Virus record (IMG/VR): IMGVR_UViG_3300020438_000007
Location: 166,740-230,739 of that record
Reading direction: 5' to 3' (one strand)
Length of the DNA stretch: 64,000 nucleotides
Part shown: positions 1 through 64,000 of the stretch, in pieces
Numbering within the stretch: position 1 is the stretch's first letter
Layout of the letters: every line of letters begins with the position of its first letter
Notes under the pieces: model-generated
The model's database searches: none
What the model was told of the DNA's origin: nothing
The model's input: only the letters and a program-made list of their open reading frames with translations
Made by a program: the position numbers and the translations under genes

Positions 1-205
1 TAGGTGCGAAACCGATAGAAGCGATAGCATTATCAAGCGCAACTCTATCAAGATCGGGATCATCAAAATCAACGCCTGCAGCGTGATCTACACCCCACTC
101 GAGCACCTCATCACAAAAATCTGAGAAATCTTTGCATACCCAAGCAACATTTTCAAAGTTTTCTACTTCTTTGATTCTGTTAATTAATCTGTCTGTTTTA
201 GTCAT
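1..205 (-). CDS. small acidic early protein, 3' end beyond window (MTKTDRLINRIKEVENF...)
   Basis: Manually translated open frame from ATG at 205 to the window edge; preceded by (AAAC)n leader and promoter module 1. Confidence 0.7.
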   Translation of the reverse strand, partial: MTKTDRLINRIKEVENFENVAWVCKDFSDFCDEVLEWGVDHAAGVDFDDPDLDRVALDNAIASIGFAP

Positions 206-232
206 GTTTGTTTGTTTGTTTGTTATACTATT

Positions 233-290
233 ATTATAGGGCATTGAGATTGAATATCAACCCCACTTGTGCCAGTTTGATTAGTGGCAC
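233..290 (-). promoter_or_regulatory. early promoter module 1 (TATAAT + palindrome GTGCCA-GTTTGATTAG-TGGCAC)
   Basis: -10 at 233-238, TTGATA at 255-260, palindrome 269-290. Confidence 0.8.
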
Positions 291-291
291 A

Positions 292-531
292 CTATCGGTT
301 GACTTTCTCCAAGTCACTTAGATAGCATTCCACTGTATGAAACTCATAGTCATTAATGTAAGTTTTAATAACAGCGTAGTCTCTACTTCTATCCAATAAA
401 ACTACATCACCTTCTAGATCATCATGTACGAGCGATTTAACACTAGTGCCTAGTTTGATGTTTGCTGTTACATCTTGACCAATTTTAAGAACATCTTTTT
501 TACATAGTTCTTTGTATTCTTGAATTGTCAT
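292..531 (-). CDS. hypothetical early protein
   Basis: ORF track 292..549; ATG at 531 abuts the stop of the upstream ORF. Confidence 0.65.
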   Translation of the reverse strand: MTIQEYKELCKKDVLKIGQDVTANIKLGTSVKSLVHDDLEGDVVLLDRSRDYAVIKTYINDYEFHTVECYLSDLEKVNR

Positions 532-692
532 TATAGTTGATTCTCCCATACTGTTGATTTAAAACGTCTCACTGCTTTGTCTAACAGTTTAATATCACCA
601 TCGCAGATATCAGCGGCAGACTCATCCTCTACATGAGAGAATGAATTGTTGATATCACCTATGAGAGTGAGTAATGCTTCGTAATTAGTCAT
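531..692 (-). CDS. hypothetical 53-aa early protein (MTNYEALLTLIGD...)
   Basis: Manually translated; directly follows promoter module 2 and an AAAC leader. Confidence 0.65.
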   Translation of the reverse strand: MTNYEALLTLIGDINNSFSHVEDESAADICDGDIKLLDKAVRRFKSTVWENQL

Positions 693-715
693 AGTTGTTT
701 GTTTGTTATACTACT

Positions 716-773
716 ATTATAGTCGATCGAACTAGAATTTAGTCCTTGATTGTGCCACTTTAGCGATTGTCCT
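716..773 (-). promoter_or_regulatory. early promoter module 2 (half-degenerate palindrome)
   Basis: TATAAT 716-721, GTGCCA at 752 (same 30-nt gap); embedded in the 3' end of ORF 732..1004. Confidence 0.6.
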
Positions 774-1004
774 ACTATTCATAAACTGAGCAGGTCTCTT
801 TGTATTACATGTAACAGCATAATTCATATCAAGTAAAATATCAATTTCTTCCGCCATGTTAAACACGTTGATTGCTTCATTTTCGACTGTCTTACCTTTA
901 TAGGTAACCACCTTCAATCTAGTAAGGTTACTAACTTTATTTTGTCCATCTTTGACTTCATAATAGTCAACAACTGTGTTTAGGTTATCAGATTGAAATT
1001 GCAT
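732..1004 (-). CDS. hypothetical early protein
   Basis: 90-aa ORF after promoter module 3. Confidence 0.7.
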   Translation of the reverse strand: MQFQSDNLNTVVDYYEVKDGQNKVSNLTRLKVVTYKGKTVENEAINVFNMAEEIDILLDMNYAVTCNTKRPAQFMNSRTIAKVAQSRTKF

Positions 1005-1029
1005 GATGTTCTTTGTTTGTTATACTATC

Positions 1030-1087
1030 ATTATAGGGCACTGATATGCAATAACAACACTTAGTGTGCCACTAATCAAACTGGCAC
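1030..1087 (-). promoter_or_regulatory. early promoter module 3
   Basis: TATAAT 1030-1035; palindrome GTGCCA-CTAATCAAAC-TGGCAC 1066-1087. Confidence 0.8.
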
Positions 1088-1104
1088 ACTGTTGGTTGAT
1101 TATA

Positions 1105-1377
1105 TCACCAATCTGGGGTAGGTTGCTTTGCCTGTGCTTTTTCGACCTTATCATAGTATTTGTCAACTGAACCCTCTAAGATTTCAAAGATAGTATCAAC
1201 TTCATTTACATAATCATCAAATGGTTCTAATAATTGACCTTTAACTCTGTCCGCTCTGTAATGCTCACTCTTTTTAACACTATCCTCAAGTGAGCATAGG
1301 ATAACACCTATTTGTGCTTCGGTTAGTGTGACTTTGTATAGTGTATTATTCATGGATCCAGTTTCCTTGCTCATCAT
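1105..1377 (-). CDS. hypothetical early protein
   Basis: ORF track; true start may be the internal MNNTLY. Confidence 0.65.
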   Translation of the reverse strand: MMSKETGSMNNTLYKVTLTEAQIGVILCSLEDSVKKSEHYRADRVKGQLLEPFDDYVNEVDTIFEILEGSVDKYYDKVEKAQAKQPTPDW

Positions 1378-1636
1378 AATCTCCTTCAGTAATAGATTCT
1401 AATCCATATGGATCACTATCAATAACGACTGATTGTAAACCTTTATAATCACGTCCCTGTAAACGATAGACTTCTTTCTGTTGTCTCATATCTCGATCGA
1501 GTCTATAACATAATTCTGCATTTAGTGCCATTAATTGACGTTTATCATCACTATGTTCAGAATAATGAAAGTTCATACACTCTAACATGTATTCAAGTTC
1601 AATAATAGTAAATTTCATTTTAGTAGTCTCCTCCAT
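1346..1636 (-). CDS. hypothetical early protein
   Basis: 96-aa ORF in a tightly packed minus-strand run. Confidence 0.65.
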   Translation of the reverse strand: MEETTKMKFTIIELEYMLECMNFHYSEHSDDKRQLMALNAELCYRLDRDMRQQKEVYRLQGRDYKGLQSVVIDSDPYGLESITEGDYDEQGNWIHE

Positions 1637-1796
1637 ATATTTCTTCCATCAACTCATCATAAAGTTTCTTTAGTTTAGTTGCTGTAATACTCTTTGCTTT
1701 ATCATTAATTTTCTCTTCTGTCTTATCATCAAAATTCTTAGCAAGATCTTTGATCTCTTTGATGTAATAACGACAGTCTGATCTTGTTATGGTCAT
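1620..1796 (-). CDS. hypothetical 58-aa early protein (MTITRSDCRYYIKE...)
   Basis: Manually translated; follows promoter module 4 and an AAAC leader. Confidence 0.65.
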   Translation of the reverse strand: MTITRSDCRYYIKEIKDLAKNFDDKTEEKINDKAKSITATKLKKLYDELMEEIYGGDY

Positions 1797-1821
1797 AGAT
1801 TTGTTTGTTTGTTATACTACT

Positions 1822-1879
1822 ATTATAGTAGCATGAGATTCAATAACAACCACGACTATGCCAGTAATTAAACTGGCAC
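1822..1879 (-). promoter_or_regulatory. early promoter module 4
   Basis: TATAAT 1822-1827; ATGCCA-GTAATTAAAC-TGGCAC 1858-1879. Confidence 0.8.
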
Positions 1880-2038
1880 ATCATAGGTTGATTTATTTTT
1901 AAGAACATGCCAATATTCTTCATAAGATAGAGTTTCTTCTTTATCTGTATCGGTATTGAGTACAATATCAAAAGGATAAAAAGCATAATATCTCATATGA
2001 TCATCAACATACTCTTTGATTTGTTTATACTTAGTCAT
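1868..2038 (-). CDS. hypothetical early protein
   Basis: ORF track 1868..2089; likely start MTKYKQ at 2038. Confidence 0.6.
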   Translation of the reverse strand: MTKYKQIKEYVDDHMRYYAFYPFDIVLNTDTDKEETLSYEEYWHVLKNKSTYDVPV

Positions 2039-2318
2039 CAGAACACCCCTTGATAACGCTTTGTATAGTATCGGTAAAATCCTCATCAAAGAATTCTTCG
2101 ATCTCTACCATAGCATCATTAAATGAATGGTCATCTATCCATTTTTGCATATCTTGAGCAACATATACAACTAAATCCTCGACTGACATTCCATCAACGA
2201 CTCGATCGATATAACGCTCTTTAAGAGCATTGAATTGTTTGTCTGTTAGTTTTGTTTTGTTCATAGTGTTAATCATGGATGATAGAATCAAAAATTGTGT
2301 CATCATTAGGGAACTCAT
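2031..2318 (-). CDS. hypothetical acidic early protein
   Basis: ORF track; likely start at the internal MNKTKL. Confidence 0.65.
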   Translation of the reverse strand: MSSLMMTQFLILSSMINTMNKTKLTDKQFNALKERYIDRVVDGMSVEDLVVYVAQDMQKWIDDHSFNDAMVEIEEFFDEDFTDTIQSVIKGCSDD

Positions 2319-2472
2319 TTACCTTAGCAATTGCTGCTGCGGCAACCATGTTCCAGACCTTTTGTCCTGACATTTTCTGATCTTGACAATGGAAAGCAAC
2401 TGTATCCTCTAAGAGTTCAAGCACTTCCATTGACTCATTAAAGAGTTTTTCGTATTCTACAGGGTTCATCAT
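2269..2472 (-). CDS. hypothetical early protein
   Basis: 67-aa ORF, overlaps the stop of the upstream gene. Confidence 0.65.
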   Translation of the reverse strand: MMNPVEYEKLFNESMEVLELLEDTVAFHCQDQKMSGQKVWNMVAAAAIAKVNEFPNDDTIFDSIIHD

Positions 2473-2702
2473 ACAGTCCTCACGAATAGTTTTGAAATGC
2501 GATCGTCAATTTCATTGACTCTCTCATAAACTGATCTGCCTTCGATCAATTCATCTTCTTGCATACTGTCATCATCATAACAACGATAATCTTCAAGTGC
2601 ATTTGAGATAGTGTCCCATTCTCCATCAGTGAAGAATGAGCGAATTGTTTGCAGTTGGTCAAAAGAGAAGTCTCTAACCAGTGATCCTTGACGATTCATC
2701 AT
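2469..2702 (-). CDS. hypothetical acidic early protein
   Basis: 77-aa ORF after promoter module 5. Confidence 0.7.
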   Translation of the reverse strand: MMNRQGSLVRDFSFDQLQTIRSFFTDGEWDTISNALEDYRCYDDDSMQEDELIEGRSVYERVNEIDDRISKLFVRTV

Positions 2703-2728
2703 AAAGTTTGTTTGTTTGTTATGTACTT

Positions 2729-2786
2729 ATTATAGGGCAGTGACTCAAAGAATCAACCACCCTTGTGCCAGTTTGTCTACTGGTCT
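2729..2786 (-). promoter_or_regulatory. early promoter module 5
   Basis: TATAAT 2729-2734; GTGCCA-GTTTGTCTAC-TGGTCT 2765-2786. Confidence 0.75.
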
Positions 2787-3079
2787 AATGCCCATAGACT
2801 TCCACCATCAAAATCGGTAGGGTATCCATAGTTTCTAACTAACATATCTCTAACTCTTTCTCTGTCAAGTGAATCACCATCGCCCCAAGTGAATCTATCA
2901 TTATCCAAATCAGATATCACTTGTAAGTAATCTTCCGTAGCAAGTGTAATGTCACCTTTAGTAACATTCATTTGATAAAGTGCATCATCAGCACCATAGA
3001 ATGAAAAGACATAATCAATAAACTCATCAAGTTGATTGATGTCATATTTTGATTTTCCGATAGCAACGATAGAAGTCAT
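2777..3079 (-). CDS. hypothetical early protein (WGDGDSLDRERVRD motif)
   Basis: 100-aa ORF after promoter module 6. Confidence 0.7.
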   Translation of the reverse strand: MTSIVAIGKSKYDINQLDEFIDYVFSFYGADDALYQMNVTKGDITLATEDYLQVISDLDNDRFTWGDGDSLDRERVRDMLVRNYGYPTDFDGGSLWALDQ

Positions 3080-3104
3080 AAACCTGTTTGTTTGTTATAC
3101 TATC

Positions 3105-3162
3105 ATTATAGGGCAGTGATATTGAATATCAACCGCCCTTGTGCCACTTATTCAACTGTCAC
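3105..3162 (-). promoter_or_regulatory. early promoter module 6
   Basis: TATAAT 3105-3110; GTGCCA-CTTATTCAAC-TGTCAC 3141-3162. Confidence 0.8.
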
Positions 3163-3346
3163 TAGGTACAACCATTTGTGGGATTCCATCTTGAATATCC
3201 GCTAAGTGTCCTAGTTTATGACGAATTTTCCTAAAATTAACGTCAAAATCATCGCTCAACTTGTCAGTAACCCTACAAGGCGTACCTAAGATAAGTTGAA
3301 GCAGAGCGTCACACTCTGCTGCGGTTAGATTTGGGTCATTCATCAT
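3152..3346 (-). CDS. hypothetical early protein
   Basis: 64-aa ORF coupled to the upstream gene. Confidence 0.6.
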   Translation of the reverse strand: MMNDPNLTAAECDALLQLILGTPCRVTDKLSDDFDVNFRKIRHKLGHLADIQDGIPQMVVPSDS

Positions 3347-3825
3347 GCTACCTCGTATAATTCTTTTGGATAATCAGCAGGGATAGTTTCTTTGATAGGT
3401 TTGAATGTATCGTTGAAATCTTTAGTCTCTTTGTTCCAAAAACTGAGACCATAACACTCTAGAGTTCCGTCAAGTTCCTTGACGTAAGCATACTCTCCAC
3501 AACACTTGTCAGTATCCTCAAAGAAGTGAGAGATAGTTTTGTGAAGTTTAGGAGCATTATCATCCATAGACTCACCTCGCTCTGTATAATAGCAAGGTTT
3601 GTACTCTCTACCTTCTAACTCTTCGGGTTCCTTAAGATCCCAACCTGAGTTAGTATAGCAACAACTCATGTTACCACCATCAATAAGTTCAGCGAATTGG
3701 TCTCTAGTATCATAGTGCTTGTTGAGAGTAACTCCCAACCACTGTGGATAACCATCCCAGTGATGATATACTGAAAGGATTGAACCATCAGCAAGGCGAA
3801 GTCCGATTCTTGAATTTGTTGACAT
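3343..3825 (-). CDS. conserved phage hypothetical protein (SVYHHWDGYP motif)
   Basis: 160-aa ORF; N-terminal TxSRIG...YxHWDGYP pattern recognised from other phages. Confidence 0.8.
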   Translation of the reverse strand: MSTNSRIGLRLADGSILSVYHHWDGYPQWLGVTLNKHYDTRDQFAELIDGGNMSCCYTNSGWDLKEPEELEGREYKPCYYTERGESMDDNAPKLHKTISHFFEDTDKCCGEYAYVKELDGTLECYGLSFWNKETKDFNDTFKPIKETIPADYPKELYEVA

Positions 3826-3852
3826 AGTGTGTTGTTTGTTTGTTATGTACTT

Positions 3853-3910
3853 ATTATAGTGTGGTGGGAATGGAAATCAACCACCTGTGTGCCACTAATC
3901 TAAGTGTCAC
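3853..3910 (-). promoter_or_regulatory. early promoter module 7
   Basis: TATAAT 3853-3858; GTGCCA-CTAATCTAAG-TGTCAC 3889-3910. Confidence 0.8.
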
Positions 3911-4164
3911 AGGTCTGCTGGGTCTGAAGGCATCACCTGTGGTACGATCATCAGTTGTAACCTATCAACGACAGCGGGCACTAGATAACTACCATCAAAA
4001 GAGCAAGTTCCGTCATCATTCTTGTTACCTAACTTCTCACAAATTGCATCACTAACTAACTCATATAAAACGTTATGTTTCCTTGGGTTCTGATAAATGT
4101 GTTCAATAACTTCCAATACCAAAGCATCAGCAAGTTTGTTTAATGTCTCTTTAGATAGAGTCAT
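3907..4164 (-). CDS. hypothetical early protein
   Basis: 85-aa ORF with AGGAGG SD upstream. Confidence 0.7.
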   Translation of the reverse strand: MTLSKETLNKLADALVLEVIEHIYQNPRKHNVLYELVSDAICEKLGNKNDDGTCSFDGSYLVPAVVDRLQLMIVPQVMPSDPADL

Positions 4165-4189
4165 TTAGTCCTCCTTTTTGTTTGTGTGG

Positions 4190-4576
4190 TCATTTTCCAA
4201 TTCCCATAGGGTCATCTGATTCGCTCTCTAATTGAGAGACAATTGCACTATCAATTTTGTCTAGTTCTTCTTGATGAAACTTTCTTGTCCATCCATCATT
4301 GTATGATGAATTTGCATTTACCAAATGGTGTGCTCGGTTTCCAATCAAAACATCATTTTCTTCTCTATAATATTCATAAACAAGTTGTTGATATATGTCA
4401 AACAACTCTTGCAATACTACTCCTTCGAGATCAGTCCATGAACCAACGTAGTCAACTTGTGTCTCATCATATCCGCCCTTCTTGAAACTAGGAGCACTAA
4501 AAAAGTGCATATCTGTGTCTATCATGAAGTGATGACCATACTTCTCACTCTCGTAAGTTTTTACATATGTCCTCAT
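4190..4576 (-). CDS. hypothetical early protein
   Basis: 128-aa ORF, ATGA overlap with the upstream gene. Confidence 0.7.
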   Translation of the reverse strand: MRTYVKTYESEKYGHHFMIDTDMHFFSAPSFKKGGYDETQVDYVGSWTDLEGVVLQELFDIYQQLVYEYYREENDVLIGNRAHHLVNANSSYNDGWTRKFHQEELDKIDSAIVSQLESESDDPMGIGK

Positions 4577-4758
4577 TTTGTACCTCCATCAACTGCTATC
4601 ATTTTGTGGTATATGTCATATGAAATATAATCTCTAATATCATTTGAGAGATCAGGGTCATGCTTTGTTTCTACTCTCTCTTTGAGTGAGAAATAAGTCG
4701 GTTCAAATATCTCAAAGAGTCTATTGAACTCGGTATCTGTTAGGTTTAATGTTTTCAT
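4573..4758 (-). CDS. hypothetical early protein
   Basis: 61-aa ORF, coupled overlaps. Confidence 0.6.
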   Translation of the reverse strand: MKTLNLTDTEFNRLFEIFEPTYFSLKERVETKHDPDLSNDIRDYISYDIYHKMIAVDGGTK

Positions 4759-4970
4759 AGGTCAATAGTATGCTCAAGTTTTAGACGTAATAGTGAGTCA
4801 ACAACCGATTCCATAGTTGTCTTAGAGTAACCAACTGCATAGGGATAATCCTTCTTGTAGTCAGCGGCACTCTGTTCCGAAGCACCATAACATACCTCAA
4901 TTGATTCATTGAGTGACATAATTATTGCATCAATAACGTAGGTCGGGATTTCAAGTTTGGGATCTGGCAT
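4755..4970 (-). CDS. hypothetical early protein
   Basis: 71-aa ORF after promoter module 8. Confidence 0.7.
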   Translation of the reverse strand: MPDPKLEIPTYVIDAIIMSLNESIEVCYGASEQSAADYKKDYPYAVGYSKTTMESVVDSLLRLKLEHTIDL

Positions 4971-4991
4971 TGAATTACCTTATATGTTTAT

Positions 4992-5049
4992 ATTATAGTA
5001 TAATAAAATAGGATTGCAACCACTCATGTGACATTTATTCAACTGGCAC
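4992..5049 (-). promoter_or_regulatory. early promoter module 8
   Basis: TATAAT 4992-4997, TTGCAA 5014-5019; GTGACA-TTTATTCAAC-TGGCAC 5028-5049. Confidence 0.8.
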
Positions 5050-5063
5050 ACCCGATGAAGTGA

Positions 5064-6035
5064 TTAAGAGTTGGTAATCACTTCATCTGGTACGCCCCAT
5101 GTCTTTTTCATGTTAAAGTTTGCATAACTGAAGCGTTGACGTTTGACAAGTTTGTATGTACCATATTTGTTAGTCATCACATAACCCTCATGTTCATAGG
5201 GTTGACCATCAATAAGACACTCTACATCTTGTGACGTAGTGATGCCTTGCATCAATAGTTCTTTAACTTCGATAATCATATTGTACAAGTGGAATAGGTT
5301 TTTTGAATATCCTGTATCACTTGCAAGTTGATCTGGGTTAAGTTTCTTGCCTTCCCTCACATAACTGTTGACGATTACCTTTAGTGTTTTCCCTTCCTTG
5401 AGCGTGGGGAACTCGGTGAATCGTACCAACGTGCGAATAAGAATGAGCAAAAATTCGATCTTTGCATTTAAGCGGTTTGATCGGGCGCCCATACTAGCAT
5501 GAGTATCAACTTGATAGTGTCTCAAGTTGGTACAGTCGAGATTCCCATAGTTATTAGTCCTATAATGGAATACTGCATCTAATTCTTGAATAGTTGCACC
5601 AACATATTCAGTATGAGTCGCTACAACCACTGATTGTTTGATTACTTTATCAAATTTGTAGGTGATTGTGTTAGGTTTGTAAGTATCATTACCACCATAA
5701 CCAATGAAGTCGCACTGATATACCCCATGCTCTGTGGGCAGGGTCTCAAGACAAGTGTGTAGAATACTTGCTACGTTTGGGATGTTCCCATGATTAGTTT
5801 CAATGTCATCATGAGTATAGTTTATCTTGATCTTTTTCTTATTGAATACTGATTTAGTACCAACAAAGAATCTACCATTCTCAGGGTTGACTCCATAGAC
5901 GACAGCGGGGGCACCATCATATTTGACTGATATTTGATTTCTCTTGCTCTTCAGAAACTTGATCACATCAACAGCACCCTCCTTACCAAGGGTCAGGATG
6001 CTGTCCTCTGGGTGTTCTAGGTGTTTGTTCTTCAT
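5064..6035 (-). CDS. putative ATP-dependent ligase-like nucleotidyltransferase (adenylation domain only)
   Basis: Motif I KYDG, motif IV EGYV, motif V-like YKLVKR; start MKNKHLEHPED at 6035 follows promoter module 9. Confidence 0.55.
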   Translation of the reverse strand: MKNKHLEHPEDSILTLGKEGAVDVIKFLKSKRNQISVKYDGAPAVVYGVNPENGRFFVGTKSVFNKKKIKINYTHDDIETNHGNIPNVASILHTCLETLPTEHGVYQCDFIGYGGNDTYKPNTITYKFDKVIKQSVVVATHTEYVGATIQELDAVFHYRTNNYGNLDCTNLRHYQVDTHASMGARSNRLNAKIEFLLILIRTLVRFTEFPTLKEGKTLKVIVNSYVREGKKLNPDQLASDTGYSKNLFHLYNMIIEVKELLMQGITTSQDVECLIDGQPYEHEGYVMTNKYGTYKLVKRQRFSYANFNMKKTWGVPDEVITNS

Positions 6036-6041
6036 ACTACC

Positions 6042-6099
6042 ATTATACACCATGCCAACAGGAAAACAACCCTCTCTGTACCAGTTTGTAGACTGTCAC
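6042..6099 (-). promoter_or_regulatory. early promoter module 9
   Basis: TATAAT 6042-6047; GTACCA-GTTTGTAGAC-TGTCAC 6078-6099. Confidence 0.75.
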
Positions 6100-6404
6100 A
6101 CAAAGAATTGTTCTAGTGGGGTCAAGTTAAGTTTCATTGCAGTATAGGGCGAAGTGTCCTCTATTGAGACTTCTTTACCTATTCTATTTGAATTGATGGG
6201 GGCGTAGTAAGCGTGCGTACTGCTTCTCTTTGTTCTCTTATGCTTGACGAATCCCCAGATACAACGAGATTCATCACCATCATTATAGAGAAACCTATAG
6301 TCAGATACAGTCCAGATAGCATCCACATTAGTTTTAAATTGTATCGACTCATAGCGGTATCCTTTAGGTGGTTGGTGAATAAAATCGTCTGGAAGTGCGG
6401 TCAC
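6096..6404 (-). CDS. conserved cyanophage hypothetical protein
   Basis: 102-aa ORF; F.H..P.GY.YE...CIWGF...YAPINS...TxPYTAM pattern. Confidence 0.75.
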   Translation of the reverse strand: MTALPDDFIHQPPKGYRYESIQFKTNVDAIWTVSDYRFLYNDGDESRCIWGFVKHKRTKRSSTHAYYAPINSNRIGKEVSIEDTSPYTAMKLNLTPLEQFFV

Positions 6405-6490
6405 AATTTATCAGTTAAAAGATTGTGGGAGAGATTCGACTTAAAGAGCATTTTCCACTGGGGTCGCTCACTCTTGCCTCCCACATTTAT

Positions 6491-6548
6491 ATAATAATCC
6501 ATTGGGATAGGATTACAACCAGTAGTGTGCCAGTTTATTATATGTCAC
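6491..6548 (-). promoter_or_regulatory. early promoter module 10
   Basis: -10 TATTAT 6491-6496; GTGCCA-GTTTATTATA-TGTCAC 6527-6548. Confidence 0.7.
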
Positions 6549-6729
6549 ATTCGGGGTTGAGAAATTGTCTATTTCGCTTTACCTTAGTAGTTGAAATATC
6601 AATTAGGTCTTCTAACTCTTCAATAGAATTAGATAGGTTATCATCATCTTTCTCTTCAGAATAGAAAAATAATGCTTCACTTAACAAGTTGAATTGCTTG
6701 TCAGTTAGTGTTACATCGATCTTATACAT
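6538..6729 (-). CDS. hypothetical protein
   Basis: 63-aa ORF. Confidence 0.65.
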   Translation of the reverse strand: MYKIDVTLTDKQFNLLSEALFFYSEEKDDDNLSNSIEELEDLIDISTTKVKRNRQFLNPECDI

Positions 6730-6730
6730 C

Positions 6731-7342
6731 TTACCTCATAGGTATGTTAAATGACATGATTGTCCTCTGTTTATCTGATTTAGATACTGGCGATTCATGT
6801 AACAATACAGAGGGGAAAGTTAGAATCTCACCTTCATTTACTGAAGGCGCAACCTTATCTATTGTACCATAAAAAGGGTTAGGATTAGGACTATAAAATG
6901 TAGTGGGAAAGTGCTCTTCTGCATCAAATTCAACATATAATACACATGATATATTCATTAAACCATGATTGTGGGCACCATGATATTGTCCTCTGTCATA
7001 TCTCTGTGACCATAGTTGCCAATCCTCAATACCTTTGAAAGGGCAATCTCCTCTATATCTATCATTCAATATCTGTGTGTATTCATTAACTAACCTATCT
7101 AAATCAGTTTCCAATATCTCATAAAACTCCATAAGATATGGTGCTGAAGTCTGATACTTATAGTAATCAGTCTGGCACTCATAATCTTGTTTAAAGTAAT
7201 CAAACTCTTGAAGATCATCACCAGTAAAATCCATTAGATTTAAGAGTTTAGATTTCTTGTCACTCCAATCATCTACCACAAACTTAGTGATAGGGAACCC
7301 AAATAGATTTAGAGATTGACCGTTCATTTCTTGTGATTTCAT
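6731..7342 (-). CDS. putative 2OG-Fe(II) oxygenase, TIGR02466-like (HxH type)
   Basis: HGAHNH...SCVLYV...FPSVLLHES...RTIMSFN. Confidence 0.8.
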   Translation of the reverse strand: MKSQEMNGQSLNLFGFPITKFVVDDWSDKKSKLLNLMDFTGDDLQEFDYFKQDYECQTDYYKYQTSAPYLMEFYEILETDLDRLVNEYTQILNDRYRGDCPFKGIEDWQLWSQRYDRGQYHGAHNHGLMNISCVLYVEFDAEEHFPTTFYSPNPNPFYGTIDKVAPSVNEGEILTFPSVLLHESPVSKSDKQRTIMSFNIPMR

Positions 7343-7620
7343 TTTCTGTCTTGAGAACCCTTGCCACCACTAGACCAAAGACCTGTTTTTTCCATAATTC
7401 TGTCCGTCAGGTGTGTTTGGTCATCCATCCCACTCTCGTTATGGAAAAAAGACTAAGTGTCATCCTAGAAGTTCATTTGTGCTTATAGTTCTTTCTTGAT
7501 TTGCGCCTTGGTTTTATACCCTTGTCTCTCTTCAACTCTGCTTTAAGTTTCTTTAGAAATTTCAAGTGATCAGGATACACCAATCTCATCAGATCCTTTT
7601 TAGTCTGTCTCGATTCTTTA

Positions 7621-7887
7621 CTAATCTCTGTCCACCTCAACATCATTTATGTCCTGAAATGTAATGTTTGCGATGTCCGAATCAGTCCAATCTGTGATAT
7701 CATCAAGGAATAAGTCGGTATCATCAAAATCATCTGCCTCGATCATCATTTCCTGTACTAATGCCTCAGCGTCCTCAAGTCGAACTTTATCCACCAAACT
7801 ACTCATCTGTGTGGCGAATTGCTCTTCCATGACTGAAAGGCATTGTGCTCTGATCTTGTCAATTTGTGCCATTGGTTTAATTACCAT
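7621..7887 (-). CDS. highly acidic small protein
   Basis: 88 aa, 24 D/E versus 6 K/R; TTGCAA-17-TATAAT promoter directly upstream. Confidence 0.7.
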   Translation of the reverse strand: MVIKPMAQIDKIRAQCLSVMEEQFATQMSSLVDKVRLEDAEALVQEMMIEADDFDDTDLFLDDITDWTDSDIANITFQDINDVEVDRD

Positions 7888-7924
7888 GTAGTTTAATTAT
7901 ACTATAATGTTAAGTTATTTGCAA

Positions 7925-9157
7925 CTACCTTGTCGCTCTTGATACCTGTGACTCTCCTCTAGTAAAGATAGTGTCAACAACTGATTGAAGGCGACGTTCT
8001 GTACCAATACCCACATTGCTGTAAACTGGTACAAACATCTTGCCAAATGGTTTTACATAACCATTTCCATTGATGTTAGGTTTGAGAGCACCTGTACTAA
8101 TCTTAAGTGCATCTTCCTTATGTAGTCGAATGACTCGACCAATAGTCTGTGCCATGGTGATTAGATCAAGATTCCTCAATAGAATACAAGCAGTCAATCC
8201 GCTCACATTCATACCCTCTGAGAGAATAGAATGATGAAACATGACAAACTTCTTGTCAGGGTCAGCACCCCACTTGTTCATCAAATTGAAGAATGTCTTG
8301 CGAGTGACCTTCTTACCATTGATGATAGCACCATACTTTGATGTAATCCACATTACATTGTATTTCATAGAGTGACATACTGCCATGAAATCAGTTTGAG
8401 TAATCAACTTGTGAATGTTCTTACTAGACTTAGCAGTGACCAATACTTTGTCCATGTGATCTTCATTTTCAAGAGCATCAAGAATCATACACCTGTCAAT
8501 CTGCTCGACTGATTCATAGAACCCGATAGGATACTTGACTGACTTGACTTGAGGCGGTACAATGTAACCCTTTTCAATCAACTCTGGAGCAGCGACTTCT
8601 GCAATAACATTACCATACACCTTGACATTGTTCATACCTCTCTCTTGTGATGTATGATGTTTAGGTGTGGCAGTGAAGTAAAACTTACGTCTGGTAATCT
8701 TAGAGCGATTCTTGACACTCTCAAAGAAGTTCCTTTGAACTGAATTGTGTGCCTCATCATAATATACTGTGTCTGCTTCAACATCTTCTCTGACTTTGTG
8801 AAGTGAGTGATATGTTGTAAAGATCAACTGGTTCCTTGTACTGTTATGATGCCACTCTTGAATCTCTTCTGGGTTAGTAGTAGTCTTATAGTTAGTCTCT
8901 CCACTATGAACATGAAGCACCTCGACATTATCAATGTGCTCTAAGAACTCCTCACACAACTGTTGTGCAAGTAAGATTCTAGGAGCAACAACAATAATAG
9001 TCTGCGGAATAGGCATACTGAATCGCCACTTAGCGTCCATAATCATACATATTGTTTTACCGCCACCTGTGGGTACAAGAACCTGCCCCCACTTGTGTTG
9101 CATGGTATCAATTATGTCTGTTTGATGGTCACGAAGTTGCATAGTCAGTTGTCTCAA
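7925..9157 (-). CDS. superfamily 2 DEAD/DEAH-box helicase (ResIII-like)
   Basis: PTGGGKT, YYDEAH, TATP, SEGMNV, QTIGRVIR. Confidence 0.9.
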   Translation of the reverse strand: MRQLTMQLRDHQTDIIDTMQHKWGQVLVPTGGGKTICMIMDAKWRFSMPIPQTIIVVAPRILLAQQLCEEFLEHIDNVEVLHVHSGETNYKTTTNPEEIQEWHHNSTRNQLIFTTYHSLHKVREDVEADTVYYDEAHNSVQRNFFESVKNRSKITRRKFYFTATPKHHTSQERGMNNVKVYGNVIAEVAAPELIEKGYIVPPQVKSVKYPIGFYESVEQIDRCMILDALENEDHMDKVLVTAKSSKNIHKLITQTDFMAVCHSMKYNVMWITSKYGAIINGKKVTRKTFFNLMNKWGADPDKKFVMFHHSILSEGMNVSGLTACILLRNLDLITMAQTIGRVIRLHKEDALKISTGALKPNINGNGYVKPFGKMFVPVYSNVGIGTERRLQSVVDTIFTRGESQVSRATR

Positions 9158-9164
9158 TACTCAT

Positions 9165-9222
9165 ATTATAGGATAAAAAAAGACCCCTGCATGGGGTCTT
9201 GTGACAGTTTCAGAACTGTGCC
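9165..9222 (-). promoter_or_regulatory. early promoter module 11 with embedded terminator
   Basis: TATAAT 9165-9170; GTGACA-GTTTCAGAAC-TGTGCC 9201-9222. Confidence 0.7.
9174..9200 (-). terminator. intrinsic terminator AAGACCCC-ATGCA-GGGGTCTTTTTTT
   Basis: GC stem followed by a U-run, downstream of ORF 9210..9395. Confidence 0.8.
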
Positions 9223-9395
9223 AATAGTTTTTGAGTCTCAGGATCGAACTCCTCTTTGACTCCATTGATGTCCATCAACCAATCATCTGCCTCAAGTCGT
9301 TCAAACTCTTCGGTTCCAAGTGTCCATTCGGGATCGCCCGAGAACATTTGGGCATTTTCTTCAAACTCTTGTGGGGTCATTGTCTTAATAATCAA
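9210..9395 (-). CDS. hypothetical acidic protein
   Basis: 61-aa ORF (TTG start call; ATG at 9380 also possible). Confidence 0.6.
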   Translation of the reverse strand: MIIKTMTPQEFEENAQMFSGDPEWTLGTEEFERLEADDWLMDINGVKEEFDPETQKLLAQF

Positions 9396-9425
9396 AATTT
9401 ACAAAAAATAATAAACACATCAAAC

Positions 9426-9659
9426 TCAGCAACTTGCAGGCGAGTATTGTTGTGGTTCAGTCAGGAAATCTGTCACCTGATAACCAAGATCGAGACGTGA
9501 ATTGATTGTCTCAGTCATTTCTCTCTTGCTCATCAGTCGCATTGACATAGCATTAACTTCGCCTTGATTGTTCTTCAGTTTGAGAGTATAAACGAATTTC
9601 TCAGTCAAAATGTTGTGAGGGCGGAACTCTACTGACATTGAACCTGATGTGAGTTGCAT
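9426..9659 (-). CDS. hypothetical early protein
   Basis: 77-aa ORF after promoter module 12. Confidence 0.7.
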   Translation of the reverse strand: MQLTSGSMSVEFRPHNILTEKFVYTLKLKNNQGEVNAMSMRLMSKREMTETINSRLDLGYQVTDFLTEPQQYSPASC

Positions 9660-9683
9660 GGGGTCTCTTGTGTTTACTCTCTT

Positions 9684-9741
9684 ATTATAATGGGATCAGA
9701 GTCCCCTGCAACCACCTGTGTGCCAGTTATCCAACTGGTGG
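9684..9741 (-). promoter_or_regulatory. early promoter module 12
   Basis: TATAAT 9684-9689; GTGCCA-GTTATCCAAC-TGGTGG 9720-9741. Confidence 0.75.
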
Positions 9742-10026
9742 TGTGCCTGGTGCCTGAGCAGGCATTGATTCCATATCAAACTTACTAGATGCCTTCTCTA
9801 GTTCTACCTTACCCTTGAGGGCATTGACCTCTGCAATAAGAGTCTTAATATCATCTTGTTGTTTATACAAGGCAGCATTAACCAATGACTCCAATGTAGT
9901 CAATCTCTCATCAAGATTACCAATGGTTCGCATTGATGCTTGTAATTGTTTCTTTAGTCTATCTACTTGTTGCAACTTAGTTTTAGTAAGTGCTTCTGTG
10001 TCTGATGTTAGTGAATCGTATCCCAT
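9727..10026 (-). CDS. coiled-coil hypothetical protein
   Basis: 99-aa heptad-rich ORF; late-type CTAAATA at 10047-10053. Confidence 0.7.
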   Translation of the reverse strand: MGYDSLTSDTEALTKTKLQQVDRLKKQLQASMRTIGNLDERLTTLESLVNAALYKQQDDIKTLIAEVNALKGKVELEKASSKFDMESMPAQAPGTPPVG

Positions 10027-10066
10027 AATTTATGTTACTCTTTGATTATTTAGATAGGTGTGCGTA

Positions 10067-10492
10067 TTACCTGATGTACAGATAACCACCTGCCCAGTCA
10101 CAGTTTGATAGCATCCACTGACGTTGATTGATGTCTCTCATATCAAATCTAACGTGTTTAGCAGGTGCTTTCCATGAAGCAGGTTTGTAAACCTCTCCTG
10201 TCATTTTGTCAACAAAAGCATGAACCCCTGCACTATCATATTTGCCTTGGTGGTAGTCATTCTGAATGATCTTATGATACCTTTTGCCTGATGTTATAGT
10301 AAACCTCATGCACTCTTCATCATTCTCAATTTTGTTAATCCTATCCTGTAGGTATGGATTATTTTCCTCTGAATTATTCTTGATGCAAGAGCGAACTGCG
10401 TAGTTCTTATACTGTTGTTCGAGAGCACGGCAAAGTGTCTCTGTCCATTGAAGTACTTCTACTTTTGTGAGTGATTGTTCTAGTGTTGACAT
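10067..10492 (-). CDS. conserved cyanophage hypothetical protein (VHAFVDKxTGEVYKPASWKAPAK)
   Basis: 141-aa ORF with a motif recognised from T4-like cyanophages. Confidence 0.85.
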   Translation of the reverse strand: MSTLEQSLTKVEVLQWTETLCRALEQQYKNYAVRSCIKNNSEENNPYLQDRINKIENDEECMRFTITSGKRYHKIIQNDYHQGKYDSAGVHAFVDKMTGEVYKPASWKAPAKHVRFDMRDINQRQWMLSNCDWAGGYLYIR

Positions 10493-10518
10493 AATCTTTG
10501 TTTGTATTGTTGTTTGTT

Positions 10519-10566
10519 AAAGAGAAAAGGGGGGAAAGGTAACAAACACAAAACCTTTCCCTCCAC
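10519..10566 (-). ncRNA. candidate hairpin sRNA / attenuator (GGAGGGAAAGGU-UUUGUGUUUGUU-ACCUUUCCCCCC-UUUUCUCUUU)
   Basis: 11 of 12 bp stem, 12-nt loop and U-run, immediately after promoter module 13. Confidence 0.5.
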
Positions 10567-10572
10567 ATTCAT

Positions 10573-10630
10573 ATATTACTGCTTTATGGTGGTAATACAA
10601 CCACCTATGTGCCACTACTTCAACTGTCCA
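10573..10630 (-). promoter_or_regulatory. early promoter module 13
   Basis: Degenerate -10 TAATAT 10573-10578; GTGCCA-CTACTTCAAC-TGTCCA 10609-10630. Confidence 0.65.
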
Positions 10631-10821
10631 CTCTTACCAAGTCTGTGTAGATAGTAACCTATGAGAGCACCAATACCCATCTTAAACAAGGCACTGAAAG
10701 AATTGTCAATTCGATTCAAATTAATATCTGTGCCTGTACCATACTCACTATTCCTCAAATGATAGTGAACAGTTTTGGGTCTGGTTTTCATGGCAATAAT
10801 ATAGTTGGGTGCGAGAAACAA
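10615..10821 (-). CDS. small protein with C-terminal hydrophobic segment
   Basis: ORF track; probable start MKTRPK. Confidence 0.55.
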   Translation of the reverse strand: MFLAPNYIIAMKTRPKTVHYHLRNSEYGTGTDINLNRIDNSFSALFKMGIGALIGYYLHRLGKSGQLK

Positions 10822-10918
10822 AAACGTGGACTTAAACTCATTGACTTCTTTTTACGTTTAGGACTTGCACCTAACCCAATGGATGCCAGTTTTGTTTCCC
10901 ATTATCATTATAGGTCAT

Positions 10919-11644
10919 CTACCTGTCCTTGTCAAGTTCTTGGTTCTCATTGTACTGAGGGTTGCACTCTTCTGTAAATGCTTTCCTTCTCTCTTGTGGT
11001 GTTAGTTGTACCACTCGCCAACCGTAGTCTCCATTAGTGACAATGGTGGGCATCATGTTCATTGATAATGTGACTCTGTTGTCTCCATTATTATGTTGAT
11101 AACCATGTATGACTTGAGCAGGGAAAATCATCAGTTCGCCCTCTTTCACCTGTACTTGATTATCCTGATTGTGGTCTGTAAACTTCTTCCGCATCAATGT
11201 TAGACTAGGCATTACAGGATAGTATAAATTTTCTTCTCTTGTGAAGTGTGTATTTACATGATCTTTTGTAACATCAAAGTTCACATAATATATGCAACTT
11301 AGGTAAGAATTGCTATGAAAGTGTGGATGTTGGTATCCACCCTTGTCGCTTATGTTATACCAACTATCTGTAACTGCTACTGTCTCCTGTATATAATGAC
11401 CTAGAACTTCCTTTGCATAATATTCTCCTTGTTGTTCACACCAATTTTTAAATCTACCATACTTCATATCCTCATGGAGCACAGAGTAATGTCCAAGGTG
11501 CTTTAACGCCTTTGAGTTTGCATTGTAAGATAACTGATTGCTTTTCTGTTCTTCAATGTCATCTAACATATTTTGCTTTACCTTATCATGGAATGGGCAC
11601 TCCACGATAAGAACTGGCGTTGGCAGAATGTTTACTACTTCCAT
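10919..11644 (-). CDS. putative 2OG-Fe(II) oxygenase, TIGR02466-like
   Basis: DSWYN...QHPHFHSNS.LSCIYY...FPAQVIHG...RVTLSMN. Confidence 0.85.
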   Translation of the reverse strand: MEVVNILPTPVLIVECPFHDKVKQNMLDDIEEQKSNQLSYNANSKALKHLGHYSVLHEDMKYGRFKNWCEQQGEYYAKEVLGHYIQETVAVTDSWYNISDKGGYQHPHFHSNSYLSCIYYVNFDVTKDHVNTHFTREENLYYPVMPSLTLMRKKFTDHNQDNQVQVKEGELMIFPAQVIHGYQHNNGDNRVTLSMNMMPTIVTNGDYGWRVVQLTPQERRKAFTEECNPQYNENQELDKDR

Positions 11645-11645
11645 G

Positions 11646-12350
11646 TTATAAATTAGGATAATCCCATAGTTCGCCTGACCTTTGGTTAGTCATGGCATTG
11701 TGTCTCTCTTGTTTGGTCAGAGGTTCAATTCTCACCTCATTCACATATCTAGGCATCAAATTACTTGATACTGTAATTCTATTGTTACTGTAATTAGTTG
11801 CATAACCATGGCAAGTATTAGCAGGCCACAGTAACAACGAACCCTCTAATCCTACCACTTCATTAACATAATTATACTTTGTTTTCTCGTAATTTGTCAA
11901 CATATATGCAAAGTAGTCAGGATTTTTCTGACTATTGTTTGGTCTGTAAAAATATGTTGGAGCGTGGACTTCATCATCAAAGTTGATATAATATAAGGCA
12001 CATATAACGGCATTTATATGAAAATGCGGACTCTGACGACCACCTTCATCACACACATTTAACCAACTATCTGTCAATACAAAATCAGATGTATCATAGT
12101 TAAGTATATCTTTTGCGTATATTTCTGCCTGTAGTTCTATCCACTCCCTAAACTCCTTGTACTTATCTTGAGATAGAGGCGAGTAGTAATCAAGGTGTTC
12201 TAATCTTTTTGCGGGTGCGTCAACCTTTTTATGTTCATAGTCATTACCATGACTATTGATCTCATCAGTAATTAATGACTTTAGTTTCTCATGCTCAGGG
12301 TATAATACTGCTCCTAACTGTAAAGGTAGTATATCAACCACTCTCATCAA
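11646..12350 (-). CDS. putative 2OG-Fe(II) oxygenase, TIGR02466-like
   Basis: DSWLN...QSPHFHINA...WPANTCHG...RITVSSN; tandem paralog of the preceding gene. Confidence 0.85.
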   Translation of the reverse strand: MMRVVDILPLQLGAVLYPEHEKLKSLITDEINSHGNDYEHKKVDAPAKRLEHLDYYSPLSQDKYKEFREWIELQAEIYAKDILNYDTSDFVLTDSWLNVCDEGGRQSPHFHINAVICALYYINFDDEVHAPTYFYRPNNSQKNPDYFAYMLTNYEKTKYNYVNEVVGLEGSLLLWPANTCHGYATNYSNNRITVSSNLMPRYVNEVRIEPLTKQERHNAMTNQRSGELWDYPNL

Positions 12351-12982
12351 CTTTCACCTACACTATTTGGGTGGTTTTCTCCCCAAACTTCCTTTAAAAA
12401 TGATTCAGGCAACATATCTCTAGGAGCAGGCGAAGTGTTGAAACTTACAGTAATTCGTTCCTGATCTGTATTATTAACTCTGCTTCCATGTTCTAACCAA
12501 GAAGGAAATAGGTATAGATGATTTTCTTTAATTGGTATATCCATTTCATATACACCATAACGTGTAGGTTGTATGTTATGAATACACATCATATATGGTT
12601 TGAGTGGCGATACCACGAAAAACTGTCCAAAATCTCCCTCTGGTAACTCAAGATAGAAAGCACCACTTACAACACTAGACTCATGGCGATGTTTATCTGT
12701 GTATCCACCTTTGGGCAGCATATTATACCATGCTCCACTAATAATTGCAGGGTAGTTTCCTATTTTAGCATTATAATCATTCAAACACTCATGAAAAACA
12801 TTTAATATATCATAACAACCCTCATCTTGTAACGGATCCCAACCACCATGAGAACTGACACCATTCACTGCTAAAGAATGTCCATGTGTTTTACCTTGTT
12901 CTTTTATATGTTTTTTAAAATAATCTAAACCAGGCGCCTCTGTTAGATCATATTCTTCCAATAGTGTGGGAAATAAATCCAT
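12347..12982 (-). CDS. putative 2OG-Fe(II) oxygenase, TIGR02466-like
   Basis: AWYN...KHRHESSVVSGAFY...FPSWLEHGS...RITVSFN. Confidence 0.85.
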   Translation of the reverse strand: MDLFPTLLEEYDLTEAPGLDYFKKHIKEQGKTHGHSLAVNGVSSHGGWDPLQDEGCYDILNVFHECLNDYNAKIGNYPAIISGAWYNMLPKGGYTDKHRHESSVVSGAFYLELPEGDFGQFFVVSPLKPYMMCIHNIQPTRYGVYEMDIPIKENHLYLFPSWLEHGSRVNNTDQERITVSFNTSPAPRDMLPESFLKEVWGENHPNSVGES

Positions 12983-12983
12983 A

Positions 12984-13508
12984 TCAATTCCATTTACAAT
13001 AGTCTATGTTGAGAACAACTCTCAGGTCAGCATCAGTACATGACGTACCTGCGTGAAGCAAATCACCTGAGAATATAACTGCCCTATTCTCTTTTGATAC
13101 CACTTTCTGTCCGTCCTCAAAGTATGTATATCCATCATTGTCATTGAAGTATATCACACAAATATGATAGTCTGGTATGTCAGTAAAGTTGCCTTGACTA
13201 TCTTGGGGACCTGATACATCAACGTGTAATGGTTTCTCTTTTATGTTTGTCGTTCTAGGTGTGGCATTGAACTTAATCCTATGCAATGCAAATGGATTAA
13301 TTGTAGCAAATATTGGTTTAATTATACCATAAAGATCTGATATTGGTTCAGAGTCTATGTAACAGGCATGAGTAAATTGTGGGCAACCATCGCCTTCCAT
13401 CACAGAGGTAGGAGAATAGTACCAAGGCATAACCCCACCAAAGATATACTCTTTGATAGGGTTAAAAACCTCAGTAGGTAGGAAGTTATCGTAAACTTCT
13501 ATGCTCAT
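12984..13508 (-). CDS. short 2OG-Fe(II) oxygenase (HxD...H)
   Basis: LHVD...NDNDGYTYF...ENRAVIFSG.LLHAG...RVVLNID. Confidence 0.85.
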   Translation of the reverse strand: MSIEVYDNFLPTEVFNPIKEYIFGGVMPWYYSPTSVMEGDGCPQFTHACYIDSEPISDLYGIIKPIFATINPFALHRIKFNATPRTTNIKEKPLHVDVSGPQDSQGNFTDIPDYHICVIYFNDNDGYTYFEDGQKVVSKENRAVIFSGDLLHAGTSCTDADLRVVLNIDYCKWN

Positions 13509-15022
13509 ACACTATCGCTTTTTGCAAGGTTCTGATCTTTGAATACTACTTGAATGTTCTCCATTGTAGTTTTGCCTCCTAGTGAGTGTGGAGTGATATG
13601 ATCTAGACTTGTGATATCTGGGTCTTTTGCTTCCTCACGACTAATGGGGCGACCAGATAGAGGACAAACTCTGTTCTGTCCTTCCCATAGAGGGATTCTC
13701 CAACGTGGATCTGCAAGTCTTACTTCATCTTTGACTACTGCAATACCTGCTTCAACTAACATAGGAATTAAATCCTCACGAATGTGCTCAACTCTGTGCT
13801 TTGCCTTGTACCAAGTGTTTGCACCATAGAGATCATAGAACTTAACCCATGTCTCACGATCTTGACCTGTATTGTACTTAGGTGTTTTGTCCTGACACTT
13901 CTCGTCATACCACGCCATGTAGACATCAAATAGTCTCTTGTAGTTACTCTTAGCAACTGAACCATTGAGTCTCTCAATCTCAACAAACAACCAATAGAAA
14001 TCATGTAAGATGTTTCTACCACCAGTTGCAGCAAGGTTCTTCCTCTTTTGAACAGTTTCCCTCATGAAAGGAAGGAAAATGTTATTAAGGAACTTGACAA
14101 AATTATCATAGTTCTTTGTTACCTTTGTGTTATTGGTACTTCCAACAACGTAGTCAGCATCAAGAGTAGATGTTGCATAAGGGTCAATCTGACCATACCA
14201 TGTATAGTAGTTAGACCATGCTGCGAGGTAGGCACAGAATTTGTATCTGATAGAATTAGACTTTGTGATGAAGTCTGCAGCAAGGAACTCTTCCTTGAGT
14301 ACGTCATTCAAGTCACGAATAGCACGACAATAGATCGAAGTATTGCAGTTACGGAACTCCTCAGTAGTCAAGTCCTCATTGTTGTTCAATTTGATGAACA
14401 AATCTTTCCTCTCTTCAGAGGTTAGAGAAGGATACTCAAACCAGTTGAACAAAGCAGAATCAACTGCCTCTACAAGTTTAGCATAGTCTTGACCCAAGTT
14501 CAAGAGAACTGACTTTGTGTAGTAGTCATCTTGATCTAAGATAACTGTGGTGTTCTTATAATCTCCAATGATGCCGTCCCACTCTCTAACTGTATAGTTA
14601 CCAGACTCCAGAGGAACTAGATCATTGTCCCAATCTTCAATGGCATCACATCTGTTACCACCATCAATGTGTAGATACTTATAACCTTGTTCTTGGAAAA
14701 AGATAAGTCTCTCTCTATATTCAACATCTAAAGGATCATTGTACACAGCAATCCTTGCGTTCATGGCATAAATTGTCTTTGCAATATTTACCATATGAAA
14801 TGATGAAAGTTCAGCGTATCCTTGAATAACAGCACTAATATAAGATGACTGTTTGCCTGGAAGATGTCTCCACACTGACTCTCGTTGTACGTCACGATCA
14901 CGACCTGCTGCTTTCAGAATCTCCTTGAAAGCATGTCCAGTCACCTCATAAAAAGGTTCTTTCTCAAGGCACTTGTGTGACTTTAGATTCCTGATCGGAA
15001 TTTTCTTTGATGATTTAGGCAT
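13505..15022 (-). CDS. DUF262 (ParB-like) + C-terminal HNH protein, GmrSD/SspE-like architecture
   Basis: QRESVW and IDGGNR (DUF262 QR..W / DGQQR variants); CPLSG...SLDHITPHSLGGKTTMENIQ...N (HNH). Confidence 0.7.
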   Translation of the reverse strand: MPKSSKKIPIRNLKSHKCLEKEPFYEVTGHAFKEILKAAGRDRDVQRESVWRHLPGKQSSYISAVIQGYAELSSFHMVNIAKTIYAMNARIAVYNDPLDVEYRERLIFFQEQGYKYLHIDGGNRCDAIEDWDNDLVPLESGNYTVREWDGIIGDYKNTTVILDQDDYYTKSVLLNLGQDYAKLVEAVDSALFNWFEYPSLTSEERKDLFIKLNNNEDLTTEEFRNCNTSIYCRAIRDLNDVLKEEFLAADFITKSNSIRYKFCAYLAAWSNYYTWYGQIDPYATSTLDADYVVGSTNNTKVTKNYDNFVKFLNNIFLPFMRETVQKRKNLAATGGRNILHDFYWLFVEIERLNGSVAKSNYKRLFDVYMAWYDEKCQDKTPKYNTGQDRETWVKFYDLYGANTWYKAKHRVEHIREDLIPMLVEAGIAVVKDEVRLADPRWRIPLWEGQNRVCPLSGRPISREEAKDPDITSLDHITPHSLGGKTTMENIQVVFKDQNLAKSDSV

Positions 15023-15077
15023 AATAATGACCAATTGTGACAATCTGGTACTGCGTACCTCATGTCTTTACATATTC

Positions 15078-15106
15078 ACTATAACAGGTCCTCTTTGCCT
15101 TGTCAA
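15078..15106 (-). promoter_or_regulatory. sigma70-type promoter TTGACA-17-TATAGT
   Basis: Near-consensus hexamers upstream of the DUF262-HNH gene. Confidence 0.75.
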
Positions 15107-15109
15107 CCC

Positions 15110-15238
15110 CTAATCCACAAATATGTGAGAACACTTGGGACAACAGTGAACTTCCTTCTCCTTGTACATTTGTTTGTACTCTCTGGGGTTGGAACGTTTA
15201 AACATTAACTCATCAATCTTTTTTACTTGTTTTCTCAT
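15110..15238 (-). CDS. 42-aa protein with C-terminal CCPKC.H (possible Zn ribbon)
   Basis: Manually translated. Confidence 0.4.
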   Translation of the reverse strand: MRKQVKKIDELMFKRSNPREYKQMYKEKEVHCCPKCSHIFVD

Positions 15239-15377
15239 TTTCGATGATTTGCAACATTTCAAGAGCGCCTTGCACTTTCAAAAATTCTTCTTTCTTGAGT
15301 TCAAAAGTTTTACTCAATTCTTGGATTTCTGCTTGAAGGTCTGTCGCCCTCTTTGTCAAATCTTCTTTGTGACTCAT
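15213..15377 (-). CDS. 54-aa coiled-coil protein (MSHKEDLTKRATDLQAEIQ...)
   Basis: Manually translated, heptad pattern. Confidence 0.6.
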   Translation of the reverse strand: MSHKEDLTKRATDLQAEIQELSKTFELKKEEFLKVQGALEMLQIIENEKTSKKD

Positions 15378-15445
15378 AATAATCTTGCACTACATGATAT
15401 ATATCATACCATAATAAATAGATTTGGCAAGATCTACCTAACAAT

Positions 15446-17038
15446 ATGAACGAGAATTATTCTTTAGAAGAAGAACAAAAAGAATATGAGATAGAATCTA
15501 ATCCCGAACTGCAAAGGAATGAGTTAAATCCCTCTGTAGCAACGGTCATGTATTCACATGAGAAGGTCTATAAGACTCTTGCAACTGTTGGAGACTTTGT
15601 ATGTCATATTTGGTACTATGATGATAACTATGACCCTCAGAGATCCACTGAGGGGTCTAAGAGAATCCATATTGTACCTACTGACAATATTCTAAGGCAT
15701 GATACTGACAGTGAACTGGTAAACTACTGGTTTAACATTGCCAATGACAAGTGGCCTCAAGGTGTAATCTTTGTCAACCCTATCATAAGGAGAAATGGGG
15801 TTAAGTTTGTAAGCAACAGTGACCTTAGAGACTGTGTGAAGTATATGTCAGGTGTTGCTGCACACTATGATGCAAACTCTAGTGACATTGTGGCGATTGA
15901 TGTTGAAGACGGCAATAAAATGTATGAGATGAGTTATGATGTGTCCGCTTCTAAGATATACTCTGACGTATCAAACAACACCTATGATGACTTCACTTCA
16001 GGACCCCTTAGTGGTGGTAGTTTAAGTCTATCATACGATCAATCGTTTGGAAGTGGTCAGATCTCTATGAGTAGTCTTGCTGTTACACTAAGTGGTTCGT
16101 CTCCAGAAAATTTCAGTCAGTATTATAGAGGCAACAAAGTTGCAAATATATCTCAAAACAATAGTGTTCCCACTAGTGGCACTTTCTCATTCAGTCAGTT
16201 GAGAAACGTAACCACTGGTGTGACTGCTAATGCTAATGGAAATTGGATGCACCTACAAGCAAGATGGGAAGTATTTACTGGTGGAATATGGGAATCCAAT
16301 TTAAATAAGAGATTGAATGTAACTGGTAGTGTTGGAGGAGCGACTGACAACCCTGCACTGCGATTTAATGGTTCTGGCGCAGGCAAAATTGATGTATCTA
16401 TTTCGGGTGATGTGAGGGGAGTCTCTGGCACGCCTGGTTTGCAAGGTGTCGCAGGCCTTGGTAAACCTGGCGGAACTGCAAATAAGGCAATGCACGTTGC
16501 AAGTCCAATCAGGATGTCTAGTGGTGACCTAAACAGCAGAATCCGTGGCGGTGGCGGCGGAGGCGGCGGTGGCGGTGGTGGAGGTAAAGGTGGTGGCGGA
16601 GGTCACGGCGGAGGTAGAAGATGTAGAGGTTGGTTCTGTAATAGTTCCGAAAGAGTATGCCACAATAATGGTGGTCAAGGTGGTGCTGGTGGTAATGGAG
16701 GAATTGGTGGAGTAGGTGCTGGATATGTTTGGGCTGGATCTTATTTCGCAGCGCACTCTGGTAGTGCTGGATATGGTGGCCAAGGCGGTTCAGGCGGTAG
16801 TTCTAGAGGAGGTGGCCAAGGCGGAAATGGTGGTGGCGGCGGTAGAGGCGGCGGACATGAACAAAATGGCACTGCTGGTAACCAAGGTTCAAAAGGCGAT
16901 CGAGGCGAAAGAAACGAGGAAAGTTGCGGATATGCCGGCGATGGTAGACGTGGTGGACAAGGCAGTAATGGAGGCGCTGGAGGTGGTAATGCAGGTAAGT
17001 GGACAACTAGTGGTAGTGGAGGTATAACTAATATCTAA
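15446..17038 (+). CDS. glycine-rich tail-fibre/adhesin-like virion protein
   Basis: 530 aa; SGQISMSSL / VPTSGTFSFSQL fibre-type motif; C-terminal ~190 aa Gly-rich; late-type ATAAATA at 15414-15420. Confidence 0.65.
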   Translation: MNENYSLEEEQKEYEIESNPELQRNELNPSVATVMYSHEKVYKTLATVGDFVCHIWYYDDNYDPQRSTEGSKRIHIVPTDNILRHDTDSELVNYWFNIANDKWPQGVIFVNPIIRRNGVKFVSNSDLRDCVKYMSGVAAHYDANSSDIVAIDVEDGNKMYEMSYDVSASKIYSDVSNNTYDDFTSGPLSGGSLSLSYDQSFGSGQISMSSLAVTLSGSSPENFSQYYRGNKVANISQNNSVPTSGTFSFSQLRNVTTGVTANANGNWMHLQARWEVFTGGIWESNLNKRLNVTGSVGGATDNPALRFNGSGAGKIDVSISGDVRGVSGTPGLQGVAGLGKPGGTANKAMHVASPIRMSSGDLNSRIRGGGGGGGGGGGGGKGGGGGHGGGRRCRGWFCNSSERVCHNNGGQGGAGGNGGIGGVGAGYVWAGSYFAAHSGSAGYGGQGGSGGSSRGGGQGGNGGGGGRGGGHEQNGTAGNQGSKGDRGERNEESCGYAGDGRRGGQGSNGGAGGGNAGKWTTSGSGGITNI

Positions 17039-18006
17039 TCTAAACCATAAACTAATTCTAACTTAGTACCATCATGTCCAGCAGTGATAATGGTGGCACC
17101 ATGTACTGCTTTGGGTTGTTCTTCCCATGAAATTATCTCTTTCTGCCATTCTTCTGACATCCCATACCAATTGGTTGCACTAGTGGAAATGTTAGATACC
17201 GATGTTTTATGAGATTGATGTCTCTCCAAATAGACTCCAAAATTATCTTGGGCTGTTGTTCCCTCTGGAGCATCATATGAAAATGTTGTAGATAAAGCAT
17301 ATCCTATCTCTTTAACCAATCCAGTTGAATTGAATTCAATAAGAATTTCAACATCACTGTCACTGTCTATTACGAGTTGGTCAACCAACTTACTCACACC
17401 TTCAATATTCTGATATATCTTAGTGTTTGATCTAGTACCATATAATTTTAATAGATCCTCTGATATAGAGGTAGATTCTTTCAACAATCCTATTCTAATA
17501 GACTTATCTACTACACTAATATTCGCTGTAGATATTTCATAATCAAACTCATCAGGTTCTAACATCTTCAACACTTCTCTTAAAGATGATGTGTCAGTAT
17601 TACCTGTGACCTCAGTTGCAAGCTGACATAAGGCATCAATGGTAGGATCAATTAGAGCAGGCGATTCAAATGATAGTATCTCATTTGTCATCACATTATT
17701 CTTAAAGTATAAGAACTTATATTTGTTCATATATTTGAACAATACATTGTTACCCAAGCGTCCATCGAAGTACTCATACTGTTCAATACCTGTAGGAATA
17801 CTGTACTTAAATCCATACTTTGAGACTTCACCCTCAGACTTGATAAGTCCGATAGAATCATGAGCACTAGAGATTATCTCAGGATATATCTCTGACAGTT
17901 CTCTTATAGCATCAACATCCGCACTGTTAAACAGATTAGGGTATTTGGATATTGAACTTAAGTGTTCTAAATTAACCATTCTTTTCCTTTTTGGTAACTG
18001 AACCAA
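17035..18006 (-). CDS. hypothetical protein
   Basis: 323-aa ORF; likely start MVNLEHL. Confidence 0.75.
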   Translation of the reverse strand: MVQLPKRKRMVNLEHLSSISKYPNLFNSADVDAIRELSEIYPEIISSAHDSIGLIKSEGEVSKYGFKYSIPTGIEQYEYFDGRLGNNVLFKYMNKYKFLYFKNNVMTNEILSFESPALIDPTIDALCQLATEVTGNTDTSSLREVLKMLEPDEFDYEISTANISVVDKSIRIGLLKESTSISEDLLKLYGTRSNTKIYQNIEGVSKLVDQLVIDSDSDVEILIEFNSTGLVKEIGYALSTTFSYDAPEGTTAQDNFGVYLERHQSHKTSVSNISTSATNWYGMSEEWQKEIISWEEQPKAVHGATIITAGHDGTKLELVYGLD

Positions 18007-18548
18007 GTGATAACAGAATATCTTTCACCTTTTGTCACAGGTTTGACCTCGTGTATGAACAAGTGATTACTTGGATATACATGAACAGAGTTGCTTTCAG
18101 ATATCATATTATGATTACCCCAAAAACAAATATTGCCGCCCTCATAATCATCATTGATAGTATATGATGTGGTTACTGAACCAGCATCAGCATCAACGTC
18201 TGTGTGAGGAGATAGATAACCGCCTTCTGGATACTTACATAACCAGTATCCTGAGTATTTATCGTATATTGGGTCTGTTGGTAATGTGCCTTTGTAATCA
18301 TTGTATATTGCAGGCATCAATCTAATGTGTGCCTTGTGAATCAAATCAAATATCTTTCCATGCTCAGGTTCTATCAACATTTGTGACCTGTAACCTTTCA
18401 AGTTATAGTATGAAGTAGGAGGAGGATTGTCTGGTTCAGGCCAATCTAATCCTTTAACGAGTTCGAGCAATCGTCTATGATCGACTGTAGAAAGAACATT
18501 CCCATGATGAAAGATATAGTGAAGTAGTCCTTTTGTTTCATTCAGCAT
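17967..18548 (-). CDS. prolyl-4-hydroxylase-like 2OG-Fe(II) oxygenase
   Basis: KYPEGGYLSPHTD...INDDYEGG...YPSN.LFIHEVKPVTKGERYS. Confidence 0.9.
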   Translation of the reverse strand: MLNETKGLLHYIFHHGNVLSTVDHRRLLELVKGLDWPEPDNPPPTSYYNLKGYRSQMLIEPEHGKIFDLIHKAHIRLMPAIYNDYKGTLPTDPIYDKYSGYWLCKYPEGGYLSPHTDVDADAGSVTTSYTINDDYEGGNICFWGNHNMISESNSVHVYPSNHLFIHEVKPVTKGERYSVITWFSYQKGKEWLI

Positions 18549-19305
18549 TGATATCTACGTTTAACGAGTCTGCAAATATAAATCCCGACAACGATGTTCT
18601 AGGCGTATCCTTATACCACCCCTTCTTCATTATTGCACTGTGCCACATGTATGAAGGATATATTATCAACCTATTGAATTTCATGGGAACATGATATTCT
18701 TCTTCCCATACATCTTCAATGAGCATTGTATCATTATCTATCATATCAGTTGCTTTATCAGAAAAATCATAGAACCACTCTTTCAAATTCCAATACTCTT
18801 CCGTTCTTTTAAATGGTTTATGTATGTTTTCAGTATTAGTTAGACCAGTTGCCTTGTGTTTAAAAAATGAGGTTCCACCTTGTCCATCATTCAAATATAA
18901 TACTGTTGCATATACTGCTGGGTCAATGTGTGGTTGCACCGATACCCTAGGCACTTGTCTGTCACTAAACATTGAATTGACCTGATATGACACTTTCGCA
19001 TAATTAGTATCAATATTCTCAAATTCTGTACACTTCTCAATCATATGAAAAATAAGTTTACTCAACTCTGGCAGTTCAATGAATAACCTAGACTGATAGC
19101 CTGGGAATACCTCATCGGGTTCACCCCTGCTGTCTAGATCATTATATTGCATAGGCAATTTCTCCACCACCTCACTAATGAAGTCATGGGGATTCTCCAG
19201 CACGTCATCAATTATGATTACTGGATGTGATTCTACTCTGGATACTTCATACTTTACTTCATCATTGACTCTGTGAGTCTCGTCATTAACAATGTTCAAA
19301 TTCAT
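18538..19305 (-). CDS. DUF6445-like 2OG-Fe(II) oxygenase-fold protein
   Basis: IIIDDVLENP...FPGYQ...PHID...VLYLN..GGTSFF...FNRLIIYPS..WHS. Confidence 0.75.
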   Translation of the reverse strand: MNLNIVNDETHRVNDEVKYEVSRVESHPVIIIDDVLENPHDFISEVVEKLPMQYNDLDSRGEPDEVFPGYQSRLFIELPELSKLIFHMIEKCTEFENIDTNYAKVSYQVNSMFSDRQVPRVSVQPHIDPAVYATVLYLNDGQGGTSFFKHKATGLTNTENIHKPFKRTEEYWNLKEWFYDFSDKATDMIDNDTMLIEDVWEEEYHVPMKFNRLIIYPSYMWHSAIMKKGWYKDTPRTSLSGFIFADSLNVDINAE

Positions 19306-19308
19306 GGT

Positions 19309-19524
19309 TTATAATTGTAGGTTGTATTCAGCAATCATGGCGAACATCTTACTTTGTATATGTTCTAGGTATGATTTGTTGATTGGCGGTATATCCTCAA
19401 ATGTATTAAGATAATCGGTGACAGTGTGATGAAGTATTCTTACCTCTTCAATTCCCATCACCGCCTCACAATGCCAATCACCATCATGAAACTCTTCTGG
19501 TAACCACTCTTCAGGACTTTCCAT
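19309..19524 (-). CDS. hypothetical protein
   Basis: Internal start MESPEEW of the track ORF, overlapping the fibre stop. Confidence 0.65.
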   Translation of the reverse strand: MESPEEWLPEEFHDGDWHCEAVMGIEEVRILHHTVTDYLNTFEDIPPINKSYLEHIQSKMFAMIAEYNLQL

Positions 19525-22500
19525 ATCCACCAGTCTTAAGACTTTCAATTTCATCTTTGAGTTCTTTGATTGCCTCAATCAGTACTGGGACTAACTTCTC
19601 ATATTTAACAGTTAAGTAATTGTCATTTTCTCGTTTAACAACTGCCTCTGGGAAGACCTTTTCTACCTCTTGTGCAGATACGCCGAGGTGTCTACCTTTT
19701 GGTAATCTAAGTTCTCTACCTGTCTCATTAAACTCATATGTAAATCCTCTAAGTTCACATACCTTAGCAACAGCACCTTCAATCTGTTCAAGATTCTGTT
19801 TCAATCTCATGTCAGATGCGAAGGCAGTGATGTCTCCACCAACTGATAGGTTATTGCTACTAGCATTGAATGTTAATCCACCATCTGCCTGTAGTGATTG
19901 ATTACCACTTGAACCACCAAGAATAACATTCTTGCTACCAGATGCACCTCCAATATTAACTTGTGATGCGGAAGCAGCGTTACCAGTGATATTACCACTG
20001 ATACTACTAGCACTAAGGGCAGAAACCGATAAGGTAGTTCCATCAAATGTAAAGTTAGAACTAGATGTAGTGTTGTTGCTTGAAGTGTTATAAGGAACTC
20101 TATTTGCACCAATAGCAATGTTGCTTGCTACTGTTGCAGTATCAGCGTTACCAGCGAATCCACCAGCAGCAGTGAATGTTCCAGTAACCGTTAAGTTATT
20201 AATACTAGAAGAACCAGTGATAGTCGCATCAGCACCTGTGATTCCATCAGGGAAGGCACCAGCACCACCTTGGAAGATACCAGTTGCAGTAATGTCCTTG
20301 ACTTTAGTACTACCATTGGAGTCTCTACCCATGATAGATGCACCACTTGTCCAGTTACTATCAATCATTGATAGTCCATCAAGTAAGTCAGCGTTCAAGT
20401 TTACACACTTAATAGTTGATGATGTCTTAATAGGTGGTACGTTTGTTGCAATAGATTCAAACTGGAATGACTTAATTTGTCCAGCAGGACCTGCATCAAT
20501 ACTCATGTTTGAATTACCACCAGCACTCAGAGCGGTAATAATACCAACGTCAGCGGTGATCTTAGGAGCAGCAAGTCCGTCACCACCAGGCGACATATTG
20601 ATTCTCGCCATTGTCATAGCGAAACCAGTGATACAAGTATAAAGACCAGCGTTAGCAAAGATAGTTAACTGTTCTGACTCTACGCCAGGATTAGGACCAT
20701 ACTTACTACCAATATATCTGGTAAGCATACCATCAGAGTCAACATCATTCGAGAAGTATGCGTCAGGTCCGATTAAGTCATCAGTAAATGTGATGTCTGT
20801 AGATGTAAGTTGATCAATGTTTGCAATTTCAATGTCAGCAGAACCAGTGTTAGGAACTATTAAGTTAGTAATTGTGGCGTTAGTGACTGTCTCGTTAGCA
20901 ATAGTCGCACTGTTTGTTACTTCTAAGTTAGTAGTAATACCTGTGAATACTCTGTTCTCATTGACATATTGTGTGCCCACATGAGATAGAGTTGTAATAC
21001 CAATGTCAGCATACAATCCGTTAGTAACTACACCAACTGTGACGTTCAGATCAGTAATAATACCAGCAGTTGCATACAAATCTTTCTTAACCGAAAGTGT
21101 ATCAATACCAGCGTTGATAGCATTAACAAATGTACCATTGAATGTACCACCTTCACACTCTAAGTTACCAACCTCAAGTGTGCCTGTGATTGTACTTACA
21201 CCTGAGAATGTGGACTTATAAGGTCCCTCAATGTGAATTGCAGATGCAGGCTTGAAGGTTACATAAGTACCAACAAATTCTGCATTGTAAAGTCTAGATG
21301 TACCAGCCTCATGTACCTGTGTATAGAAACCATGTTGTTCCCAAGGGATTCCGTCATAAGAAATACCACCTGTAGTGTTATATCCCCAGAAGTTTGCGTT
21401 CTTCTTGATGACCAATGTGTCATAAGACACACCAGCAAATGACTGGTTAGCAGCGAAGGTAACGATACCTGACACAAACAAGTCTTTGATCTTGGCAACA
21501 CCATTGACCTCAAATGAATCCTTGAAGTTAAATATACCAACACCAGACTGTCCAATACCAATCTGATCAAACCTATAGAATGATCTGTCTCTCTCCTGTG
21601 AAACTGCACCAAATCTTCTCCACTCACCCTCTGCAAAGATATGACCTAAGTATCCACCAGCGTTAGGAACACCAACGAATGAAATATCACCTGATCTTGC
21701 AGCAGTTAATGGTGTAGAGATACCAACTGTGAACACTTTACCCTGTGGGGCATCTCCTCTAAGAGATAGGTTTACAGTCTCAATACCATCTGCGGAAGTG
21801 TTGGTAAGTTTCTCTGTCATGTTGACAGGACCATAGAACTGTGATGTCCTATTGTTATTGTCTCCACCCTCAACTGTGAGTGATTCTCTAATCAATACTT
21901 CATCAAATACACCTGATGCTCTCTTGATTGTCTCTGCTTCAGCATCGTCACCAACATAGGTGAACACTGGCGCTTCAAGAACTTCCTCTTCACCTGTAAT
22001 AGATGATAACTTCTTATATCCTGTGAAGAAGTCTCCAGAGTCGTTCATACCAGTATAAACAACTGTACCACCGTCTAGTTCTTTCTTCTGAGCAGATAAT
22101 GTCTCTTGATCTGAAAGAACTCTATCCTGTTTCTGTGGTAATGATGTTGAGTAGTTTCCTGATCCGTAACCAAGATATTCAAACGTATGACCAGATGCAC
22201 GAAGAATCGAAGGTCTACGAAGTTCCATAGCGAGAACCTTGATCTTCTTGATCGTAGTTCCTGTTATGGCAGATGATGCCAGTGTACCAAACTGACCTCT
22301 AAGAATATTATTAATGTTGTCAGAGGTGAATCTTACGACTTCACCATTGATCATACAGTAGTCTCCTCTTCTGAATCCTTCAGTAGATGAGAGTGTGATG
22401 GTAGTATCAGTAGATGTCAGTGGGGCATTGATTGTGGTAGAAATACCTGTATAGAAGTATGAAGATCTACCAGCAAGATTATTCTCACCAGCACTCAATG

Positions 22501-25500
22501 ACTTACCGTTTGCAGATATACCAGTACCAAACAGTCTGTTGGAAACTAGTGAGTATGATGTATCAATACCAGCAGTGATGATACCAACGTTGAAAGTAAT
22601 ACTTCTAAGTGGTAAACCATCCTCTACACCTTGAACAACTAACTTCCTATCATCAAATAGTGGGTTTCCAGTTCCTTGAATAACAAATGCGTTACCAGCC
22701 ACAAGTGCGTGGTTGTCATCTGTTCTGAGTGTTGAAATTCCTGTCTCTTTAGAGACATCAATATAAGTAACACCAACACCAATGTTTGCTAAGTGATATG
22801 TTGGAACTCTTCTATCGTCTCTATCTGTGAAGTATGGGTCAAGATTTCTCGAAGTTCCAATCTCAACAGAAATAGACTTGGATGAAGGAACATCAACAAT
22901 TTTAAATGTACCGTTTAACTTAGGATCTTCAAAACCAGAGAGGTTCAATCCATCTCCTATATTTGTGAAGATAGATGTAACTGACACCACACCAGCGACA
23001 CTAGGAGCGCCAGCAGGGAATGAAGATACAGTCATGGTATTACCGATACCATATCCACAACCACCATCTAATAGTGATGCACCAGTAATAGTACCAGCAG
23101 CTGAGACTGTGATTTTAGCAGAAGCATTTCTACCAATCAGAGCAGAGTTCTCAAGGTCTGCAGCGTAGATTACAGTTGAAATACCTGATCCATTGTTGTA
23201 TCCAGCGCCAGGATTAACAACACTCAAACCCTTAACAGAGTTGAAGTTATGTTCAACTTCGGTGAATAGAGTAACAGTTGTATTACCTGTACCAGTAATT
23301 ATCGCGCCAGTAGCAGCAAAACCTACCTGTTGCCCCTGCATGAAGTACCCAAGAGACTCTTTGGTGATAGATCTCTTCTTATCACTAGTGATAACTTCAC
23401 CAATAACTGCGGCACTAGCATGAGTGATAGTGGGTTCTGGATCAGACTCGTAGTTGTCTCTATCTTGTTGTGGATATAGATTTCTTACGTCTTGTTGGAA
23501 AGACTTAGTAGATACACCAAATCCAAGATCCTTATCAAGTGGAATAGATGCACAAACCATAGTGATGTTGTACACACCGTCTTGTCCAGATGTGCCAGGT
23601 ACATGAGGTTTGTTCTCTTGTACTCTGTAAACTGTGAAACTATCAACTGCCTTTGATCTTTGAACTGTAGGTAGCGATTCAATCTGTTGTTGAGTAGTTC
23701 TCTGGTTTACCTGATTAAGGAACAGGCCTGGATCTGTACTGATACCAGTGACAGTGAACTTCTTAGTTGAAATAACATTATCAACACCAAACTCACCATT
23801 ATATCCTAACTTGAATGTTCCTAGACTATTGTTGACACTATCAATGTTCCTGATAGTAACAGTGTCTCCTTTCTGTAGTCTATGTGGTTCTTCAGTTGTA
23901 AATGAAATAGTCTGAGCATTATAAGTTGCCGTCTTAACAATTTTGACGTTCTTAAGTTGAGTTGGATTACTTAAGTCTGCACTCAAGAATGATGCACTAC
24001 TTACACCAACTGTCTTAGACTCTTGTAGAATGAAACCAGGCTTAGGAGCACGAGCATTGATATGTTCTTTTGGAATAACATATCTAATTCTATAGAGTCT
24101 GTCGAGTAGAGATCTATTATCAACTCTTCTCTTGAGGAATGTAGTTCCTGTTTCCTCTCCAATCACACCAACACCGATAGTATTGATAGCAGAGAAGATA
24201 GTATTATCAGCAGTGCTTGAAGAACCAGTTAGATACCAACCACCAACTGTGTTAGGAATACTATTAATGGTATAAGTACTCTCATCAAACTGCATTGGGT
24301 GGCCTGGATCGCCAGGATTCTTGTCCGATACAGTAGATCTTATTCTTAACTTACCACCACCATTAGAAATACCAGTAATAGGTCGTCTAGAAGCAGCATC
24401 GTTAAATGTAGATGCTAACTGAATTCTGTCTGCAGCGAGTGTACCACCAGAGATTGCAAAGTAAATCTTATCATTGAAGATACCACTTGGAGTTTCACCA
24501 GTATTACTGAATACTCTGACTTTCTCACCATTTACAAGTTGATGAGCGGTCTTGAACTGGAATACGTTAGAAATAATGGCGTTGACACCAGAGTTTCTAA
24601 TAACCTCATACTCTTTGAATCCAGAAGTTCCGATACCACTAGGAACTTGCATAAAGACAGGAGACTGATAAGTCTCTTGTACTGCCTGTCCAGATAGAGT
24701 ATTAACTAAACTTAGGAATAGTGTATCGTTATTTCTTGCACCAACTTTGAATGAATCAATCTCTGCTGGAGGAACAATCTCTTGGTTGTTATAACCAAAC
24801 AGATAGAATCTATCAGTTACACCAACACCAATGGTTTTTCTAGTATCAATGGTCAACCAAGATACAGTAGAGTCCTCTCTTGTAATCTCTCTTGGTGGAA
24901 TGACGTGAGTGATATAACCAACATCATCTCTGTCGAATGAGTCTGGACGGAAACCTGTAGACTCAAGAGCAGTTTGTCCAAAGTTGGAGTTAGAGTTGGT
25001 AATTGATGCGTCACCGCCTCGTTCTGCATGGAAGTGACGAGCATACGCAATAGCGAACACAGAAACCAACTGAATAACAGAGTTATTCCTAGTCCTCATG
25101 TGAGAGGTTTCAAAATTTGGTTTGTATATCGCCCTTGAGTTAGAGTGTAGTGGTTTATCTGACTCTGATACTGTAGTAGTATCGTTGAATATTGCAGTTG
25201 TAGGGTTGTAAAGTATGAAAGCGTTGTCGTCTTTCTGAATTGAGATACCAGTGAACTGAGCACAAACCATAGATTTGAAACCAGTTGCCTTGTCACCATC
25301 ACAATCCAATCCGTTCATACCGAACACTGATCGGAGTGATACGTTAAAGATGTATGGAGAAGCAGATCCAACAGTATCAGACTCAACTACAATACTAGAG
25401 TTCTGAATTTCTTGTGCAGTTGGTAGTGCATTACTAGGAACATTTGGTGTCTGAACTGTGAACTGAGTACTACTTGAAACTTCATCTACAAGGAACGAAC

Positions 25501-26494
25501 CATTGTAGGAGTTGATTGCAGTTGTAATACCAGCAATTAAAACAGGAGTATCTTTAAATAGTCCATGTGCCTTGTTAGTCTCAATGGTCAGAGTTGCCGT
25601 TGGTGTATTACCATCACCCGCTCTGATAGATGTAACACCAACTGGATCTGCTTGTAAATCACCAACAATTCTAAATTCATCAACACTTGGTTCAAAATCA
25701 TCAAATGTAGGATAGTTTCCAACTGGTCTACCAGATGAGTCTCCGTATGCCTTTGCAACCTTGAAGTAGAACATATCAAGGTCTGTCAATGTACTATCTG
25801 TACCATCGATCAAGACGTTGTTTACACCATCAGCATAAGTAAATGTTGCTAACTTGTGGTGTGAATATGAAGGAGTTTTTCTGTTACTATCATAGTCATA
25901 GTATGCAGTCTTGGTGATATCTGCATCAAAAATAGTGAATGCCGTAAAGTAACAAGTACCAGTAACTCTAAGAACACCACCATATTCCATATCATCATTC
26001 AGAGGATCTGGAACATAAAGAGGTCTAAGTTTGGTTTTACGAAGATCCAAACCAATGATAGATGTACCACGAGGCATGATAGCACCACCTTCGGTACTAT
26101 TATACTTGTACAGTTCGTTATTAGGATCTAAAACATCAAAGTTTGTTTCAGTTGTAAACTGTTCTAATGAAGTTACTTCATATCCAGCGTTCTTTCTGCA
26201 CTTAAATTCTGCGTTGCCACCATTATTTGTGACAGTAAATCCAGGCCTGTTATCAATGTAGTGTACGCCAGGATATGCTAAGATAGTTGTTCTGTCTATC
26301 TTATCGTTATTTTTACCAACCTGATATGAAAATCTTGCAGCCTCAATCAGTGCCCTCTGAATCGTCTTGAAGGGTCTTGTCTGAGAGTTACCTCGGTTTT
26401 CAATACTATCAGTAGCGTCAAAGTCACTTGGGTTTACATAGAGTATATTACCCTCAGCGTTCTTTAGAAAGTTTTCTAATCTTGATAGAGGCAT
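19511..26494 (-). CDS. giant tail fibre / virion structural protein with C-terminal peptidase S74 intramolecular chaperone
   Basis: 2327 aa; MPLSRLENFL...RPFKTIQRALIE N-terminus; GIGVT/GIST repeats; ASDMRLKQN...YEKLVPVLIEAIKEL (S74); late promoter CTAAATA 26527-26533. Confidence 0.9.
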   Translation of the reverse strand: MPLSRLENFLKNAEGNILYVNPSDFDATDSIENRGNSQTRPFKTIQRALIEAARFSYQVGKNNDKIDRTTILAYPGVHYIDNRPGFTVTNNGGNAEFKCRKNAGYEVTSLEQFTTETNFDVLDPNNELYKYNSTEGGAIMPRGTSIIGLDLRKTKLRPLYVPDPLNDDMEYGGVLRVTGTCYFTAFTIFDADITKTAYYDYDSNRKTPSYSHHKLATFTYADGVNNVLIDGTDSTLTDLDMFYFKVAKAYGDSSGRPVGNYPTFDDFEPSVDEFRIVGDLQADPVGVTSIRAGDGNTPTATLTIETNKAHGLFKDTPVLIAGITTAINSYNGSFLVDEVSSSTQFTVQTPNVPSNALPTAQEIQNSSIVVESDTVGSASPYIFNVSLRSVFGMNGLDCDGDKATGFKSMVCAQFTGISIQKDDNAFILYNPTTAIFNDTTTVSESDKPLHSNSRAIYKPNFETSHMRTRNNSVIQLVSVFAIAYARHFHAERGGDASITNSNSNFGQTALESTGFRPDSFDRDDVGYITHVIPPREITREDSTVSWLTIDTRKTIGVGVTDRFYLFGYNNQEIVPPAEIDSFKVGARNNDTLFLSLVNTLSGQAVQETYQSPVFMQVPSGIGTSGFKEYEVIRNSGVNAIISNVFQFKTAHQLVNGEKVRVFSNTGETPSGIFNDKIYFAISGGTLAADRIQLASTFNDAASRRPITGISNGGGKLRIRSTVSDKNPGDPGHPMQFDESTYTINSIPNTVGGWYLTGSSSTADNTIFSAINTIGVGVIGEETGTTFLKRRVDNRSLLDRLYRIRYVIPKEHINARAPKPGFILQESKTVGVSSASFLSADLSNPTQLKNVKIVKTATYNAQTISFTTEEPHRLQKGDTVTIRNIDSVNNSLGTFKLGYNGEFGVDNVISTKKFTVTGISTDPGLFLNQVNQRTTQQQIESLPTVQRSKAVDSFTVYRVQENKPHVPGTSGQDGVYNITMVCASIPLDKDLGFGVSTKSFQQDVRNLYPQQDRDNYESDPEPTITHASAAVIGEVITSDKKRSITKESLGYFMQGQQVGFAATGAIITGTGNTTVTLFTEVEHNFNSVKGLSVVNPGAGYNNGSGISTVIYAADLENSALIGRNASAKITVSAAGTITGASLLDGGCGYGIGNTMTVSSFPAGAPSVAGVVSVTSIFTNIGDGLNLSGFEDPKLNGTFKIVDVPSSKSISVEIGTSRNLDPYFTDRDDRRVPTYHLANIGVGVTYIDVSKETGISTLRTDDNHALVAGNAFVIQGTGNPLFDDRKLVVQGVEDGLPLRSITFNVGIITAGIDTSYSLVSNRLFGTGISANGKSLSAGENNLAGRSSYFYTGISTTINAPLTSTDTTITLSSTEGFRRGDYCMINGEVVRFTSDNINNILRGQFGTLASSAITGTTIKKIKVLAMELRRPSILRASGHTFEYLGYGSGNYSTSLPQKQDRVLSDQETLSAQKKELDGGTVVYTGMNDSGDFFTGYKKLSSITGEEEVLEAPVFTYVGDDAEAETIKRASGVFDEVLIRESLTVEGGDNNNRTSQFYGPVNMTEKLTNTSADGIETVNLSLRGDAPQGKVFTVGISTPLTAARSGDISFVGVPNAGGYLGHIFAEGEWRRFGAVSQERDRSFYRFDQIGIGQSGVGIFNFKDSFEVNGVAKIKDLFVSGIVTFAANQSFAGVSYDTLVIKKNANFWGYNTTGGISYDGIPWEQHGFYTQVHEAGTSRLYNAEFVGTYVTFKPASAIHIEGPYKSTFSGVSTITGTLEVGNLECEGGTFNGTFVNAINAGIDTLSVKKDLYATAGIITDLNVTVGVVTNGLYADIGITTLSHVGTQYVNENRVFTGITTNLEVTNSATIANETVTNATITNLIVPNTGSADIEIANIDQLTSTDITFTDDLIGPDAYFSNDVDSDGMLTRYIGSKYGPNPGVESEQLTIFANAGLYTCITGFAMTMARINMSPGGDGLAAPKITADVGIITALSAGGNSNMSIDAGPAGQIKSFQFESIATNVPPIKTSSTIKCVNLNADLLDGLSMIDSNWTSGASIMGRDSNGSTKVKDITATGIFQGGAGAFPDGITGADATITGSSSINNLTVTGTFTAAGGFAGNADTATVASNIAIGANRVPYNTSSNNTTSSSNFTFDGTTLSVSALSASSISGNITGNAASASQVNIGGASGSKNVILGGSSGNQSLQADGGLTFNASSNNLSVGGDITAFASDMRLKQNLEQIEGAVAKVCELRGFTYEFNETGRELRLPKGRHLGVSAQEVEKVFPEAVVKRENDNYLTVKYEKLVPVLIEAIKELKDEIESLKTGGYGKS

Positions 26495-26551
26495 CGCACC
26501 AACAACCTATAAAATTTCTTCTAACCTATTTAGACAGGATCAAATGACTAT

Positions 26552-27256
26552 CTATAAAAATATGGCCTGTGTTATCCTATCTACGTCAGTAAATTTACCC
26601 GTATTCATGATTGGAGATTGTAATATGTCAGCAGGAATGATTATTGCCCTATTAAATTTCATACCAAAAGTAAACTCCCTACCCCAAGTAAATTTAGAGT
26701 CATAAACATCTTTAATAATATCAAAATGTTTTTTAGTGGCATACATTGCCTTCATATCTTCAACTACTGAAGTCCTTCCAGCAAAATTCCATAGGTTTGT
26801 TCCACCAAAACATTCTTCCTCATGGTTTAAATATATCTCTATCTTAAATTGGAAAGGCGATGGGTTATGTTCATACCATAGTTGAAAAGGTATGAGTCGA
26901 TCTGGTTGATCTGTCATTGTCTTTTCATTTAGATACTCTACAAGAAACCACATGTATGACATATTTTCGTCAATCGTTGGTCTATCGCATGTTCTGCCCC
27001 AATGTTCATCGTCATGACATATCTGTTTGATCACATGTTCTATATTTTTCCTTAGTTCATCTGTTTGATATGCAGCTCTTTCTATTCCATTAGGGTGATT
27101 ACTAAATGGAATATCTTTTTTTCTATCCAACTTTAAAGCTAATCTTCTAACTTCCTCTGGATTTTCATAAAAATTATCTATGACCATAGCACTCCTACCA
27201 TCTATGCCTATGTCTGTGATGGCAGTAGCTTCTAAATTTTCACTTAATTCAAACAT
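26552..27256 (-). CDS. DUF6445-like protein apparently lacking Fe ligands
   Basis: VIDNFYENP...IYLN..GGTNLW...FNRAIII; HxD and distal His positions not conserved. Confidence 0.7.
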   Translation of the reverse strand: MFELSENLEATAITDIGIDGRSAMVIDNFYENPEEVRRLALKLDRKKDIPFSNHPNGIERAAYQTDELRKNIEHVIKQICHDDEHWGRTCDRPTIDENMSYMWFLVEYLNEKTMTDQPDRLIPFQLWYEHNPSPFQFKIEIYLNHEEECFGGTNLWNFAGRTSVVEDMKAMYATKKHFDIIKDVYDSKFTWGREFTFGMKFNRAIIIPADILQSPIMNTGKFTDVDRITQAIFL

Positions 27257-27437
27257 CTTTGTTCTTTTCTTCCACTAAATGTTCAACTTCTGAGGCAACC
27301 TTACCCATTACCTCTCTTACATCAGTTCCTGATCCAGAGGTATAATAGTAATCTGTTCCTTTCGGAGCATAATGTCTGGTGTGGAGTGTCCAATGCCACT
27401 GTTCAATATTTTTTGAATACCAGAATTGTAATCTCAT
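27249..27437 (-). CDS. hypothetical protein
   Basis: 62-aa ORF; TATAAAT late-type motif at 27448-27454. Confidence 0.65.
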   Translation of the reverse strand: MRLQFWYSKNIEQWHWTLHTRHYAPKGTDYYYTSGSGTDVREVMGKVASEVEHLVEEKNKDV

Positions 27438-27459
27438 GAGTGTTTTAATTTATATAGGA

Positions 27460-27750
27460 GGGGGCAGAGCCCCCACAGTCACTTGGTTAACAAGGAGTGA
27501 CTAATCCCCGATTGCCCCTTAAGCAGCGACGAGTTCGTCAGTGCGGGCAAATTCTCTTGTAAGAATACGAGAGAACGCTACGATGTTATTCGCAGCAGTG
27601 TCAGATGTTTTTGCATCTATGGTTTGCTCTCCGAGCAGGTTTTCAGTCATGTTCCGTATACCCTGTCGAGACCATGGCATCCCCTTGAATGGAGATGAGG
27701 GGAATCGAACCCCTGTCCAGAATGTCGATTACACCACCTACATGTCTTTT
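27460..27750 (-). ncRNA. ssrA: permuted two-piece tmRNA (cyanobacterial type), tag ANNIVAFSRILTREFARTDELVAA*
   Basis: Acceptor piece T-arm AGGGG-TTCGATT-CCCCT + CATCTCC-A (27690-27697); 5-nt spacer TTCAA; 5' strand GGGGATG (27684-27678) giving G3:U70; tag ORF 27593..27519; terminal hairpin GGGGGC-TCT-GCCCCC 27460-27474; 5' boundary approximate. Confidence 0.93.
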
Positions 27751-27767
27751 TGAGTCATACATCAGGA

Positions 27768-28355
27768 CTATACAATCCATTGTATCCAAGAATATCTGGT
27801 TCCTTTTGTTACTGGCATTACTTCATGTGGAAACAAATACAGTGCTGGAAATACTAACACACTTCCCTTCTTTATATTGACAGTGTGTTCCTTCCAAAAC
27901 CTAAACTCACCTCCTTCAAAATCGTCATTCAACACACCTACCACACTAGTAACAGGTATGCCTCTAAATTGTCCTTCAAAGAAATCTCGGATATGATCGT
28001 AGTGTGGACTAAGATAATCGCCAACATCATACTTATTGAATTTTATGCCTGAGCAAGCTTCCCAAAATGAACCGCCAGTTTGATTATCCTCAACGTCATA
28101 ATAATTATATTTTTCGTGGAAGGCATTAAACAACTCATCATTTATATGTGGTTGTATTATATTTACCGCCTCTGGGGCAGTTACGGTTGATTTCATATTT
28201 GATTCTTTATCAATATCAACCTGTTCAAAGTCCTGATACCAAGAAAATTCACCCCATTCACGAGAATCTAAAAGAGATACTATCTGATCACATTCCTGAT
28301 CAGATAGCAAATCATACTCAAATATGTGGTCTTTAAGATTCGGATACTTCAACAT
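27768..28355 (-). CDS. prolyl-4-hydroxylase-like 2OG-Fe(II) oxygenase
   Basis: KYDVGDYLSPHYD...LNDDFEGG...FPA.YLFPHEV.PVTKGTRYS. Confidence 0.9.
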   Translation of the reverse strand: MLKYPNLKDHIFEYDLLSDQECDQIVSLLDSREWGEFSWYQDFEQVDIDKESNMKSTVTAPEAVNIIQPHINDELFNAFHEKYNYYDVEDNQTGGSFWEACSGIKFNKYDVGDYLSPHYDHIRDFFEGQFRGIPVTSVVGVLNDDFEGGEFRFWKEHTVNIKKGSVLVFPALYLFPHEVMPVTKGTRYSWIQWIV

Positions 28356-28563
28356 CTTTCATAGTAGGTTTCTGTTTCAAAACCTCATTGCCAGTTTGTT
28401 TGGAGATAAATGCAGAGAGTTCTGGAGTTTCCTCCCACTCCCAGACTTGATTATTCTGTGGGTTTTTCTTTTGAATCGTGAGTGTGCGTTTTGCCAATTT
28501 CAACCTCTCTAGATAAAACTTCGATTTCATTTTCAAGGCCAATGATCCGAAGTTCTGCATCAT
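28333..28563 (-). CDS. hypothetical protein (WEWEETPEL motif)
   Basis: ORF track; start uncertain because of overlap with 28451..28753. Confidence 0.45.
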   Translation of the reverse strand: MMQNFGSLALKMKSKFYLERLKLAKRTLTIQKKNPQNNQVWEWEETPELSAFISKQTGNEVLKQKPTMKDVEVSES

Positions 28564-28753
28564 TGGCCGATCTTTCTAGAGCCCGTACAGCAGTAGAGAG
28601 TCTTGCGATCTCTGCTCCAAAGGCATCAATATTTTGTAGAAGTAAGTTGTTTCCAAATGTCTGAGGATTCCCCTTCTCCGCATAGGCAGTGTCCTGTACT
28701 TCCTCGCATCTCTTGAGATAATCCTCTTTTGACATTCTATTGTTGTCAGTCAT
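28451..28753 (-). CDS. coiled-coil hypothetical protein
   Basis: 100-aa ORF. Confidence 0.7.
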   Translation of the reverse strand: MTDNNRMSKEDYLKRCEEVQDTAYAEKGNPQTFGNNLLLQNIDAFGAEIARLSTAVRALERSANDAELRIIGLENEIEVLSREVEIGKTHTHDSKEKPTE

Positions 28754-29274
28754 GAGTATTCCATGTAAATGTTTCCAGATATTGTAGTTCCCTCATTGCC
28801 GGAATTAACCATGTGCATGAGGAATGATGGGAATATGATGATACTCCCAGGCTCCAGAATAGGTTTATAGTCTAACGGAAACTGGGGCAAAGTGCAACCA
28901 AAATGGTTCTGAATGTTATGAATCGAAGGATTAAAAAATGCAGTTCTTGATGTCACGTCAACATATATCACATAACTCCATTGACTTTTAGGATGTATGT
29001 GAGCATCTTGATAATCATGTTTCTTATAAACATTTCTCCATATATGTCCAAACCTTGCGTTCTTTCCCATCAGTTCTGCTGGATAGAGATTTCTCTCTAT
29101 TATACCAGACAAATAAACCCAAATTTCCTGTGGAATTTCTTCTTGTTTCTGTGACGAGAAAGTAGATGAAACTCCAGAATCCCAAGTAGGTTCTAAGGGA
29201 GAGAGGGGAATACAATCAAATTTAGTTACATCAACCTGATCTTCAAAGACAGGTATTCCAAAAAGTTGTTTCAT
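28750..29274 (-). CDS. putative 2OG-Fe(II) oxygenase, TIGR02466-like
   Basis: WRNVY..HDYQDAHIHP...WSYVIY...FPSFLMHMV. Confidence 0.85.
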   Translation of the reverse strand: MKQLFGIPVFEDQVDVTKFDCIPLSPLEPTWDSGVSSTFSSQKQEEIPQEIWVYLSGIIERNLYPAELMGKNARFGHIWRNVYKKHDYQDAHIHPKSQWSYVIYVDVTSRTAFFNPSIHNIQNHFGCTLPQFPLDYKPILEPGSIIIFPSFLMHMVNSGNEGTTISGNIYMEYS

Positions 29275-29654
29275 TAATGCAAATCATCTAATTTCTGTAA
29301 ATCGCTTTGTTCTAATACTTTTTCATAACCGTTTACGGCGGCATCTATAATTGCATTTCTCATATCATCATTTTCCCTCTCTTCTAATCGTTTCTTGATA
29401 CTATCAAAGTAAATTGAAGTTTCGGAAGGTAATCCCTGTTGCCCTGGCAATTTACCCTCGTAACTACCTGTGGATTTGACATCTATTATCTCAGGTGGCA
29501 ATGGTTTGGGTGCTTCTATCCGTTTATATGTAAATCCATCACCCTCATGTAATTCCAGAGTGGTAATGGCATATTGTTCGTGACTACAATCACAATACTT
29601 CTGTCCTATACTATCATAAACAGTCCAGAATGGGTAAAAATGATCAGGAATCAT
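29274..29654 (-). CDS. conserved cyanophage hypothetical protein
   Basis: 126-aa ORF; G.KYCDC.(H/W)E..A pattern. Confidence 0.7.
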   Translation of the reverse strand: MIPDHFYPFWTVYDSIGQKYCDCSHEQYAITTLELHEGDGFTYKRIEAPKPLPPEIIDVKSTGSYEGKLPGQQGLPSETSIYFDSIKKRLEERENDDMRNAIIDAAVNGYEKVLEQSDLQKLDDLH

Positions 29655-31285
29655 AATTCATATCCAAACTCTGCCCAGTCAAAATCTTCTATTGACAATG
29701 CGTTTTCTTCTTGTGTTTTTTGTCTGGAATTAGTGTATCCTAATGCCTGCATATAACCCCAAGCCCTAGTTTCATCTTCATCCCTCAAATACCTCATAGC
29801 TTTAGCTCCATTTATATAGTAGTTTATTTTGGGTACGTTTTTGTTGATCAATTCATTCATTTCTTGTGTCTTGACCACGATTGCGTTATCGTAAGTTCCA
29901 CAATCGCCTGGTATAGATAGGCCTGGAGGAACGTTAGCATATCCGATAGTGCTACTACCAGCATCAGTTCCACCCACACCAATCATAATTCTCTGTCCTT
30001 CTGTCGCATAGAATGAATCTGAAGTTCCGTCTCCGTCATCTGTACTGAAGGTAGGCCAATTAAAATTACCAACATAATATCCAGCTCTACCATTACCAAC
30101 AAGAGGTTCATCTTCTTGTCTAACTTGTCTCCATTGTGAAGTGGTATTAGGATCACCATTATTAATCAAATCTAATTGGTGTCCTTTTCCTATATTTACA
30201 TTTTGAGCGATACCAATCTCAACTGGGTCGATTGGATTCTTTGTTGATTCAAACTCGATATCTGATGTATTGCCTGGTCTTACAACTATTACCGAACTGT
30301 TTATACCAGCTTGAGAAGGCGGTTGACTCAAGTGTGCAAAATAATAATCAGATACAATACCGATATAGAATGAAGTTCCTATATCTTTGTTAACTGTTAT
30401 ACTGACGGCATTATTCAATTCAAACACATTGAGAATCATTTCTGCAGCGGATGTAATACCTGTATTATCAACGTATGTTATAATACCTACAGCAGTTGAA
30501 ATACCTGTGATACTGGTTCCAGCTGAAACCATCCCTCCTCCACTTTTGCCTGTATCACCAAATACAAAATCTCCTACACTAAAAGCGGTGAAGATACCAG
30601 TCTTATTATCGGCATAAATTTTGTTATCACCAGATGTACAGAATCCAGATAAAGGATAAACCTCAGCGGGGTATGGTGTTAGTCCAAATCCAAGAACACT
30701 TGTAGCATTACCTGATGGAAATAAGGTTGGATTTATAAGAGCATCAGTAATAAGATCTCCTGTTTTTATACCAACCCTCCCTGTAGTAAACCCAGTAAGA
30801 GTTTCGGCATCATCGTCAAATATAATAAGAGCAGCACTACCAACATTAACGTCAACACGATTGATATTTTCAACAACATTAGCACCATACTCCATATTTC
30901 TTGGGTACTTGTAATACTTTGCTCCGTAGTATCCCAAGAACTGATATGTGGAAGCGTCTTTTTTACACTCCCATACCGTTACCTCTTCATCATCGTCATA
31001 ACCATATCTACTGAAACTACTGTCCTCTACTTGAACCCATGCCAAATCACTCCTACATCCATGAGAGATTCTCTCCAGATATGCAGTTTGAACAGCCGTT
31101 ATTGCTGTGTTGATGGGATCAATGAGTGGAGGCAGTTTACCATCCATTTTATTGACTATTTCATCATACTCATCAATGAGTGCATCAGTTAATGCTAACT
31201 GTTCTGCAATGGAATCTTCTTCCTTCCTTTGTATGACAGTTTGCGCTCTGAGTCTTTTTGCAATTTCCTTTGGATTAGCAGCCAT
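29651..31285 (-). CDS. virion structural protein
   Basis: 544 aa, GIST/VGI repeats typical of cyanophage structural proteins; lies in the baseplate cluster. Confidence 0.75.
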   Translation of the reverse strand: MAANPKEIAKRLRAQTVIQRKEEDSIAEQLALTDALIDEYDEIVNKMDGKLPPLIDPINTAITAVQTAYLERISHGCRSDLAWVQVEDSSFSRYGYDDDEEVTVWECKKDASTYQFLGYYGAKYYKYPRNMEYGANVVENINRVDVNVGSAALIIFDDDAETLTGFTTGRVGIKTGDLITDALINPTLFPSGNATSVLGFGLTPYPAEVYPLSGFCTSGDNKIYADNKTGIFTAFSVGDFVFGDTGKSGGGMVSAGTSITGISTAVGIITYVDNTGITSAAEMILNVFELNNAVSITVNKDIGTSFYIGIVSDYYFAHLSQPPSQAGINSSVIVVRPGNTSDIEFESTKNPIDPVEIGIAQNVNIGKGHQLDLINNGDPNTTSQWRQVRQEDEPLVGNGRAGYYVGNFNWPTFSTDDGDGTSDSFYATEGQRIMIGVGGTDAGSSTIGYANVPPGLSIPGDCGTYDNAIVVKTQEMNELINKNVPKINYYINGAKAMRYLRDEDETRAWGYMQALGYTNSRQKTQEENALSIEDFDWAEFGYEL

Positions 31286-32139
31286 TAGGTTTCTCTATCC
31301 TCATATTCTGTAACTAGTCTTGAAACATCTTTACGTTCAGCATAGACTACATAACTGCAACGTATATTGTGAGTTTTGAAACTATGGGGGTTTACTATTA
31401 TGTTTAATTTACTTCCCTTAGAAACAGTATAACACAAATCTTGGTAAACTCCAATAGGAGTTAAATGAACTGTTATGGATTCATCATCTACAAGATCTTT
31501 CCAATAGTATGGCAGTTCAATCACATTATCACCTTTCAATACTCCTCTGAAATACACACCTATCTCTGGTCCTTCTAGACATGAATACCTCAGTCTATGT
31601 GGGGACTCTTTACTTGGATGTGGTATATCAAAGAACTTAAATGGAGCAGAAACTGATGCAAAGGTGCCGTTTGCAGCAATAATTGATGGGCAAGTTATGT
31701 TTCCTCCAACTGCAAGTAAACCAGCTATTGTACAGAATCCAGCAATATTTACGTTTCCATTCTTCTGTGTTATGGCGTTACCAATACCCAGTGCATTTTT
31801 AATATCAATACCATTCTTAAGACTCAGTGCGTTCTTGATTGTAGTTCCAAGTTTTGTAGTAAGACCAGTGAATGTACTGACTGCAAACACATTATGAACA
31901 CCGAATATATTTGTAATACCATGAACTTGCAATGATACAGGTGCTGGAAAACTCATGGGAGGTCCAATCATGACTGTTGCCATTGGAACACCAATGTTAG
32001 GAACTAATCCAAAGTAGCAGGGACCATTAGACACCAAAGTGCCAGGAAATACCTTTGGTATGCCTGGTAAAAATGAGGTATCCAGTGCTCCGATGACAAC
32101 TTTGTCACCGAACATTCCTATCGAAGCCGTTTGTGCCAT
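31285..32139 (-). CDS. baseplate spike-associated protein with C-terminal FDIPHP...LEGPE domain
   Basis: KFFDIPHPSK...RLRYSCLEGPEIGVYFRG...LPYYWKDLVD..SITVHLTPIG; downstream of gp5. Confidence 0.7.
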   Translation of the reverse strand: MAQTASIGMFGDKVVIGALDTSFLPGIPKVFPGTLVSNGPCYFGLVPNIGVPMATVMIGPPMSFPAPVSLQVHGITNIFGVHNVFAVSTFTGLTTKLGTTIKNALSLKNGIDIKNALGIGNAITQKNGNVNIAGFCTIAGLLAVGGNITCPSIIAANGTFASVSAPFKFFDIPHPSKESPHRLRYSCLEGPEIGVYFRGVLKGDNVIELPYYWKDLVDDESITVHLTPIGVYQDLCYTVSKGSKLNIIVNPHSFKTHNIRCSYVVYAERKDVSRLVTEYEDRET

Positions 32140-32711
32140 TATAAAAAGTCCTTAAATCTATCAAAGGCACCGATCAAAGCGCCAAGAAATCCACCCTGTA
32201 TCTTATCCGTCTGTGTACCCAAATCAACTGATGATCCACCAGATACCTCAACGAAGTTACCACCAAGAGAAAGATTCTTAGTACCAAGAACATTTGTATT
32301 ACTGGCATCTATATTCAAAATAGGAGACTTTCCTAAGTAGATTTGATCAGCAGCATTCATTGTAAGTTCTGATCTAGCATTTAGTCTTATATTGTTTCCT
32401 TGTAATATTATATCACCATCTTGAGCATCTATCAGAATGTGTCCGTATGCGGCACAAATAACTTTACTGGGTTCATTCTCCTTTCCTCTTATACCTACAG
32501 TTTCGTATGAACACCCATTTACTACTAACTTCTGAAGTCCACTCTTATACCAAGCGATACCTTGTTTTTCATCAGTGATTAGAGAGTAATCTGTATATTC
32601 TCCCTGCAAATCTCCATCAGTAATCTTTACACCAGAAGTTTCACGAAATCCTATATTATTTTTGAACCACTCCTGTGACTCTTTCTTTTGTACGTCTGGT
32701 TTAGTTGCCAT
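32139..32711 (-). CDS. gp5 C-terminal-like beta-helix spike protein
   Basis: Beta-repeat pattern (GHILIDAQDGDIILQGNNIRLNA); immediately downstream of gp5. Confidence 0.6.
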   Translation of the reverse strand: MATKPDVQKKESQEWFKNNIGFRETSGVKITDGDLQGEYTDYSLITDEKQGIAWYKSGLQKLVVNGCSYETVGIRGKENEPSKVICAAYGHILIDAQDGDIILQGNNIRLNARSELTMNAADQIYLGKSPILNIDASNTNVLGTKNLSLGGNFVEVSGGSSVDLGTQTDKIQGGFLGALIGAFDRFKDFL

Positions 32712-35700
32712 CAGTATCCGCCTCCGTAACCGCCTGATCCACCTGATCCGCCAGACCCGCCACCACCAGAAGGAGGACTACTAGGTGGAGGAGTGCTTGG
32801 AGGTGTAGTTCCCCCAGTTTGTTCTTGAGGCTGCGTAGTTTCTTGTGGGGTATTTGTATTAATAGATGGTGTAGAACTATCAGTAGTGTCGGCAGAGGCA
32901 TTTGTCTGTTCCGTTGTAGTAGTTGTGTTAGTTGTACTTACAGTTGGAGTGGTAGTGGTTGTAGTAGTGGTGCTCGATTGAGGGGTGTAGATTATAACTG
33001 GTTGTTGGCCAAGACTTTCATTCTTAGTATTATATATTGTGGCATGTGGTGAGGATACATGAGTAGGTCCTACCATCTTCTTACCTGTTGATGGATGAAC
33101 ATGGAAGTCGCCATAATATGGGTTACCATTGACCCAGCCAACCTGTGTTGTACGTTGACTGTAGACACAATCAACTACCTTAACAAACAGAGTTCCACCT
33201 CTTCTTGCCTCATCAGTTGATACAATTCCACCTCTACCAATAATACCACCATCTCTACTTGGTTTCTCTCCAATATCAGAAACATAGTCAGGACTATATG
33301 ACATGATTGGATACAATCTGGCACCAATTCCTGTTCTAGTATCTATCGATACTGAAGGAATAGATTTATGTTTATCTTGACAATTGATGTTATTGATTCC
33401 AGCGATAGAACCTGCTGGAGTAACAATTAAATCGAAAGAACAATCTCCCACTCTACCTTTATCTCCAGAAGTATATCCAATTCCAGGCCTGTAAGGAACA
33501 AGATCCGTTACAATACCAACTGCCTCACTACCAATACCAGAAACACCTCTGGTTGTAAAATTATAGGTATCAGTTCTTCCCATACCAGCAAACTGATTTT
33601 CATATAGATCTAAGAATGAACCCTCAGACATAGAAATATAGTATTCTGTGTTAAATTTTAGGTCATTCTTTGGATCTATCTTAATAATCCTATCGGATAG
33701 GAATGATATTTTATTATTCTTCACATTGATTCTTTCATGCACAACATTAGTGCCCGATTCTGTAATGGTAACATCTCCATTACCTTTTACTATTGGTTCA
33801 TTAAATGTAATTGAAAGAGAAGTAGAAGTTTGAACACCTACTGCATCATCAGCGGGTGTAGTAAATGTAATGAAGGGATTTTCATCATCATCGTCTTCAG
33901 TAACAGGATACTTTGGAGGAACTACATTAGTTGAAGGACAATATCCCTCTCCAGGCGCCAACATAAAGATGTCAACAATAGATCCATTTTCATCTATGAT
34001 TGCTTCAGCGTGAGCACCGCCGCCATGTCTAGTCTTGTCTATAATTGCAATTCTTGGAGTTCCAGTATAATTTAAGCCTGGTTCCAAGATCTCTAAAGTA
34101 AGAATACTTCCATTTACAGATGAGACTATAGGCATAAGAACAGCAGTTTTTGTTCCATCTCCCCTAACTTCTATCTTCGGTGGGATACATTCACTCCATG
34201 TAAATCCTGGCGGTACTGAATTACCAAGATCATCTTGTGTTTGTGGGTTCTGTACCCTAGCATTACAATCAAAGAAGTCTGGTAAACCTCCACCTAGCAT
34301 ACTGAGAAGTGAGAATTTAGCTCTTGCATCATAAACTCCATCACCAGTAGTATCTGCCGCTCCAACAAAATTATCATATTGTTCCAATATTTTCATGTTG
34401 TCAAGAACTTTTCCAAATGATAAGTCTGGTTTAGATGTGATTCCTAAACCCTGAGACCAATCATCATATTCTTTACAGGATAATTTAGCACAAGCAAAGA
34501 ATCCTAAGAGCATATTAACATAACTACTGACCTTTGATAACAAACTACCAACACTACCTAAAGCGCCAGTCAACCAATCTAATCCGTCTAGTATTGGTTT
34601 TAATGCTTTTGTTAGTTTATCGTAGATCTCTCCCAAAATATTTCCGACCATCTGCTCTACAGCACAGACAGATGGATTTAATACCTTACCAATCATGTCT
34701 TTCAAAAGACCAGTCACTAGATCAAATAGGCCTGGAAGTTGATCTCCAAAGATACAGAATAAAATATCAAGAATTTTCTGTAGGGCTTTGAGGATAGGAG
34801 ATTTTTGTGGTTCTGGTATAATTAGTGCTTGTACATTTCGGAATACCTTCGTTATCAACCCAATAACTTTATCTCTAATAACATTGAGTATCTTTTTAAC
34901 CGCAGCAGATATTAACTTAGAAGCCTTTCTAACTAACTTATTAACATCTGCAAGCAGATTTTGAGCAGTGTCAATGTAAGCACCAGCATAGGCAGTAAGA
35001 GAGTTTACTGTAGTTAGAAAACTACCAATCGTATGTGCAATATCACCTAAAGGACCCTGTTCACACCCATTGTCCATACTATGAGGACCTAGTTGGGTAT
35101 TAGAAAATTCTACCTCTGACTTTCTATCATTAGATATCCCCTCCTTTCCACTTTCCAATTCGCCAGGTGAGTTTTTCTTTTCCTCACCAGCTTTATTTTT
35201 TGCATTTTCTTGTAATTGATTCTTTCCTTCTGCTACAGCAGCTGGATTTAATTCTTTGTTTTCGGAATTGGGAAGAGTGGTCATCCCATCGATACCAGCC
35301 TTCCTACCAGTTGCCACAGCGAAAGCATTAGCTTCAGATTCAGCACCATCTCTAAGAAAGTTTGAAGGACCTGATTTGTCGTTGATTGATCTAGCTAAAG
35401 CACCAAAAATTACTGGTTGTTGTGCTTCCTCGCCATCCAAGAAGAAACCAAAAACAGTTTCTCCACCAACCATCTTTGACTTTTCTCCCAAACAGGCCTG
35501 TCCAGCACCAGAGGTAGGATCTACCATGACATGTGCCCAAGGTAAATCTTTTTCACCCATTATGGATTCGTCAAATGGGTGATAACCTATTATTCTTACT
35601 TTACATCTAAACGCCCAACCAGATTTAACATCAGTAGATTGATCGCGCCAATGTTCTGGATCGGCTACTCTACCAATCCACCATATGAATCCATCTCTTC

Positions 35701-35740
35701 CAACAAAGTTGGTCTGTGCAAGGGCGCTTTCTAACATCAA
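32711..35740 (-). CDS. gp5: baseplate hub/needle protein gp5 (OB-fold N-terminus) with Ig-like insertion
   Basis: FVGRDGFIWWIG.V...KVRIIGYH...DLPWA...GETVFGFFLDG..AQQPVIFG. Confidence 0.88.
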   Translation of the reverse strand: MMLESALAQTNFVGRDGFIWWIGRVADPEHWRDQSTDVKSGWAFRCKVRIIGYHPFDESIMGEKDLPWAHVMVDPTSGAGQACLGEKSKMVGGETVFGFFLDGEEAQQPVIFGALARSINDKSGPSNFLRDGAESEANAFAVATGRKAGIDGMTTLPNSENKELNPAAVAEGKNQLQENAKNKAGEEKKNSPGELESGKEGISNDRKSEVEFSNTQLGPHSMDNGCEQGPLGDIAHTIGSFLTTVNSLTAYAGAYIDTAQNLLADVNKLVRKASKLISAAVKKILNVIRDKVIGLITKVFRNVQALIIPEPQKSPILKALQKILDILFCIFGDQLPGLFDLVTGLLKDMIGKVLNPSVCAVEQMVGNILGEIYDKLTKALKPILDGLDWLTGALGSVGSLLSKVSSYVNMLLGFFACAKLSCKEYDDWSQGLGITSKPDLSFGKVLDNMKILEQYDNFVGAADTTGDGVYDARAKFSLLSMLGGGLPDFFDCNARVQNPQTQDDLGNSVPPGFTWSECIPPKIEVRGDGTKTAVLMPIVSSVNGSILTLEILEPGLNYTGTPRIAIIDKTRHGGGAHAEAIIDENGSIVDIFMLAPGEGYCPSTNVVPPKYPVTEDDDDENPFITFTTPADDAVGVQTSTSLSITFNEPIVKGNGDVTITESGTNVVHERINVKNNKISFLSDRIIKIDPKNDLKFNTEYYISMSEGSFLDLYENQFAGMGRTDTYNFTTRGVSGIGSEAVGIVTDLVPYRPGIGYTSGDKGRVGDCSFDLIVTPAGSIAGINNINCQDKHKSIPSVSIDTRTGIGARLYPIMSYSPDYVSDIGEKPSRDGGIIGRGGIVSTDEARRGGTLFVKVVDCVYSQRTTQVGWVNGNPYYGDFHVHPSTGKKMVGPTHVSSPHATIYNTKNESLGQQPVIIYTPQSSTTTTTTTTPTVSTTNTTTTTEQTNASADTTDSSTPSINTNTPQETTQPQEQTGGTTPPSTPPPSSPPSGGGGSGGSGGSGGYGGGY

Positions 35741-35743
35741 TCA

Positions 35744-35971
35744 TTAATCGTCATAGACGAGACATTCTGGTTCTGAGGGGTTTTGATCACAATATAGTTC
35801 GAGAGCAGTAGGATCGTGATGATCTCCTTCCTCAATTTCTTTTTTGTGATGATCGACATAATCTTCCAACTCGTGAAGTTCTCCTTCGATATGCCTACGA
35901 GTTTGAGGACTTGTTGTGGGATCTTCTAAGATCTCCTTATCTTTTTGAATGTGTTTCTCTAAACTTTCCAT
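35744..35971 (-). CDS. cp12: CP12 Calvin-cycle inhibitor (phage type)
   Basis: C-terminus LELYCDQNPSEPECLVYDD. Confidence 0.92.
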   Translation of the reverse strand: MESLEKHIQKDKEILEDPTTSPQTRRHIEGELHELEDYVDHHKKEIEEGDHHDPTALELYCDQNPSEPECLVYDD

Positions 35972-35979
35972 TTTACTCC

Positions 35980-37395
35980 TTATTGGATGCCATATGAATC
36001 TCTAATGAGATTTAGTGAGGTGACATTTTTTCCCTCAGCAATTTCAAAGTGATGTCGTAAACTACGGATAACAAAGAATCCACTTTGTTCTGAGTCTGAT
36101 GTCTTCTGACCTGAAGGTCCATCATATGTGGGACCTACTTCTGGAATCTCTACTCTCAAAATACCACCGATTCTTAACATAGGATTACAAGGTACAGTTA
36201 TATTTAGGGACTGTTGGAAAAGCATTGCATATCTAGTAAAAGATTTAGCCATGTCAGCGGAGTCTCTACCCTGTCCTTCCACATCTTCATCGGATTCCTC
36301 AAGGTTTTTATTCCACATTCCTCTGTCTCCTATTCTTACAAGAACTCTTGATGCTAATTTGGTGATATCTCCCTGTGGGATTGGTATTGTACCGCCAGCA
36401 GTCTTCAAATTGTTAGCCTCTACATTATCCTCTAAATTGTATTTCACAACATCTAACTTCCAGTCTAATGGATCATACACATATGTCAAGTTACTGTACA
36501 GTCCAACCCTTAAGTTCTTCTGCACATCTGTAGTTTTGTTTGTAAAAAGGTGAAGAATCTTAAACTCACTTTCTGGATCGTTTGCAGTGATTAGAGTTGA
36601 GTAAGTATATGTTGGAATACCATAGTTACTAAGTAATGCCTCACTGTTATCTGCTTGATAATCTACTTGAGTAGCATCCACCATTCTATCTACTGACTTG
36701 AACTTGTATCCATCATAATCTTCATAGAAAAAGAATCCAGAGGTTCCCTTTCCTTCCGCTGATACTCCTTCTCCACTTTTTCCTGACACTGGGGATGTTG
36801 ATGGAACTGCTTTAGGACATAACCATTGTAGAGTATAAAATGGTTTTCTCATATTACCAATGAAACCATAGTTAGTAAGACTCTTCTCAACGCTCATCCT
36901 ATCTGGATCAATTTTTAAAACCTCTGTTAGTATGTTTTTAACATGTTCACTTATTGGTCCTCTTTCATATCTTTTCATGACTCTAGCAGTCTCATTTGAG
37001 AGATTAGTTAGAGTACAACACTTAAGAGTAAATGTTTCTTGTCCTTCAACTTGATTAATTTTTTCAATGGCAGAAACATACAGAGGATTTCCATTGTCCT
37101 CAGTAAACTCAACATCACCGTATGCAGTTCCTATAACAAGATCAATCCTCTCATATCCTCTTATAGGTATTTTACTTAAGAGAGCAGAAGTATCAGATAC
37201 TAACAACCTTACTGATATTGCTGGAGATAAGAGATCCTCAAAATAGTCAAATTGCACAACACTATTCTTAATATCAAGGGAATCTACAGAGTCTTGTTTC
37301 CCTGAGTCACTAGAACCACCCCTTTTGAAAGTAATATTATTCTCAGGGGTTATTTTAACTTGTTTGAATTCAGTTTTTTGTAAAGATACAGACAT
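35980..37395 (-). CDS. baseplate hub protein (gp27-like)
   Basis: YFEDLLSP...D...GFFFYE..DGYKFKS.D pattern; synteny between gp5 and tape-measure-like genes. Confidence 0.65.
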   Translation of the reverse strand: MSVSLQKTEFKQVKITPENNITFKRGGSSDSGKQDSVDSLDIKNSVVQFDYFEDLLSPAISVRLLVSDTSALLSKIPIRGYERIDLVIGTAYGDVEFTEDNGNPLYVSAIEKINQVEGQETFTLKCCTLTNLSNETARVMKRYERGPISEHVKNILTEVLKIDPDRMSVEKSLTNYGFIGNMRKPFYTLQWLCPKAVPSTSPVSGKSGEGVSAEGKGTSGFFFYEDYDGYKFKSVDRMVDATQVDYQADNSEALLSNYGIPTYTYSTLITANDPESEFKILHLFTNKTTDVQKNLRVGLYSNLTYVYDPLDWKLDVVKYNLEDNVEANNLKTAGGTIPIPQGDITKLASRVLVRIGDRGMWNKNLEESDEDVEGQGRDSADMAKSFTRYAMLFQQSLNITVPCNPMLRIGGILRVEIPEVGPTYDGPSGQKTSDSEQSGFFVIRSLRHHFEIAEGKNVTSLNLIRDSYGIQ

Positions 37396-39266
37396 CAGGT
37401 TAAAGCTAAACTATTGAGTTGAATTTGAGTAAATAATGATCCATGATCAGCTACTGGAATTATTTGTGGGGATCCACTATCACCCGATCCTGTCACAATG
37501 GGTTGTTGACTTGTATTTACAGGGGTAGGAGTAAGTGCAATAATTTGTGAAGATGATTTAGATGGATCATCATAAGGCATATATCCCGTTGGAACGAATT
37601 GAGCAATTTGATTAGGCTTATTCGGAGTGAGAGATGACTGATCTCCCATAGGATCAGTGCCAGGAGAAACTTGTTTTAGTGATCCTGTTTTTGATCCTGA
37701 ACCAAAGAAGAAGTTTCCGCCCTTTCCTCTATTAAAATCTCCAGAACCAGACCTATATCCCCTAAAGGATACCATAGATCCAATATCACTAACAGATGTT
37801 TGAGATAATGATCCACCAGTTTGAAAGTCTTTTAATACTTTTAAAGCGTCAGATGAAGAACCGCCACCAAATAGTTTTTGTAGTGCATTTAGACCGTCTG
37901 GTTGAGAAGCAATCTCAAGTAGTCTTTTCTTTCTCTCCTGTGGATTATTACCTAATGCCGATGAAATAGGACCATACTTTGCTGCTGCAGCACTATCCGC
38001 ACTAACACCATAAATTGCAGAGGATAGTGGCGAGAATTGTTCCCTGCCCGTAATTTGATCTCCTAAGCTGGTGCCATATGCTCTGAAAGAACCACCTGCT
38101 TGTGCATCAGCAGCTCTATTAAGCATTACTTGGAACGCATCTGCTTGGTTTTGATTGCCAGATGCTTCCATAGTTGATAGAAATGCAGCAAGATTTTGCT
38201 CTCCTGTACCACCACCACCGCCAAGACTTAACATAGTAGATTGTGATGAAACACTACTAGGATTGGCATCTGACATCATCTCGTTAAGTACAGTAAGAGG
38301 TTCATCTTGAAGTCTTTTCTTCAACTTTTCTAGTTCAGTCTTAGTTCTAAGGTATTTTTTCGTAGCTTCTTCATCAGCCGCTAGAGCACCAGCATCTGTA
38401 TATGCCTTTTCATTTTTTGCAATCTGAGCATCAACTGATTCAGTAATTTCTCGGATCTGACTTTTTTGATCTTTTGAATTGTCTTTAGGTCCTAGACCTA
38501 GTTTTTGTCTTCCTTTTTCCGAAAGTACATTCGGAATATTTATTCCAAAACCAAGAGAAAATACACCATCATCAATTTTACCACCAGTAAATTTTCTAAT
38601 GTTTGCCTTTGTTTGATCTATACGTTCGGATAAGGTTGGACCTTTATCCACCACACCAAAAGCACCAACTTTAGCAAGGAACACAAATCTATCCATCAAT
38701 TCCACAAACTGATCTGAATTTTTTTTATCGATACCTCCATCCACAGATGATAATCTATCGTTCATCCTTTCTAGGGTAGTAGCATCTGAATCTACTTCTG
38801 ACTTAGGAATTTCTTCTGGGTCTTTCTGGGATACTGCTTTAAGATCTTTCTTCCTGTCTAATGATATATCTTTGTTCTCATCAGCAGTAGTTTTTACTTT
38901 TTCTAATCCTTCATCTCTAATCTTTTGTTCTTCCTTAAGATCTGACTGCATTGCTTTCTCGTTTCCACCATACTGGTTTTGGAGAAGTTCCTCTGTAGAT
39001 CTCTCTTTTGATATCATTTGCCCCAAAACTAGAGGCAACATCAAAGCACCGCCAAGTAACATTTTATTCACTTTTGAACTCCTACCACCACCGAAATTTT
39101 TTGCAAATAGTCCAGCTTTTTTTAATGTTTGTTGATTAGGACTATCCTTCGTAACACTTTTAGTCATCACTCCCATAAATCGAGCAAATCGATTTATAGT
39201 TGATTCAGATTTATCTACTGAATTCTTAGCTTTCTGTGTTATACCAGTTATTTTAGATTTTTTCAT
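37395..39266 (-). CDS. tape-measure/hub-like protein with putative SleB-type cell-wall hydrolase domain
   Basis: Coiled-coil N-terminus; MEAS...QVMLNR...QITGREQFSP. Confidence 0.55.
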   Translation of the reverse strand: MKKSKITGITQKAKNSVDKSESTINRFARFMGVMTKSVTKDSPNQQTLKKAGLFAKNFGGGRSSKVNKMLLGGALMLPLVLGQMISKERSTEELLQNQYGGNEKAMQSDLKEEQKIRDEGLEKVKTTADENKDISLDRKKDLKAVSQKDPEEIPKSEVDSDATTLERMNDRLSSVDGGIDKKNSDQFVELMDRFVFLAKVGAFGVVDKGPTLSERIDQTKANIRKFTGGKIDDGVFSLGFGINIPNVLSEKGRQKLGLGPKDNSKDQKSQIREITESVDAQIAKNEKAYTDAGALAADEEATKKYLRTKTELEKLKKRLQDEPLTVLNEMMSDANPSSVSSQSTMLSLGGGGGTGEQNLAAFLSTMEASGNQNQADAFQVMLNRAADAQAGGSFRAYGTSLGDQITGREQFSPLSSAIYGVSADSAAAAKYGPISSALGNNPQERKKRLLEIASQPDGLNALQKLFGGGSSSDALKVLKDFQTGGSLSQTSVSDIGSMVSFRGYRSGSGDFNRGKGGNFFFGSGSKTGSLKQVSPGTDPMGDQSSLTPNKPNQIAQFVPTGYMPYDDPSKSSSQIIALTPTPVNTSQQPIVTGSGDSGSPQIIPVADHGSLFTQIQLNSLALT

Positions 39267-40963
39267 TACAGCGCATCCATGATATTAAGCAGTGATTTAG
39301 TTGTTGTAAGATGTATATTTGAAGGATCTACTGCAAGAAGTATAGGAGCTTCATTCTCCATCCTACTCATCTTATACTTCCCTGTTTGATTACCACCACC
39401 ACCTACTGGCACTGGTATTGACACGACTGGAGGAGTTTCCGTTTTGTTGCCTTGGCCAACTGGTTGACTTATACCATCTGTTACCTGTCCTAAAGCTTCA
39501 AGATTCCTCAGATTAGCAGCAATCTCTAATTTAGGCAAGGAAAGATCACCCATTGTCTCTGTAGGAACATCTGCCTTACTCTTATCTTTAAATATATCTC
39601 CCCTCTTATCAAAGTCAGTCATACCAAAGCTCAACATGTCTCCCATACCAGCGAGACCTCTCATAAGTCCCTGTGGTTTAGGCATCTCTGCTATAGGTTC
39701 CATAGGTGTCCCAGAAGAAGCGGTCGTAGGTTTAATGCCTGGGTCTCCCTTAGATCCAAGAGCGCCTCTATTTCCCTTAACACCTTGGTTTCCTTTGAGA
39801 AATTCTATAGTCTGGGGTTTTAATACTAAATCAGGTCCACCTTGTCCAGTAAAAGTACTTGTCGGATCAGTAAGTGGTTCTACTGTTGATGGTTGCATAT
39901 CATCGCCACCAACAACAGTTCCTATGGGAACTGGTCTTCCGAGACTATCAAAGTTTTCATCTGCTTTTTTATCAGGATCAGGCAGAGGAAAATTAGAATC
40001 CAATCCCTCTACGGTAGTAGGAACTGATTTATCCTTATCTTTTGGTGGTTTACCATCTGGTTGTTCATCATCTGTTGCGTTCTTTAGACCAGTATCGTCA
40101 TCACCTTTGCCCTCAACAGCACTCTCTTCTTCCTCTTCAGGATCCTCTTCATTATTAGGGTCTGTATTAATATTTTTCCTGCTGATTTTACCTTTGAACT
40201 GCATCTCAACGAGACTCAAAGCCTCATCAAATTTCTCCAAGGATTCTTTGAATTGTTTAGTTACTTCTGATTTAGTTCCATCAACATTTAGTTCTTTTTT
40301 CTTACGTCCAAACACGTTCTTAGCAAGAGCGAGGCCACCTCCCAGAGCAGATCCCTTAAATAATCCACCACCTATTGCTCCAGCAACACCTAACGCTGCT
40401 GGTGCTGCCTTAACTGCCAGTGCGGCCAACCCAACAACTGCGGCACCTTTTAATAATCCTTTTAACAAACCTCCCTTTGACTTTTGAGGTTTGGCCTTCG
40501 CCATCTTCTCGATGAGATCAGCAATGATCCCCTTCGATTCCGTTAAAGATCCTAGAGATTTTTTCAGAGAGGATTGTAGACCCGACAACCCAGAGGCAAA
40601 GTTCTGTAAAGAATTTAAACCACCACCAAATATCTTACCTAAGAAGGCCTGTGGATCAAACGTACTGACCTTAGATTGTACCGACTTTACTAAATTAGGA
40701 ACTAGATTTTGGACTTTATTTTCTACTAGTCTTCCAACCCTTTTTATATTTGCTCTAGGTGTTATCTGTTCGGGAGGTTGTAGAGCCTGAGGAACCAGAG
40801 ACATTTTGCCTCTGACTTTACTTAACGTTCCTTTTGTGGATGATAGTACTTTATTCTTTGCACCACCTACTAGACTCTTGGCTTTCCCAAAAATCTTGTC
40901 AGCTTTAACAGTTTTCTTAACTGCTTTAGCACCTTTGTCTAATAGTGATCTTAGTTTAGCCAT
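39266..40963 (-). CDS. tape-measure/hub-like (gp29-like) protein
   Basis: 565 aa, helical Gly/Ala-rich segments; position after gp51 in the T4-like cluster. Confidence 0.55.
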   Translation of the reverse strand: MAKLRSLLDKGAKAVKKTVKADKIFGKAKSLVGGAKNKVLSSTKGTLSKVRGKMSLVPQALQPPEQITPRANIKRVGRLVENKVQNLVPNLVKSVQSKVSTFDPQAFLGKIFGGGLNSLQNFASGLSGLQSSLKKSLGSLTESKGIIADLIEKMAKAKPQKSKGGLLKGLLKGAAVVGLAALAVKAAPAALGVAGAIGGGLFKGSALGGGLALAKNVFGRKKKELNVDGTKSEVTKQFKESLEKFDEALSLVEMQFKGKISRKNINTDPNNEEDPEEEEESAVEGKGDDDTGLKNATDDEQPDGKPPKDKDKSVPTTVEGLDSNFPLPDPDKKADENFDSLGRPVPIGTVVGGDDMQPSTVEPLTDPTSTFTGQGGPDLVLKPQTIEFLKGNQGVKGNRGALGSKGDPGIKPTTASSGTPMEPIAEMPKPQGLMRGLAGMGDMLSFGMTDFDKRGDIFKDKSKADVPTETMGDLSLPKLEIAANLRNLEALGQVTDGISQPVGQGNKTETPPVVSIPVPVGGGGNQTGKYKMSRMENEAPILLAVDPSNIHLTTTKSLLNIMDAL

Positions 40964-41147
40964 TTTTCATTTGGGCTTCCCTGGCTCTTGCTTTTAGGTT
41001 TTCTTCTTCAATATGAAGTCTAAGTAATCCAACATAGATGTCTCTTTCCCAAGGCATCCAATTCTCAACATCCCACAAGTTATATTTATGGTACTGCATG
41101 AGAGCAAAATTGATTCGGAAGTATGTCTCAAGATTGATGTGAGACAT
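40956..41147 (-). CDS. gp51: baseplate hub assembly protein gp51
   Basis: LETYFRINFALMQYHKYNLWDVENWMPWERDIYVGLL. Confidence 0.9.
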   Translation of the reverse strand: MSHINLETYFRINFALMQYHKYNLWDVENWMPWERDIYVGLLRLHIEEENLKARAREAQMKNG

Positions 41148-41149
41148 AC

Positions 41150-41866
41150 TTAGGCGAAAAAATCGGCTAAGCCCTCTAATACTATAGTGTTTTCTTTCTT
41201 AGTGTTCGGATTAGTCACAGTAAGTTTATGTGACAATTTAGGCATAGTTTCAAAGAATTTTTCAAGTTTTTGAAACTGTTGTGAAGTCAATGCTTCGACC
41301 CATTCTTTTAACTCTTTTTTAGTGCAATCCGATGCGGCAAACATCTCTTCATCGTTATAAACCATCTCAATACAACTAGAGAGAACATTAAATGATTTCT
41401 CAATAGTATCTTCACTGTCAGTAAAGTTGCTATCAATGAACTGGTTGAGAGAAGGATATTTCATCTTCACAGTCCATCCATCACCAATTTCAATTTCTGA
41501 TATGTGATCTTCAGATCTTACAACTTGAATGTCGGAAATAGGAACTGTCACACTCACTTCGGTTTTTCCATCATCACCACATGTGACGAGAAGATCAATA
41601 GATTCACCTACAGACTTACCACGAATATTTAAAAACAAATATTCAATATCAAAAGCTGGTAGATTATCTATCTTGAGTCCTGTTGTAATGACGCACTCTT
41701 TAATTACTTGCTTAACTGCATTAGTAATATCTTTTTGGTTTCCACCCTCTAGAGCGAGGATAAGTATCTTCTCTTCTTTTACCAGAAACGGTCTATACTT
41801 TATAGTCTTTCCATTTGATGGCAATTCCAACTCATACTCAGTGGTAGTAATTTTTGGTAAAGGCAT
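41150..41866 (-). CDS. gp26: baseplate hub subunit gp26
   Basis: MPLPKI.T.EYELELPS.GK.IKYRPFLVKEEKIL...FDIEYLFLNIRGKSVGE; late promoter CTAAATA 41887-41893. Confidence 0.95.
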   Translation of the reverse strand: MPLPKITTTEYELELPSNGKTIKYRPFLVKEEKILILALEGGNQKDITNAVKQVIKECVITTGLKIDNLPAFDIEYLFLNIRGKSVGESIDLLVTCGDDGKTEVSVTVPISDIQVVRSEDHISEIEIGDGWTVKMKYPSLNQFIDSNFTDSEDTIEKSFNVLSSCIEMVYNDEEMFAASDCTKKELKEWVEALTSQQFQKLEKFFETMPKLSHKLTVTNPNTKKENTIVLEGLADFFA

Positions 41867-41907
41867 AATATGTAATTATTCGTTATTATTTAGAAGGGTT
41901 TTTGGAG

Positions 41908-42837
41908 CTATCTTGCTGTAGTAGGTTCTGTTTCATTAGTGACATTAGTAGGAGATTCTACGAGAGACTTACTGTTGTCATCAGTATCATTAGATGGGAT
42001 GGTTCCACCAGTATATCCAATAACATCAGAACTCCTCACCATAACATACCTATCATAAGCAAAATTGACTGTCACTTGCAATACTTGAGAATCTGAATAT
42101 GATAGTGCAATATCCTGTATGGATGTAGGAAAAACATTAACAAACCTATAACTCAATGCTTCTGGAATGTTATTGCTCCCTAAACCAAAAGCCAGACTCG
42201 TTGGTCTCACGAGAGTTGTATCAATATTCCTCTCAAATTTAGTTATAGTCATACTTCTCTTGTATGACTGTGGATATCTATATCTTAAGAAATTATTATT
42301 TGCAAAATGTTTTTCTTCTGGATATCCTGTAGCTGAAGCAGTCTCTAGTCCAGACTCGGAATACATTGGGTTTATATAATTGACCCATTCCTGAAACATT
42401 GTAAGACTTCTGTAGTCTCCTGTCAAATAATAAGTGACCGCAATATCATTAAATGTTCTTTGTGCTGCAAATTTCTCTACTATACCTTGTCTACTCCCAG
42501 TCTCCGAAGTAGTTGCAAAAGTTGCTCCAGGCAATATTGCTTCAGTTGCCATTAAGGAAAATCTTTCTTGACCTAAACTATCTTTCTTATACACACCACA
42601 ATCTTGTAACCACTTCTCTAAAGTGCCAGCTGAATTAGTAGGTGCTAAATCTAGTCTTACTTTGTAAAAACTTGATAAAGATGGATGTCCTAGTGAGTCT
42701 AAGAAACTAGTCTCGAAGGTTTCACCAACATCTAATGCGGTGTCTCGTATATCAGCAAAAGGTCTAGGACTTTGGGGATTTGCCCCCAAGTTTCCAACTT
42801 TAGTATTAAAATAAGCTTTCGATTCCTTTGAGGCCAT
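41908..42837 (-). CDS. tail-tube-family protein (gp19/gp54-like)
   Basis: EAILPG...R.FNDI.VTY...FQEW.NYI...FVNVFPTSI..I.LSY...LQVTVNFAYDRY. Confidence 0.8.
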   Translation of the reverse strand: MASKESKAYFNTKVGNLGANPQSPRPFADIRDTALDVGETFETSFLDSLGHPSLSSFYKVRLDLAPTNSAGTLEKWLQDCGVYKKDSLGQERFSLMATEAILPGATFATTSETGSRQGIVEKFAAQRTFNDIAVTYYLTGDYRSLTMFQEWVNYINPMYSESGLETASATGYPEEKHFANNNFLRYRYPQSYKRSMTITKFERNIDTTLVRPTSLAFGLGSNNIPEALSYRFVNVFPTSIQDIALSYSDSQVLQVTVNFAYDRYVMVRSSDVIGYTGGTIPSNDTDDNSKSLVESPTNVTNETEPTTAR

Positions 42838-42870
42838 CTAAATAAGGTTATGACTTACCATACTATGTAT

Positions 42871-43329
42871 ATGGCTTATAAGGGAAAATTTAAACCAAAA
42901 CATATTAAAAAGTATAAAGGTGATCCCACTCAGATCATTTATCGCTCTCTATGGGAGAGAAAGTTCATGGAATACTGTGATCTGACCGAGAATATAAGTC
43001 AATGGCAATCAGAGGAATTTTGGATACCATACAAGAATCCTTTAGATAGAAAGATGCACAGATACTTTCCTGACTTTTTCATAAAATACACTGACTCCGA
43101 TGGAAAGAAACGATCTGTTGTGATAGAAGTGAAACCCAAAAAACAATGCAAGTCTCCTCCAAAGAATCCAAAAAGGAGAACTAAGTCGTGGGCACATGAC
43201 GTTCAAGCATGGGTTATTAATCAAGCAAAGTGGGAAGCAGCAGAAGAATACTGTGCTGATAGAAAGTATGAGTTCAAGATCATGACCGAAGACGATTTAG
43301 GAATATCTCATGATCGTAGAAGATATTAA
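42871..43329 (+). CDS. gp4: head completion protein gp4
   Basis: YKGKFKP...KYKGDPT.IIYRSLWE.KFM.YCD...HRYFPDF...IEVKP; CTAAATA at 42839-42845. Confidence 0.95.
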   Translation: MAYKGKFKPKHIKKYKGDPTQIIYRSLWERKFMEYCDLTENISQWQSEEFWIPYKNPLDRKMHRYFPDFFIKYTDSDGKKRSVVIEVKPKKQCKSPPKNPKRRTKSWAHDVQAWVINQAKWEAAEEYCADRKYEFKIMTEDDLGISHDRRRY

Positions 43330-43804
43330 ACAACAAGCTGGTAAGAAGAATAGAAGTGGGGCATGGTATATAAATGCTCTTACACAGTCTCTATCTCAAA
43401 TCCAAAACCCAGACATAAGTACAAGTGATACTAATGGAATAATCGAGGGAGATTTATTTTTCTTTTCATACAGTCCATCTTTCCCAGAAAGATATCAATT
43501 TTGGGACACTCAACCACTAGCGGTGGCACTGAAATTCTATAGAGATGGGTTTCTAGGATGCAATTTACACTATGTAAATCCATCTTATCGTGATTCTGTT
43601 GCAATTAGCTTACTAAATAGTGGCGGCGGGGCTGCAGTGCCTAAAAATACACTACACAAATACCTGTACTCTGGTGTGGGTAGTTTACTAAAAGTTCCTA
43701 AAAATGAAGACTGGGGGGAAATTTCTAAACTTCCTACAGAACAGTTCATAGACAGGAATGGTATGAAATATCCAAAGTACCGAGCATTTAACTGGAAAAA
43801 ATAA
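43310..43804 (+). CDS. gp2: DNA end protector gp2
   Basis: FFFSY...WDTQPL...FLGCNLHY...HKYL; position after gp4. Confidence 0.8.
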   Translation: MIVEDIKQQAGKKNRSGAWYINALTQSLSQIQNPDISTSDTNGIIEGDLFFFSYSPSFPERYQFWDTQPLAVALKFYRDGFLGCNLHYVNPSYRDSVAISLLNSGGGAAVPKNTLHKYLYSGVGSLLKVPKNEDWGEISKLPTEQFIDRNGMKYPKYRAFNWKK

Positions 43805-43805
43805 C

Positions 43806-45530
43806 ATGGCAGAACCTACATTTGCTAACCAAGTTGAAGAGTATGGCAATGAACTTAGGCTTAAGCAAGTACTAAAACAAGATGTCATCACATCGGATGG
43901 TGGTACAGAAGAAGTAACGTACAAAGCATTTATTAAAGGAGACCAAGTAAAAGTATGGCCTGTTGATGATAAGGGTCTAGTTATTGCTGGGTCAGAACCA
44001 ATATTTGAAAATGGAGAGTGGAAGCCTGGCTCGGTAACAAGACCAATAATTACAACAAAAGGTCAAGGTGGTTCAATTAAAAGTCAGACGAATGTAACTT
44101 TTAAGGGAGTTGCTTTTGATAAAGACGGCAATGTAGATCCAACAAACTCAATTTTACAAGAACAATTAGCTGAGAGAACAAGATCATATGCTAATGTAAC
44201 AGATGAAAAAGTTGCGGAATGGGCAGAAAACCCAGACCTTACACCTTTACAAAAAGCAGAAAAAGACTTAAAGAGACTTAGAGAAGAAGGTTATATCAAA
44301 ACAGGAAACGCAAAGACCGACATGAGAAGGTCAATGGCATATTCTAGAGCAATAAGAATTGCTCAAAAGAAAGTTGAGTCAGAAAAAGAAAATGCAGAAT
44401 TTAACGAAACTCCAGGCGGAAAGAATGGTGAAGGGGGAGGTTTCTCTGGTTCAACACAAAAAATTAAATATGCTTTTGACAGGGGTGATGAGATCATGTT
44501 CTCTAGACCTGTCATATACCCACAAGACATGTCTATGAAGCAAGACCGCATGGTCATTCAGTGTTATACATATGAACCTCCATATAGTTCCGAGTTTACT
44601 AAAGACAATGGAGCTGCTTATGGTGCTAAAAGAGGAACGGCATTTAGAAAGAAACTGGGTTCTCCAATCATGTTACCCATGCCTAATAACATGCAAGATT
44701 CTAACCAGAGAATGTGGGAAGAAAGTAATATGAATAATGCGGCACTAGATGGTATTAGAAAAGCTGGTTCTAAGACTCTTTTAAAATCTATGATTTCGGG
44801 TAGTGGTATCTTTGAAACTCTTGATGCACTAGGTAATATTCTCCAACTAACATCACAACAAGCTGGTAGAGCTGATATAGCATCAAACAAAATGAGTCAG
44901 TTACTTGCGAATCAGGGATTTGATATCAGTTCAGATCAAATACTAGCTAGAACTGGTGGAGTCATTGCAAACTCCAACACGGAACTTCTATTTGCTGGTG
45001 TGAGTTTAAGAACTTTTGATTTTGAATGGTTACTAACTCCGAGAGATGAACAAGAAGCTCATATATGCAGAATGATTATTCGTGCATTTAAAGAGTGGTC
45101 TGCTCCAAGAAAAATGACAAAATTGGTTAAGAGTGGAAAAATGAAAGAAACTAATGAGGGTGGTACTGGACAGGCTGGAGGACCTAGTTACTTCCTAGGC
45201 ACACCAAACGTATTCAGATTGAGATATGTTACTGATGGAAACAAACCTATCATGGGTGCAAACATGTTCAAAGCTTGTGCTCTGACAGATATATCAGTAA
45301 ATTATACCCCAGAAGGTCAATGGATGGCCTATGAAAGAGGTCAACCCACATCATATACGATGAAACTCAGTTTCAACGAATTAGAGCCTATATACAACAC
45401 AGACTACCAAAAAGAAGGTATGTCTGACGGTGATAACAGAATCCATAGTGATAAAAACCAAACTGGAGACTTAATGCCAATCTTTGTTGTGAGTCAGGAC
45501 GATCCAAATACTTCAATGATAGGATACTAA
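43806..45530 (+). CDS. gp48: baseplate tail-tube cap gp48
   Basis: I.LPMP...NSNTELLF.GV.LRTF.FEW.LTPR..QEA...II.AFK...KACALTDISVNYTP...F.ELEPIY. Confidence 0.92.
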   Translation: MAEPTFANQVEEYGNELRLKQVLKQDVITSDGGTEEVTYKAFIKGDQVKVWPVDDKGLVIAGSEPIFENGEWKPGSVTRPIITTKGQGGSIKSQTNVTFKGVAFDKDGNVDPTNSILQEQLAERTRSYANVTDEKVAEWAENPDLTPLQKAEKDLKRLREEGYIKTGNAKTDMRRSMAYSRAIRIAQKKVESEKENAEFNETPGGKNGEGGGFSGSTQKIKYAFDRGDEIMFSRPVIYPQDMSMKQDRMVIQCYTYEPPYSSEFTKDNGAAYGAKRGTAFRKKLGSPIMLPMPNNMQDSNQRMWEESNMNNAALDGIRKAGSKTLLKSMISGSGIFETLDALGNILQLTSQQAGRADIASNKMSQLLANQGFDISSDQILARTGGVIANSNTELLFAGVSLRTFDFEWLLTPRDEQEAHICRMIIRAFKEWSAPRKMTKLVKSGKMKETNEGGTGQAGGPSYFLGTPNVFRLRYVTDGNKPIMGANMFKACALTDISVNYTPEGQWMAYERGQPTSYTMKLSFNELEPIYNTDYQKEGMSDGDNRIHSDKNQTGDLMPIFVVSQDDPNTSMIGY

Positions 45531-45531
45531 T

Positions 45532-46281
45532 ATGCAAGGTTATTTTTCCTACTTACCAAATATAGATTACATCTCCAGATCTCCAGACAGGAGTTCCAAT
45601 GATGAGTACATTCCAGTAAAAAATATTTTCAGAAGAGCAAAAATTCGTGAAGATCTGGAACAGGTAGCTACATCTTTTGAAGATTTCTTTGTTGTCGGTG
45701 ATCTCAGACCAGATCAACTAGCATATACTTTATATGGGGATCCTAGATTTGATTGGGTTATATTAGTAACAAACAATATAACAAAAGTTAGAGATCAGTG
45801 GCCACTAAATGATATTGATTTCAGAAAATACTGCTTAGAAAAATATGGTAGTGATGAGGGATTGAGTCAGATACATCACTATGAGACTATTGAAGATACC
45901 GATTGGGCGGGAAGAATAGTTGTTCCAGAAGGATTAAGAGTGGACTCTAACTTCGATCTTAAATATTTAAAGTATAGACCAGAAGAACAAAAAATTGTCT
46001 CATATAGTAGAGTCACTCAGTTAAATGAATTATCAACCATAGATTCTGTTGGAACTGCAAAAGATGTTAATGGTAATGTAATTCAAAATCAGAACGTAGC
46101 TCCTGTAACTAACTATGAGTTTGAAGTGGCTATGAATGATGCTAAGAGAAGAATCAGAGTCCTTAGACCAATTTATCTGAGCACTATTGTGCAAGATATG
46201 AATAGAATAGGTACATATAAGAAATCATCTCAATTCAAGACTAAGAGACTTAAGAGAGCATTCAATCCTAGAACTACATAA
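45532..46281 (+). CDS. gp53: baseplate wedge subunit gp53
   Basis: YFSYLPNI.Y...KNIFRRAKIR...RPDQLA..LYGD.RFDWVIL.TNNI...QWPL. Confidence 0.93.
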   Translation: MQGYFSYLPNIDYISRSPDRSSNDEYIPVKNIFRRAKIREDLEQVATSFEDFFVVGDLRPDQLAYTLYGDPRFDWVILVTNNITKVRDQWPLNDIDFRKYCLEKYGSDEGLSQIHHYETIEDTDWAGRIVVPEGLRVDSNFDLKYLKYRPEEQKIVSYSRVTQLNELSTIDSVGTAKDVNGNVIQNQNVAPVTNYEFEVAMNDAKRRIRVLRPIYLSTIVQDMNRIGTYKKSSQFKTKRLKRAFNPRTT

Positions 46282-46309
46282 AAAAAAGGGGTCGCAAGAC
46301 CCCTTTCTT
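46280..46309. terminator. bidirectional intrinsic terminator GGGGTC-GCAA-GACCCC between convergent gp53 and gp32
   Basis: GC hairpin flanked by A8 and TTTCTT. Confidence 0.85.
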
Positions 46310-46333
46310 ATTGGCAAATTATTTCAACTATGC

Positions 46334-47251
46334 CTATTCTTCAGCGAGTTTTTGGAAGTAACTTAGTGCGTCGTCCTCTTCCTCTGTATCCACATCAGCG
46401 GATGCAGGGGTAGCACTTGCACGGAGGTTAGATAGTTCCTCCTCAACAGTATTTCCTCTACCCTCACTCAAGTCATCAAGATCTTCATCTTGACGTGTAG
46501 GTGTTACAACAGCCTTCCTTGAAAGAACTGTATCCAAACGTGCCTTAAGTTGTTCATATGACTTGAACTGGTCTACAGCAGTGAACTCACTAAGATCGTA
46601 AATCTTGTTATAGATCTCCTCTAGTTTGTCATCATCATCCAAAAGTGATTCGGGTCTTGCAAACTCTGAACTATCATAGTTCCAGAATCCAGCCACCTGT
46701 TTGATCTTCAACTTGAAGTTAGCACCCTTCCAGAAATCGAATGGGTTGATTGCTTCCTCGTCATCGAACTCAGGTTGCATTGCAGCAGTGATCTTATCAA
46801 AGATCTTCTTACCAAACTTGTACAGTTTTACCTGTCCTTCGTTCTCAGGATTACTAGAATCTTTTACGACATAAACATTTGCATAGTAAGAAAGCTTACG
46901 CTTTTGCTTACGAGCAATATCTTTGTCTGATTCACGACCACTGTTCCAGAGACTGCGATTCAGTTCTCCAACAGGATCATCCTTACCAATAGTAGTTAGA
47001 CTGTTCTCAATGTACCAACCGCCTGGTCCTTGAAAAGCGTGACTCCAAACTTGAGTCCATGGCAATTCACAATTAGCATGTGCAGGTAGGAATCGAACAA
47101 CTGCGTATCCGTTACCCGCTTTATCTACAGCTGGTTTCCAAAGACGTTCATCAGTATTGTTGCCTTTCTCGTTGAGTTTCTCAACTTTTTTCATCAATCT
47201 CTCTGTAAGAGAGCCTGCTTTAGATTGCTTCTTTAATGCAGCAAATGACAT
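46334..47251 (-). CDS. gp32: single-stranded DNA-binding protein gp32
   Basis: DERLWKP..DKAGNGYAVVRFLP...WYIENSLTTIG..DPV...GKKIFDKI; acidic tail. Confidence 0.97.
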   Translation of the reverse strand: MSFAALKKQSKAGSLTERLMKKVEKLNEKGNNTDERLWKPAVDKAGNGYAVVRFLPAHANCELPWTQVWSHAFQGPGGWYIENSLTTIGKDDPVGELNRSLWNSGRESDKDIARKQKRKLSYYANVYVVKDSSNPENEGQVKLYKFGKKIFDKITAAMQPEFDDEEAINPFDFWKGANFKLKIKQVAGFWNYDSSEFARPESLLDDDDKLEEIYNKIYDLSEFTAVDQFKSYEQLKARLDTVLSRKAVVTPTRQDEDLDDLSEGRGNTVEEELSNLRASATPASADVDTEEEDDALSYFQKLAEE

Positions 47252-47290
47252 TTAGTATTCTCCGTATTTTTGTATTGTTGGATTGTTTGT

Positions 47291-47319
47291 ATTATAACAG
47301 ATAATGGTGTCTGTGTCAA
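47291..47319 (-). promoter_or_regulatory. consensus sigma70 promoter TTGACA-17-TATAAT for gp32, A/C-rich leader
   Basis: Perfect hexamers with 17-nt spacer. Confidence 0.85.
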
Positions 47320-47660
47320 TCTGGAATGTTTTCTTCCAGTTTGTCTAAGGTTTCAGTCAGAGTGTCAAAAAATTCTGAAATATTTTGACCTGGCTGAAGT
47401 CCCAGAAACTTGGCAGACTCTAAGATCTGCTCTTTCATCTCAAGCGCATCAGGATCATCCTTCTCTAATTGCAGTCTGAACATGAAGTTCCTCTGCTTTT
47501 CGAGTAGTGTTCTCATCTTCTTAATGTGCAAAAGGCCGTCATCCGCATTAGGATTTCGCATACCGTTTATTGCTAGGCCTGACATGATATCTTCTTGTAA
47601 CTCCTGTATCTCTGCCATGGCAGCTCTTACTGGAGCAGATCTAAAAAATTCACCCATCAA
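47316..47660 (-). CDS. DUF1825-like protein
   Basis: FF.S..VR..M.EI.ELQ...L.KQR...FRL.L..DDP.A pattern; upstream of gp32. Confidence 0.75.
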   Translation of the reverse strand: MMGEFFRSAPVRAAMAEIQELQEDIMSGLAINGMRNPNADDGLLHIKKMRTLLEKQRNFMFRLQLEKDDPDALEMKEQILESAKFLGLQPGQNISEFFDTLTETLDKLEENIPD

Positions 47661-47678
47661 TCGAATCTGATACTAACA

Positions 47679-47966
47679 CTATTTATTTGTTTTTGATACC
47701 CACATAGGTAGGTATATAAGGGTAAAAGCAGTACCCCAAAATGATAGAAAAACGTATAAGTGACTACCTCTGTGAGAGGAAAATGCAAACCCTAAGGCTA
47801 CAACAATTACCCAAACGTAGTCCACTATACCATGAAAGGTTTGCCAACCATCACCATATTTTTCTATAAGATTGTCTCGTTGTTTTGAAGCCCAAGGCGA
47901 GACATGGCGCATCATCACAAATCCCTCATTGAGGAACATGATGACAAATCCTATCCAGAATATCAC
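47679..47966 (-). CDS. hypothetical membrane protein
   Basis: 95 aa with several hydrophobic segments. Confidence 0.7.
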   Translation of the reverse strand: MIFWIGFVIMFLNEGFVMMRHVSPWASKQRDNLIEKYGDGWQTFHGIVDYVWVIVVALGFAFSSHRGSHLYVFLSFWGTAFTLIYLPMWVSKTNK

Positions 47967-48217
47967 AGAGGTAACTTAGATTTAGAAGTACGTTTTAAGT
48001 AATTCAATTCAGTTGCTTCCGCCTTCAATTTATCCTTTAGAGGTTTTGCGATTAATTTCCCAACTGACTCAAACTCAATATTATTTTCTTCGCAATAACT
48101 AATTATTGCTTCAATATAATTGAGCTCGGTGTCAAGTACCAGTTGTTCAACATCAGTAGTGAACTTGTGCTGGTCGAGAAATTTCTCTTTCAGCAGTTCA
48201 TTAACTTCTTTCTCCAT
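47963..48217 (-). CDS. gp33: late-transcription coactivator gp33
   Basis: YIEAIISYCEEN.IE.ESVGKLI.KPLKDKLK.EA.ELNYLK; start MEKEVN at 48217. Confidence 0.9.
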   Translation of the reverse strand: MEKEVNELLKEKFLDQHKFTTDVEQLVLDTELNYIEAIISYCEENNIEFESVGKLIAKPLKDKLKAEATELNYLKRTSKSKLPL

Positions 48218-48890
48218 ACTCTCCGAGTTTGTGGGTGACGAATTCTTTAATATACTTGGTAAGAAGCTTAATATAGTCACGTTTGTTGGTCTTTTCATAA
48301 ACTTTCACATCTCCATTATCAGCAACCATTAAGGTCACAATTTTCTCCACCGCAATACCTGTCATCTCAAAGTACATACAGGCATATGCAGTTTCTTGAA
48401 CGAAATAGTTTTCTAACCACTTCTCTGGTTTAATCTTTTTAGATGTTTTGAAATCTATTACCGCTAACTCTCCATTGTATTCGGCAATACAATCAACTCT
48501 TCCAGCAATACCGAAATACTCACTATATAGGGGTTTTTCCAGAGCGTGAATATTATCAATTTTGTTTAAGGCATCTCTTGCAGCAATCCACCTTGATTTT
48601 GTGGAAGGCAGAATGTCCTTCATAGAGTTGATATCTTCATTCAAGAGATACTTCTCAACCAGATCATGAAACTTAGTACCCCTGTCGGTGGCAACTTTTG
48701 TGATCTTATTGGCTTCTTCCTCACCTACCTTCTTACGCCATTTGATAAATGTTTGGCGATTATAAAAACTAGTTATGGAAGTGATAGATGGAGCTTTCTT
48801 TCCGTTAGGAAGGGTATAATACCTAACTCCATCTATATTATTGGCTTCTAACTCAAAATCACCAAGTTTATTCAAATGAGTAAACGTCAT
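48201..48890 (-). CDS. PD-(D/E)xK (Cas4-like) exonuclease
   Basis: PSITSI...RGT.FH...AGRVDCIAEY.GELAVIDFKTS...YFVQ..AYA. Confidence 0.9.
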   Translation of the reverse strand: MTFTHLNKLGDFELEANNIDGVRYYTLPNGKKAPSITSITSFYNRQTFIKWRKKVGEEEANKITKVATDRGTKFHDLVEKYLLNEDINSMKDILPSTKSRWIAARDALNKIDNIHALEKPLYSEYFGIAGRVDCIAEYNGELAVIDFKTSKKIKPEKWLENYFVQETAYACMYFEMTGIAVEKIVTLMVADNGDVKVYEKTNKRDYIKLLTKYIKEFVTHKLGEYGERS

Positions 48891-49663
48891 AAAGAAAGAG
48901 CGAGTTTAGTAACCAAGTAGTTTCTTACTAGACCAGAGCGAACAATATCATCTATACCGAATTCAACCATACCGAAATCATCTTCCATGATCTCAATAAT
49001 ACGTTTAAAGTCTAAGATGCCATTCTTCTCATTGGATTTTGTAAGATCCGTTTGAGTAGAGTCACCACAAAAAATTATTTTACAGTTATCTCCTACTCTT
49101 GTTATTATACTATCTAATTCATGAAAATTCAAGTTTTGCATCTCATCTACTAACACAATGCAATTATCAAGTGTTGTTCCCCTGATAAATGATGTGCTCC
49201 AAAATGAAATAGTCTCTTGTGCTTTTAAATTACCGTATAACATTTCAAAGTCATTGTCTGATGGCATTTCAAACATGTACTTGACCATATTCTTATAAGG
49301 AATCTGGTAAAGTGATGACTTATCTTCATGGTCGCCTGGCAAGAAACCAATCTCTCTTGTGGAAACCAATGATCTGACAATGTACACCTTATCATATGGT
49401 GTCATTTCGTCAAGAACATCTTTGAGTGCGAGGTACAAACTGATAAAAGTCTTACCAGTTCCAGCACAACCGTACCCAAATATATTCTTTCCTTTTGCAT
49501 AGTGATCAAAGAATACCTTCTGGTTATCTGTGATGGGTTCTACGTCAACCATCACACTATTGTTAATTGGTCTCTTCCTACGTCTCTGCTTAGCAGTCAT
49601 TCCAGCACCAACATTACTATCACGATGTTGACTATTAGTATTCCTTCTTTTTTTAGTTGTCAT
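48887..49663 (-). CDS. phoH: PhoH-like ATPase
   Basis: GCAGTGKT, REIGFLPGD, FIRG.TLD..IVLVDE.QN, IF.GD..Q.D. Confidence 0.97.
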   Translation of the reverse strand: MTTKKRRNTNSQHRDSNVGAGMTAKQRRRKRPINNSVMVDVEPITDNQKVFFDHYAKGKNIFGYGCAGTGKTFISLYLALKDVLDEMTPYDKVYIVRSLVSTREIGFLPGDHEDKSSLYQIPYKNMVKYMFEMPSDNDFEMLYGNLKAQETISFWSTSFIRGTTLDNCIVLVDEMQNLNFHELDSIITRVGDNCKIIFCGDSTQTDLTKSNEKNGILDFKRIIEIMEDDFGMVEFGIDDIVRSGLVRNYLVTKLALSL

Positions 49664-49665
49664 AC

Positions 49666-49929
49666 TTAAACGATACCTCTTTTAGCTAAACGACCCTGTA
49701 TTCCAGAAGATTTTTCAGTTTTCTTTAAAATTTCATTCCAGCCTGGATGTTTGTTGTTGAGTTTATCTCTCCACTCTCCAACTTCTCCCACGCCTGGTAC
49801 TGTTGATGGGTCTGAATAATCTCTGTCCCACTCTGGGTTATCAGATTTCCACTGATCCCAATCATGGACACTCATTCTAACTTCTTTCTGTTCACGAGTT
49901 TCCTTGTGAACCACAGGGTACGTTGCCAT
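49666..49929 (-). CDS. conserved cyanophage hypothetical protein
   Basis: MATYPV.HK.T.EQKEV.MSVH.WDQW..DNPEW.RD; upstream of phoH. Confidence 0.8.
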   Translation of the reverse strand: MATYPVVHKETREQKEVRMSVHDWDQWKSDNPEWDRDYSDPSTVPGVGEVGEWRDKLNNKHPGWNEILKKTEKSSGIQGRLAKRGIV

Positions 49930-50618
49930 TAAGATTCCTCTCCGTGAAGTTCTTTTTTAATTTGTTTTTGCATCTCAACCACACCATTTCTCCATTCTAA
50001 TGCTTCAGAAACGATTGGAAACTGTTCTATAAAGACAGTTTTACATGCCTGTGCAATGTCCATGTGTTCCTTTTGAGTTCCATGAGCGGATCTCAGTTCA
50101 ATATAATGAATCCATGATCTGCAAGAGCCTGTCATATAGATTCTCGTGGGCGTGCAGAGTGGCAATACCATTCTAGCACATTCCTTTGCAACGCCCTCCT
50201 CCAACATTTGTTGATATAAGGCGGTTGCAGAACTAAACAAAGTATTAATTTGTAGTTCTAACTTTTGTTTAACAAAGGGATCAAGATCATCAGTTGAGTT
50301 CTGACGATTCTTTAGATCTTGTTTCCTAAGTTTAGGAATAGGAATAGTTCCTAATTGTGTACTATCAGCATAACGCTGAGAGAACTCTTGAAAAGTAAAT
50401 GATCTATGACGTAGAATCTGGGCTGCAATAGCCCGAGTCGTTTCGATTTCAAGAGTCATGCTCGATTGTTCAAATACTGACCAGTGATTATGACTGATAC
50501 AATATTTTAATAATCCAGCAAACTTTTCATTGTCTTGGTTGGCAGGGTTAGAAACTCTGGCAATGTGTGCCATGGTCTTTTCTGCATCTGGTGTGATACT
50601 TACCAGTTTTACTGTCAT
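49929..50618 (-). CDS. thyX: FAD-dependent thymidylate synthase
   Basis: HWSVFE, QILRHRSFTFQEFSQRY ThyX signature; uninterrupted. Confidence 0.97.
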   Translation of the reverse strand: MTVKLVSITPDAEKTMAHIARVSNPANQDNEKFAGLLKYCISHNHWSVFEQSSMTLEIETTRAIAAQILRHRSFTFQEFSQRYADSTQLGTIPIPKLRKQDLKNRQNSTDDLDPFVKQKLELQINTLFSSATALYQQMLEEGVAKECARMVLPLCTPTRIYMTGSCRSWIHYIELRSAHGTQKEHMDIAQACKTVFIEQFPIVSEALEWRNGVVEMQKQIKKELHGEES

Positions 50619-50635
50619 AATTCCTCTATTTGGTC

Positions 50636-50764
50636 ACTATATGACACTTTTTGTCTTTTATCTTCCGATGTATATTGTTCTAAATCAGAATAAACTTCGG
50701 ACTCAAGTGCTTCAACAAGTAATTTTAAATTTTTTACAATTAGTTTTAGTTTTGTTTTTTCCAT
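50636..50764 (-). CDS. 42-aa conserved hypothetical (KLKLIVKNLKLLVEALESEVYSD)
   Basis: Manually translated. Confidence 0.6.
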
Positions 50765-50765
50765 A

Positions 50766-51248
50766 TTAGATGAAGTAATTGAGGTTAATTACGCACCTAC
50801 GAAGGGTATCAGTCGGGGAGCACCCAGCATGTAGAGTATTTGAGTTAAATACTACCATCCTGTTTGCTATACTGTCAACCTTTGTACCATCTTCAAATCG
50901 TGTGTAACCATCATTTGTATTTACATAATATATGGAAGTGATACAATCGTCAACATCTGTGTGAAGATCATATTCTTGCCTTTCGGGTGTTCTCATATTT
51001 AGATTAGCCTTAATCCTGACTATTGAGATGGGTTGCAACTCATTAATGATAGGCATGAGATTGTAAAAGAATTGACTTCTAGGTTCAAATTGATGATAAA
51101 ACACATGACAAAATTGATAATATCCATCATCAGGTGTATTAACACCTTTACCGAATTGCCATTGAAACGAAGGATCCTCCATCATAGTTGTCTGGAGAGT
51201 CTTAAAATCTTCTGGTTTTAGAAAATCATCAATTACCTTCAGCTTCAT
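50766..51248 (-). CDS. short 2OG-Fe(II) oxygenase (HxD...H)
   Basis: RIKANLN...LHTD...NTNDGYT.F...NRMVVF...LHAG...R.VINLNY. Confidence 0.85.
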   Translation of the reverse strand: MKLKVIDDFLKPEDFKTLQTTMMEDPSFQWQFGKGVNTPDDGYYQFCHVFYHQFEPRSQFFYNLMPIINELQPISIVRIKANLNMRTPERQEYDLHTDVDDCITSIYYVNTNDGYTRFEDGTKVDSIANRMVVFNSNTLHAGCSPTDTLRRCVINLNYFI

Positions 51249-51474
51249 TCGCTTCTTTCTCTAGTTGAGATACGACCTTTTCAGTGCCGTCCATGATTTT
51301 AACTTGAAATAAGTTAGATTTCATATACTTCTTGATCTTTTTATATTTCTTCAACACCTTCTTATACTCTTGTTGATTGATCTCAATATTACCTTGTTTG
51401 GCATCTCCAGAGTATTTACTGCCAGAAACGTCTCTGCCATCTCCCACAGGAGATGATCCACTATACTCACCCAT
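51229..51474 (-). CDS. hypothetical protein
   Basis: 81-aa ORF; KYKKIKKYMKS.LF motif. Confidence 0.7.
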   Translation of the reverse strand: MGEYSGSSPVGDGRDVSGSKYSGDAKQGNIEINQQEYKKVLKKYKKIKKYMKSNLFQVKIMDGTEKVVSQLEKEANEAEGN

Positions 51475-51634
51475 TTACAATATCTCCTTCAAAGTTCATC
51501 ATTGCCAACAAAGTATTATATGGAATCCATGCAGGGTCTTCATTATCGAACTGCACTTCGACTTCCTTGACGTTTTTCTGTAAAAACCTACTATATGAAG
51601 TTCTTACATTTTTCACAACACTTATAGGATTCAT
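51467..51634 (-). CDS. 55-aa hypothetical (EVEVQFDNEDPAWIPY)
   Basis: Manually translated, coupled overlaps on both sides. Confidence 0.6.
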   Translation of the reverse strand: MNPISVVKNVRTSYSRFLQKNVKEVEVQFDNEDPAWIPYNTLLAMMNFEGDIVNG

Positions 51635-51933
51635 AATTTACGTTTTGGTGGTTTTTTAGTTGGTGGTTTTTTCTTATCTGGATTGAGCATATCCTCTTTC
51701 CAAAGCTTTGGATTGACATTACCTCTGGATTGAACCCATCCCTGTAGTCCCTTTTTATACTTGTCGTAGTAGTGGTCAAACATTTCCACTTGTTTTTGAC
51801 ATAAAGTTATGTCATGACACACTTTGTCGTCCTTTACATACGTCACAAGATATGCCGTATAAGGTAACTTTGTGTTTTCTGCTAGTTTTGGGTCACAATC
51901 TTCGTGGATAATTTTCAACTTCGGTTCCCCCAT
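51631..51933 (-). CDS. conserved cyanophage hypothetical protein
   Basis: LPYTAYLV.Y...MFDHYYDKYK...G.VNPKLW. Confidence 0.8.
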   Translation of the reverse strand: MGEPKLKIIHEDCDPKLAENTKLPYTAYLVTYVKDDKVCHDITLCQKQVEMFDHYYDKYKKGLQGWVQSRGNVNPKLWKEDMLNPDKKKPPTKKPPKRKL

Positions 51934-52499
51934 GTAATTTCTGGATAGGCTTCTGCCACTAATTCCTTAGTGATATTATACTTGGTGTTGAGAGCTTTGT
52001 CTTTTACAAGAATAAGTAGTTCTGCCTCTGGTTGAGGTAGAGTTTGGAGAATATTAATAAAAATAGATTCTCTCTTGATCTTGTTAAGTTGATCGTCTCC
52101 ACCCTTTACAAAGCGGTAGAATTGTCTTGCGGCATTACGAATAGTGGTTCTTTGTGGGATACCCTGTTCTCTATTCGCTTGAACATCCCCTTCTACAGGT
52201 TGATATGGCACTTTTCCATCTGGAAGTGCAGAGATGACCGATTCATCAAAATTCCAAATCATAACCATTTTAAAAGAGTCATCTCCATGAGTGCGGAGAA
52301 GTTCTACCTTCTTAGAATTAACTCTTTCCGAATCTACTGCTTCCAGTAGTTCATGAACCATAGGATTCGATGGCAGTTCTATCTTTTTAACTGTCACCGT
52401 CCTTGGTTTTGTTGCAGTTTTGCGAGTGGAAGTAGTTTTCTTCCTAGTTGACGCGGCTCTAGTCCTCGTCGTCTTCTTCGCTGTCGTCATTGTGTTCAA
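51915..52499 (-). CDS. conserved T4-like phage hypothetical protein
   Basis: NFDESVISALP.G.VPY...FY.FVKGG...KRE..FI.IL..L...EA.LL...KDK.L...Y.IT. Confidence 0.8.
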   Translation of the reverse strand: MNTMTTAKKTTRTRAASTRKKTTSTRKTATKPRTVTVKKIELPSNPMVHELLEAVDSERVNSKKVELLRTHGDDSFKMVMIWNFDESVISALPDGKVPYQPVEGDVQANREQGIPQRTTIRNAARQFYRFVKGGDDQLNKIKRESIFINILQTLPQPEAELLILVKDKALNTKYNITKELVAEAYPEITWGNRS

Positions 52500-52689
52500 A
52501 CCTCACGGCTACTATTTCATCAGGAATAAGATTCCCATTTTCATCATACATCTCAGGATGCGTGTACGCCACTTGATTTTGCATGTTGACGTAATTGTTT
52601 TGTTGGGCTAACCAGCCAATTATACCACCCAATACCAAAAATGTAAAGCATAATATACTGAATATTACAAGAAGTACTGACGTTTCCAT
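52459..52689 (-). CDS. small membrane protein (HPEMYDENG motif)
   Basis: N-terminal TM segment, acidic tail. Confidence 0.75.
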   Translation of the reverse strand: METSVLLVIFSILCFTFLVLGGIIGWLAQQNNYVNMQNQVAYTHPEMYDENGNLIPDEIVAVRFEHNDDSEEDDED

Positions 52690-52856
52690 TGGATTCCTCC
52701 CAAGGTTAATTACTGGTTTTCTTTTTTATATCTAGCGATAATCTATATTCTCTGTCAAATAGAGAAAGTTTGATATCGAAGAACTTTGGTGTTTGTTTTG
52801 GCGGTGCCCTTTTATCCCCTTTGAGTATAAGTTCAACGCCTTTATTTATGTCCATG

Positions 52857-53105
52857 TCAGGAGGCATCATCGGAATAAACCCTATGTTCTTTTAAATATT
52901 TTAATGTTTGATTTGCATTACCTAGATTCTTACCATCCAAAACCACCTGTGGCATGGATAAAGTGTGAGGGAACTGGGTTTCAAACTCTTTTACAGTATA
53001 GTCTTTGTTTAGTTCCTTGTAAATATAGTCTTTACCCAACAGTTCAAGAACAGTTTTGATCTTGAAGCACATAGGGCATTCATCTTTTCCGTATATTACA
53101 AACAT
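52857..53105 (-). CDS. glutaredoxin
   Basis: CPMC active site, MPQV, LG.A. Confidence 0.9.
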   Translation of the reverse strand: MFVIYGKDECPMCFKIKTVLELLGKDYIYKELNKDYTVKEFETQFPHTLSMPQVVLDGKNLGNANQTLKYLKEHRVYSDDAS

Positions 53106-53293
53106 AGTTTTAATAATGGAGTACTTCTACTTTTTCCCAAGTGTGCTGAAAGATAAGTAAAGAACATAATGACTTTTCATTAATACATACTGTGAAGTAT
53201 GGTAAGAGTTTACTACCGTCCAATCTTCTCATGGGAGTTTCTTGAGTATCTACAAAAAGAACCCGACCTTCTAGTGGTTTCCCACCTAAAATT

Positions 53294-53521
53294 TCAGGCA
53301 CTCTGACTATCGATCCTTGACGAATAGATATCGTTCTCGCAGTATTCAAGAAAAAAGGCTTCGATTCCTTTTGTGTCTGATTTCCCCTGCGATACCCAGA
53401 CATCGCAAAATTCGTACATTTGTCGGACATGATCGAGGGTGTTGTATTTTTTGAGGGCGAGCAAGGCCTTTTGACGGATGGCCATGCGTTCATCAGTGTA
53501 ACGCCAGTCATTCATCATCAT
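53294..53521 (-). CDS. conserved cyanophage hypothetical (DWRYTDERM...YEFC..WVSQG)
   Basis: 75-aa ORF. Confidence 0.7.
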   Translation of the reverse strand: MMMNDWRYTDERMAIRQKALLALKKYNTLDHVRQMYEFCDVWVSQGKSDTKGIEAFFLEYCENDIYSSRIDSQSA

Positions 53522-53717
53522 CTGCGCTCTCTTTGATTGCTTTATCTAGTTTATCAAAAAGCCCATCGGCCGAAACCAGATTTTCAATGTGAGATAACAT
53601 AGCTCCCAACTCCCTACAAATGTAGGGTCTCTCTGTTCGTGCAGCAAAGGCGAGAGCTTCTCGAATGTGTCTCTCTGCCTCTTTCATACTGTCTTCTACT
53701 TGTCTAGATAGTGCCAT
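53508..53717 (-). CDS. conserved cyanophage hypothetical (MALSRQVEDS...ALAFAAR.E.P)
   Basis: Internal start of track ORF 53508..53840. Confidence 0.75.
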   Translation of the reverse strand: MALSRQVEDSMKEAERHIREALAFAARTERPYICRELGAMLSHIENLVSADGLFDKLDKAIKESADDDE

Positions 53718-54366
53718 CTTTTTTCTGAATTGAGTCCCAATCTTTCTGGAACAGGTCAAGGCCTTTGTCTGTAAGAATGTGGTTATACATCTTATCAAAG
53801 ACACCCACAGGAATGGTACAAACGTCAGTACCAGCACCAAAACAACGTCCTACATGATGAACATCTCTCAAAGATGCAGACAAAACCTGAGTTCTTACAA
53901 GATGTTCACGATATGTCTGTGCGATTGTCTGTACAAGTGAGACTCCAGATATAGAGTTATCATTCATTCTTCCAACAAAAGGAGAGACATATGTTGCATC
54001 TGCTTTTGCAGCAAGAATCGCCTGAGAAACAGAGAATACCAAAGTTACATTAGTAGTGAATCCGTCAGATACAAGTAACTTACATGCTTTCAGTCCTTCA
54101 ACTGTACATGGAACTTTGATAGTCACATTCTTCATATCTTTGAACACTTGAGCCTGTTCAATCATGTCAAGAGCGTTTTTTGCAACAACCTCAGCAGAGA
54201 TGGACTCAAAATGTGGGAACGCCTCAGAGAGTCGTCTAATGACCTCTACAGGGTCTCCACCGTTTTTGCGGATAAGTGTGGGGTTTGTAGTTACACCGTC
54301 AATGAGACCCGACTGGTCACGTTTGGCGATTTCATCGTATTGAGCTGTGTCAAGAAAGATTTTCAT
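53704..54366 (-). CDS. talC: transaldolase (TalC/FSA family)
   Basis: MKIFLDTA, GVTTNPTL, IKVP, NVTLVFS, YVSPFVGR. Confidence 0.97.
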   Translation of the reverse strand: MKIFLDTAQYDEIAKRDQSGLIDGVTTNPTLIRKNGGDPVEVIRRLSEAFPHFESISAEVVAKNALDMIEQAQVFKDMKNVTIKVPCTVEGLKACKLLVSDGFTTNVTLVFSVSQAILAAKADATYVSPFVGRMNDNSISGVSLVQTIAQTYREHLVRTQVLSASLRDVHHVGRCFGAGTDVCTIPVGVFDKMYNHILTDKGLDLFQKDWDSIQKKDGTI

Positions 54367-54462
54367 CATTAGATTTGTGTTTCTTATAAAGTTTTTTAAT
54401 CAACTTGGCGTATTTTACGTCCTCTTCAGTATACCAGTTAGGATTCTTTTTTGCAACCTTTA

Positions 54463-54645
54463 TTAATCGTTTTGCCGTTTTTCTTTGATCTTTTCTAATG
54501 ATTTCGTCCAACATGTTTGCTCTTTTTCTTTATTCCGTGTTCTGCTATTTAACATACCAGATAAGTAAAAATACGCTTTGGAACCATAACATCCAGATTC
54601 TCTTAATTTTCTGACGATCAATAATTGTTCTTCTAATTTATTCAA
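54463..54645 (-). CDS. hypothetical protein
   Basis: 60-aa ORF, ATGA-type coupling. Confidence 0.5.
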   Translation of the reverse strand: MNKLEEQLLIVRKLRESGCYGSKAYFYLSGMLNSRTRNKEKEQTCWTKSLEKIKEKRQND

Positions 54646-54836
54646 CGTCTTAATGTTTGTAAGTGTTCTAGGACATGCTCACGAATCCACATCAGTTCAT
54701 TGTAACAACCCTGATTATGAGCACAGGATCTAAGTTGAGAGTCTGGTTGATGAACAGACTCAATGAAGATGTCTAGACCACGATTCCATTTCACATCTTG
54801 CGGCTCGTGTTTATCAATCGAATTTTGATCTTCCAT
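54642..54836 (-). CDS. conserved cyanophage hypothetical (WNRGLDIFIESV...CAHNQ.CYNELM)
   Basis: 64-aa ORF. Confidence 0.75.
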   Translation of the reverse strand: MEDQNSIDKHEPQDVKWNRGLDIFIESVHQPDSQLRSCAHNQGCYNELMWIREHVLEHLQTLRR

Positions 54837-54848
54837 AAAATTAAGTAC

Positions 54849-55145
54849 TCAGTTTAGGGGGGTTTCTGGTGGGCATTCAGTGCAATATTTATCAGCACCT
54901 GTAACTACTTTTACTTGTTCAATGGTCATCCATTGTTTCTCCATCTCTTCCACCAGATATGAAATTTTTTTGTTCTGTATCTCTACAGTCTCTAAAAGAT
55001 ATGCAATGGTATGAGAAAGCGTTTGCCTGTTACCATCCTCATCTTTGAGGTAGATTGTATAAGTTGTGCGAAATTTACGAACCAAGTGGATCCTGAGTAT
55101 AACGTACAGAATCAAATTCGTAAAAACAATCCAAAAAAAAGTCAT
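54849..55145 (-). CDS. hypothetical protein with N-terminal TM
   Basis: 98-aa ORF. Confidence 0.65.
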   Translation of the reverse strand: MTFFWIVFTNLILYVILRIHLVRKFRTTYTIYLKDEDGNRQTLSHTIAYLLETVEIQNKKISYLVEEMEKQWMTIEQVKVVTGADKYCTECPPETPLN

Positions 55146-55828
55146 TTCTTAAATTTCGATTTAGCAAATCCAAAGGCCATTTTTGTGAGACTCCACAACA
55201 CTGTCATGAAAGGGTATGGATCTCCCTCTGACAGTTCATTAAACATGTACATGTTCAACCGAAATGCAAAGTTTGCCTCAACTATAACATTGTTCTTTTC
55301 CATAAGAGGAAGAGAATCCAATGCAGCACGGTATTTTACCTTAAATTCCTTAGAACTGGGAATATCCTCAAATTCATAGAAATCTAAACCACCATCATAT
55401 AGGTTTAGTGATTTTTGTGCGATATTCTTGAGAATCTGTCCACCAGACAAATCTCCCAAGTATCTTGTGTAGTGGTGACCTACAAGTAGTTCTGGTTCTA
55501 CTTCTTCGATACGAGCAATGTACTGTTTTGCTGCTTCAGAAGGCGATATAATCTCCTTCCAATCAGAACCATAAAAATACTCGCAATCTTTTGCAAGAGT
55601 ATCAACTCTTTTCAGTTCATCAAAGGCAATCGGGGCGATTGCAGGGTGTTCCTTATTTGATTCAATCTCCTTTTCAAGAGCTTGATATACAAAGTAGAAA
55701 TTGGCAATCAGTTTCCTGTAATTCTCCTTACTAATTACACCAGAAAGAAAATTAGAGACAAATCCAGTATTCTCTGCAGCACTGTGAGAGACTTTTGTGC
55801 CTTCTTTGATTTCTTTTGAAAAATTCAT
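55142..55828 (-). CDS. ho1: heme oxygenase
   Basis: KEGT..SH..AENT, HHYTRYLGDLSGGQ, EAN.AF.LN; start MNFSKE after a TAGACA-17-TATAAT promoter. Confidence 0.95.
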   Translation of the reverse strand: MNFSKEIKEGTKVSHSAAENTGFVSNFLSGVISKENYRKLIANFYFVYQALEKEIESNKEHPAIAPIAFDELKRVDTLAKDCEYFYGSDWKEIISPSEAAKQYIARIEEVEPELLVGHHYTRYLGDLSGGQILKNIAQKSLNLYDGGLDFYEFEDIPSSKEFKVKYRAALDSLPLMEKNNVIVEANFAFRLNMYMFNELSEGDPYPFMTVLWSLTKMAFGFAKSKFKK

Positions 55829-55971
55829 AATGTTATTATAGTATATCTCAGTCTTTTTGTCTAGGGGGATGAAGAGATTCATCTATTGCTGGGTGAAAAG
55901 AGTATTCATTATTCCATTTGAACCCAGTATTGTTCATTTCTTGTTTTTTGGGTTTTATACCCAATAGTCTC

Positions 55972-56442
55972 TTAATTTTGTTTAGCATCGAGATAATCCA
56001 CAAATAAAATACCTTCTAAATGGTCAATTTCATGCTGAACCACTCTGGCAGCAATACCATCTAGTTTCCATTTCTTATATTTACCATCTTTATTTTGGAA
56101 GGTTATTTTTATTGACTTAGATCGTGATACTTCTCCATTTGTGTCGGGAACACTCAAACATCCTTCATCAAATAATACTTTTTCTTCGCTTTTCCAAGTT
56201 ATCTTGGGATTTACCATCAAATGAGCATACCTACCATGTTCTTCTGTCGTCTCATCTACCAATATCACTCTTTTATTAATTCCTATCTGTGGTGCTGCCA
56301 AACCAATACCATCCGCTTCCCACATAGCATCACACATGTCTGTATAGAGTTCTGCTATTTCTTTTTTATCAAAGACGACTTCCTCAGAAGTAACTCTGAG
56401 GCATCTATCTCCAATAGTTTTAATCTTCTTCGGGGAAGTCAT
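55972..56442 (-). CDS. def: peptide deformylase (C-terminally short phage type)
   Basis: GIGLAAPQIG, EGCLSVP, QHEIDHLEG. Confidence 0.97.
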   Translation of the reverse strand: MTSPKKIKTIGDRCLRVTSEEVVFDKKEIAELYTDMCDAMWEADGIGLAAPQIGINKRVILVDETTEEHGRYAHLMVNPKITWKSEEKVLFDEGCLSVPDTNGEVSRSKSIKITFQNKDGKYKKWKLDGIAARVVQHEIDHLEGILFVDYLDAKQN

Positions 56443-56556
56443 AAGGTCCGTTTAATTTACGTTCTAGTTCTCTTTCATCCAAGATATCGTTAATGAGTTG
56501 TCTTAACTCAAGTCGAAGTTGAGGATGAAGGTAAGGATATTGATATTCTTCTTTTT

Positions 56557-56865
56557 TCATAGTCCATTCCAAAATGTATCGGTAGGTGATGCCATGTTTC
56601 TTGAGATGAAGTACAGACCTATGTTACATAGGAACCAATAGATGTTAACCATCCATGCCTGTCTGAAACAATACTTCCTGTTGACCTCTGCGATGTACTG
56701 ATTTCTCTCGTTTACCTCCGCAAAATCAGATAAAGGTCTTGCTTTTAACCATTGTTCTAATAAGAATGAAATAACAGTGCCGATCGCAAAGACATAGAAT
56801 AGCAGGTTCAGTAAACCTGCGATTGTGAATAAAAAACTAATCATCGTGGTCATCAAATGGGTCAT
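56557..56865 (-). CDS. hypothetical membrane protein
   Basis: Two hydrophobic segments; start probably MISFLF. Confidence 0.65.
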   Translation of the reverse strand: MTHLMTTMISFLFTIAGLLNLLFYVFAIGTVISFLLEQWLKARPLSDFAEVNERNQYIAEVNRKYCFRQAWMVNIYWFLCNIGLYFISRNMASPTDTFWNGL

Positions 56866-56983
56866 CTAATCCTTCGTTTGCAAAGAATCCTCTGTAAATG
56901 CCATAAAATATGAACAATACAGTGATAACTGCAATTGAGATGGGTAATGTAAATTCTGGGTCAAATGTGTAATGGGAAATCAT
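56837..56983 (-). CDS. psbN: PsbN-like photosystem II assembly peptide (48 aa)
   Basis: Manually translated MISHYTFDPEFTLPISIAVITVLFIFYGIYRGFFANEGLDDPFDDHDD; single TM followed by L.DPF..H.D PsbN tail; absent from the ORF track. Confidence 0.75.
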   Translation of the reverse strand: MISHYTFDPEFTLPISIAVITVLFIFYGIYRGFFANEGLDDPFDDHDD

Positions 56984-57228
56984 CATCTTCTACTAATAAA
57001 AACGTCGCCTTCGCCATCATCATCTTCATCTCTTCGAGGATTGAAGACTAATAACTGTTCTCCAGACTCTACATCTCGCATTTCTGGATGTAAATCTGAT
57101 CTCTTGGTTCTTGTTGGTTTGTTCATTTCATCAAATGTCGCAGTCATGGTTTTAAACATAAATGCAAATGTTGCCCCCAATAAAGCGACAAAAAAGGTCA
57201 AATACAAAAATATCATGAAATCGTTCAT
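56983..57228 (-). CDS. DUF2973-like small membrane protein
   Basis: TM segment followed by HPEM...EQLLVF. Confidence 0.65.
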   Translation of the reverse strand: MNDFMIFLYLTFFVALLGATFAFMFKTMTATFDEMNKPTRTKRSDLHPEMRDVESGEQLLVFNPRRDEDDDGEGDVFISRR

Positions 57229-57557
57229 CTGTTGAATAACTTTTGGATGGGAACTTGCCTCACTCTATCTATAACGTCATTTTCGACTCTATCTACGATC
57301 CTGTCCAATAAACCAATATCAATCTGCATGAATGGCGGAATGATACCCAATAAACGGAGTAATCCATCTACAAATAAAGCAAGAGTTGTAAATCCAAGGA
57401 TCATACTGAGGACAGTTGCATCACGATTATGTTTTGCCATTGATGCTTCATCAATCTTCCTTGCCTCGCCTATGGCATATTTGATGAGTTCATCAACCTC
57501 TTCTTTTGTGTATGTATCCCTTTTTGGTTTATATACGTCTGAAATAGGTAAATCCAT
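57225..57557 (-). CDS. conserved cyanobacterial/cyanophage membrane protein
   Basis: IDEASMAKHNRDAT.LSMILGF..LALFVDGLLR.LGIIPPFM; start MDLP at 57557. Confidence 0.8.
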   Translation of the reverse strand: MDLPISDVYKPKRDTYTKEEVDELIKYAIGEARKIDEASMAKHNRDATVLSMILGFTTLALFVDGLLRLLGIIPPFMQIDIGLLDRIVDRVENDVIDRVRQVPIQKLFNR

Positions 57558-57559
57558 AA

Positions 57560-57628
57560 GCTGACCCTGTAGGACAGAAAAATACCCGAATTTTTTTACC
57601 AGCTTTTTAGGCTTTGAAAGCTGATTTT
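57560..57628 (-). repeat. intergenic structured element, copy A
   Basis: AAAATCAGCTTT-loop-AAAGCTGG-A7-TCGG...AGGGTCAGC; related copy at 60932-61000. Confidence 0.7.
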
Positions 57629-57636
57629 CGTTTTGG

Positions 57637-57906
57637 TTAGTATCTATCTGGAATTTTGTCATAACTTTTGGAGTAGTCTGAGGGTTTCGCTTGTCGGATA
57701 CATCCAACAGCTTTTTCAAAACAAACTGAATTGAATTTGCCGTCTACTCCGATCAAAGTTATCTTAGTATGCTGAGAATGAATCTCAACTTCTTCTACTA
57801 AGTATGTATTTCCTTCGATAAGTTTAAGTTGAGGATCATCATTGTTCCCCCACCTAACTTGCTCAGGTGTACAACCCAAAAATCTGACTTGATCTCCTAT
57901 TTTCAT
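57637..57906 (-). CDS. conserved phage hypothetical (EQVRWGNNDDP...Y.V..VE.HSQHTKI.L.G..GKFNSVCF)
   Basis: 89-aa ORF. Confidence 0.8.
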   Translation of the reverse strand: MKIGDQVRFLGCTPEQVRWGNNDDPQLKLIEGNTYLVEEVEIHSQHTKITLIGVDGKFNSVCFEKAVGCIRQAKPSDYSKSYDKIPDRY

Positions 57907-57989
57907 AGTCCTCTATGTGGATCATAATATAAAAGTGTCCATGCAATGTAAATGGTTGCTAGGACACTGGGAATTAGTAATAAAGGCAT
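57903..57989 (-). CDS. 28-aa single-TM micropeptide
   Basis: Manually translated MPLLLIPSVLATIYIAWTLLYYDPHRGL; ATGA overlap with the next gene. Confidence 0.45.
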   Translation of the reverse strand: MPLLLIPSVLATIYIAWTLLYYDPHRGL

Positions 57990-58006
57990 TGTAATGCAAT
58001 GGTTAA

Positions 58007-58156
58007 TTAAATTATATCGGAATCTTGATCTTCTGTCAAGGGAAGTCCGAGTGTTTTTATGTTTAAAAGTTCTTGGAGAAATTTTATCTCCGCTTTTAGT
58101 TTCTGGTTTTCTTCTTCTAAGAAGTCGCAGTGCTCTGCGTAAATGTGAATACTCAT
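58007..58156 (-). CDS. 49-aa coiled-coil peptide
   Basis: Manually translated. Confidence 0.5.
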   Translation of the reverse strand: MSIHIYAEHCDFLEEENQKLKAEIKFLQELLNIKTLGLPLTEDQDSDII

Positions 58157-58164
58157 AAATGCGA

Positions 58165-58188
58165 AGAGACCCCCTTTCGGAGGTCTCT
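58165..58188 (-). terminator. GAAA-tetraloop hairpin, probable terminator or processing stem
   Basis: AGAGACCTCC-GAAA-GGGGGTCTCT; weak U-tract. Confidence 0.5.
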
Positions 58189-58211
58189 GAGTTTAGTTCA
58201 TTGGTTTGGAA

Positions 58212-58373
58212 TTACCGTAAGATTTCTGTACATACTTTTCGACAGTAATTGTCCGTACAATCTATCATACAGGCAAAGTATTCGTCGATTAAGTCGTCCT
58301 GAGAAAATTCAGGATTTGTATCTTCGTGATGAATCCATTCTGCCATTTGATTGCGTGACATTCGGGTTCTCAT
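58212..58373 (-). CDS. 53-aa peptide with four Cys (DEYFACMIDC...C..VC)
   Basis: Manually translated; GAGGAG SD; TATAAATA at 58455-58462. Confidence 0.65.
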   Translation of the reverse strand: MRTRMSRNQMAEWIHHEDTNPEFSQDDLIDEYFACMIDCTDNYCRKVCTEILR

Positions 58374-58657
58374 AAATTTCTTCTCCTCTGAATTGTGATT
58401 TACATAACGAAGTTTTTCAGCATCACTTCATTTTGTCCGTCCTAATTCTACCAGTATTTATAGAGCAATTCCCGATTTTTGTGTTGAAGTTCACACACTG
58501 TAATGGCGTATTTTTACCCACGCATTAATACTTACCTTCCTTTATATACATCATAATCAAGAAGGCCGCACTGGTGGCAACCGTTATCGACAATGCAATG
58601 ATTGCCGTATGTACTATGTTCACAAAATTTACTTAACATAACGTAATATTTATACCA

Positions 58658-58828
58658 TCAATCATCTTCCGTGTATGCTGATGGATTTTTCCTGAGAAAT
58701 TGCTTGCAATGTCCATGAACATCTATCTCCTGTTCCAAGTGTGCCTTAGTATGCACAACTTCAATGAATCCTATAATTAATAGTAAAAACACTGGTGCAA
58801 ACCAGAGTGGATTAGAAAGTATTTTCAT
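58658..58828 (-). CDS. 56-aa TM + His-rich peptide (IEVVHTKAHL...DVHGHC)
   Basis: Manually translated. Confidence 0.6.
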   Translation of the reverse strand: MKILSNPLWFAPVFLLLIIGFIEVVHTKAHLEQEIDVHGHCKQFLRKNPSAYTEDD

Positions 58829-58832
58829 TCAT

Positions 58833-58862
58833 AAAAAAAAACCTCTACAATATGTAGAGGTT
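58833..58862 (-). terminator. intrinsic terminator after the DUF4278 gene
   Basis: AACCTCTACA-T-ATTGTAGAGGT hairpin followed by a U-run. Confidence 0.8.
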
Positions 58863-58892
58863 AACGACAAGTAGATGTTTGTCAACTACTGA

Positions 58893-59036
58893 TCAGCTCT
58901 TAGATGCGAACTTGCGTTCCACCTTGACACCACGATACATTAGATCGTGACGTTGCTTCTTAGCAGCTTCTTCGAGTACCTTTGCATTGTACTCGGCAGA
59001 GTCATAAGAGACTCCTCTGTATGTGACTTGTGCCAT
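58893..59036 (-). CDS. DUF4278-family peptide (47 aa)
   Basis: MAQVTYRGVSY...LMYRGVKV (repeated L.YRG motif); AGGAG SD at 59045-59049. Confidence 0.85.
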   Translation of the reverse strand: MAQVTYRGVSYDSAEYNAKVLEEAAKKQRHDLMYRGVKVERKFASKS

Positions 59037-59073
59037 CGGTTTTACTCCTGTAAGTAGTAGGGGGGTTTTAAAT

Positions 59074-59257
59074 CCCGTTCCTTCAGTCGTCATTTGCGTC
59101 CCAGCACCCAGGCGTTGACTCTTGCATAACAAGAATCAGTTCCGCCTTCTCGTTCTCACTTAACGTGTTGTTCCTAAGTATTCGATCAGTAATGTCGAAT
59201 GCTTGAGAACACTCAAGTGAAGTATAGAGTAACAAGAGAGGTATCATGGGATGAACG
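59074..59257 (-). promoter_or_regulatory. glutamine-II (Downstream-peptide) riboswitch copy 2, with a ~150-nt ORF-bearing insertion in P2
   Basis: CGTTCATCCCA...TGGGACGCAAATGACGACTGAAGGAACGGG upstream of DUF4278. Confidence 0.75.
59083..59247 (-). CDS. 54-aa ORF nested in the riboswitch (MIPLLLLYTSLECSQ...STPGCWDANDD)
   Basis: Manually translated, 55 codons, no internal stop; two Cys; hydrophobic N-terminus. Confidence 0.65.
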   Translation of the reverse strand: MIPLLLLYTSLECSQAFDITDRILRNNTLSENEKAELILVMQESTPGCWDANDD

Positions 59258-59259
59258 AT

Positions 59260-59321
59260 CCGTTCCGTGTCGGCTTACTTGCGTCCCCTCATTCTGCCAA
59301 AGGCAACTTGGGGGATGAACG
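59260..59321 (-). promoter_or_regulatory. glutamine-II (Downstream-peptide) riboswitch copy 1
   Basis: CGTTCATCCCC...GGGGACGCAAGTAAGCCGACACGGAACGG. Confidence 0.75.
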
Positions 59322-59330
59322 TGTGTGTTA

Positions 59331-59359
59331 ATTATAACACAATGCAATTATTTATGCAA
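59331..59359 (-). promoter_or_regulatory. sigma70 promoter TTGCAT-17-TATAAT with an overlapping late TAAATA
   Basis: Hexamers 59354-59359 and 59331-59336; TAAATA 59349-59354. Confidence 0.8.
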
Positions 59360-59395
59360 GTTTTTTGCAGCAATAGCGTGTGTATTGTTACAATT

Positions 59396-60931
59396 TTATG
59401 AAGATTTAACATTGTCACCTAGTACTAGAGTGTCTAGACCAGTCTCATAAAATAGTTCCAAGGCATCCCCAAACCTTCCAGCTATGGGTTTACCACCATT
59501 ATTTAGGGAAGTATTGAGCAAGACAGGTGATCCAGTCAACTTCTCAAACTCCTGTAGTAGACTGTAATAATCTTCTTGAGATTCATTTACTGTGTTGATT
59601 CTACATGTACCATCTACATGTGTGATTGTAGGATATCTGTCTGGTTCTAACACATCAGTCACATATAACATGTATGGACTGGGACCATTCCAGTAGAAAT
59701 TTTCACTTACCTTCTCTTCTAAAACAGAGGCACCGAATGGTCTGAATGGTTCTCTATGTTTAACCTTATTATTAATAAAGTCTTTCCCATGAGGATCAAA
59801 AGGATTCATAAGTATACTTCTATTACCTAATGCTCTAGGACCTATCTCACCATGTCCTTGATACCAACCAACAATCTCACCCTTGGCGAGTCTTTCTGCG
59901 GTCTCCTTGATAGTTTTGGTAGAAGGTCTATCAATAGGAGCCTGATCATCTTGCATAAAGGGGAATCCTTCTGTGGGGAGTGGCATCATATTGTGTTCCC
60001 TTCTTAGAAACTCTATTGCACCAAGACTCAATCCCTGATCGTATGCGTGTGGTGGTATAACAAGATTAGGTATGGCATCTTTCAATACCTTATTAATAAT
60101 AGTATTCTGTGCCACACCACCAGAGTACCCAACAATATCATCTGGTTTAACAAACTCTAGAAAATGTTTTAGATATATCTGTTCTGTATATTCATGTGCT
60201 GTATGAATATAATCCATGATGTATTGTTGATCGTGAAGATTATGATCTATTACATCAAAATTCCATAGTTTTTCTAGATCATCTATACCAATACCCTTAG
60301 CAGATATATCTGGATCATGTTTACCAAACGCTTTCAGAGCCATGATCTTCCCTGCCTGATCTAGGTAATGACCACCCATCTGTAAGGCAGCACCCATCCT
60401 AGTCATAATGAATCCAAGACTAGGAGAACCCTGTTGACTTGGAAATATACCTACTGTCTTGCCATGATCTATAAGTTTATCATCTCTCCATACACTACGA
60501 TACATCCAATCATCACCGAATCCATCAAAGACGAAGTGAAGATTGGGTTTGACCTTCATAGGCCAGAAACTTAATGTATGTGCATAGTGATGATCTATCC
60601 TGTGAATAGGGCATCTAAATCCTAAGTCTTTGAAAAAAGGTATATCTACTACTTCTGATATCTCTTGGGAATTTATAGAGAAGGATGTATGTACGACACC
60701 CATCCTTTCATATTCAGTTCCAGCACAGTCCATGATGATGCAGACACCATCAATAAACCAAGGTTGGATATTCCAATCCTCAAGTATTCTTGTCCATTGA
60801 TATACTCCGTTCTCAAAACCTACATGCTTACATTGATAGTCTCTTTCAAAAGATCTATATCTGACAGTCTCTCCGTCATAGTAAGTTACGTTTGCGTCAT
60901 GAGAGTCTAGTCTTAGACCTAATAATTTCAT
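59396..60931 (-). CDS. carbamoyltransferase (NodU/CmcH/TobZ family)
   Basis: HD.N, DHHYAH, DG.GD, GK.MAL, SGGVAQN, EIGPRALGNRSIL, REPFRPF, HVDGT.R, LLNTSLN. Confidence 0.95.
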   Translation of the reverse strand: MKLLGLRLDSHDANVTYYDGETVRYRSFERDYQCKHVGFENGVYQWTRILEDWNIQPWFIDGVCIIMDCAGTEYERMGVVHTSFSINSQEISEVVDIPFFKDLGFRCPIHRIDHHYAHTLSFWPMKVKPNLHFVFDGFGDDWMYRSVWRDDKLIDHGKTVGIFPSQQGSPSLGFIMTRMGAALQMGGHYLDQAGKIMALKAFGKHDPDISAKGIGIDDLEKLWNFDVIDHNLHDQQYIMDYIHTAHEYTEQIYLKHFLEFVKPDDIVGYSGGVAQNTIINKVLKDAIPNLVIPPHAYDQGLSLGAIEFLRREHNMMPLPTEGFPFMQDDQAPIDRPSTKTIKETAERLAKGEIVGWYQGHGEIGPRALGNRSILMNPFDPHGKDFINNKVKHREPFRPFGASVLEEKVSENFYWNGPSPYMLYVTDVLEPDRYPTITHVDGTCRINTVNESQEDYYSLLQEFEKLTGSPVLLNTSLNNGGKPIAGRFGDALELFYETGLDTLVLGDNVKSS

Positions 60932-61000
60932 GCTGACCCTACGGTTCAAATTTTTATCCGAGTTTTTTTCCCAGCTTTTTGTGTTTTAAAAGCTGATTTT
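60932..61000 (-). repeat. intergenic structured element, copy B
   Basis: AAAATCAGCTTTT-loop-AAAAGCTGG-A7-CTCGG...AGGGTCAGC-ATG. Confidence 0.7.
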
Positions 61001-61253
61001 ACATGCCAGGTGGCATCGAAGGATCATTCATAGGCATACCAGAACCAGGCATATTATATCCCTGACCCATTCCACCCATGCCAGGAGGTCCTCCCTGTTG
61101 TCCTCCACCACCAAACTGACGGTTGACTCCGCCTGGTTGCATCTTCTCAAACCCATGTTCAACTCTATGAGATTCTACAGTTTGTTTAATTGTTTCCAAT
61201 TCTTTCTGTAGATCCTTTAACTTATAGAGGATCAAATCAATCTTATCTTCCAT
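60999..61253 (-). CDS. coiled-coil + G/P/M-rich low-complexity protein
   Basis: 84-aa ORF. Confidence 0.7.
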   Translation of the reverse strand: MEDKIDLILYKLKDLQKELETIKQTVESHRVEHGFEKMQPGGVNRQFGGGGQQGGPPGMGGMGQGYNMPGSGMPMNDPSMPPGM

Positions 61254-61452
61254 GTTGAGACCTATTTTTTATAATGATACAGTTGTTTGCATAGTCAGGA
61301 GTAAACTCTAAGACATCATCAGATGGCCAATCCAACTCTTCATAGAGAGCATTGAGTCTGTCCATGTCTTCCCAAAGGTCATTAACATGTTCCGTGGGAG
61401 ATCGTTTAAACCAATCGTCTCCACACTCCTCTGGTTCTAAGTTTCCGTGCAT
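61243..61452 (-). CDS. conserved cyanophage hypothetical (LWEDM.RLNALYEEL.W)
   Basis: 69-aa ORF. Confidence 0.75.
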   Translation of the reverse strand: MHGNLEPEECGDDWFKRSPTEHVNDLWEDMDRLNALYEELDWPSDDVLEFTPDYANNCIIIKNRSQHGR

Positions 61453-61454
61453 TG

Positions 61455-61670
61455 TTATCTTCCTAAGAAATAATGATTGATTACTTCAATTTTCTCATGT
61501 GCTTGAGCAACAGCAGCAATCTCGCCATCTACTGCTGCCATGATATCAGAGTGTTCACCAATACCTACAGGTGAGTTGAGATAGACCTCAACATTCTGTC
61601 GATGTTTGGCGATTAATCCTTCATAATAACGGATTTGTGACTTTAAAATGTCATCACGCAAGTTAACCAT
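61455..61670 (-). CDS. conserved hypothetical (NVEVYL.SPVGIGEHSDI)
   Basis: 71-aa ORF. Confidence 0.8.
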   Translation of the reverse strand: MVNLRDDILKSQIRYYEGLIAKHRQNVEVYLNSPVGIGEHSDIMAAVDGEIAAVAQAHEKIEVINHYFLGR

Positions 61671-61671
61671 A

Positions 61672-61908
61672 TTAAACTAGTTTGTATTCTTGTAGGTATT
61701 TAACAGTTTCTGCTGCGCCACCAATGGTGAGGTCATCAACTGATACTTGAGGGAATGTAGATCCCTCACCAAACTGGGAAATGAATTCATTCTTGTCGAA
61801 GTCTTCGTCAAGTTTATATTCTACGAAGTTTAGTTCAGCTAATTGTAACACAGAAATAACTTTTTTGCAATGACCACATCCCAATTTTGAGTAAACGGTA
61901 AAATTCAT
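61672..61908 (-). CDS. glutaredoxin
   Basis: CGHC, TFPQV, IGGA.E. Confidence 0.9.
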   Translation of the reverse strand: MNFTVYSKLGCGHCKKVISVLQLAELNFVEYKLDEDFDKNEFISQFGEGSTFPQVSVDDLTIGGAAETVKYLQEYKLV

Positions 61909-62129
61909 TTTGCCTCGTGTGTTTGAAACCACTCTTTGAGTGAAATTTGATAACCAGACTCTCGACTAGGAGGTTCTTTTATTCCTTTGATCTGCTTCCA
62001 TTTATTGTGCAACGCACCCAGTTCCCATGCTTGAGACAAACTTCGAGGTCCGTTCTCTAGGAGTTCAAGATGACGTTTGTTATTACAATAGTTGTCAGCG
62101 TAATCCTTTCGCCAGGATGTATCGATCAA
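61905..62129 (-). CDS. conserved cyanophage hypothetical (LENGPRSLSQAW)
   Basis: 74-aa ORF. Confidence 0.75.
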   Translation of the reverse strand: MIDTSWRKDYADNYCNNKRHLELLENGPRSLSQAWELGALHNKWKQIKGIKEPPSRESGYQISLKEWFQTHEAK

Positions 62130-62318
62130 AGAAGTATCGCTCCGATTACAAACCCCTTAGCGAAGGCAATACATGTGATTTGATAGTCTGTTAGATTAAA
62201 TTTCTTTTGAAACTTCTTAATAAGTTTCTTATCCCATTCAACTACTTTATCGAAAGCTCCTTTTGCTTTATGTTTGAAACAACTCATGCTGTATATTAAA
62301 AAAACTATTTAGATTATA

Positions 62319-62942
62319 TCACTTCAAGTTGAAAGTGTAAATGTGTTTGCCTGGAGTGTTGACATAATGTGCATCTCCTGACTCCAATGCGTCTCGAAGT
62401 TTCTGTGCAAATGGTTTTAATTTATTCTTATACTTTGTTCTGATTGCCTTATCATGATAAGTTTTATCACCGTACTGTATGAGTCTGCCTGGCGAAGTTA
62501 ACCCCTCATGTTTGAAGTTAGTTGCCTTGTATATGACCCCTCTGTGACCGTGAAATGCGTCTGCATAGGACACGATGATCTTGTGGTCGGTGTTCTTTTT
62601 CAACCACCTCTGAGTCTTTCCTATGAAGTAACTCTCAGTGCATTTGGGAGTGGCATCAATACAACATAGTCTCCTGAGTTCAATGACATCACTCTCACTC
62701 TCTCCATACTTCCTCCACGCATTTGCCATACCTAGAGGACCATATATCATTGCACCTATCAAGGTAGAGTCACAGTAAAGTCCAAACACATGAGATATTC
62801 TGAGTCCATTGACACTCTTAGAGTAGTGCCATGACTCTATAAAATCTCTCACACACTGTATGTTAGTTACCTTGACATCAAAATCCTTTACCCTTTTACC
62901 CAAGGGCACTGAATAATCGTCGTAAAGAAGTGACTTCAACAT
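62319..62942 (-). CDS. Mom-like (GNAT-fold) DNA adenine-modification protein
   Basis: FIE.WHYS...FGL...LIG.MIYG...IELRRLC...ESYFI...IVSYAD...H.G.IYKATNF; TAGACA-17-TATACT promoter. Confidence 0.75.
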   Translation of the reverse strand: MLKSLLYDDYSVPLGKRVKDFDVKVTNIQCVRDFIESWHYSKSVNGLRISHVFGLYCDSTLIGAMIYGPLGMANAWRKYGESESDVIELRRLCCIDATPKCTESYFIGKTQRWLKKNTDHKIIVSYADAFHGHRGVIYKATNFKHEGLTSPGRLIQYGDKTYHDKAIRTKYKNKLKPFAQKLRDALESGDAHYVNTPGKHIYTFNLK

Positions 62943-62977
62943 ACAATAAGTATATCAATCAAATGATCTTTTGTCTA

Positions 62978-63061
62978 TGGGAGAAGAGGGACTCGAACCC
63001 TCACGACATTTCTGCCAACAGATTTTAAGTCTGGTGTGTCTACCGATTCCACCACACTCCC
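62978..63061 (-). tRNA. tRNA-Leu(UAA)
   Basis: Cloverleaf with long variable arm, loop CT-TAA-AA, GGTTCGAGTCC; CCA not encoded. Confidence 0.93.
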
Positions 63062-63064
63062 GAA

Positions 63065-63138
63065 CGACTCAAGTAGGACTCGAACCTACGACCGACTGCT
63101 TAGAAGGCAGTTGCTCTATCCATCTGAGCTATTGAGTC
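63065..63138 (-). tRNA. tRNA-Arg(UCU)
   Basis: ACTGC-CT-TCT-AA-GCAGT anticodon arm; 7-bp acceptor stem. Confidence 0.95.
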
Positions 63139-63141
63139 TGG

Positions 63142-63215
63142 AGCCACTTGTCGGACTTGAACCGACGACCTACGCATTACAAATGCGTTGCTCTATCCAG
63201 CTGAGCTAAAGTGGC
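63142..63215 (-). tRNA. tRNA-Thr(UGU)
   Basis: ACGCA-TT-TGT-AA-TGCGT anticodon arm; U73. Confidence 0.95.
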
Positions 63216-63218
63216 GAA

Positions 63219-63290
63219 TAGGACTACCGAGAATTGAACTCGGTTCACACCGTTATAAGCAGTGGGCATTAACCAATATGCGATAGTCCC
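63219..63290 (-). tRNA. tRNA-Ile(UAU)
   Basis: CACTG-CT-TAT-AA-CGGTG anticodon arm; A73; T-loop GTTCAAT. Confidence 0.88.
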
Positions 63291-63304
63291 TTGCCTCACT
63301 CTGT

Positions 63305-63352
63305 TATTATACCACAGTTGACATAAAAAAAACCCCCTCAGAGAGAAGGTTT
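63305..63352 (-). terminator. psbD terminator followed by an extended -10 promoter (TGGTATAAT) for the tRNA cluster
   Basis: AAACCTTCTC-TCT-GAGGGGGTTTTTTTT at 63324-63352; TGnTATAAT at about 63306-63314. Confidence 0.7.
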
Positions 63353-63374
63353 TGAAAGATTTAAGATTTGAGAT

Positions 63375-64000
63375 TTACAACGCATTACCACGAGGTAATA
63401 CTTCTTCTGGGAAGATGAAGTTTTCATGTGGTTGATCAGCAGGTGCCAACCAAGCACGGAGTCCTTCATTCAGAAGAATGTTCTTAGTGTAGAAGGTCTC
63501 AAATTCTGGATCCTCCGCTGCACGAATCTCCTGAGATACAAAGTCGTAAGCACGTAGATTAAGAGCGAGTCCAACAATACCGATAGAAGCAGTCCAGAGA
63601 CCCATGACGGGCACGAATAGCATAAAGAAATGCAACCAACGCTTGTTACTAAAAGCAACACCGAAGATCTGTGACCAGAAACGGTTCGCAGTAACCATCG
63701 AGTAAGTCTCCTCCTCTTGCGTAGGTTCAAAACCTTTAAAAGTATTTGATTGTTCTCCATCTTCATAGAGTGTATTCTCTACTGTTGCTCCGTGGATTGC
63801 ACATAACAAAGCACCACCCAGGATACCAGCAACTCCCATCATATGGAATGGGTTGAGCGTCCAGTTATGGAAGCCCTGTAGGAAGAGTAGGAACCTAAAG
63901 ATCGCTGCAACACCAAACGACGGCGCAAAGAACCAACTGGACTGTCCGAGAGGATAGATGAGAAACACACTGACAAAAACAGCGATAGGCCCAGAGAACG
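63375..64000 (-). CDS. psbD: photosystem II D2 protein, 3' part (5' end outside window)
   Basis: [29 protein letters not shown]...[15 protein letters not shown]...[10 protein letters not shown]; no intron in the visible part. Confidence 0.99.

What the first reader, a model, noticed from the sequence alone, without database searches (positions are those of the whole stretch)
57560..61000. Duplicated ~70-nt intergenic element with switch-like alternative pairing
Seen: two copies 3.4 kb apart (57560-57628, 60932-61000), each filling the gap from an upstream stop codon to the next ATG: AAAAUCAGCUUU(U)-loop-(A)AAAGCUGG-A7-UCGG-N~17-AGGGUCAGC-(UU)AUG. Stem and terminal motifs are conserved while loops differ. 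The same UCAGC occurs in the 5' arm and next to the start codon, so both can pair with GCUGG. Inference: a cis-regulatory RNA in which a ribosome terminating upstream (or a ligand/protein) melts the hairpin and lets GCUGG sequester the downstream start region. One copy controls the carbamoyltransferase. It matches no motif I can name.
Basis: partly seen in the sequence, partly recalled or inferred. Interest (0 to 1): 0.65.

Follow-up and report, generated by a model that had tools for sequence, protein, structure and literature searches.

The report
Conserved cyanophage intergenic hairpin cassette
The two look-alike 70-80-nt stretches are real copies of a short cassette (hairpin, A-run, UUCGGG box, AGGGUC box) found two or three times per genome in many T4-like marine cyanophages; it is related to transcription terminators and sits at the head of accessory-gene modules, but the proposed on/off pairing switch is not conserved.

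Summary
Both copies exist on the gene (minus) strand, 79% identical, far beyond chance. They belong to an ~80-nt family with 2-3 copies per genome in at least five cyanomyovirus genera (S-SSM7, Syn9, S-SSM4, P-SSM7, Sf-FS3) and many IMG/VR contigs. No credible copy was found in a bacterial or archaeal genome, and Rfam has no match.

Architecture: a hairpin, an invariant A7-8 run, UUCGGG, an AU-rich stretch, then AGGGUC 3-9 nt before the next AUG. The 5' hairpin (H1) covaries. Where H1 is absent, the A-run is the loop of a canonical terminator (ACCCCGAA-A6-UUCGGGGU-U7). H1 and this terminator hairpin share one arm.

The 3' half is under purifying selection (identity 0.90, against 0.62 at synonymous sites). 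Copy A lies in an open frame and is probably translated.

Best reading (about 0.4): a terminator-derived, PeSL-like intercistronic cassette, with the terminator disabled in this window, that heads accessory-gene modules. The function of the conserved 3' half is not shown.

The parts
57551..57632 (-). Copy A of the cassette (full covariance-model match)
   Evidence: cmsearch 80 bits, E 1.2e-18; sequence
60922..61003 (-). Copy B of the cassette (full covariance-model match), directly upstream of the carbamoyltransferase gene
   Evidence: cmsearch 76.3 bits, E 1.3e-17; sequence
57600..57623 (-). Hairpin H1 of copy A (CAGCUUU / AAAGCUG, 10-nt loop)
   Evidence: MFE fold; covariation in the family; also flagged as terminator-like on the + strand with an ATTTT tail
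60972..60995 (-). Hairpin H1 of copy B (CAGCUUUU / AAAAGCUG, 8-nt loop)
   Evidence: MFE fold; covariation; + strand terminator-like site
57591..57597 (-). A7 run of copy A. Invariant in the family; it forms the loop of terminator hairpin H2 in other members.
   Evidence: Alignment A2, invariant columns; H2 folds
60963..60969 (-). A7 run of copy B
57585..57590 (-). UUCGGG box of copy A. It is the 3' arm of H2 in terminator-type members. Here H2 is only -1.6 kcal/mol, although a U-rich tail follows.
60957..60962 (-). CUCGGA, the diverged UUCGGG box of copy B. H2 is -3.5 kcal/mol and there is no U tail.
57563..57568 (-). AGGGUC box of copy A (A, G and U invariant in the family), 5 nt before the ATG at 57555-57557
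60935..60940 (-). AGGGUC box of copy B, 3 nt (AGC) before the ATG at 60929-60931. The A of AGC is the sublineage-specific insertion that creates UCAGC.
59396..60931 (-). Carbamoyltransferase gene headed by copy B
   Evidence: Pfam Carbam_trans_C, E 2.8e-55; phrog_1601, E 7e-176
57225..57662 (-). Small ORF (phrog_7360; labelled 'gp7', T4-GC 246 in S-SSM7). It is 110 aa from the ATG at 57557, or 145 aa from the ATG at 57662; the long form contains copy A.
57637..57906 (-). Upstream ORF of copy A (89 aa, phrog_3426). Its stop codon varies among TAA, TAG and TGA in relatives, and the changes before it are synonymous.
60999..61253 (-). Upstream ORF of copy B (84 aa, Gly/Met/Pro-rich, no family match). 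Its TAA overlaps the AAAAU that starts the cassette.

Best explanation
Both copies belong to a conserved ~80-nt cis-acting cassette of T4-like cyanophages that punctuates gene junctions. The family is terminator-related. In its plainest members the A-run is the loop, and UUCGGGG the 3' arm, of a canonical intrinsic terminator followed by U7. In three genera a copy sits at the convergent junction between the gp32 module and the baseplate genes; two of these (P-SSM7, S-SSM4) are this terminator type, while the Syn9 copy carries H1. In the window's copies the 5' arm of that terminator has been changed and re-paired with an upstream partner (hairpin H1). This leaves the terminator hairpin weak (copy A) or without a U tail (copy B), so the polymerase reads through. 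What remains is a stable hairpin at the 3' end of the upstream cistron. It is followed by an A/U-rich, mostly unstructured spacer and a purine box (AGGG) 4-7 nt before the AUG of the next gene. I read this as a portable intercistronic 'insulator plus ribosome-entry' linker that heads accessory-gene modules (carbamoyltransferase, speD, prnA, oxygenase-like and hli-like genes). New genes are inserted next to it, in the manner of the PeSL cassettes of coliphage-type T4 relatives, but without a recognisable sigma-70 promoter. Shown: family membership, H1 covariation, terminator-type relatives, mutual exclusivity of H1 and H2, purifying selection on the 3' half, varied gene contexts, and RNA-library contigs that bridge the element. 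Inferred: read-through as the functional state, the RNA-stabilising and ribosome-entry roles, and the linker role in gene shuffling.
For: The family occurs in S-SSM7, Syn9, S-SSM4, P-SSM7 and Sf-FS3 at 2-3 copies per genome and in more than 70 distinct IMG/VR sequences. H1 covaries. Nine of 70 distinct members have no H1 but a -10 to -15 kcal/mol H2 with 7-8 U in the 10-nt tail; 37 have a strong H1 and a weak H2. The P-SSM7, S-SSM4 and Syn9 copies lie at the gp32-module / gp53-gp48 convergent junction. In 23 distinct carbamoyltransferase contexts the stretch from the A-run to the ATG has mean pairwise identity 0.90. Codon positions 1, 2 and 3 of the gene behind it score 0.86, 0.88 and 0.62. 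At least 12 different downstream gene clusters and 18 upstream clusters flank the cassette, and the start codon usually lies 1-9 nt after AGGGUC. speD is inserted exactly between the cassette and the carbamoyltransferase ATG in four contigs. S-SSM7 has pstS and a DUF680 gene inserted between the two copies. Contigs from RNA libraries of two studies span both copies, and an oligo-dT-library contig ends inside the A-run of copy B. The published PeSL layout is stem-loop, AT-rich region, promoter, SD, start codon, at sites of insertions and deletions (PMC4122927).
Against: No transcript end, start or cleavage site could be measured: Logan contigs cannot show them, and DNA carry-over in the RNA libraries is not excluded. 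AGGG is a weak Shine-Dalgarno match. The box is also kept where no same-strand gene follows (L010-type and the three copies at the convergent junction). So ribosome entry cannot be its only role, and the strong conservation of UUCGGG and AGGGUC at fixed spacing remains unexplained. Copy A seems to be translated through, which fits poorly with an insulator or ribosome-entry role at that site. H1 is no more stable on the sense strand than on the antisense strand, so an RNA role on the sense strand is not proven.
Confidence: 0.4

Rival explanations
1. A ribosome terminating upstream (or a factor) melts H1, and the freed GCUGG pairs with UCAGC beside the AUG, shutting off translation of the downstream gene.
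For: Both window copies carry the complementary pentamer. In copy B the stop codon is 3 nt from H1, and with the 5' arm masked the MFE forms GCUGG:UCAGC. Across 52 distinct combinations of arm and start region the mean duplex energy is -4.66, against -3.89 +/- 0.20 after permutation, with 0 of 200 permutations as low. Other complementary forms exist: AAGCG:CGCUU, GACCC:GGGUC, GCGG:UCGC.
Against: The pairing is absent from S-SSM7 copy B and most carbamoyltransferase contexts, which read GGGUCGCAUG or GGGUCGAAUG with energies of -1 to -2.2 kcal/mol. A-type relatives whose arm is AGCGG or AGCGC have UCAAC, UCAAU or UCACU downstream, with no compensation. Copy A does not form it when H1 is masked. 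The stop-to-hairpin distance is not conserved. Copy A is probably translated. As a helix closing a loop of about 35 nt it is marginal.
Confidence: 0.08
2. A translation-coupled transcription attenuator. H1 acts as anti-terminator and H2 (GCUGGAA / UUC(U/G)GGC plus a U tract) as terminator. A ribosome sitting on the upstream stop codon blocks H1 and lets the terminator form.
For: H1 and H2 share alignment columns 31-35 and so exclude each other. Five distinct relatives have both a strong H1 (-10 to -11.5 kcal/mol) and a good H2 (-6.5 to -7.3) with a U6-7 tail. In two of them (L089, L022) a stop codon abuts H1. H2 shows 78 G-U cells against 11 A-C cells, as expected for a sense-strand RNA helix.
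Against: In the window H2 is -1.6 kcal/mol in copy A (G-G and U-U mismatches) and -3.5 kcal/mol without a U tract in copy B. In 52 of 73 sequences the central pair 35:48 is broken. RNA-library contigs bridge both copies.
Confidence: 0.1
3. A DNA-level signal. The 3' half (A-tract, TTCGGG, 15-bp AT-rich spacer, (T/C)AGGGT) is a promoter for a non-standard holoenzyme, or the binding site of an unknown phage or host protein that controls accessory-gene modules.
For: Two sequence-specific boxes sit at fixed spacing next to an invariant A-tract. In AGGGT the A and T fall where -11A and -7T of a -10 hexamer would lie. Selection is stronger than on synonymous sites, even where copy A is translated. 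In several contexts the A of the ATG lies exactly 7 nt after that T (A-type, DUF6445-type, three speD contexts). Genes are inserted just behind the cassette. H1 shows no sense-strand preference.
Against: This phage's own sigma-70 promoters are near consensus (GGTTGA-N17-TATAAT) and the cassette has nothing like them. No promoter-like site is called in the cassette on the gene strand; the only site there lies on the opposite strand at copy A. In the carbamoyltransferase contexts the ATG starts only 3-4 nt after the putative -10, too close for a start site. At convergent junctions it would fire into the end of the opposing gene. With only 2-3 copies per genome it cannot be a general promoter class.
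Confidence: 0.2
4. An antisense-strand terminator. On the + strand H1 is preceded by U7-8 and followed by AUUUU, and stops transcripts running against the genes.
For: Both copies are flagged as terminator-like on the + strand. The AAAAU flank and the A-run are the most conserved flanks. H1 is slightly more stable as antisense RNA, -5.63 against -5.32 kcal/mol and more stable in 34 cases against 20. In Syn9 the H1-bearing copy faces the end of the opposite-strand gp7-gp53 operon.
Against: There are no + strand genes near either window copy. The tail has only four U. This does not explain the strongly selected 3' half. The H2-type members terminate the sense strand.
Confidence: 0.1

Closest known systems
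PeSL (promoter-early stem-loop) composite terminator/promoter cassettes of T4-like coliphages, Yersinia phages and vibriophages (Arbiol 2010, PMC2839356; Comeau 2014, PMC4122927)
   Same: Both are short repeated cassettes at gene junctions of T4-like phages. Both place a stem-loop first, then an AT-rich stretch, and end at the start codon of the next gene. Both lie beside insertions, deletions and replacements of accessory genes, and both occur as direct repeats a few kb apart.
   Different: The cassette has no recognisable sigma-70 -35/-10 pair with N17 spacing. Instead it carries the conserved boxes UUCGGG and AGGGUC. It occurs only 2-3 times per genome rather than dozens, and its sequence is unrelated. 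Mini-circle formation was not tested. This same genome does have a separate, true PeSL-like family: stem-loop GTGCCA..TGGCAC followed by GGTTGA-N17-TATAAT. PeSLs had been looked for in cyanophage S-PM2, where they were far sparser than in other T4-like phages (PMC4503421).
Rho-independent (intrinsic) transcription terminators
   Same: Terminator-type family members have an 8-9-bp G+C-rich stem followed directly by U7. Two of the three copies at a convergent gene junction (P-SSM7, S-SSM4) are of this type.
   Different: On the gene strand the window's copies have an A-run, not a U-run, after their stable hairpin. Their terminator-type hairpin is disrupted. A further 25 conserved nucleotides follow the U tract, which a terminator does not need.
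Start-site-sequestering hairpins of T4 (genes e, soc, 49, I-TevI) and ribosome-dependent attenuators (from my own knowledge of the T4 literature, not tested here)
   Same: In both, alternative pairings involve a shared arm, and the proximity of an upstream stop codon means a ribosome could choose between them.
   Different: The sequestering helix is not conserved here. No late promoter lies inside the hairpin. There is no leader peptide with regulatory codons.

Membership tests
PeSL composite terminator/promoter cassette | Stem-loop immediately upstream of the rest of the cassette | tested here: met
   H1 or H2 is present in nearly all members.
PeSL composite terminator/promoter cassette | Sigma-70-like -35 and -10 boxes separated by about 17 nt | tested here: not met
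   No promoter-like site lies within either cassette on the gene strand. The boxes are TTCGGG and (T/C)AGGGT with a 15-nt spacer. The phage's own promoters read GGTTGA-N17-TATAAT.
PeSL composite terminator/promoter cassette | Shine-Dalgarno sequence and start codon of the downstream gene at the 3' end | tested here: inconclusive
   The start codon lies 1-9 nt after AGGGUC in most contexts. However, AGGG is a weak SD, and the box persists where no gene follows.
PeSL composite terminator/promoter cassette | Located at insertions, deletions or replacements of accessory genes; direct repeats flank cassettes | tested here: met
   speD is inserted behind copy B in relatives. S-SSM7 has pstS and a DUF680 gene inserted between the copies. 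Neighbouring gene sets vary. Pairs lie 3-6 kb apart in many contigs.
PeSL composite terminator/promoter cassette | Recombination between copies yields mini-circles or deletions | not testable with these tools
   This needs PCR or long reads from infected cells. No joint linking the two copies appeared in four RNA runs, but contigs cannot exclude it.
Intrinsic terminator (gene strand) | Stable G+C-containing hairpin followed directly by a U tract | tested here: not met
   In the window's copies H1 is followed by A7. H2 is -1.6 kcal/mol in copy A and -3.5 kcal/mol without a U tail in copy B. No gene-strand terminator is called there. The feature is met in 9 of 70 distinct relatives.
Ribosome-dependent attenuator | Mutually exclusive anti-terminator and terminator hairpins, with translation deciding between them | tested here: inconclusive
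   The exclusive hairpins exist. Both are strong in only 5 of 70 distinct relatives and in neither window copy. The position of the stop codon varies.
Any described RNA family (Rfam 15) | Covariance-model match | tested here: not met
   The only overlap is a chance-level Vimentin3 hit, E = 6.

The most novel reading that the evidence does not exclude
The cassette could be a previously undescribed cis-regulatory module of marine T4-like cyanophages. Its invariant core (A8, UUCGGG, N15, AGGGUC) would be the docking site of a specific phage or host factor, or a three-way RNA switch among H1, H2 and a start-region helix. Either would set the expression of auxiliary metabolic gene modules (carbamoyltransferase, speD, prnA, oxygenase-like and hli-like genes) across at least five genera.
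Probability: 0.2. Interest if true: 0.75.

Novelty: new variant of a known kind. Interest (0 to 1): 0.5.

Why it matters
How marine cyanophages time and dose their auxiliary metabolic genes is poorly understood, yet these genes redirect host carbon, nitrogen and phosphorus metabolism in the ocean. A short, strongly selected cassette sits at the head of such gene modules and at a fixed terminator position in the core genome. It is shared by phages of Synechococcus and Prochlorococcus from several genera. This makes it a concrete, testable handle on both the expression and the shuffling of these genes. It would also be a useful annotation feature: GenBank currently calls an ORF straight through one copy in S-SSM7.

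Tried and rejected
- **Rfam:** a scan at E <= 10 found nothing on the element.
- **RNAalifold:** the 73-sequence alignment gave no consensus structure, because H1-type and H2-type members are mixed.
- **Syn9 transcriptome paper:** Doron et al. 2016 (PMC5029184), which reports a 'novel early regulatory element', is not held. Citing papers do not quote the motif. So I could not check whether Syn9 transcript starts fall at 3009-3090 or 16045-16116. With 2-3 copies per genome the cassette is unlikely to be a general early promoter.
- **Host origin:** a scan of 185,579 bacterial and archaeal genomes gave 8 hits. Roughly a dozen chance hits would be expected (my own estimate). Two are short contigs of metagenome-assembled genomes that look like phage carry-over (not checked), and none is from an isolate cyanobacterium.
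- **BLAST against named phages:** only S-SSM7 and S-SSM6a were found. The covariance model was needed to reach other genera.
- **Strand test by G-U versus A-C pairs in H1:** no preference.
- **Known motifs, compared by eye only:** NtcA sites (GTA-N8-TAC), Pho boxes, the T4 late promoter (TATAAATA / CTAAATA), sigma-54-like, ECF-like and SigF-like boxes, and IHF sites. None fits.
- **preQ1-like pseudoknot or A-minor triplex between the A-run and H1:** the loops are not complementary to the sequence after the A-run.
- **Gene-60-type translational bypass across copy A:** considered because 9 of 20 relatives lack a start codon there. Rejected in favour of the simpler upstream ATG, since the frame is open throughout and UAC landing would be out of frame.
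- **Protein-coding explanation for the whole family:** rejected. Most non-A-type contexts carry an in-frame stop within the cassette, often the TAG of GUAGGGUC, and third codon positions in copy A are far too conserved.
- **RNA reads:** only assembled contigs were available, so no 5' or 3' ends could be read.

Full report
**Setting.** The window is the last 64 kb of a 230.7-kb, 99%-complete T4-like cyanophage record. Its closest named relative is Synechococcus phage S-SSM7 (Lipsvirus, Kyanoviridae), at 81% nucleotide identity over this stretch. Nearly all genes here run on the minus strand, so the finding must be read as the reverse complement.

**Observation.** On the minus strand both copies read AAAAUCAGCUUU(U)-loop-AAAAAGCUGG-N-A7-(U/C)UCGG-N17-AGGGUCAGC-(UU)AUG.
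- They are 79% identical over 112 aligned columns.
- The 21-nt core occurs twice in the window, against 0.05 expected by chance, and twice in the whole genome.
- Copy B runs from the TAA of an 84-aa ORF to the ATG of a carbamoyltransferase gene (Pfam E 2.8e-55).
- Copy A runs from the stop of an 89-aa ORF (phrog_3426) to an ATG of a small ORF (phrog_7360).
- S-SSM7 has both copies at the orthologous places.

**A much larger family.** A scan of IMG/VR with a pattern that leaves the stem free (AAAAAAANTCGG-N12-24-AGGGTC) returned 117 stretches, most with exactly the same 35-nt spacing.
- Profile searches over these contigs gave 116 hits, 78 of them distinct.
- A gap-free alignment of 73 distinct sequences (A2) gave a covariance model (R1).
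- R1 finds a third copy in this genome, at G000:6486-6567, between a glycosyltransferase-11 gene and a DUF6445 gene.
- It also finds one to three copies in each of S-SSM7, Syn9 (Ormenosvirus), S-SSM4 (Greenvirus), P-SSM7 (Palaemonvirus) and Sf-FS3.
- No Rfam family matches.
- A scan of 185,579 prokaryote genomes gave only chance-level hits and no isolate cyanobacterium.

The element is therefore phage-specific, low in copy number and widespread.

**Anatomy** (A2 columns):
- AAAAU (columns 6-10).
- Hairpin H1 (columns 11-19 with 28-35).
- An invariant A7-8 run (37-44).
- UUCGGG (45-50).
- An AU-rich stretch (51-59).
- AGGGUC (67-72), in which the A, one G and the U are invariant.
- The next start codon, usually 1-9 nt later.

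*H1 is a genuine hairpin.* Seven of its 8 pairs show changes on both sides (CAGC/GCUG, CCGC/GCGG, CGCU/AGCG, ACU/AGU, CC/GG). Its covariation score is 0.231, against 0.160 in shuffles (0 of 500 as high) and at most 0.157 when the partners are slid.

*H2 replaces H1 in some members.* Members without H1 have a second hairpin, H2 (columns 31-38 with 45-52: ACCCCGAA-A6-UUCGGGGU, -10 to -15 kcal/mol), followed by U7. This is a textbook intrinsic terminator whose loop is the A-run.

*H1 and H2 use the same nucleotides (columns 31-35) and exclude each other.* Of 70 distinct sequences:
- 9 have only a strong H2 with a U tail;
- 37 have a strong H1 and a weak H2;
- 5 have both strong.

The window's copies are of the 'H1 strong, H2 weak' type. 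Copy A has H1 at -7.6 and H2 at -1.6 kcal/mol with a U-rich tail. Copy B has H1 at -9.0 and H2 at -3.5 kcal/mol without a U tail.

**Contexts.** The cassette is always on the gene strand and usually begins 0-15 nt after the stop of the upstream gene (in one context the stop lies inside the H1 loop). The neighbours differ widely: at least 12 downstream and 18 upstream protein clusters.
- The largest downstream clusters are carbamoyltransferase (34 contexts) and the phrog_7360 protein (22). By eye, other downstream ORFs look like speD, a prnA-type halogenase and an hli-like protein; these were not run against family libraries. The DUF6445 protein behind the third genomic copy was confirmed by Pfam.
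- In P-SSM7, S-SSM4 and Syn9 one copy sits at the same core-genome position. This is the convergent junction between the gp32 module and the opposite-strand gp53/gp48 baseplate genes. In P-SSM7 and S-SSM4 that copy is the terminator type.
- Hence the family is terminator-related, and its 3' boxes persist even where no same-strand gene follows (also the L010-type).
- In four contigs speD is inserted exactly between the cassette and the carbamoyltransferase ATG.
- S-SSM7 has pstS and a DUF680 gene inserted between the two copies.

**Selection.** In 23 distinct carbamoyltransferase contexts the stretch from the A-run to the ATG has mean pairwise identity 0.90, and the H1 half 0.73. Codon positions 1, 2 and 3 of the gene behind it score 0.86, 0.88 and 0.62. 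The 3' half is thus under purifying selection at the nucleotide level. H1 evolves by compensation.

**Copy A is not simply intergenic.**
- The frame of the downstream ORF is open through the cassette in all 20 distinct relatives, back to an ATG (window 57660-57662) that overlaps the end of the upstream ORF. S-SSM7's GenBank record calls that long ORF.
- Nine of the 20 have TTT, TTA or CTT where the window has ATG 57555-57557. Yet the following residues, D(L/F)P(I/V)SDV, show coding-type changes such as TCA to AGT, both serine.
- The TAT codon that supplies the upstream ATG is kept in 20 of 20.
- Even so, third codon positions inside the cassette are far more conserved (0.86-0.88) than in the ORF behind it (0.59). 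A nucleotide-level constraint therefore acts there too.
- In most of the other contexts examined, an in-frame stop within the cassette, often the TAG of GUAGGGUC, shows it is non-coding.

- With the 5' arm of H1 masked, copy B does fold GCUGG onto UCAGC beside the AUG. Copy A does not.
- Across the family the helix is sporadic. Duplex energies are -6.4 kcal/mol or better in 15 of 52 distinct combinations. They are about -1 to -2 in S-SSM7 copy B and in many of the other carbamoyltransferase contexts.
- The UCAGC of copy B stems from a 1-nt insertion confined to the window's sublineage.
- A permutation test shows slightly more complementarity than chance (-4.66 against -3.89 +/- 0.20). Column counts show some double changes. 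A weak long-range interaction therefore cannot be excluded, but it is not a conserved feature.
- The alternative partner that is conserved for this arm is UUC(G/U)GG, forming H2.

**Expression evidence.** Assembled contigs from RNA libraries of two studies cover the region.
- Several bridge copy A (56940-57753, 57516-57736) and copy B (60001-61010, 60906-61200, 60749-61158).
- One contig from an oligo-dT library ends inside the A-run of copy B (60965).
- This fits co-transcription through the cassette. It cannot show RNA ends, and it does not exclude DNA carry-over.

**Promoter question.**
- This phage's evident sigma-70 promoters are a different, abundant cassette: stem-loop GTGCCA..TGGCAC, GGTTGA-N17-TATAAT, then a CAA-repeat leader.
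- The element studied here has no such boxes, and none is called on the gene strand.
- Its layout of A-tract, TTCGGG, 15-nt spacer and (T/C)AGGGT can be drawn as UP element, -35 and -10. In several contexts the ATG would then be +1.
- In the carbamoyltransferase contexts, however, the ATG is only 3-4 nt away.
- I keep a DNA-level signal (odd promoter or protein site) as the main rival, at 0.2.

**Antisense terminator.** On the plus strand H1 with its AUUUU tail is flagged as terminator-like, and H1 shows no sense-strand preference. An antisense-terminator role is therefore also kept, at 0.1.

**Comparison with known systems.** The closest described system is the PeSL cassette of other T4-like phages: stem-loop, AT-rich region, sigma-70 promoter, SD and start codon, sitting at insertions and deletions and mediating gene shuffling (PMC4122927).
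- The present cassette shares the layout, the junction position and the association with gene insertions.
- It fails the defining promoter test and is unrelated in sequence.
- In cyanophage S-PM2, PeSLs were sought and found to be far sparser than in other T4-like phages (PMC4503421).
- I therefore file it as a new variant of that kind, related to intrinsic terminators, not as a PeSL member.

**Verdict.** This is a real, conserved and selected cis element. The hairpin is confirmed, and the specific switch model is not supported. The most likely reading (0.4) is a terminator-derived intercistronic cassette with the terminator disabled, heading accessory-gene modules. What the invariant 3' core actually binds or does remains open, and it is the interesting part.

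Noticed in passing
window 59255-59324 (-): A likely glutamine riboswitch aptamer, below Rfam's threshold (RF01739 at 25.2 bits against a cut-off of 35; RF01704 at 25.1 against 33; E 3e-4 to 2e-3 in a local search). It keeps the conserved CGUUCA..CCCC/GGGG..ACGCAAGUA..GGAACG but has a ~20-nt insertion in a loop. It lies just downstream of the carbamoyltransferase gene and upstream of small ORFs, one of them DUF4278. It also has the highest RNA-contig depth of the stretch in one run.
   Followed up: partly
window ~290-10920 (-), e.g. 291, 1104, 2776, 3151, 3906, 9726; also G000 78-81 kb: About 15 copies of a different repeated cassette ahead of small ORFs. It consists of an inverted repeat GTGCCA..TGGCAC, then GGTTGA-N17-TATAAT, then a leader ATAACAAACAAAC and the ATG. 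It looks like a true PeSL-type promoter/stem-loop family in a cyanophage, with a CAA-repeat leader and no Shine-Dalgarno sequence.
   Followed up: partly
window 57225-57662 (-): The small phrog_7360 ORF behind copy A probably starts at ATG 57660-57662 (145 aa), overlapping the upstream ORF by 26 nt, rather than at 57557 (110 aa). Nine of 20 relatives lack a start codon at the latter position.
   Followed up: yes
L113:975-1320; also L018, L123, L141: In some relatives a 116-aa speD-like gene is inserted exactly between cassette B and the carbamoyltransferase ATG. The two junctions look alike (CATAATGAAA and CATTATGAAA), and the stop of the inserted gene overlaps the next start (ATGA).
   Followed up: partly
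P-SSM7 2159-2237; S-SSM4 172244-172322; Syn9 3009-3090: In three genera a copy of the cassette sits at the same core-genome spot: the convergent junction between the gp32 module and the gp53/gp48 baseplate genes. In P-SSM7 and S-SSM4 that copy is the terminator type; the Syn9 copy carries H1. A Syn9 mutant with a 14-bp deletion in the non-coding region after gp6 has been published (PMC8776855), but which 14 bp were removed is not stated in the text I could read.
   Followed up: partly
window 62978-63290 (-): Four tandem tRNA genes (Rfam tRNA, 54-71 bits).
   Followed up: no
G000:6486-6567 (-), outside the window: A third, diverged copy of the cassette (UCUCUGG in place of UUCGGG, CAGGUUG in place of AGGGUC) between a glycosyltransferase family 11 gene and a DUF6445 gene.
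   Followed up: yes

What the first reader, a model, noticed from the sequence alone, without database searches (positions are those of the whole stretch)
59074..59359. Tandem glutamine-II riboswitches controlling a phage DUF4278 gene
Seen: promoter, then two consecutive CGUUCAUCCC...GGGACGCAA...GAC...GGAACGG units 2 nt apart, then SD and the DUF4278 ORF, then a terminator. Established: Downstream-peptide RNAs bind L-glutamine and typically precede DUF4278 genes in marine cyanobacteria. Inference: the phage senses host nitrogen status, with tandem aptamers sharpening the response; both host-type and late promoters feed the unit.
Basis: partly seen in the sequence, partly recalled or inferred. 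Interest (0 to 1): 0.68.

Follow-up and report, generated by a model that had tools for sequence, protein, structure and literature searches.

The report
Glutamine riboswitch with a gene inside
A marine cyanophage carries two adjacent glutamine-sensing RNA switches ahead of a small nitrogen-regulator-like gene, and the second switch is split in two by a real 54-codon gene sitting inside one of its stem-loops, a layout that recurs in many cyanophages and that standard riboswitch searches cannot see.

Summary
The motifs are real and lie on the minus strand. Each half-motif occurs exactly twice in 64 kb, against about 0 expected. Unit 1 (59321-59260) is a compact glutamine aptamer, but it scores only 25 bits, below Rfam's thresholds. 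Unit 2 starts 2 nt later but is not contiguous. Its 5' half (59257-59248) and 3' half (59103-59075) are separated by a conserved 54-codon ORF (59247-59083). The ORF's AUG lies in the P1 stem and its UGA lies in the aptamer core.

In 87 distinct cyanophage loci the P1 pairs across the ORF are kept and covary. In 81 of 87 the ORF keeps the same start and stop register. Codon statistics, two invariant Cys and a confident fold say it is translated. Native ORF sequences favour closure of the long-range stem.

A DUF4278 (IF17-like) ORF with a Shine-Dalgarno (59036-58893) and a terminator follow. Metatranscriptome contigs span the whole cassette.

A hairpin between the two aptamers shows a compensatory change, which suggests hierarchical switching. 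The "glutamine-II" label is not supported: there is no P2 pseudoknot hairpin. Glutamine binding and the switching logic are inferred. About a quarter of first-position aptamers in relatives also hold a nested ORF.

The parts
59350..59357 (-). Late-promoter-like CATAAATA inside cTTGCATAAATA. This is the likely start signal of the cassette.
   Evidence: Read from the sequence. The same cTTGAC(T)AAATA block precedes aptamer 1 in about 130 distinct phage loci. The true TSS was not determined. RNA contigs reach 59362-59366.
59324..59341 (-). 5' hairpin: 7-bp arms TGTGTTA/TAACACA with loop TAAT, which contains most of the 'TATAAT'. It ends 2 nt before aptamer 1.
   Evidence: An inverted repeat with covarying arms in 130 loci. 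Stem mode is 7 bp against 4-5 in shuffles, and the stem ends 0-3 nt before CGTTC in most loci (82 of 130).
59260..59321 (-). Aptamer 1, compact. Closing helix 59321-59317 with 59265-59261. P1 59315-59311 with 59288-59284. Distal extension 59306-59302 with 59298-59294. Linker GACGCAAGTAAG.. and the final G at 59260.
   Evidence: Rfam sub-threshold hits covering the full model: 25.1 and 25.2 bits, E 7.5e-4 and 5.6e-3 in 901 nt. Motif counts. Helices recovered under constraint folding.
59253..59265 (-). Inter-aptamer switch hairpin. GAACG (3' closing strand of aptamer 1) pairs with CGTTC (5' closing strand of aptamer 2), with loop GAT. It is mutually exclusive with both closing helices and ends 5 nt before the ORF54 AUG.
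   Evidence: Junction table: GAACG/CGTTC 122 times and CAACG/CGTTG 4 times. The loop is 3 or 4 nt in 123 of 127. In the four 3'-half-sampled variants both strands are changed, never one alone.
59248..59257 (-). Aptamer 2, 5' half: closing strand CGTTC, then A, then P1 5' strand TCCC.
   Evidence: It pairs with 59103-59099 and 59080-59076 in the MFE or constrained folds.
59083..59247 (-). Nested ORF of 54 aa (phrog_504) inside the P1 loop of aptamer 2. The A of its ATG is the last P1 pair. Its final codons W-D-A-N-D-D and its TGA stop (59085-59083) are encoded by the aptamer core.
   Evidence: ORF listing. It is annotated as a gene in S-SSM7, ACG-2014b, S-SSM4, P-TIM40 and S-RIM12. In 81 of 87 loci an ATG lies in frame with the core stop. 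76-sequence family with 2 invariant Cys. AF2 pLDDT 83.9, a helical hairpin. Asp codons are GAT 158 / GAC 40 in the body and GAC 164 / GAT 0 in the core.
59075..59103 (-). Aptamer 2, 3' half: P1 3' strand TGGGA, linker CGCAAATGACGACTGAAG, closing strand GAACG (59080-59076) and linchpin G (59075).
   Evidence: Long-range P1 and closing helix are 96.6% paired across 87 loci, against 36-61% when slid. There are 24 double-change cells against 7.0 +/- 2.2 in shuffles.
59037..59076 (-). Expression platform of DUF4278. A small helix GGG (59076-59074) with CCC (59065-59063) overlaps the closing helix and the linchpin G. Then come a pyrimidine-rich tract, AGGAG at 59049-59045 and an 8-nt spacer.
   Evidence: Folds and alignment of 64 platforms. 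Relatives carry an explicit anti-SD directly after GGAACG: CUCUUUA with UAAGGAG, or CCUAAA with UUUAGG.
58893..59036 (-). DUF4278 ORF, 47 aa, with two YRG motifs. It is IF17-like (phrog_5049).
   Evidence: Pfam PF14105 at 28.7 bits, cut-off 25.3. PHROG hit at E 2.4e-23. The literature links DUF4278 to the GS-inactivating factor IF17.
58840..58862 (-). Intrinsic terminator: 10-bp stem, 3-nt loop and a U run.

Best explanation
This is a small, self-contained cyanomyovirus cassette made of these parts in order: promoter, 5' hairpin, glutamine aptamer 1, glutamine aptamer 2, a DUF4278 (IF17-like) gene and a terminator.

Both aptamers are minimal glutamine-riboswitch cores. Each has a closing helix CGUUC/GAACG, a P1 hairpin, a conserved linker and a linchpin G. 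Neither has the P3 of type I or the P2 pseudoknot hairpin of type II.

Aptamer 2 is split. A translated 54-codon gene is nested in its P1 loop. The start codon is in the P1 stem and the stop codon is in the ligand-binding core. The aptamer can therefore assemble only by a 150-nt long-range pairing, and only when no ribosome is on the nested gene.

Most likely logic (inferred):
- At low glutamine the 3' closing strand of aptamer 1 pairs with the 5' closing strand of aptamer 2. This inter-aptamer hairpin hides the nested gene's initiation region and stops aptamer 2 from closing.
- Glutamine bound to aptamer 1 frees that strand. Ribosomes can then start on the nested gene while the rest of the RNA is still being transcribed.
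- Once that stretch is ribosome-free, the structured ORF zips up as an extended P1 arm.
- Aptamer 2 then closes with a second glutamine. The linchpin pair melts the short helix attached to the closing helix, and the DUF4278 ribosome site opens. This is an ON switch, as in cyanobacterial gifB.
- The DUF4278 protein then probably damps host glutamine synthetase.
For: Shown:
- Motif uniqueness in the window and the genome.
- Sub-threshold but full-length Rfam alignment of unit 1.
- A natural compact counterpart of unit 2, in P-TIM68, reaches the RF01739 gathering score: 35.4 against 35.
- The same split layout occurs in 5 isolate genera and in 87 distinct IMG/VR loci. P1 pairs 0-3 are 100% paired and covary: CG 66 / UA 13 / UG 8 and CG 53 / UA 13 / AU 13 / UG 8.
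- An independent count: 96.6% paired against 36-61% when slid, and 0 of 500 shuffles reach the covariation.
- The ORF is coding. The start and stop register is kept in 81 of 87. Codon entropy runs 3>1>2 and pN/pS is below 1. The family has 76 members with 2 invariant Cys. AF2 pLDDT is 83.9.
- Coding and RNA constraints overlap. Synonymous sites are frozen in the core and the reading frame is the same in 81 of 81.
- ORF sequence favours aptamer closure. P1 probability is 0.75 against 0.38 with codon-shuffled interiors (72 of 81, p = 3e-13). The MFE z-score is -4.1.
- The inter-aptamer hairpin has a 3-4 nt loop in 123 of 127 junctions. Four variants sampled by the 3' half alone carry the double change CAACG/CGUUG and none a single change.
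- A helix attached to the closing strand, or an explicit anti-SD, is found across relatives.
- RNA-library contigs at 100% identity span 59362-58896, with no depth on either flank in 4 runs from 4 studies.

From the literature:
- Glutamine riboswitches are translational ON switches for DUF4278/IF17 genes. Ligand binding melts a helix attached to P1 that pairs with the RBS (PMC6212724; PMC6698751).
- A glutamine-II aptamer cut into two RNA strands still assembles.
Against: - No ligand-binding or expression data exist for these phage variants.
- Both units in the window fail Rfam gathering scores. Unit 2 is not detected at all.
- Thermodynamic modelling of four constrained states shows no change in accessibility of the DUF4278 Shine-Dalgarno (0.41-0.44). 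The platform mechanism is therefore not demonstrated.
- No consensus platform structure was found by RNAalifold.
- The nested ORF has no Shine-Dalgarno. Its start region is mostly paired in the full-length fold (0.2-0.27 unpaired), so its translation has to be argued from comparative evidence only.
- The inter-aptamer covariation rests on 4 contigs that may represent only 2-3 lineages.
- Most loci were collected with a pattern that required the tandem junction, and sequences are phylogenetically related. Counts therefore overstate the number of independent events.
- Contigs cannot show RNA ends or strand, and DNA carry-over cannot be excluded.
Confidence: 0.6

Rival explanations
1. One reading: two ordinary compact glutamine-II riboswitches in tandem that jointly sharpen control of the DUF4278 gene only.
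For: Tandem glnA-type RNAs are known (PMC2864571). Compact tandem versions without an ORF do exist in relatives such as P-TIM68 and in 27 IMG/VR loci.
Against: In this window the halves of unit 2 are 144 nt apart and enclose a conserved coding ORF. No P2 pseudoknot hairpin is present. Scores on the type I and type II models are equal.
Confidence: 0.07
2. The halves of unit 2 never assemble in the cell. The 5' half serves only as the switch strand (expression platform) of aptamer 1, which controls the nested ORF. The 3' half acts separately, for example as a decoy, as a ribosome-pausing element, or paired with the 5' strand of aptamer 1.
For: The inter-aptamer hairpin is conserved and shows a compensatory change. 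Ribosomes on the ORF would keep the halves apart. All four closing strands are interchangeable in sequence.
Against: P1 pairs covary across the ORF. ORF interiors are biased towards allowing closure. The 3' half keeps every core nucleotide of a complete aptamer, and compact relatives have the same sequence joined by a tetraloop.
Confidence: 0.15
3. Translational coupling model. Glutamine acts mainly at aptamer 1. Ribosomes finishing the nested ORF at the UGA inside the aptamer-2 core unfold the region and hand over to the DUF4278 start 46 nt downstream. DUF4278 output then follows ORF54 translation rather than a second glutamine-binding event.
For: The stop codon is fixed in the core in 87 of 87 nested loci. 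The same arrangement, with stop UAA in the linker or in the P1 3' strand, occurs for ORFs nested in first-position aptamers, about 30 nt before the next AUG. The full-length fold hides the region.
Against: Compact loci lacking the ORF keep the same aptamer 2 and platform, so aptamer 2 must work without any upstream translation. Its glutamine-contacting nucleotides are fully conserved.
Confidence: 0.15
4. The 165-nt insert is a non-coding structured extension of P1, and the open frame is incidental.
For: The insert is strongly structured (z = -4.1). There is no Shine-Dalgarno before its AUG.
Against: The frame is kept open with a fixed start and stop in 81 of 87 diverged loci. Third-position variation dominates. 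Indels come in whole codons. There are two invariant Cys, and the predicted fold is confident.
Confidence: 0.03

Closest known systems
Glutamine riboswitch type I (glnA RNA, Rfam RF01739)
   Same: It has the closing helix CGUUC/GAACG and the P1-equivalent hairpin (P2 in type I naming). The conserved linker ACG(C/G)AAGUA and ..GAAGGAACG are present. It is associated with DUF4278/IF17-like genes, and tandem copies are known. A compact phage relative reaches the gathering score.
   Different: There is no P3 hairpin or three-way junction. Only 6-9 nt lie where P3 should be. Units in this window score 25 bits or are undetected. One aptamer has a protein-coding gene inside its stem-loop.
Glutamine riboswitch type II (Downstream-peptide motif, Rfam RF01704)
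   Same: It has the same ligand-binding core, the CGCA form of the linker, a downstream DUF4278 peptide with YRG motifs, and a marine picocyanobacterial setting.
   Different: The defining pseudoknot topology is absent. In type II, GGAACG sits in the loop of a 3' P2 hairpin. Here the helix is a plain closing helix.
Tandem riboswitches (glycine; tandem glnA RNAs)
   Same: Two aptamers for the same ligand lie 2 nt apart on one mRNA. Earlier work associates this arrangement with a steeper response.
   Different: The aptamers share a switch hairpin built from their own closing strands. The second aptamer encloses a gene, so the two may control different ORFs in sequence.
ORFs carried inside structured RNAs (homing-endonuclease ORFs in group I intron loops; HEARO RNA with an ORF)
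   Same: A coding sequence is tolerated in a peripheral loop of a functional RNA fold. Translation and RNA folding are expected to compete. The group I intron case is my own knowledge. The HEARO case is annotated 'contains an ORF' in PMC2864571 supplements.
   Different: Here the host RNA is a metabolite-sensing aptamer. The ORF is tiny, and its start and stop codons are part of the aptamer's own helices and core.
Leader-peptide attenuation
   Same: Ribosome position on a short ORF decides which of several alternative RNA pairings forms (my own knowledge).
   Different: No terminator lies between the elements. The ORF product is a conserved folded protein rather than a sensor peptide, and a ligand-binding aptamer is involved.

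Membership tests
Glutamine riboswitch (shared core of RF01739/RF01704) | 5' CGUUC pairs with 3' GAACG to form the ligand-binding helix (P1 in type I, PK in type II) | tested here: met
   Both units have it. It is invariant in 87 of 87 split units.
Glutamine riboswitch (shared core of RF01739/RF01704) | An adjacent hairpin (UCCC../..GGGA) supported by covariation | tested here: met
   Unit 1 forms a local hairpin. In unit 2 the pairing is long-range, 100% paired at pairs 0-3, with CG/UA/UG/AU exchanges.
Glutamine riboswitch (shared core of RF01739/RF01704) | A conserved linker ACG(C/G)A and a long-range linchpin C-G pair to the G that follows GAACG | tested here: met
   GACGCAA and GGAACGG are present in both units. 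The role of these nucleotides is taken from PMC6698751. The pairing itself cannot be tested here.
Glutamine riboswitch (shared core of RF01739/RF01704) | Reaches the curated Rfam gathering score | tested here: not met
   Unit 1 scores 25.1 and 25.2 bits against GA 33 and 35. Unit 2 gives no hit at E up to 10. The compact homologue in P-TIM68 scores 35.4 against 35.
Glutamine riboswitch (shared core of RF01739/RF01704) | Selective binding of L-glutamine with a structural change | not testable with these tools
   This needs in-line probing or ITC.
Glutamine-II (Downstream-peptide, RF01704) | A 3' P2 hairpin whose loop carries GGAACG, forming a pseudoknot | tested here: not met
   The Rfam alignment of unit 1 leaves P2 largely gapped or non-canonical. 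The flanks of GGAACGG in both units are not complementary.
Glutamine-I (glnA RNA, RF01739) | A three-way junction with a P3 hairpin and an E-loop between AAGUA and GAAGGAACG | tested here: not met
   Only 9 nt (unit 1) or 6-9 nt (relatives) lie in place of P3, too few for a hairpin. Unit 2 keeps GAAGGAACG and unit 1 keeps AAGUA, but neither has both.
Glutamine riboswitch regulon | Located in the 5' leader of a DUF4278 / IF17-like gene | tested here: met
   PF14105 scores above its cut-off. The association is documented in PMC6212724.
DUF4278 / IF17-like GS-inactivating factor | Binds and inhibits glutamine synthetase | not tested
   Only domain membership is shown. Klahn et al. note that short marine homologues lack the C-terminal GS-interaction region.

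The most novel reading that the evidence does not exclude
Cyanomyoviruses have evolved 'gene-in-aptamer' riboswitches. A small protein gene occupies the P1 loop of a glutamine aptamer, with its start codon in the stem and its stop codon in the ligand-binding core. Ligand sensing and translation of the nested gene are therefore mutually exclusive on one RNA. The switch reads both glutamine and ribosome traffic, and it orders the expression of up to three small proteins: nested ORF in aptamer 1, nested ORF in aptamer 2, then DUF4278. The layout is frequent: 87 of 114 second aptamers and 30 of 112 first aptamers sampled. It is invisible to covariance-model annotation, so phage riboswitch use has been badly undercounted.
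Probability: 0.45. Interest if true: 0.9.

Novelty: new variant of a known kind. Interest (0 to 1): 0.8.

Why it matters
1. I know of no riboswitch aptamer that carries a conserved protein-coding gene inside one of its own stems. Five full-text searches found no description. It would be a compact way to couple metabolite sensing to translation status, and a natural example of overlapping RNA-structure and protein constraints.

2. A survey of riboswitch distribution found only two glutamine aptamers in cyanophages and concluded that phages rarely use riboswitches (PMC5473149). Here 157 phage records match this locus. Most are below Rfam thresholds or split.

3. The type-B (second-position) 3' half, and so the split second aptamer, was found only on phage-like contigs among 401 picocyanobacterial genomes searched. 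The cassette is strongly represented in marine metatranscriptomes. This points to a phage-specific way of reading host nitrogen status during infection.

4. It gives two unknown small-protein families (phrog_504 and the first-position family) a defined regulatory context to test.

Tried and rejected
- The word-index protein search with the nested ORF returned no candidate.
- The search for related loci with an alignment of nested ORFs failed, because no block was conserved enough.
- The single genome-contig scan used a pattern that was too loose. It says nothing about absence in hosts.
- The family-level genome search gave 3 hits. One was chance, inside a gene. Two were on phage-like contigs.
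- RNAalifold on 64 expression platforms gave no consensus structure.
- Constraint folding of four ligand states gave no difference in Shine-Dalgarno accessibility.
- Foldseek of the ORF54 model against the PDB gave nothing below E = 2.
- The ESM Atlas gave only viral hypothetical clusters.
- A PDB sequence search with the DUF4278 protein gave nothing.
- Complex prediction of the phage DUF4278 protein with two copies of a host glutamine synthetase returned 'no answer'. This is neither support nor evidence against.
- Ames and Breaker 2011 is not held in the library.
- A broad supplement search of Weinberg 2010 added nothing on nested ORFs.
- The big exhaustive protein search was not used, since the claim does not rest on it.
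- I considered an NtcA or CRP-type operator for the palindrome over the 'TATAAT'. I rejected it because the arms covary freely among phages.
Full report
**What is in the window.**
The feature lies on the minus strand of a 230,739-bp, 39% G+C virus genome. Its closest isolates at this locus are S-SSM7-like cyanomyoviruses, at 79.5% identity. Reading 5' to 3' on the minus strand:
- The stop of a carbamoyltransferase gene lies at 59396.
- The block cTTGCATAAATA follows, with CATAAATA at 59357-59350.
- A perfect 7-bp inverted repeat lies at 59341-59324.
- Aptamer 1 lies at 59321-59260, followed by two bases.
- The 5' half of aptamer 2 lies at 59257-59248.
- An ATG at 59247 opens a 54-codon ORF. 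Its TGA is at 59085-59083.
- The 3' half of aptamer 2 lies at 59103-59075.
- A short G/C helix, a pyrimidine tract and AGGAG (59049-59045) follow.
- The 47-codon DUF4278 ORF lies at 59036-58893.
- A 10-bp terminator hairpin with a U run lies at 58862-58840.

Each half-motif occurs exactly twice in the 64-kb window, against 0.05 and 0.00 expected. They occur nowhere else in the genome.

Rfam at gathering thresholds reports no glutamine riboswitch in the window. A relaxed search finds only unit 1. It scores 25.1 bits on RF01704 and 25.2 bits on RF01739, with every model position aligned but both scores below threshold. Unit 2 cannot be seen, because 144 nt separate its halves.

**The split aptamer is conserved.**
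S-SSM7, ACG-2014b, S-SSM4, P-TIM40 and S-RIM12 show the same order. Aptamer 1 comes first. One to three bases later comes CGTTCATCC(C/T) followed at once by ATG. An annotated hypothetical ORF of 53-60 codons follows. Then come GGGACGCA..GACT(G/A)AAGGAACGG and the DUF4278 gene. P-TIM68 has the same two aptamers in compact form, without the ORF.

After removing duplicates there are 87 distinct split second aptamers, with halves 140-200 nt apart, and 27 compact ones.

Across the 87 split units:
- The five closing-helix pairs and the first two P1 pairs never vary.
- The next P1 pairs are always paired but change identity: CG 66 / UA 13 / UG 8, then CG 53 / UA 13 / AU 13 / UG 8. The fifth pair is 93% paired.
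- The mean contiguous helix is 6.0 bp, against 4.51 +/- 0.13 when 5' and 3' strands are re-dealt among loci.

The independent pair counter on a MAFFT alignment of the 87 units agrees. It gives 96.6% of cells paired against 36-61% with slid partners. It gives 24 double-change cells against 7.0 +/- 2.2. None of 500 shuffles reaches the covariation score.

**The insert is a gene.**
- In 81 of 87 loci an ATG lies 9-16 nt after the first C of CGTTC, in frame with a U(G/A)A at one fixed position of the aptamer linker (ACU|GAAGGAACG). The ORFs are 49-66 codons long.
- The six exceptions mostly stop a few bases earlier, in the P1 3' strand.
- Column entropy by codon position is highest at position 3 and lowest at position 2. 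In the 53-codon group the values are 1.00, 0.47 and 1.36. Uncorrected pN/pS is 0.35-0.93.
- The 76 distinct products align as one family (phrog_504). It has two invariant cysteines, a hydrophobic N-terminus and a C-terminus (W)DA(N/K/H)(A)D.
- AlphaFold2 with this alignment gives a confident helical hairpin: pLDDT 83.9, helices 13-25 and 31-44.
- No function could be assigned.

**RNA and protein constraints overlap.**
The last five or six codons are the aptamer core, read in the same frame in 81 of 81 loci. Asp is GAT 158 times and GAC 40 times in the ORF body. In the core it is GAC 164 times and never GAT. The first core Ala is GCA 81 of 81 times. Compact aptamers without any ORF have the same core sequence, so it is the RNA that fixes these codons.

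**The ORF sequence is shaped to let the aptamer close.**
The isolated unit 2 of the window folds with its ends together. The coding region forms a long irregular extension of P1, with MFE -59.1 kcal/mol and z = -4.1. Over 81 loci the predicted probability of the four long-range P1 pairs is 0.75 with native interiors. It is 0.38 with codon-shuffled interiors. The native value is higher in 72 of 81 loci (Wilcoxon p = 3e-13).

**The two aptamers are coupled by a hairpin made of their own closing strands.**
GAACG of aptamer 1 and CGUUC of aptamer 2 are complementary. They are separated by 3 nt (80 loci) or 4 nt (43 loci) out of 127. A sample drawn by the 3' half alone, so not biased by the junction sequence, holds four contigs with CAACG and CGUUG. 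Both strands have changed in each of them. This double change keeps the inter-aptamer hairpin while breaking the fifth pair of both closing helices.

The hairpin is mutually exclusive with both aptamers. It ends 5 nt before the nested ORF's AUG. I read it as the expression platform of aptamer 1 and, at the same time, as a lock on aptamer 2. This is an inference. The covariation rests on few lineages.

**The DUF4278 platform.**
Directly after GAACG, the G that should form the long-range linchpin pair begins a short local helix (positions named in PMC6698751). In the window this is GGG 59076-59074 with CCC 59065-59063.
- In relatives the arms covary: GGGAU/GUCUC, GGGGU/ACCUC, GGGU/ACCC and GGA/UCC.
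- In two classes the strand next to the aptamer pairs directly with the Shine-Dalgarno: CUCUUUA with UAAGGAG, and CCUAAA with UUUAGG.
- In local folds the linchpin position is paired with probability 0.84, against 0.57 with shuffled spacers.

This fits the mechanism proposed for cyanobacterial gifB. [quoted passage not shown] My constraint folding of the window's RNA did not reproduce a change in Shine-Dalgarno accessibility. This step remains an analogy.

**Expression.**
Six RNA runs from four studies hold the stretch.
- In one metatranscriptome a 467-nt contig matches 59362-58896 without a difference.
- In another, a 363-nt contig matches 59366-59004.
- In all four RNA runs laid, there is no depth over 59380-59800 or over 58632-58850.
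- A third contig comes from a relative with a compact aptamer 2, with 19 nt between the halves.

The cassette therefore appears in RNA libraries as one unit, and far more strongly than its neighbours. Contigs cannot prove RNA ends, and DNA carry-over cannot be excluded.

**Class assignment.**
Both units have the shared glutamine-binding core but neither accessory helix.
- There is no 3' P2 hairpin enclosing GGAACG, which is the defining pseudoknot of type II.
- There is no room for P3 of type I.
- Scores on the two models are equal.
- The only relative that reaches a gathering score does so on the type I model.

The first-position and second-position aptamers have distinct linker consensus sequences: GCAAGUAAG..C..CGGAACGG against GCAAA(..)CGACU(G/A)AAGGAACGG. 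The second type is almost always found behind a first-type aptamer. About 74 of 80 listed loci found by the 3' half alone were already in the tandem set.

**Distribution.**
157 phage records in the isolate collection match the locus. The cassette sits in different neighbourhoods: after a carbamoyltransferase here, and between nrdB and talC in others.

Among 401 genomes of the picocyanobacterial family searched, the second-type 3' half was found in three. One is a chance match inside a gene. One is on a 7-kb contig of a single-cell assembly. One has cyanomyovirus neighbours such as phoH, ssb, an exonuclease and td. So it was not found in host chromosomes among those searched. That is not proof of absence.

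**A wider pattern noticed on the way.**
Of 112 distinct first-position aptamers, 30 are also split. Their 5' half lies 195-240 nt upstream. They hold a different nested ORF family of about 62-70 codons, again with two conserved Cys. Its stop lies in the P1 3' strand or is the UAA of the linker AAGUAAG, read G-R-K-stop. Some phages therefore carry two genes-in-aptamers followed by DUF4278. In this window aptamer 1 is compact.

**Promoter question.**
The consensus scan lists no sigma-70 site on this strand. The -35 matches only 3 of 6, although TGnTATAAT is perfect. In 130 loci the 'TATAAT' region is the loop of an inverted repeat whose arms covary freely. The stem mode is 7 bp, against 4-5 in shuffles. 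The conserved element upstream of it is cTTGAC(T)AAATA. That element contains the late-type CTAAATA/CATAAATA motif; this is my own recollection of cyanophage late promoters and was not tested. A transcript from that element would begin with a protective 5' hairpin abutting aptamer 1. The RNA contigs reach still further upstream. The start site is therefore open, and 'both host-type and late promoters' is not established.

**Literature.**
The following are already known:
- Glutamine riboswitches, their tandem occurrence, their ON-switch control of DUF4278/IF17 genes, and their presence in some phages.
- A survey that found only two glutamine aptamers in cyanophages and inferred that phages rarely use riboswitches.
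- That the type II aptamer can be cut into two strands and still assemble with ligand. This makes a split natural aptamer plausible.

I found no description of an ORF nested in a riboswitch aptamer. The library is incomplete, and Ames and Breaker 2011 could not be read.

**Limits.**
No step touching ligand binding, translation or protein function could be tested. The DUF4278-glutamine synthetase complex job gave no verdict and is not used as evidence. Related sequences inflate the counts. The read-laying run used 1,301 letters.

Noticed in passing
window 27460-27762 (-): A cyanobacterial-type, two-piece (permuted) tmRNA gene is encoded by the phage. It scores 109 bits on RF01851 (GA 70) and 85.8 bits on RF04321. 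A paper on marine phages notes that phages with both a tmRNA and a glutamine riboswitch are rare (PMC9004378).
   Followed up: no
window 62978-63290 (-): A cluster of four tRNA genes lies head to tail, 3 nt apart.
   Followed up: no
window 59324-59341 (-); about 130 related loci: A hairpin with freely covarying 7-bp arms sits 0-3 nt upstream of aptamer 1 in most loci. Its loop carries the TATAAT-like hexamer, so this hexamer may not be a -10 box.
   Followed up: partly
window about 59368-59392 (-); L009, L010, L012 and many other loci: A second conserved inverted repeat (tgtatca..tacaa type) followed by an A run lies just upstream of the cTTGAC(T)AAATA block. Both long RNA contigs end about 5-10 nt downstream of it, in the A run, at 59362 and 59366. 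It may mark the cassette boundary or a processing site.
   Followed up: no
L017, L020, L030, L038, L042, L044, L062, L264, L274, L279, L284 and 19 more loci: First-position glutamine aptamers are also split. They hold a different nested ORF family of about 62-70 aa with two Cys. Its stop lies in the P1 3' strand or in the linker UAA.
   Followed up: partly
L266, L267, L272, L273: These junction variants carry GCAACGG and CGTTGATCC. Both changes occur together, which keeps the inter-aptamer hairpin at the cost of one pair in each closing helix.
   Followed up: yes
L107:2089-2329: In this variant the nested ORF has its own AGGAGG Shine-Dalgarno inside the P1 loop, and the ATG lies 12 nt further in. 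This is direct support that the insert is meant to be translated.
   Followed up: no
L039, L067, L086, L136: A further short ORF (MNTLT..) lies between aptamer 2 and a divergent Cys-rich DUF4278-like ORF. The cassette can therefore grow downstream as well.
   Followed up: no
L005:1066-1260 (P-TIM40): A manA RNA (141.7 bits) lies directly downstream of the cassette and upstream of talC. No manA RNA was found in this window at gathering score.
   Followed up: no
window 58658-58828 (-): A 56-aa ORF with a hydrophobic N-terminal stretch lies next downstream. It has no Pfam hit. A terminator-like hairpin lies inside it at 58805-58792.
   Followed up: no
window 59258-59254 with 59091-59087 (-): In the unconstrained fold the 5' closing strand of aptamer 2 (UCGUU) pairs with GACGA in its own linker instead of with GAACG. 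The linker motif AACGA/GACGA is conserved in second-position aptamers and could act as a built-in decoy.
   Followed up: no
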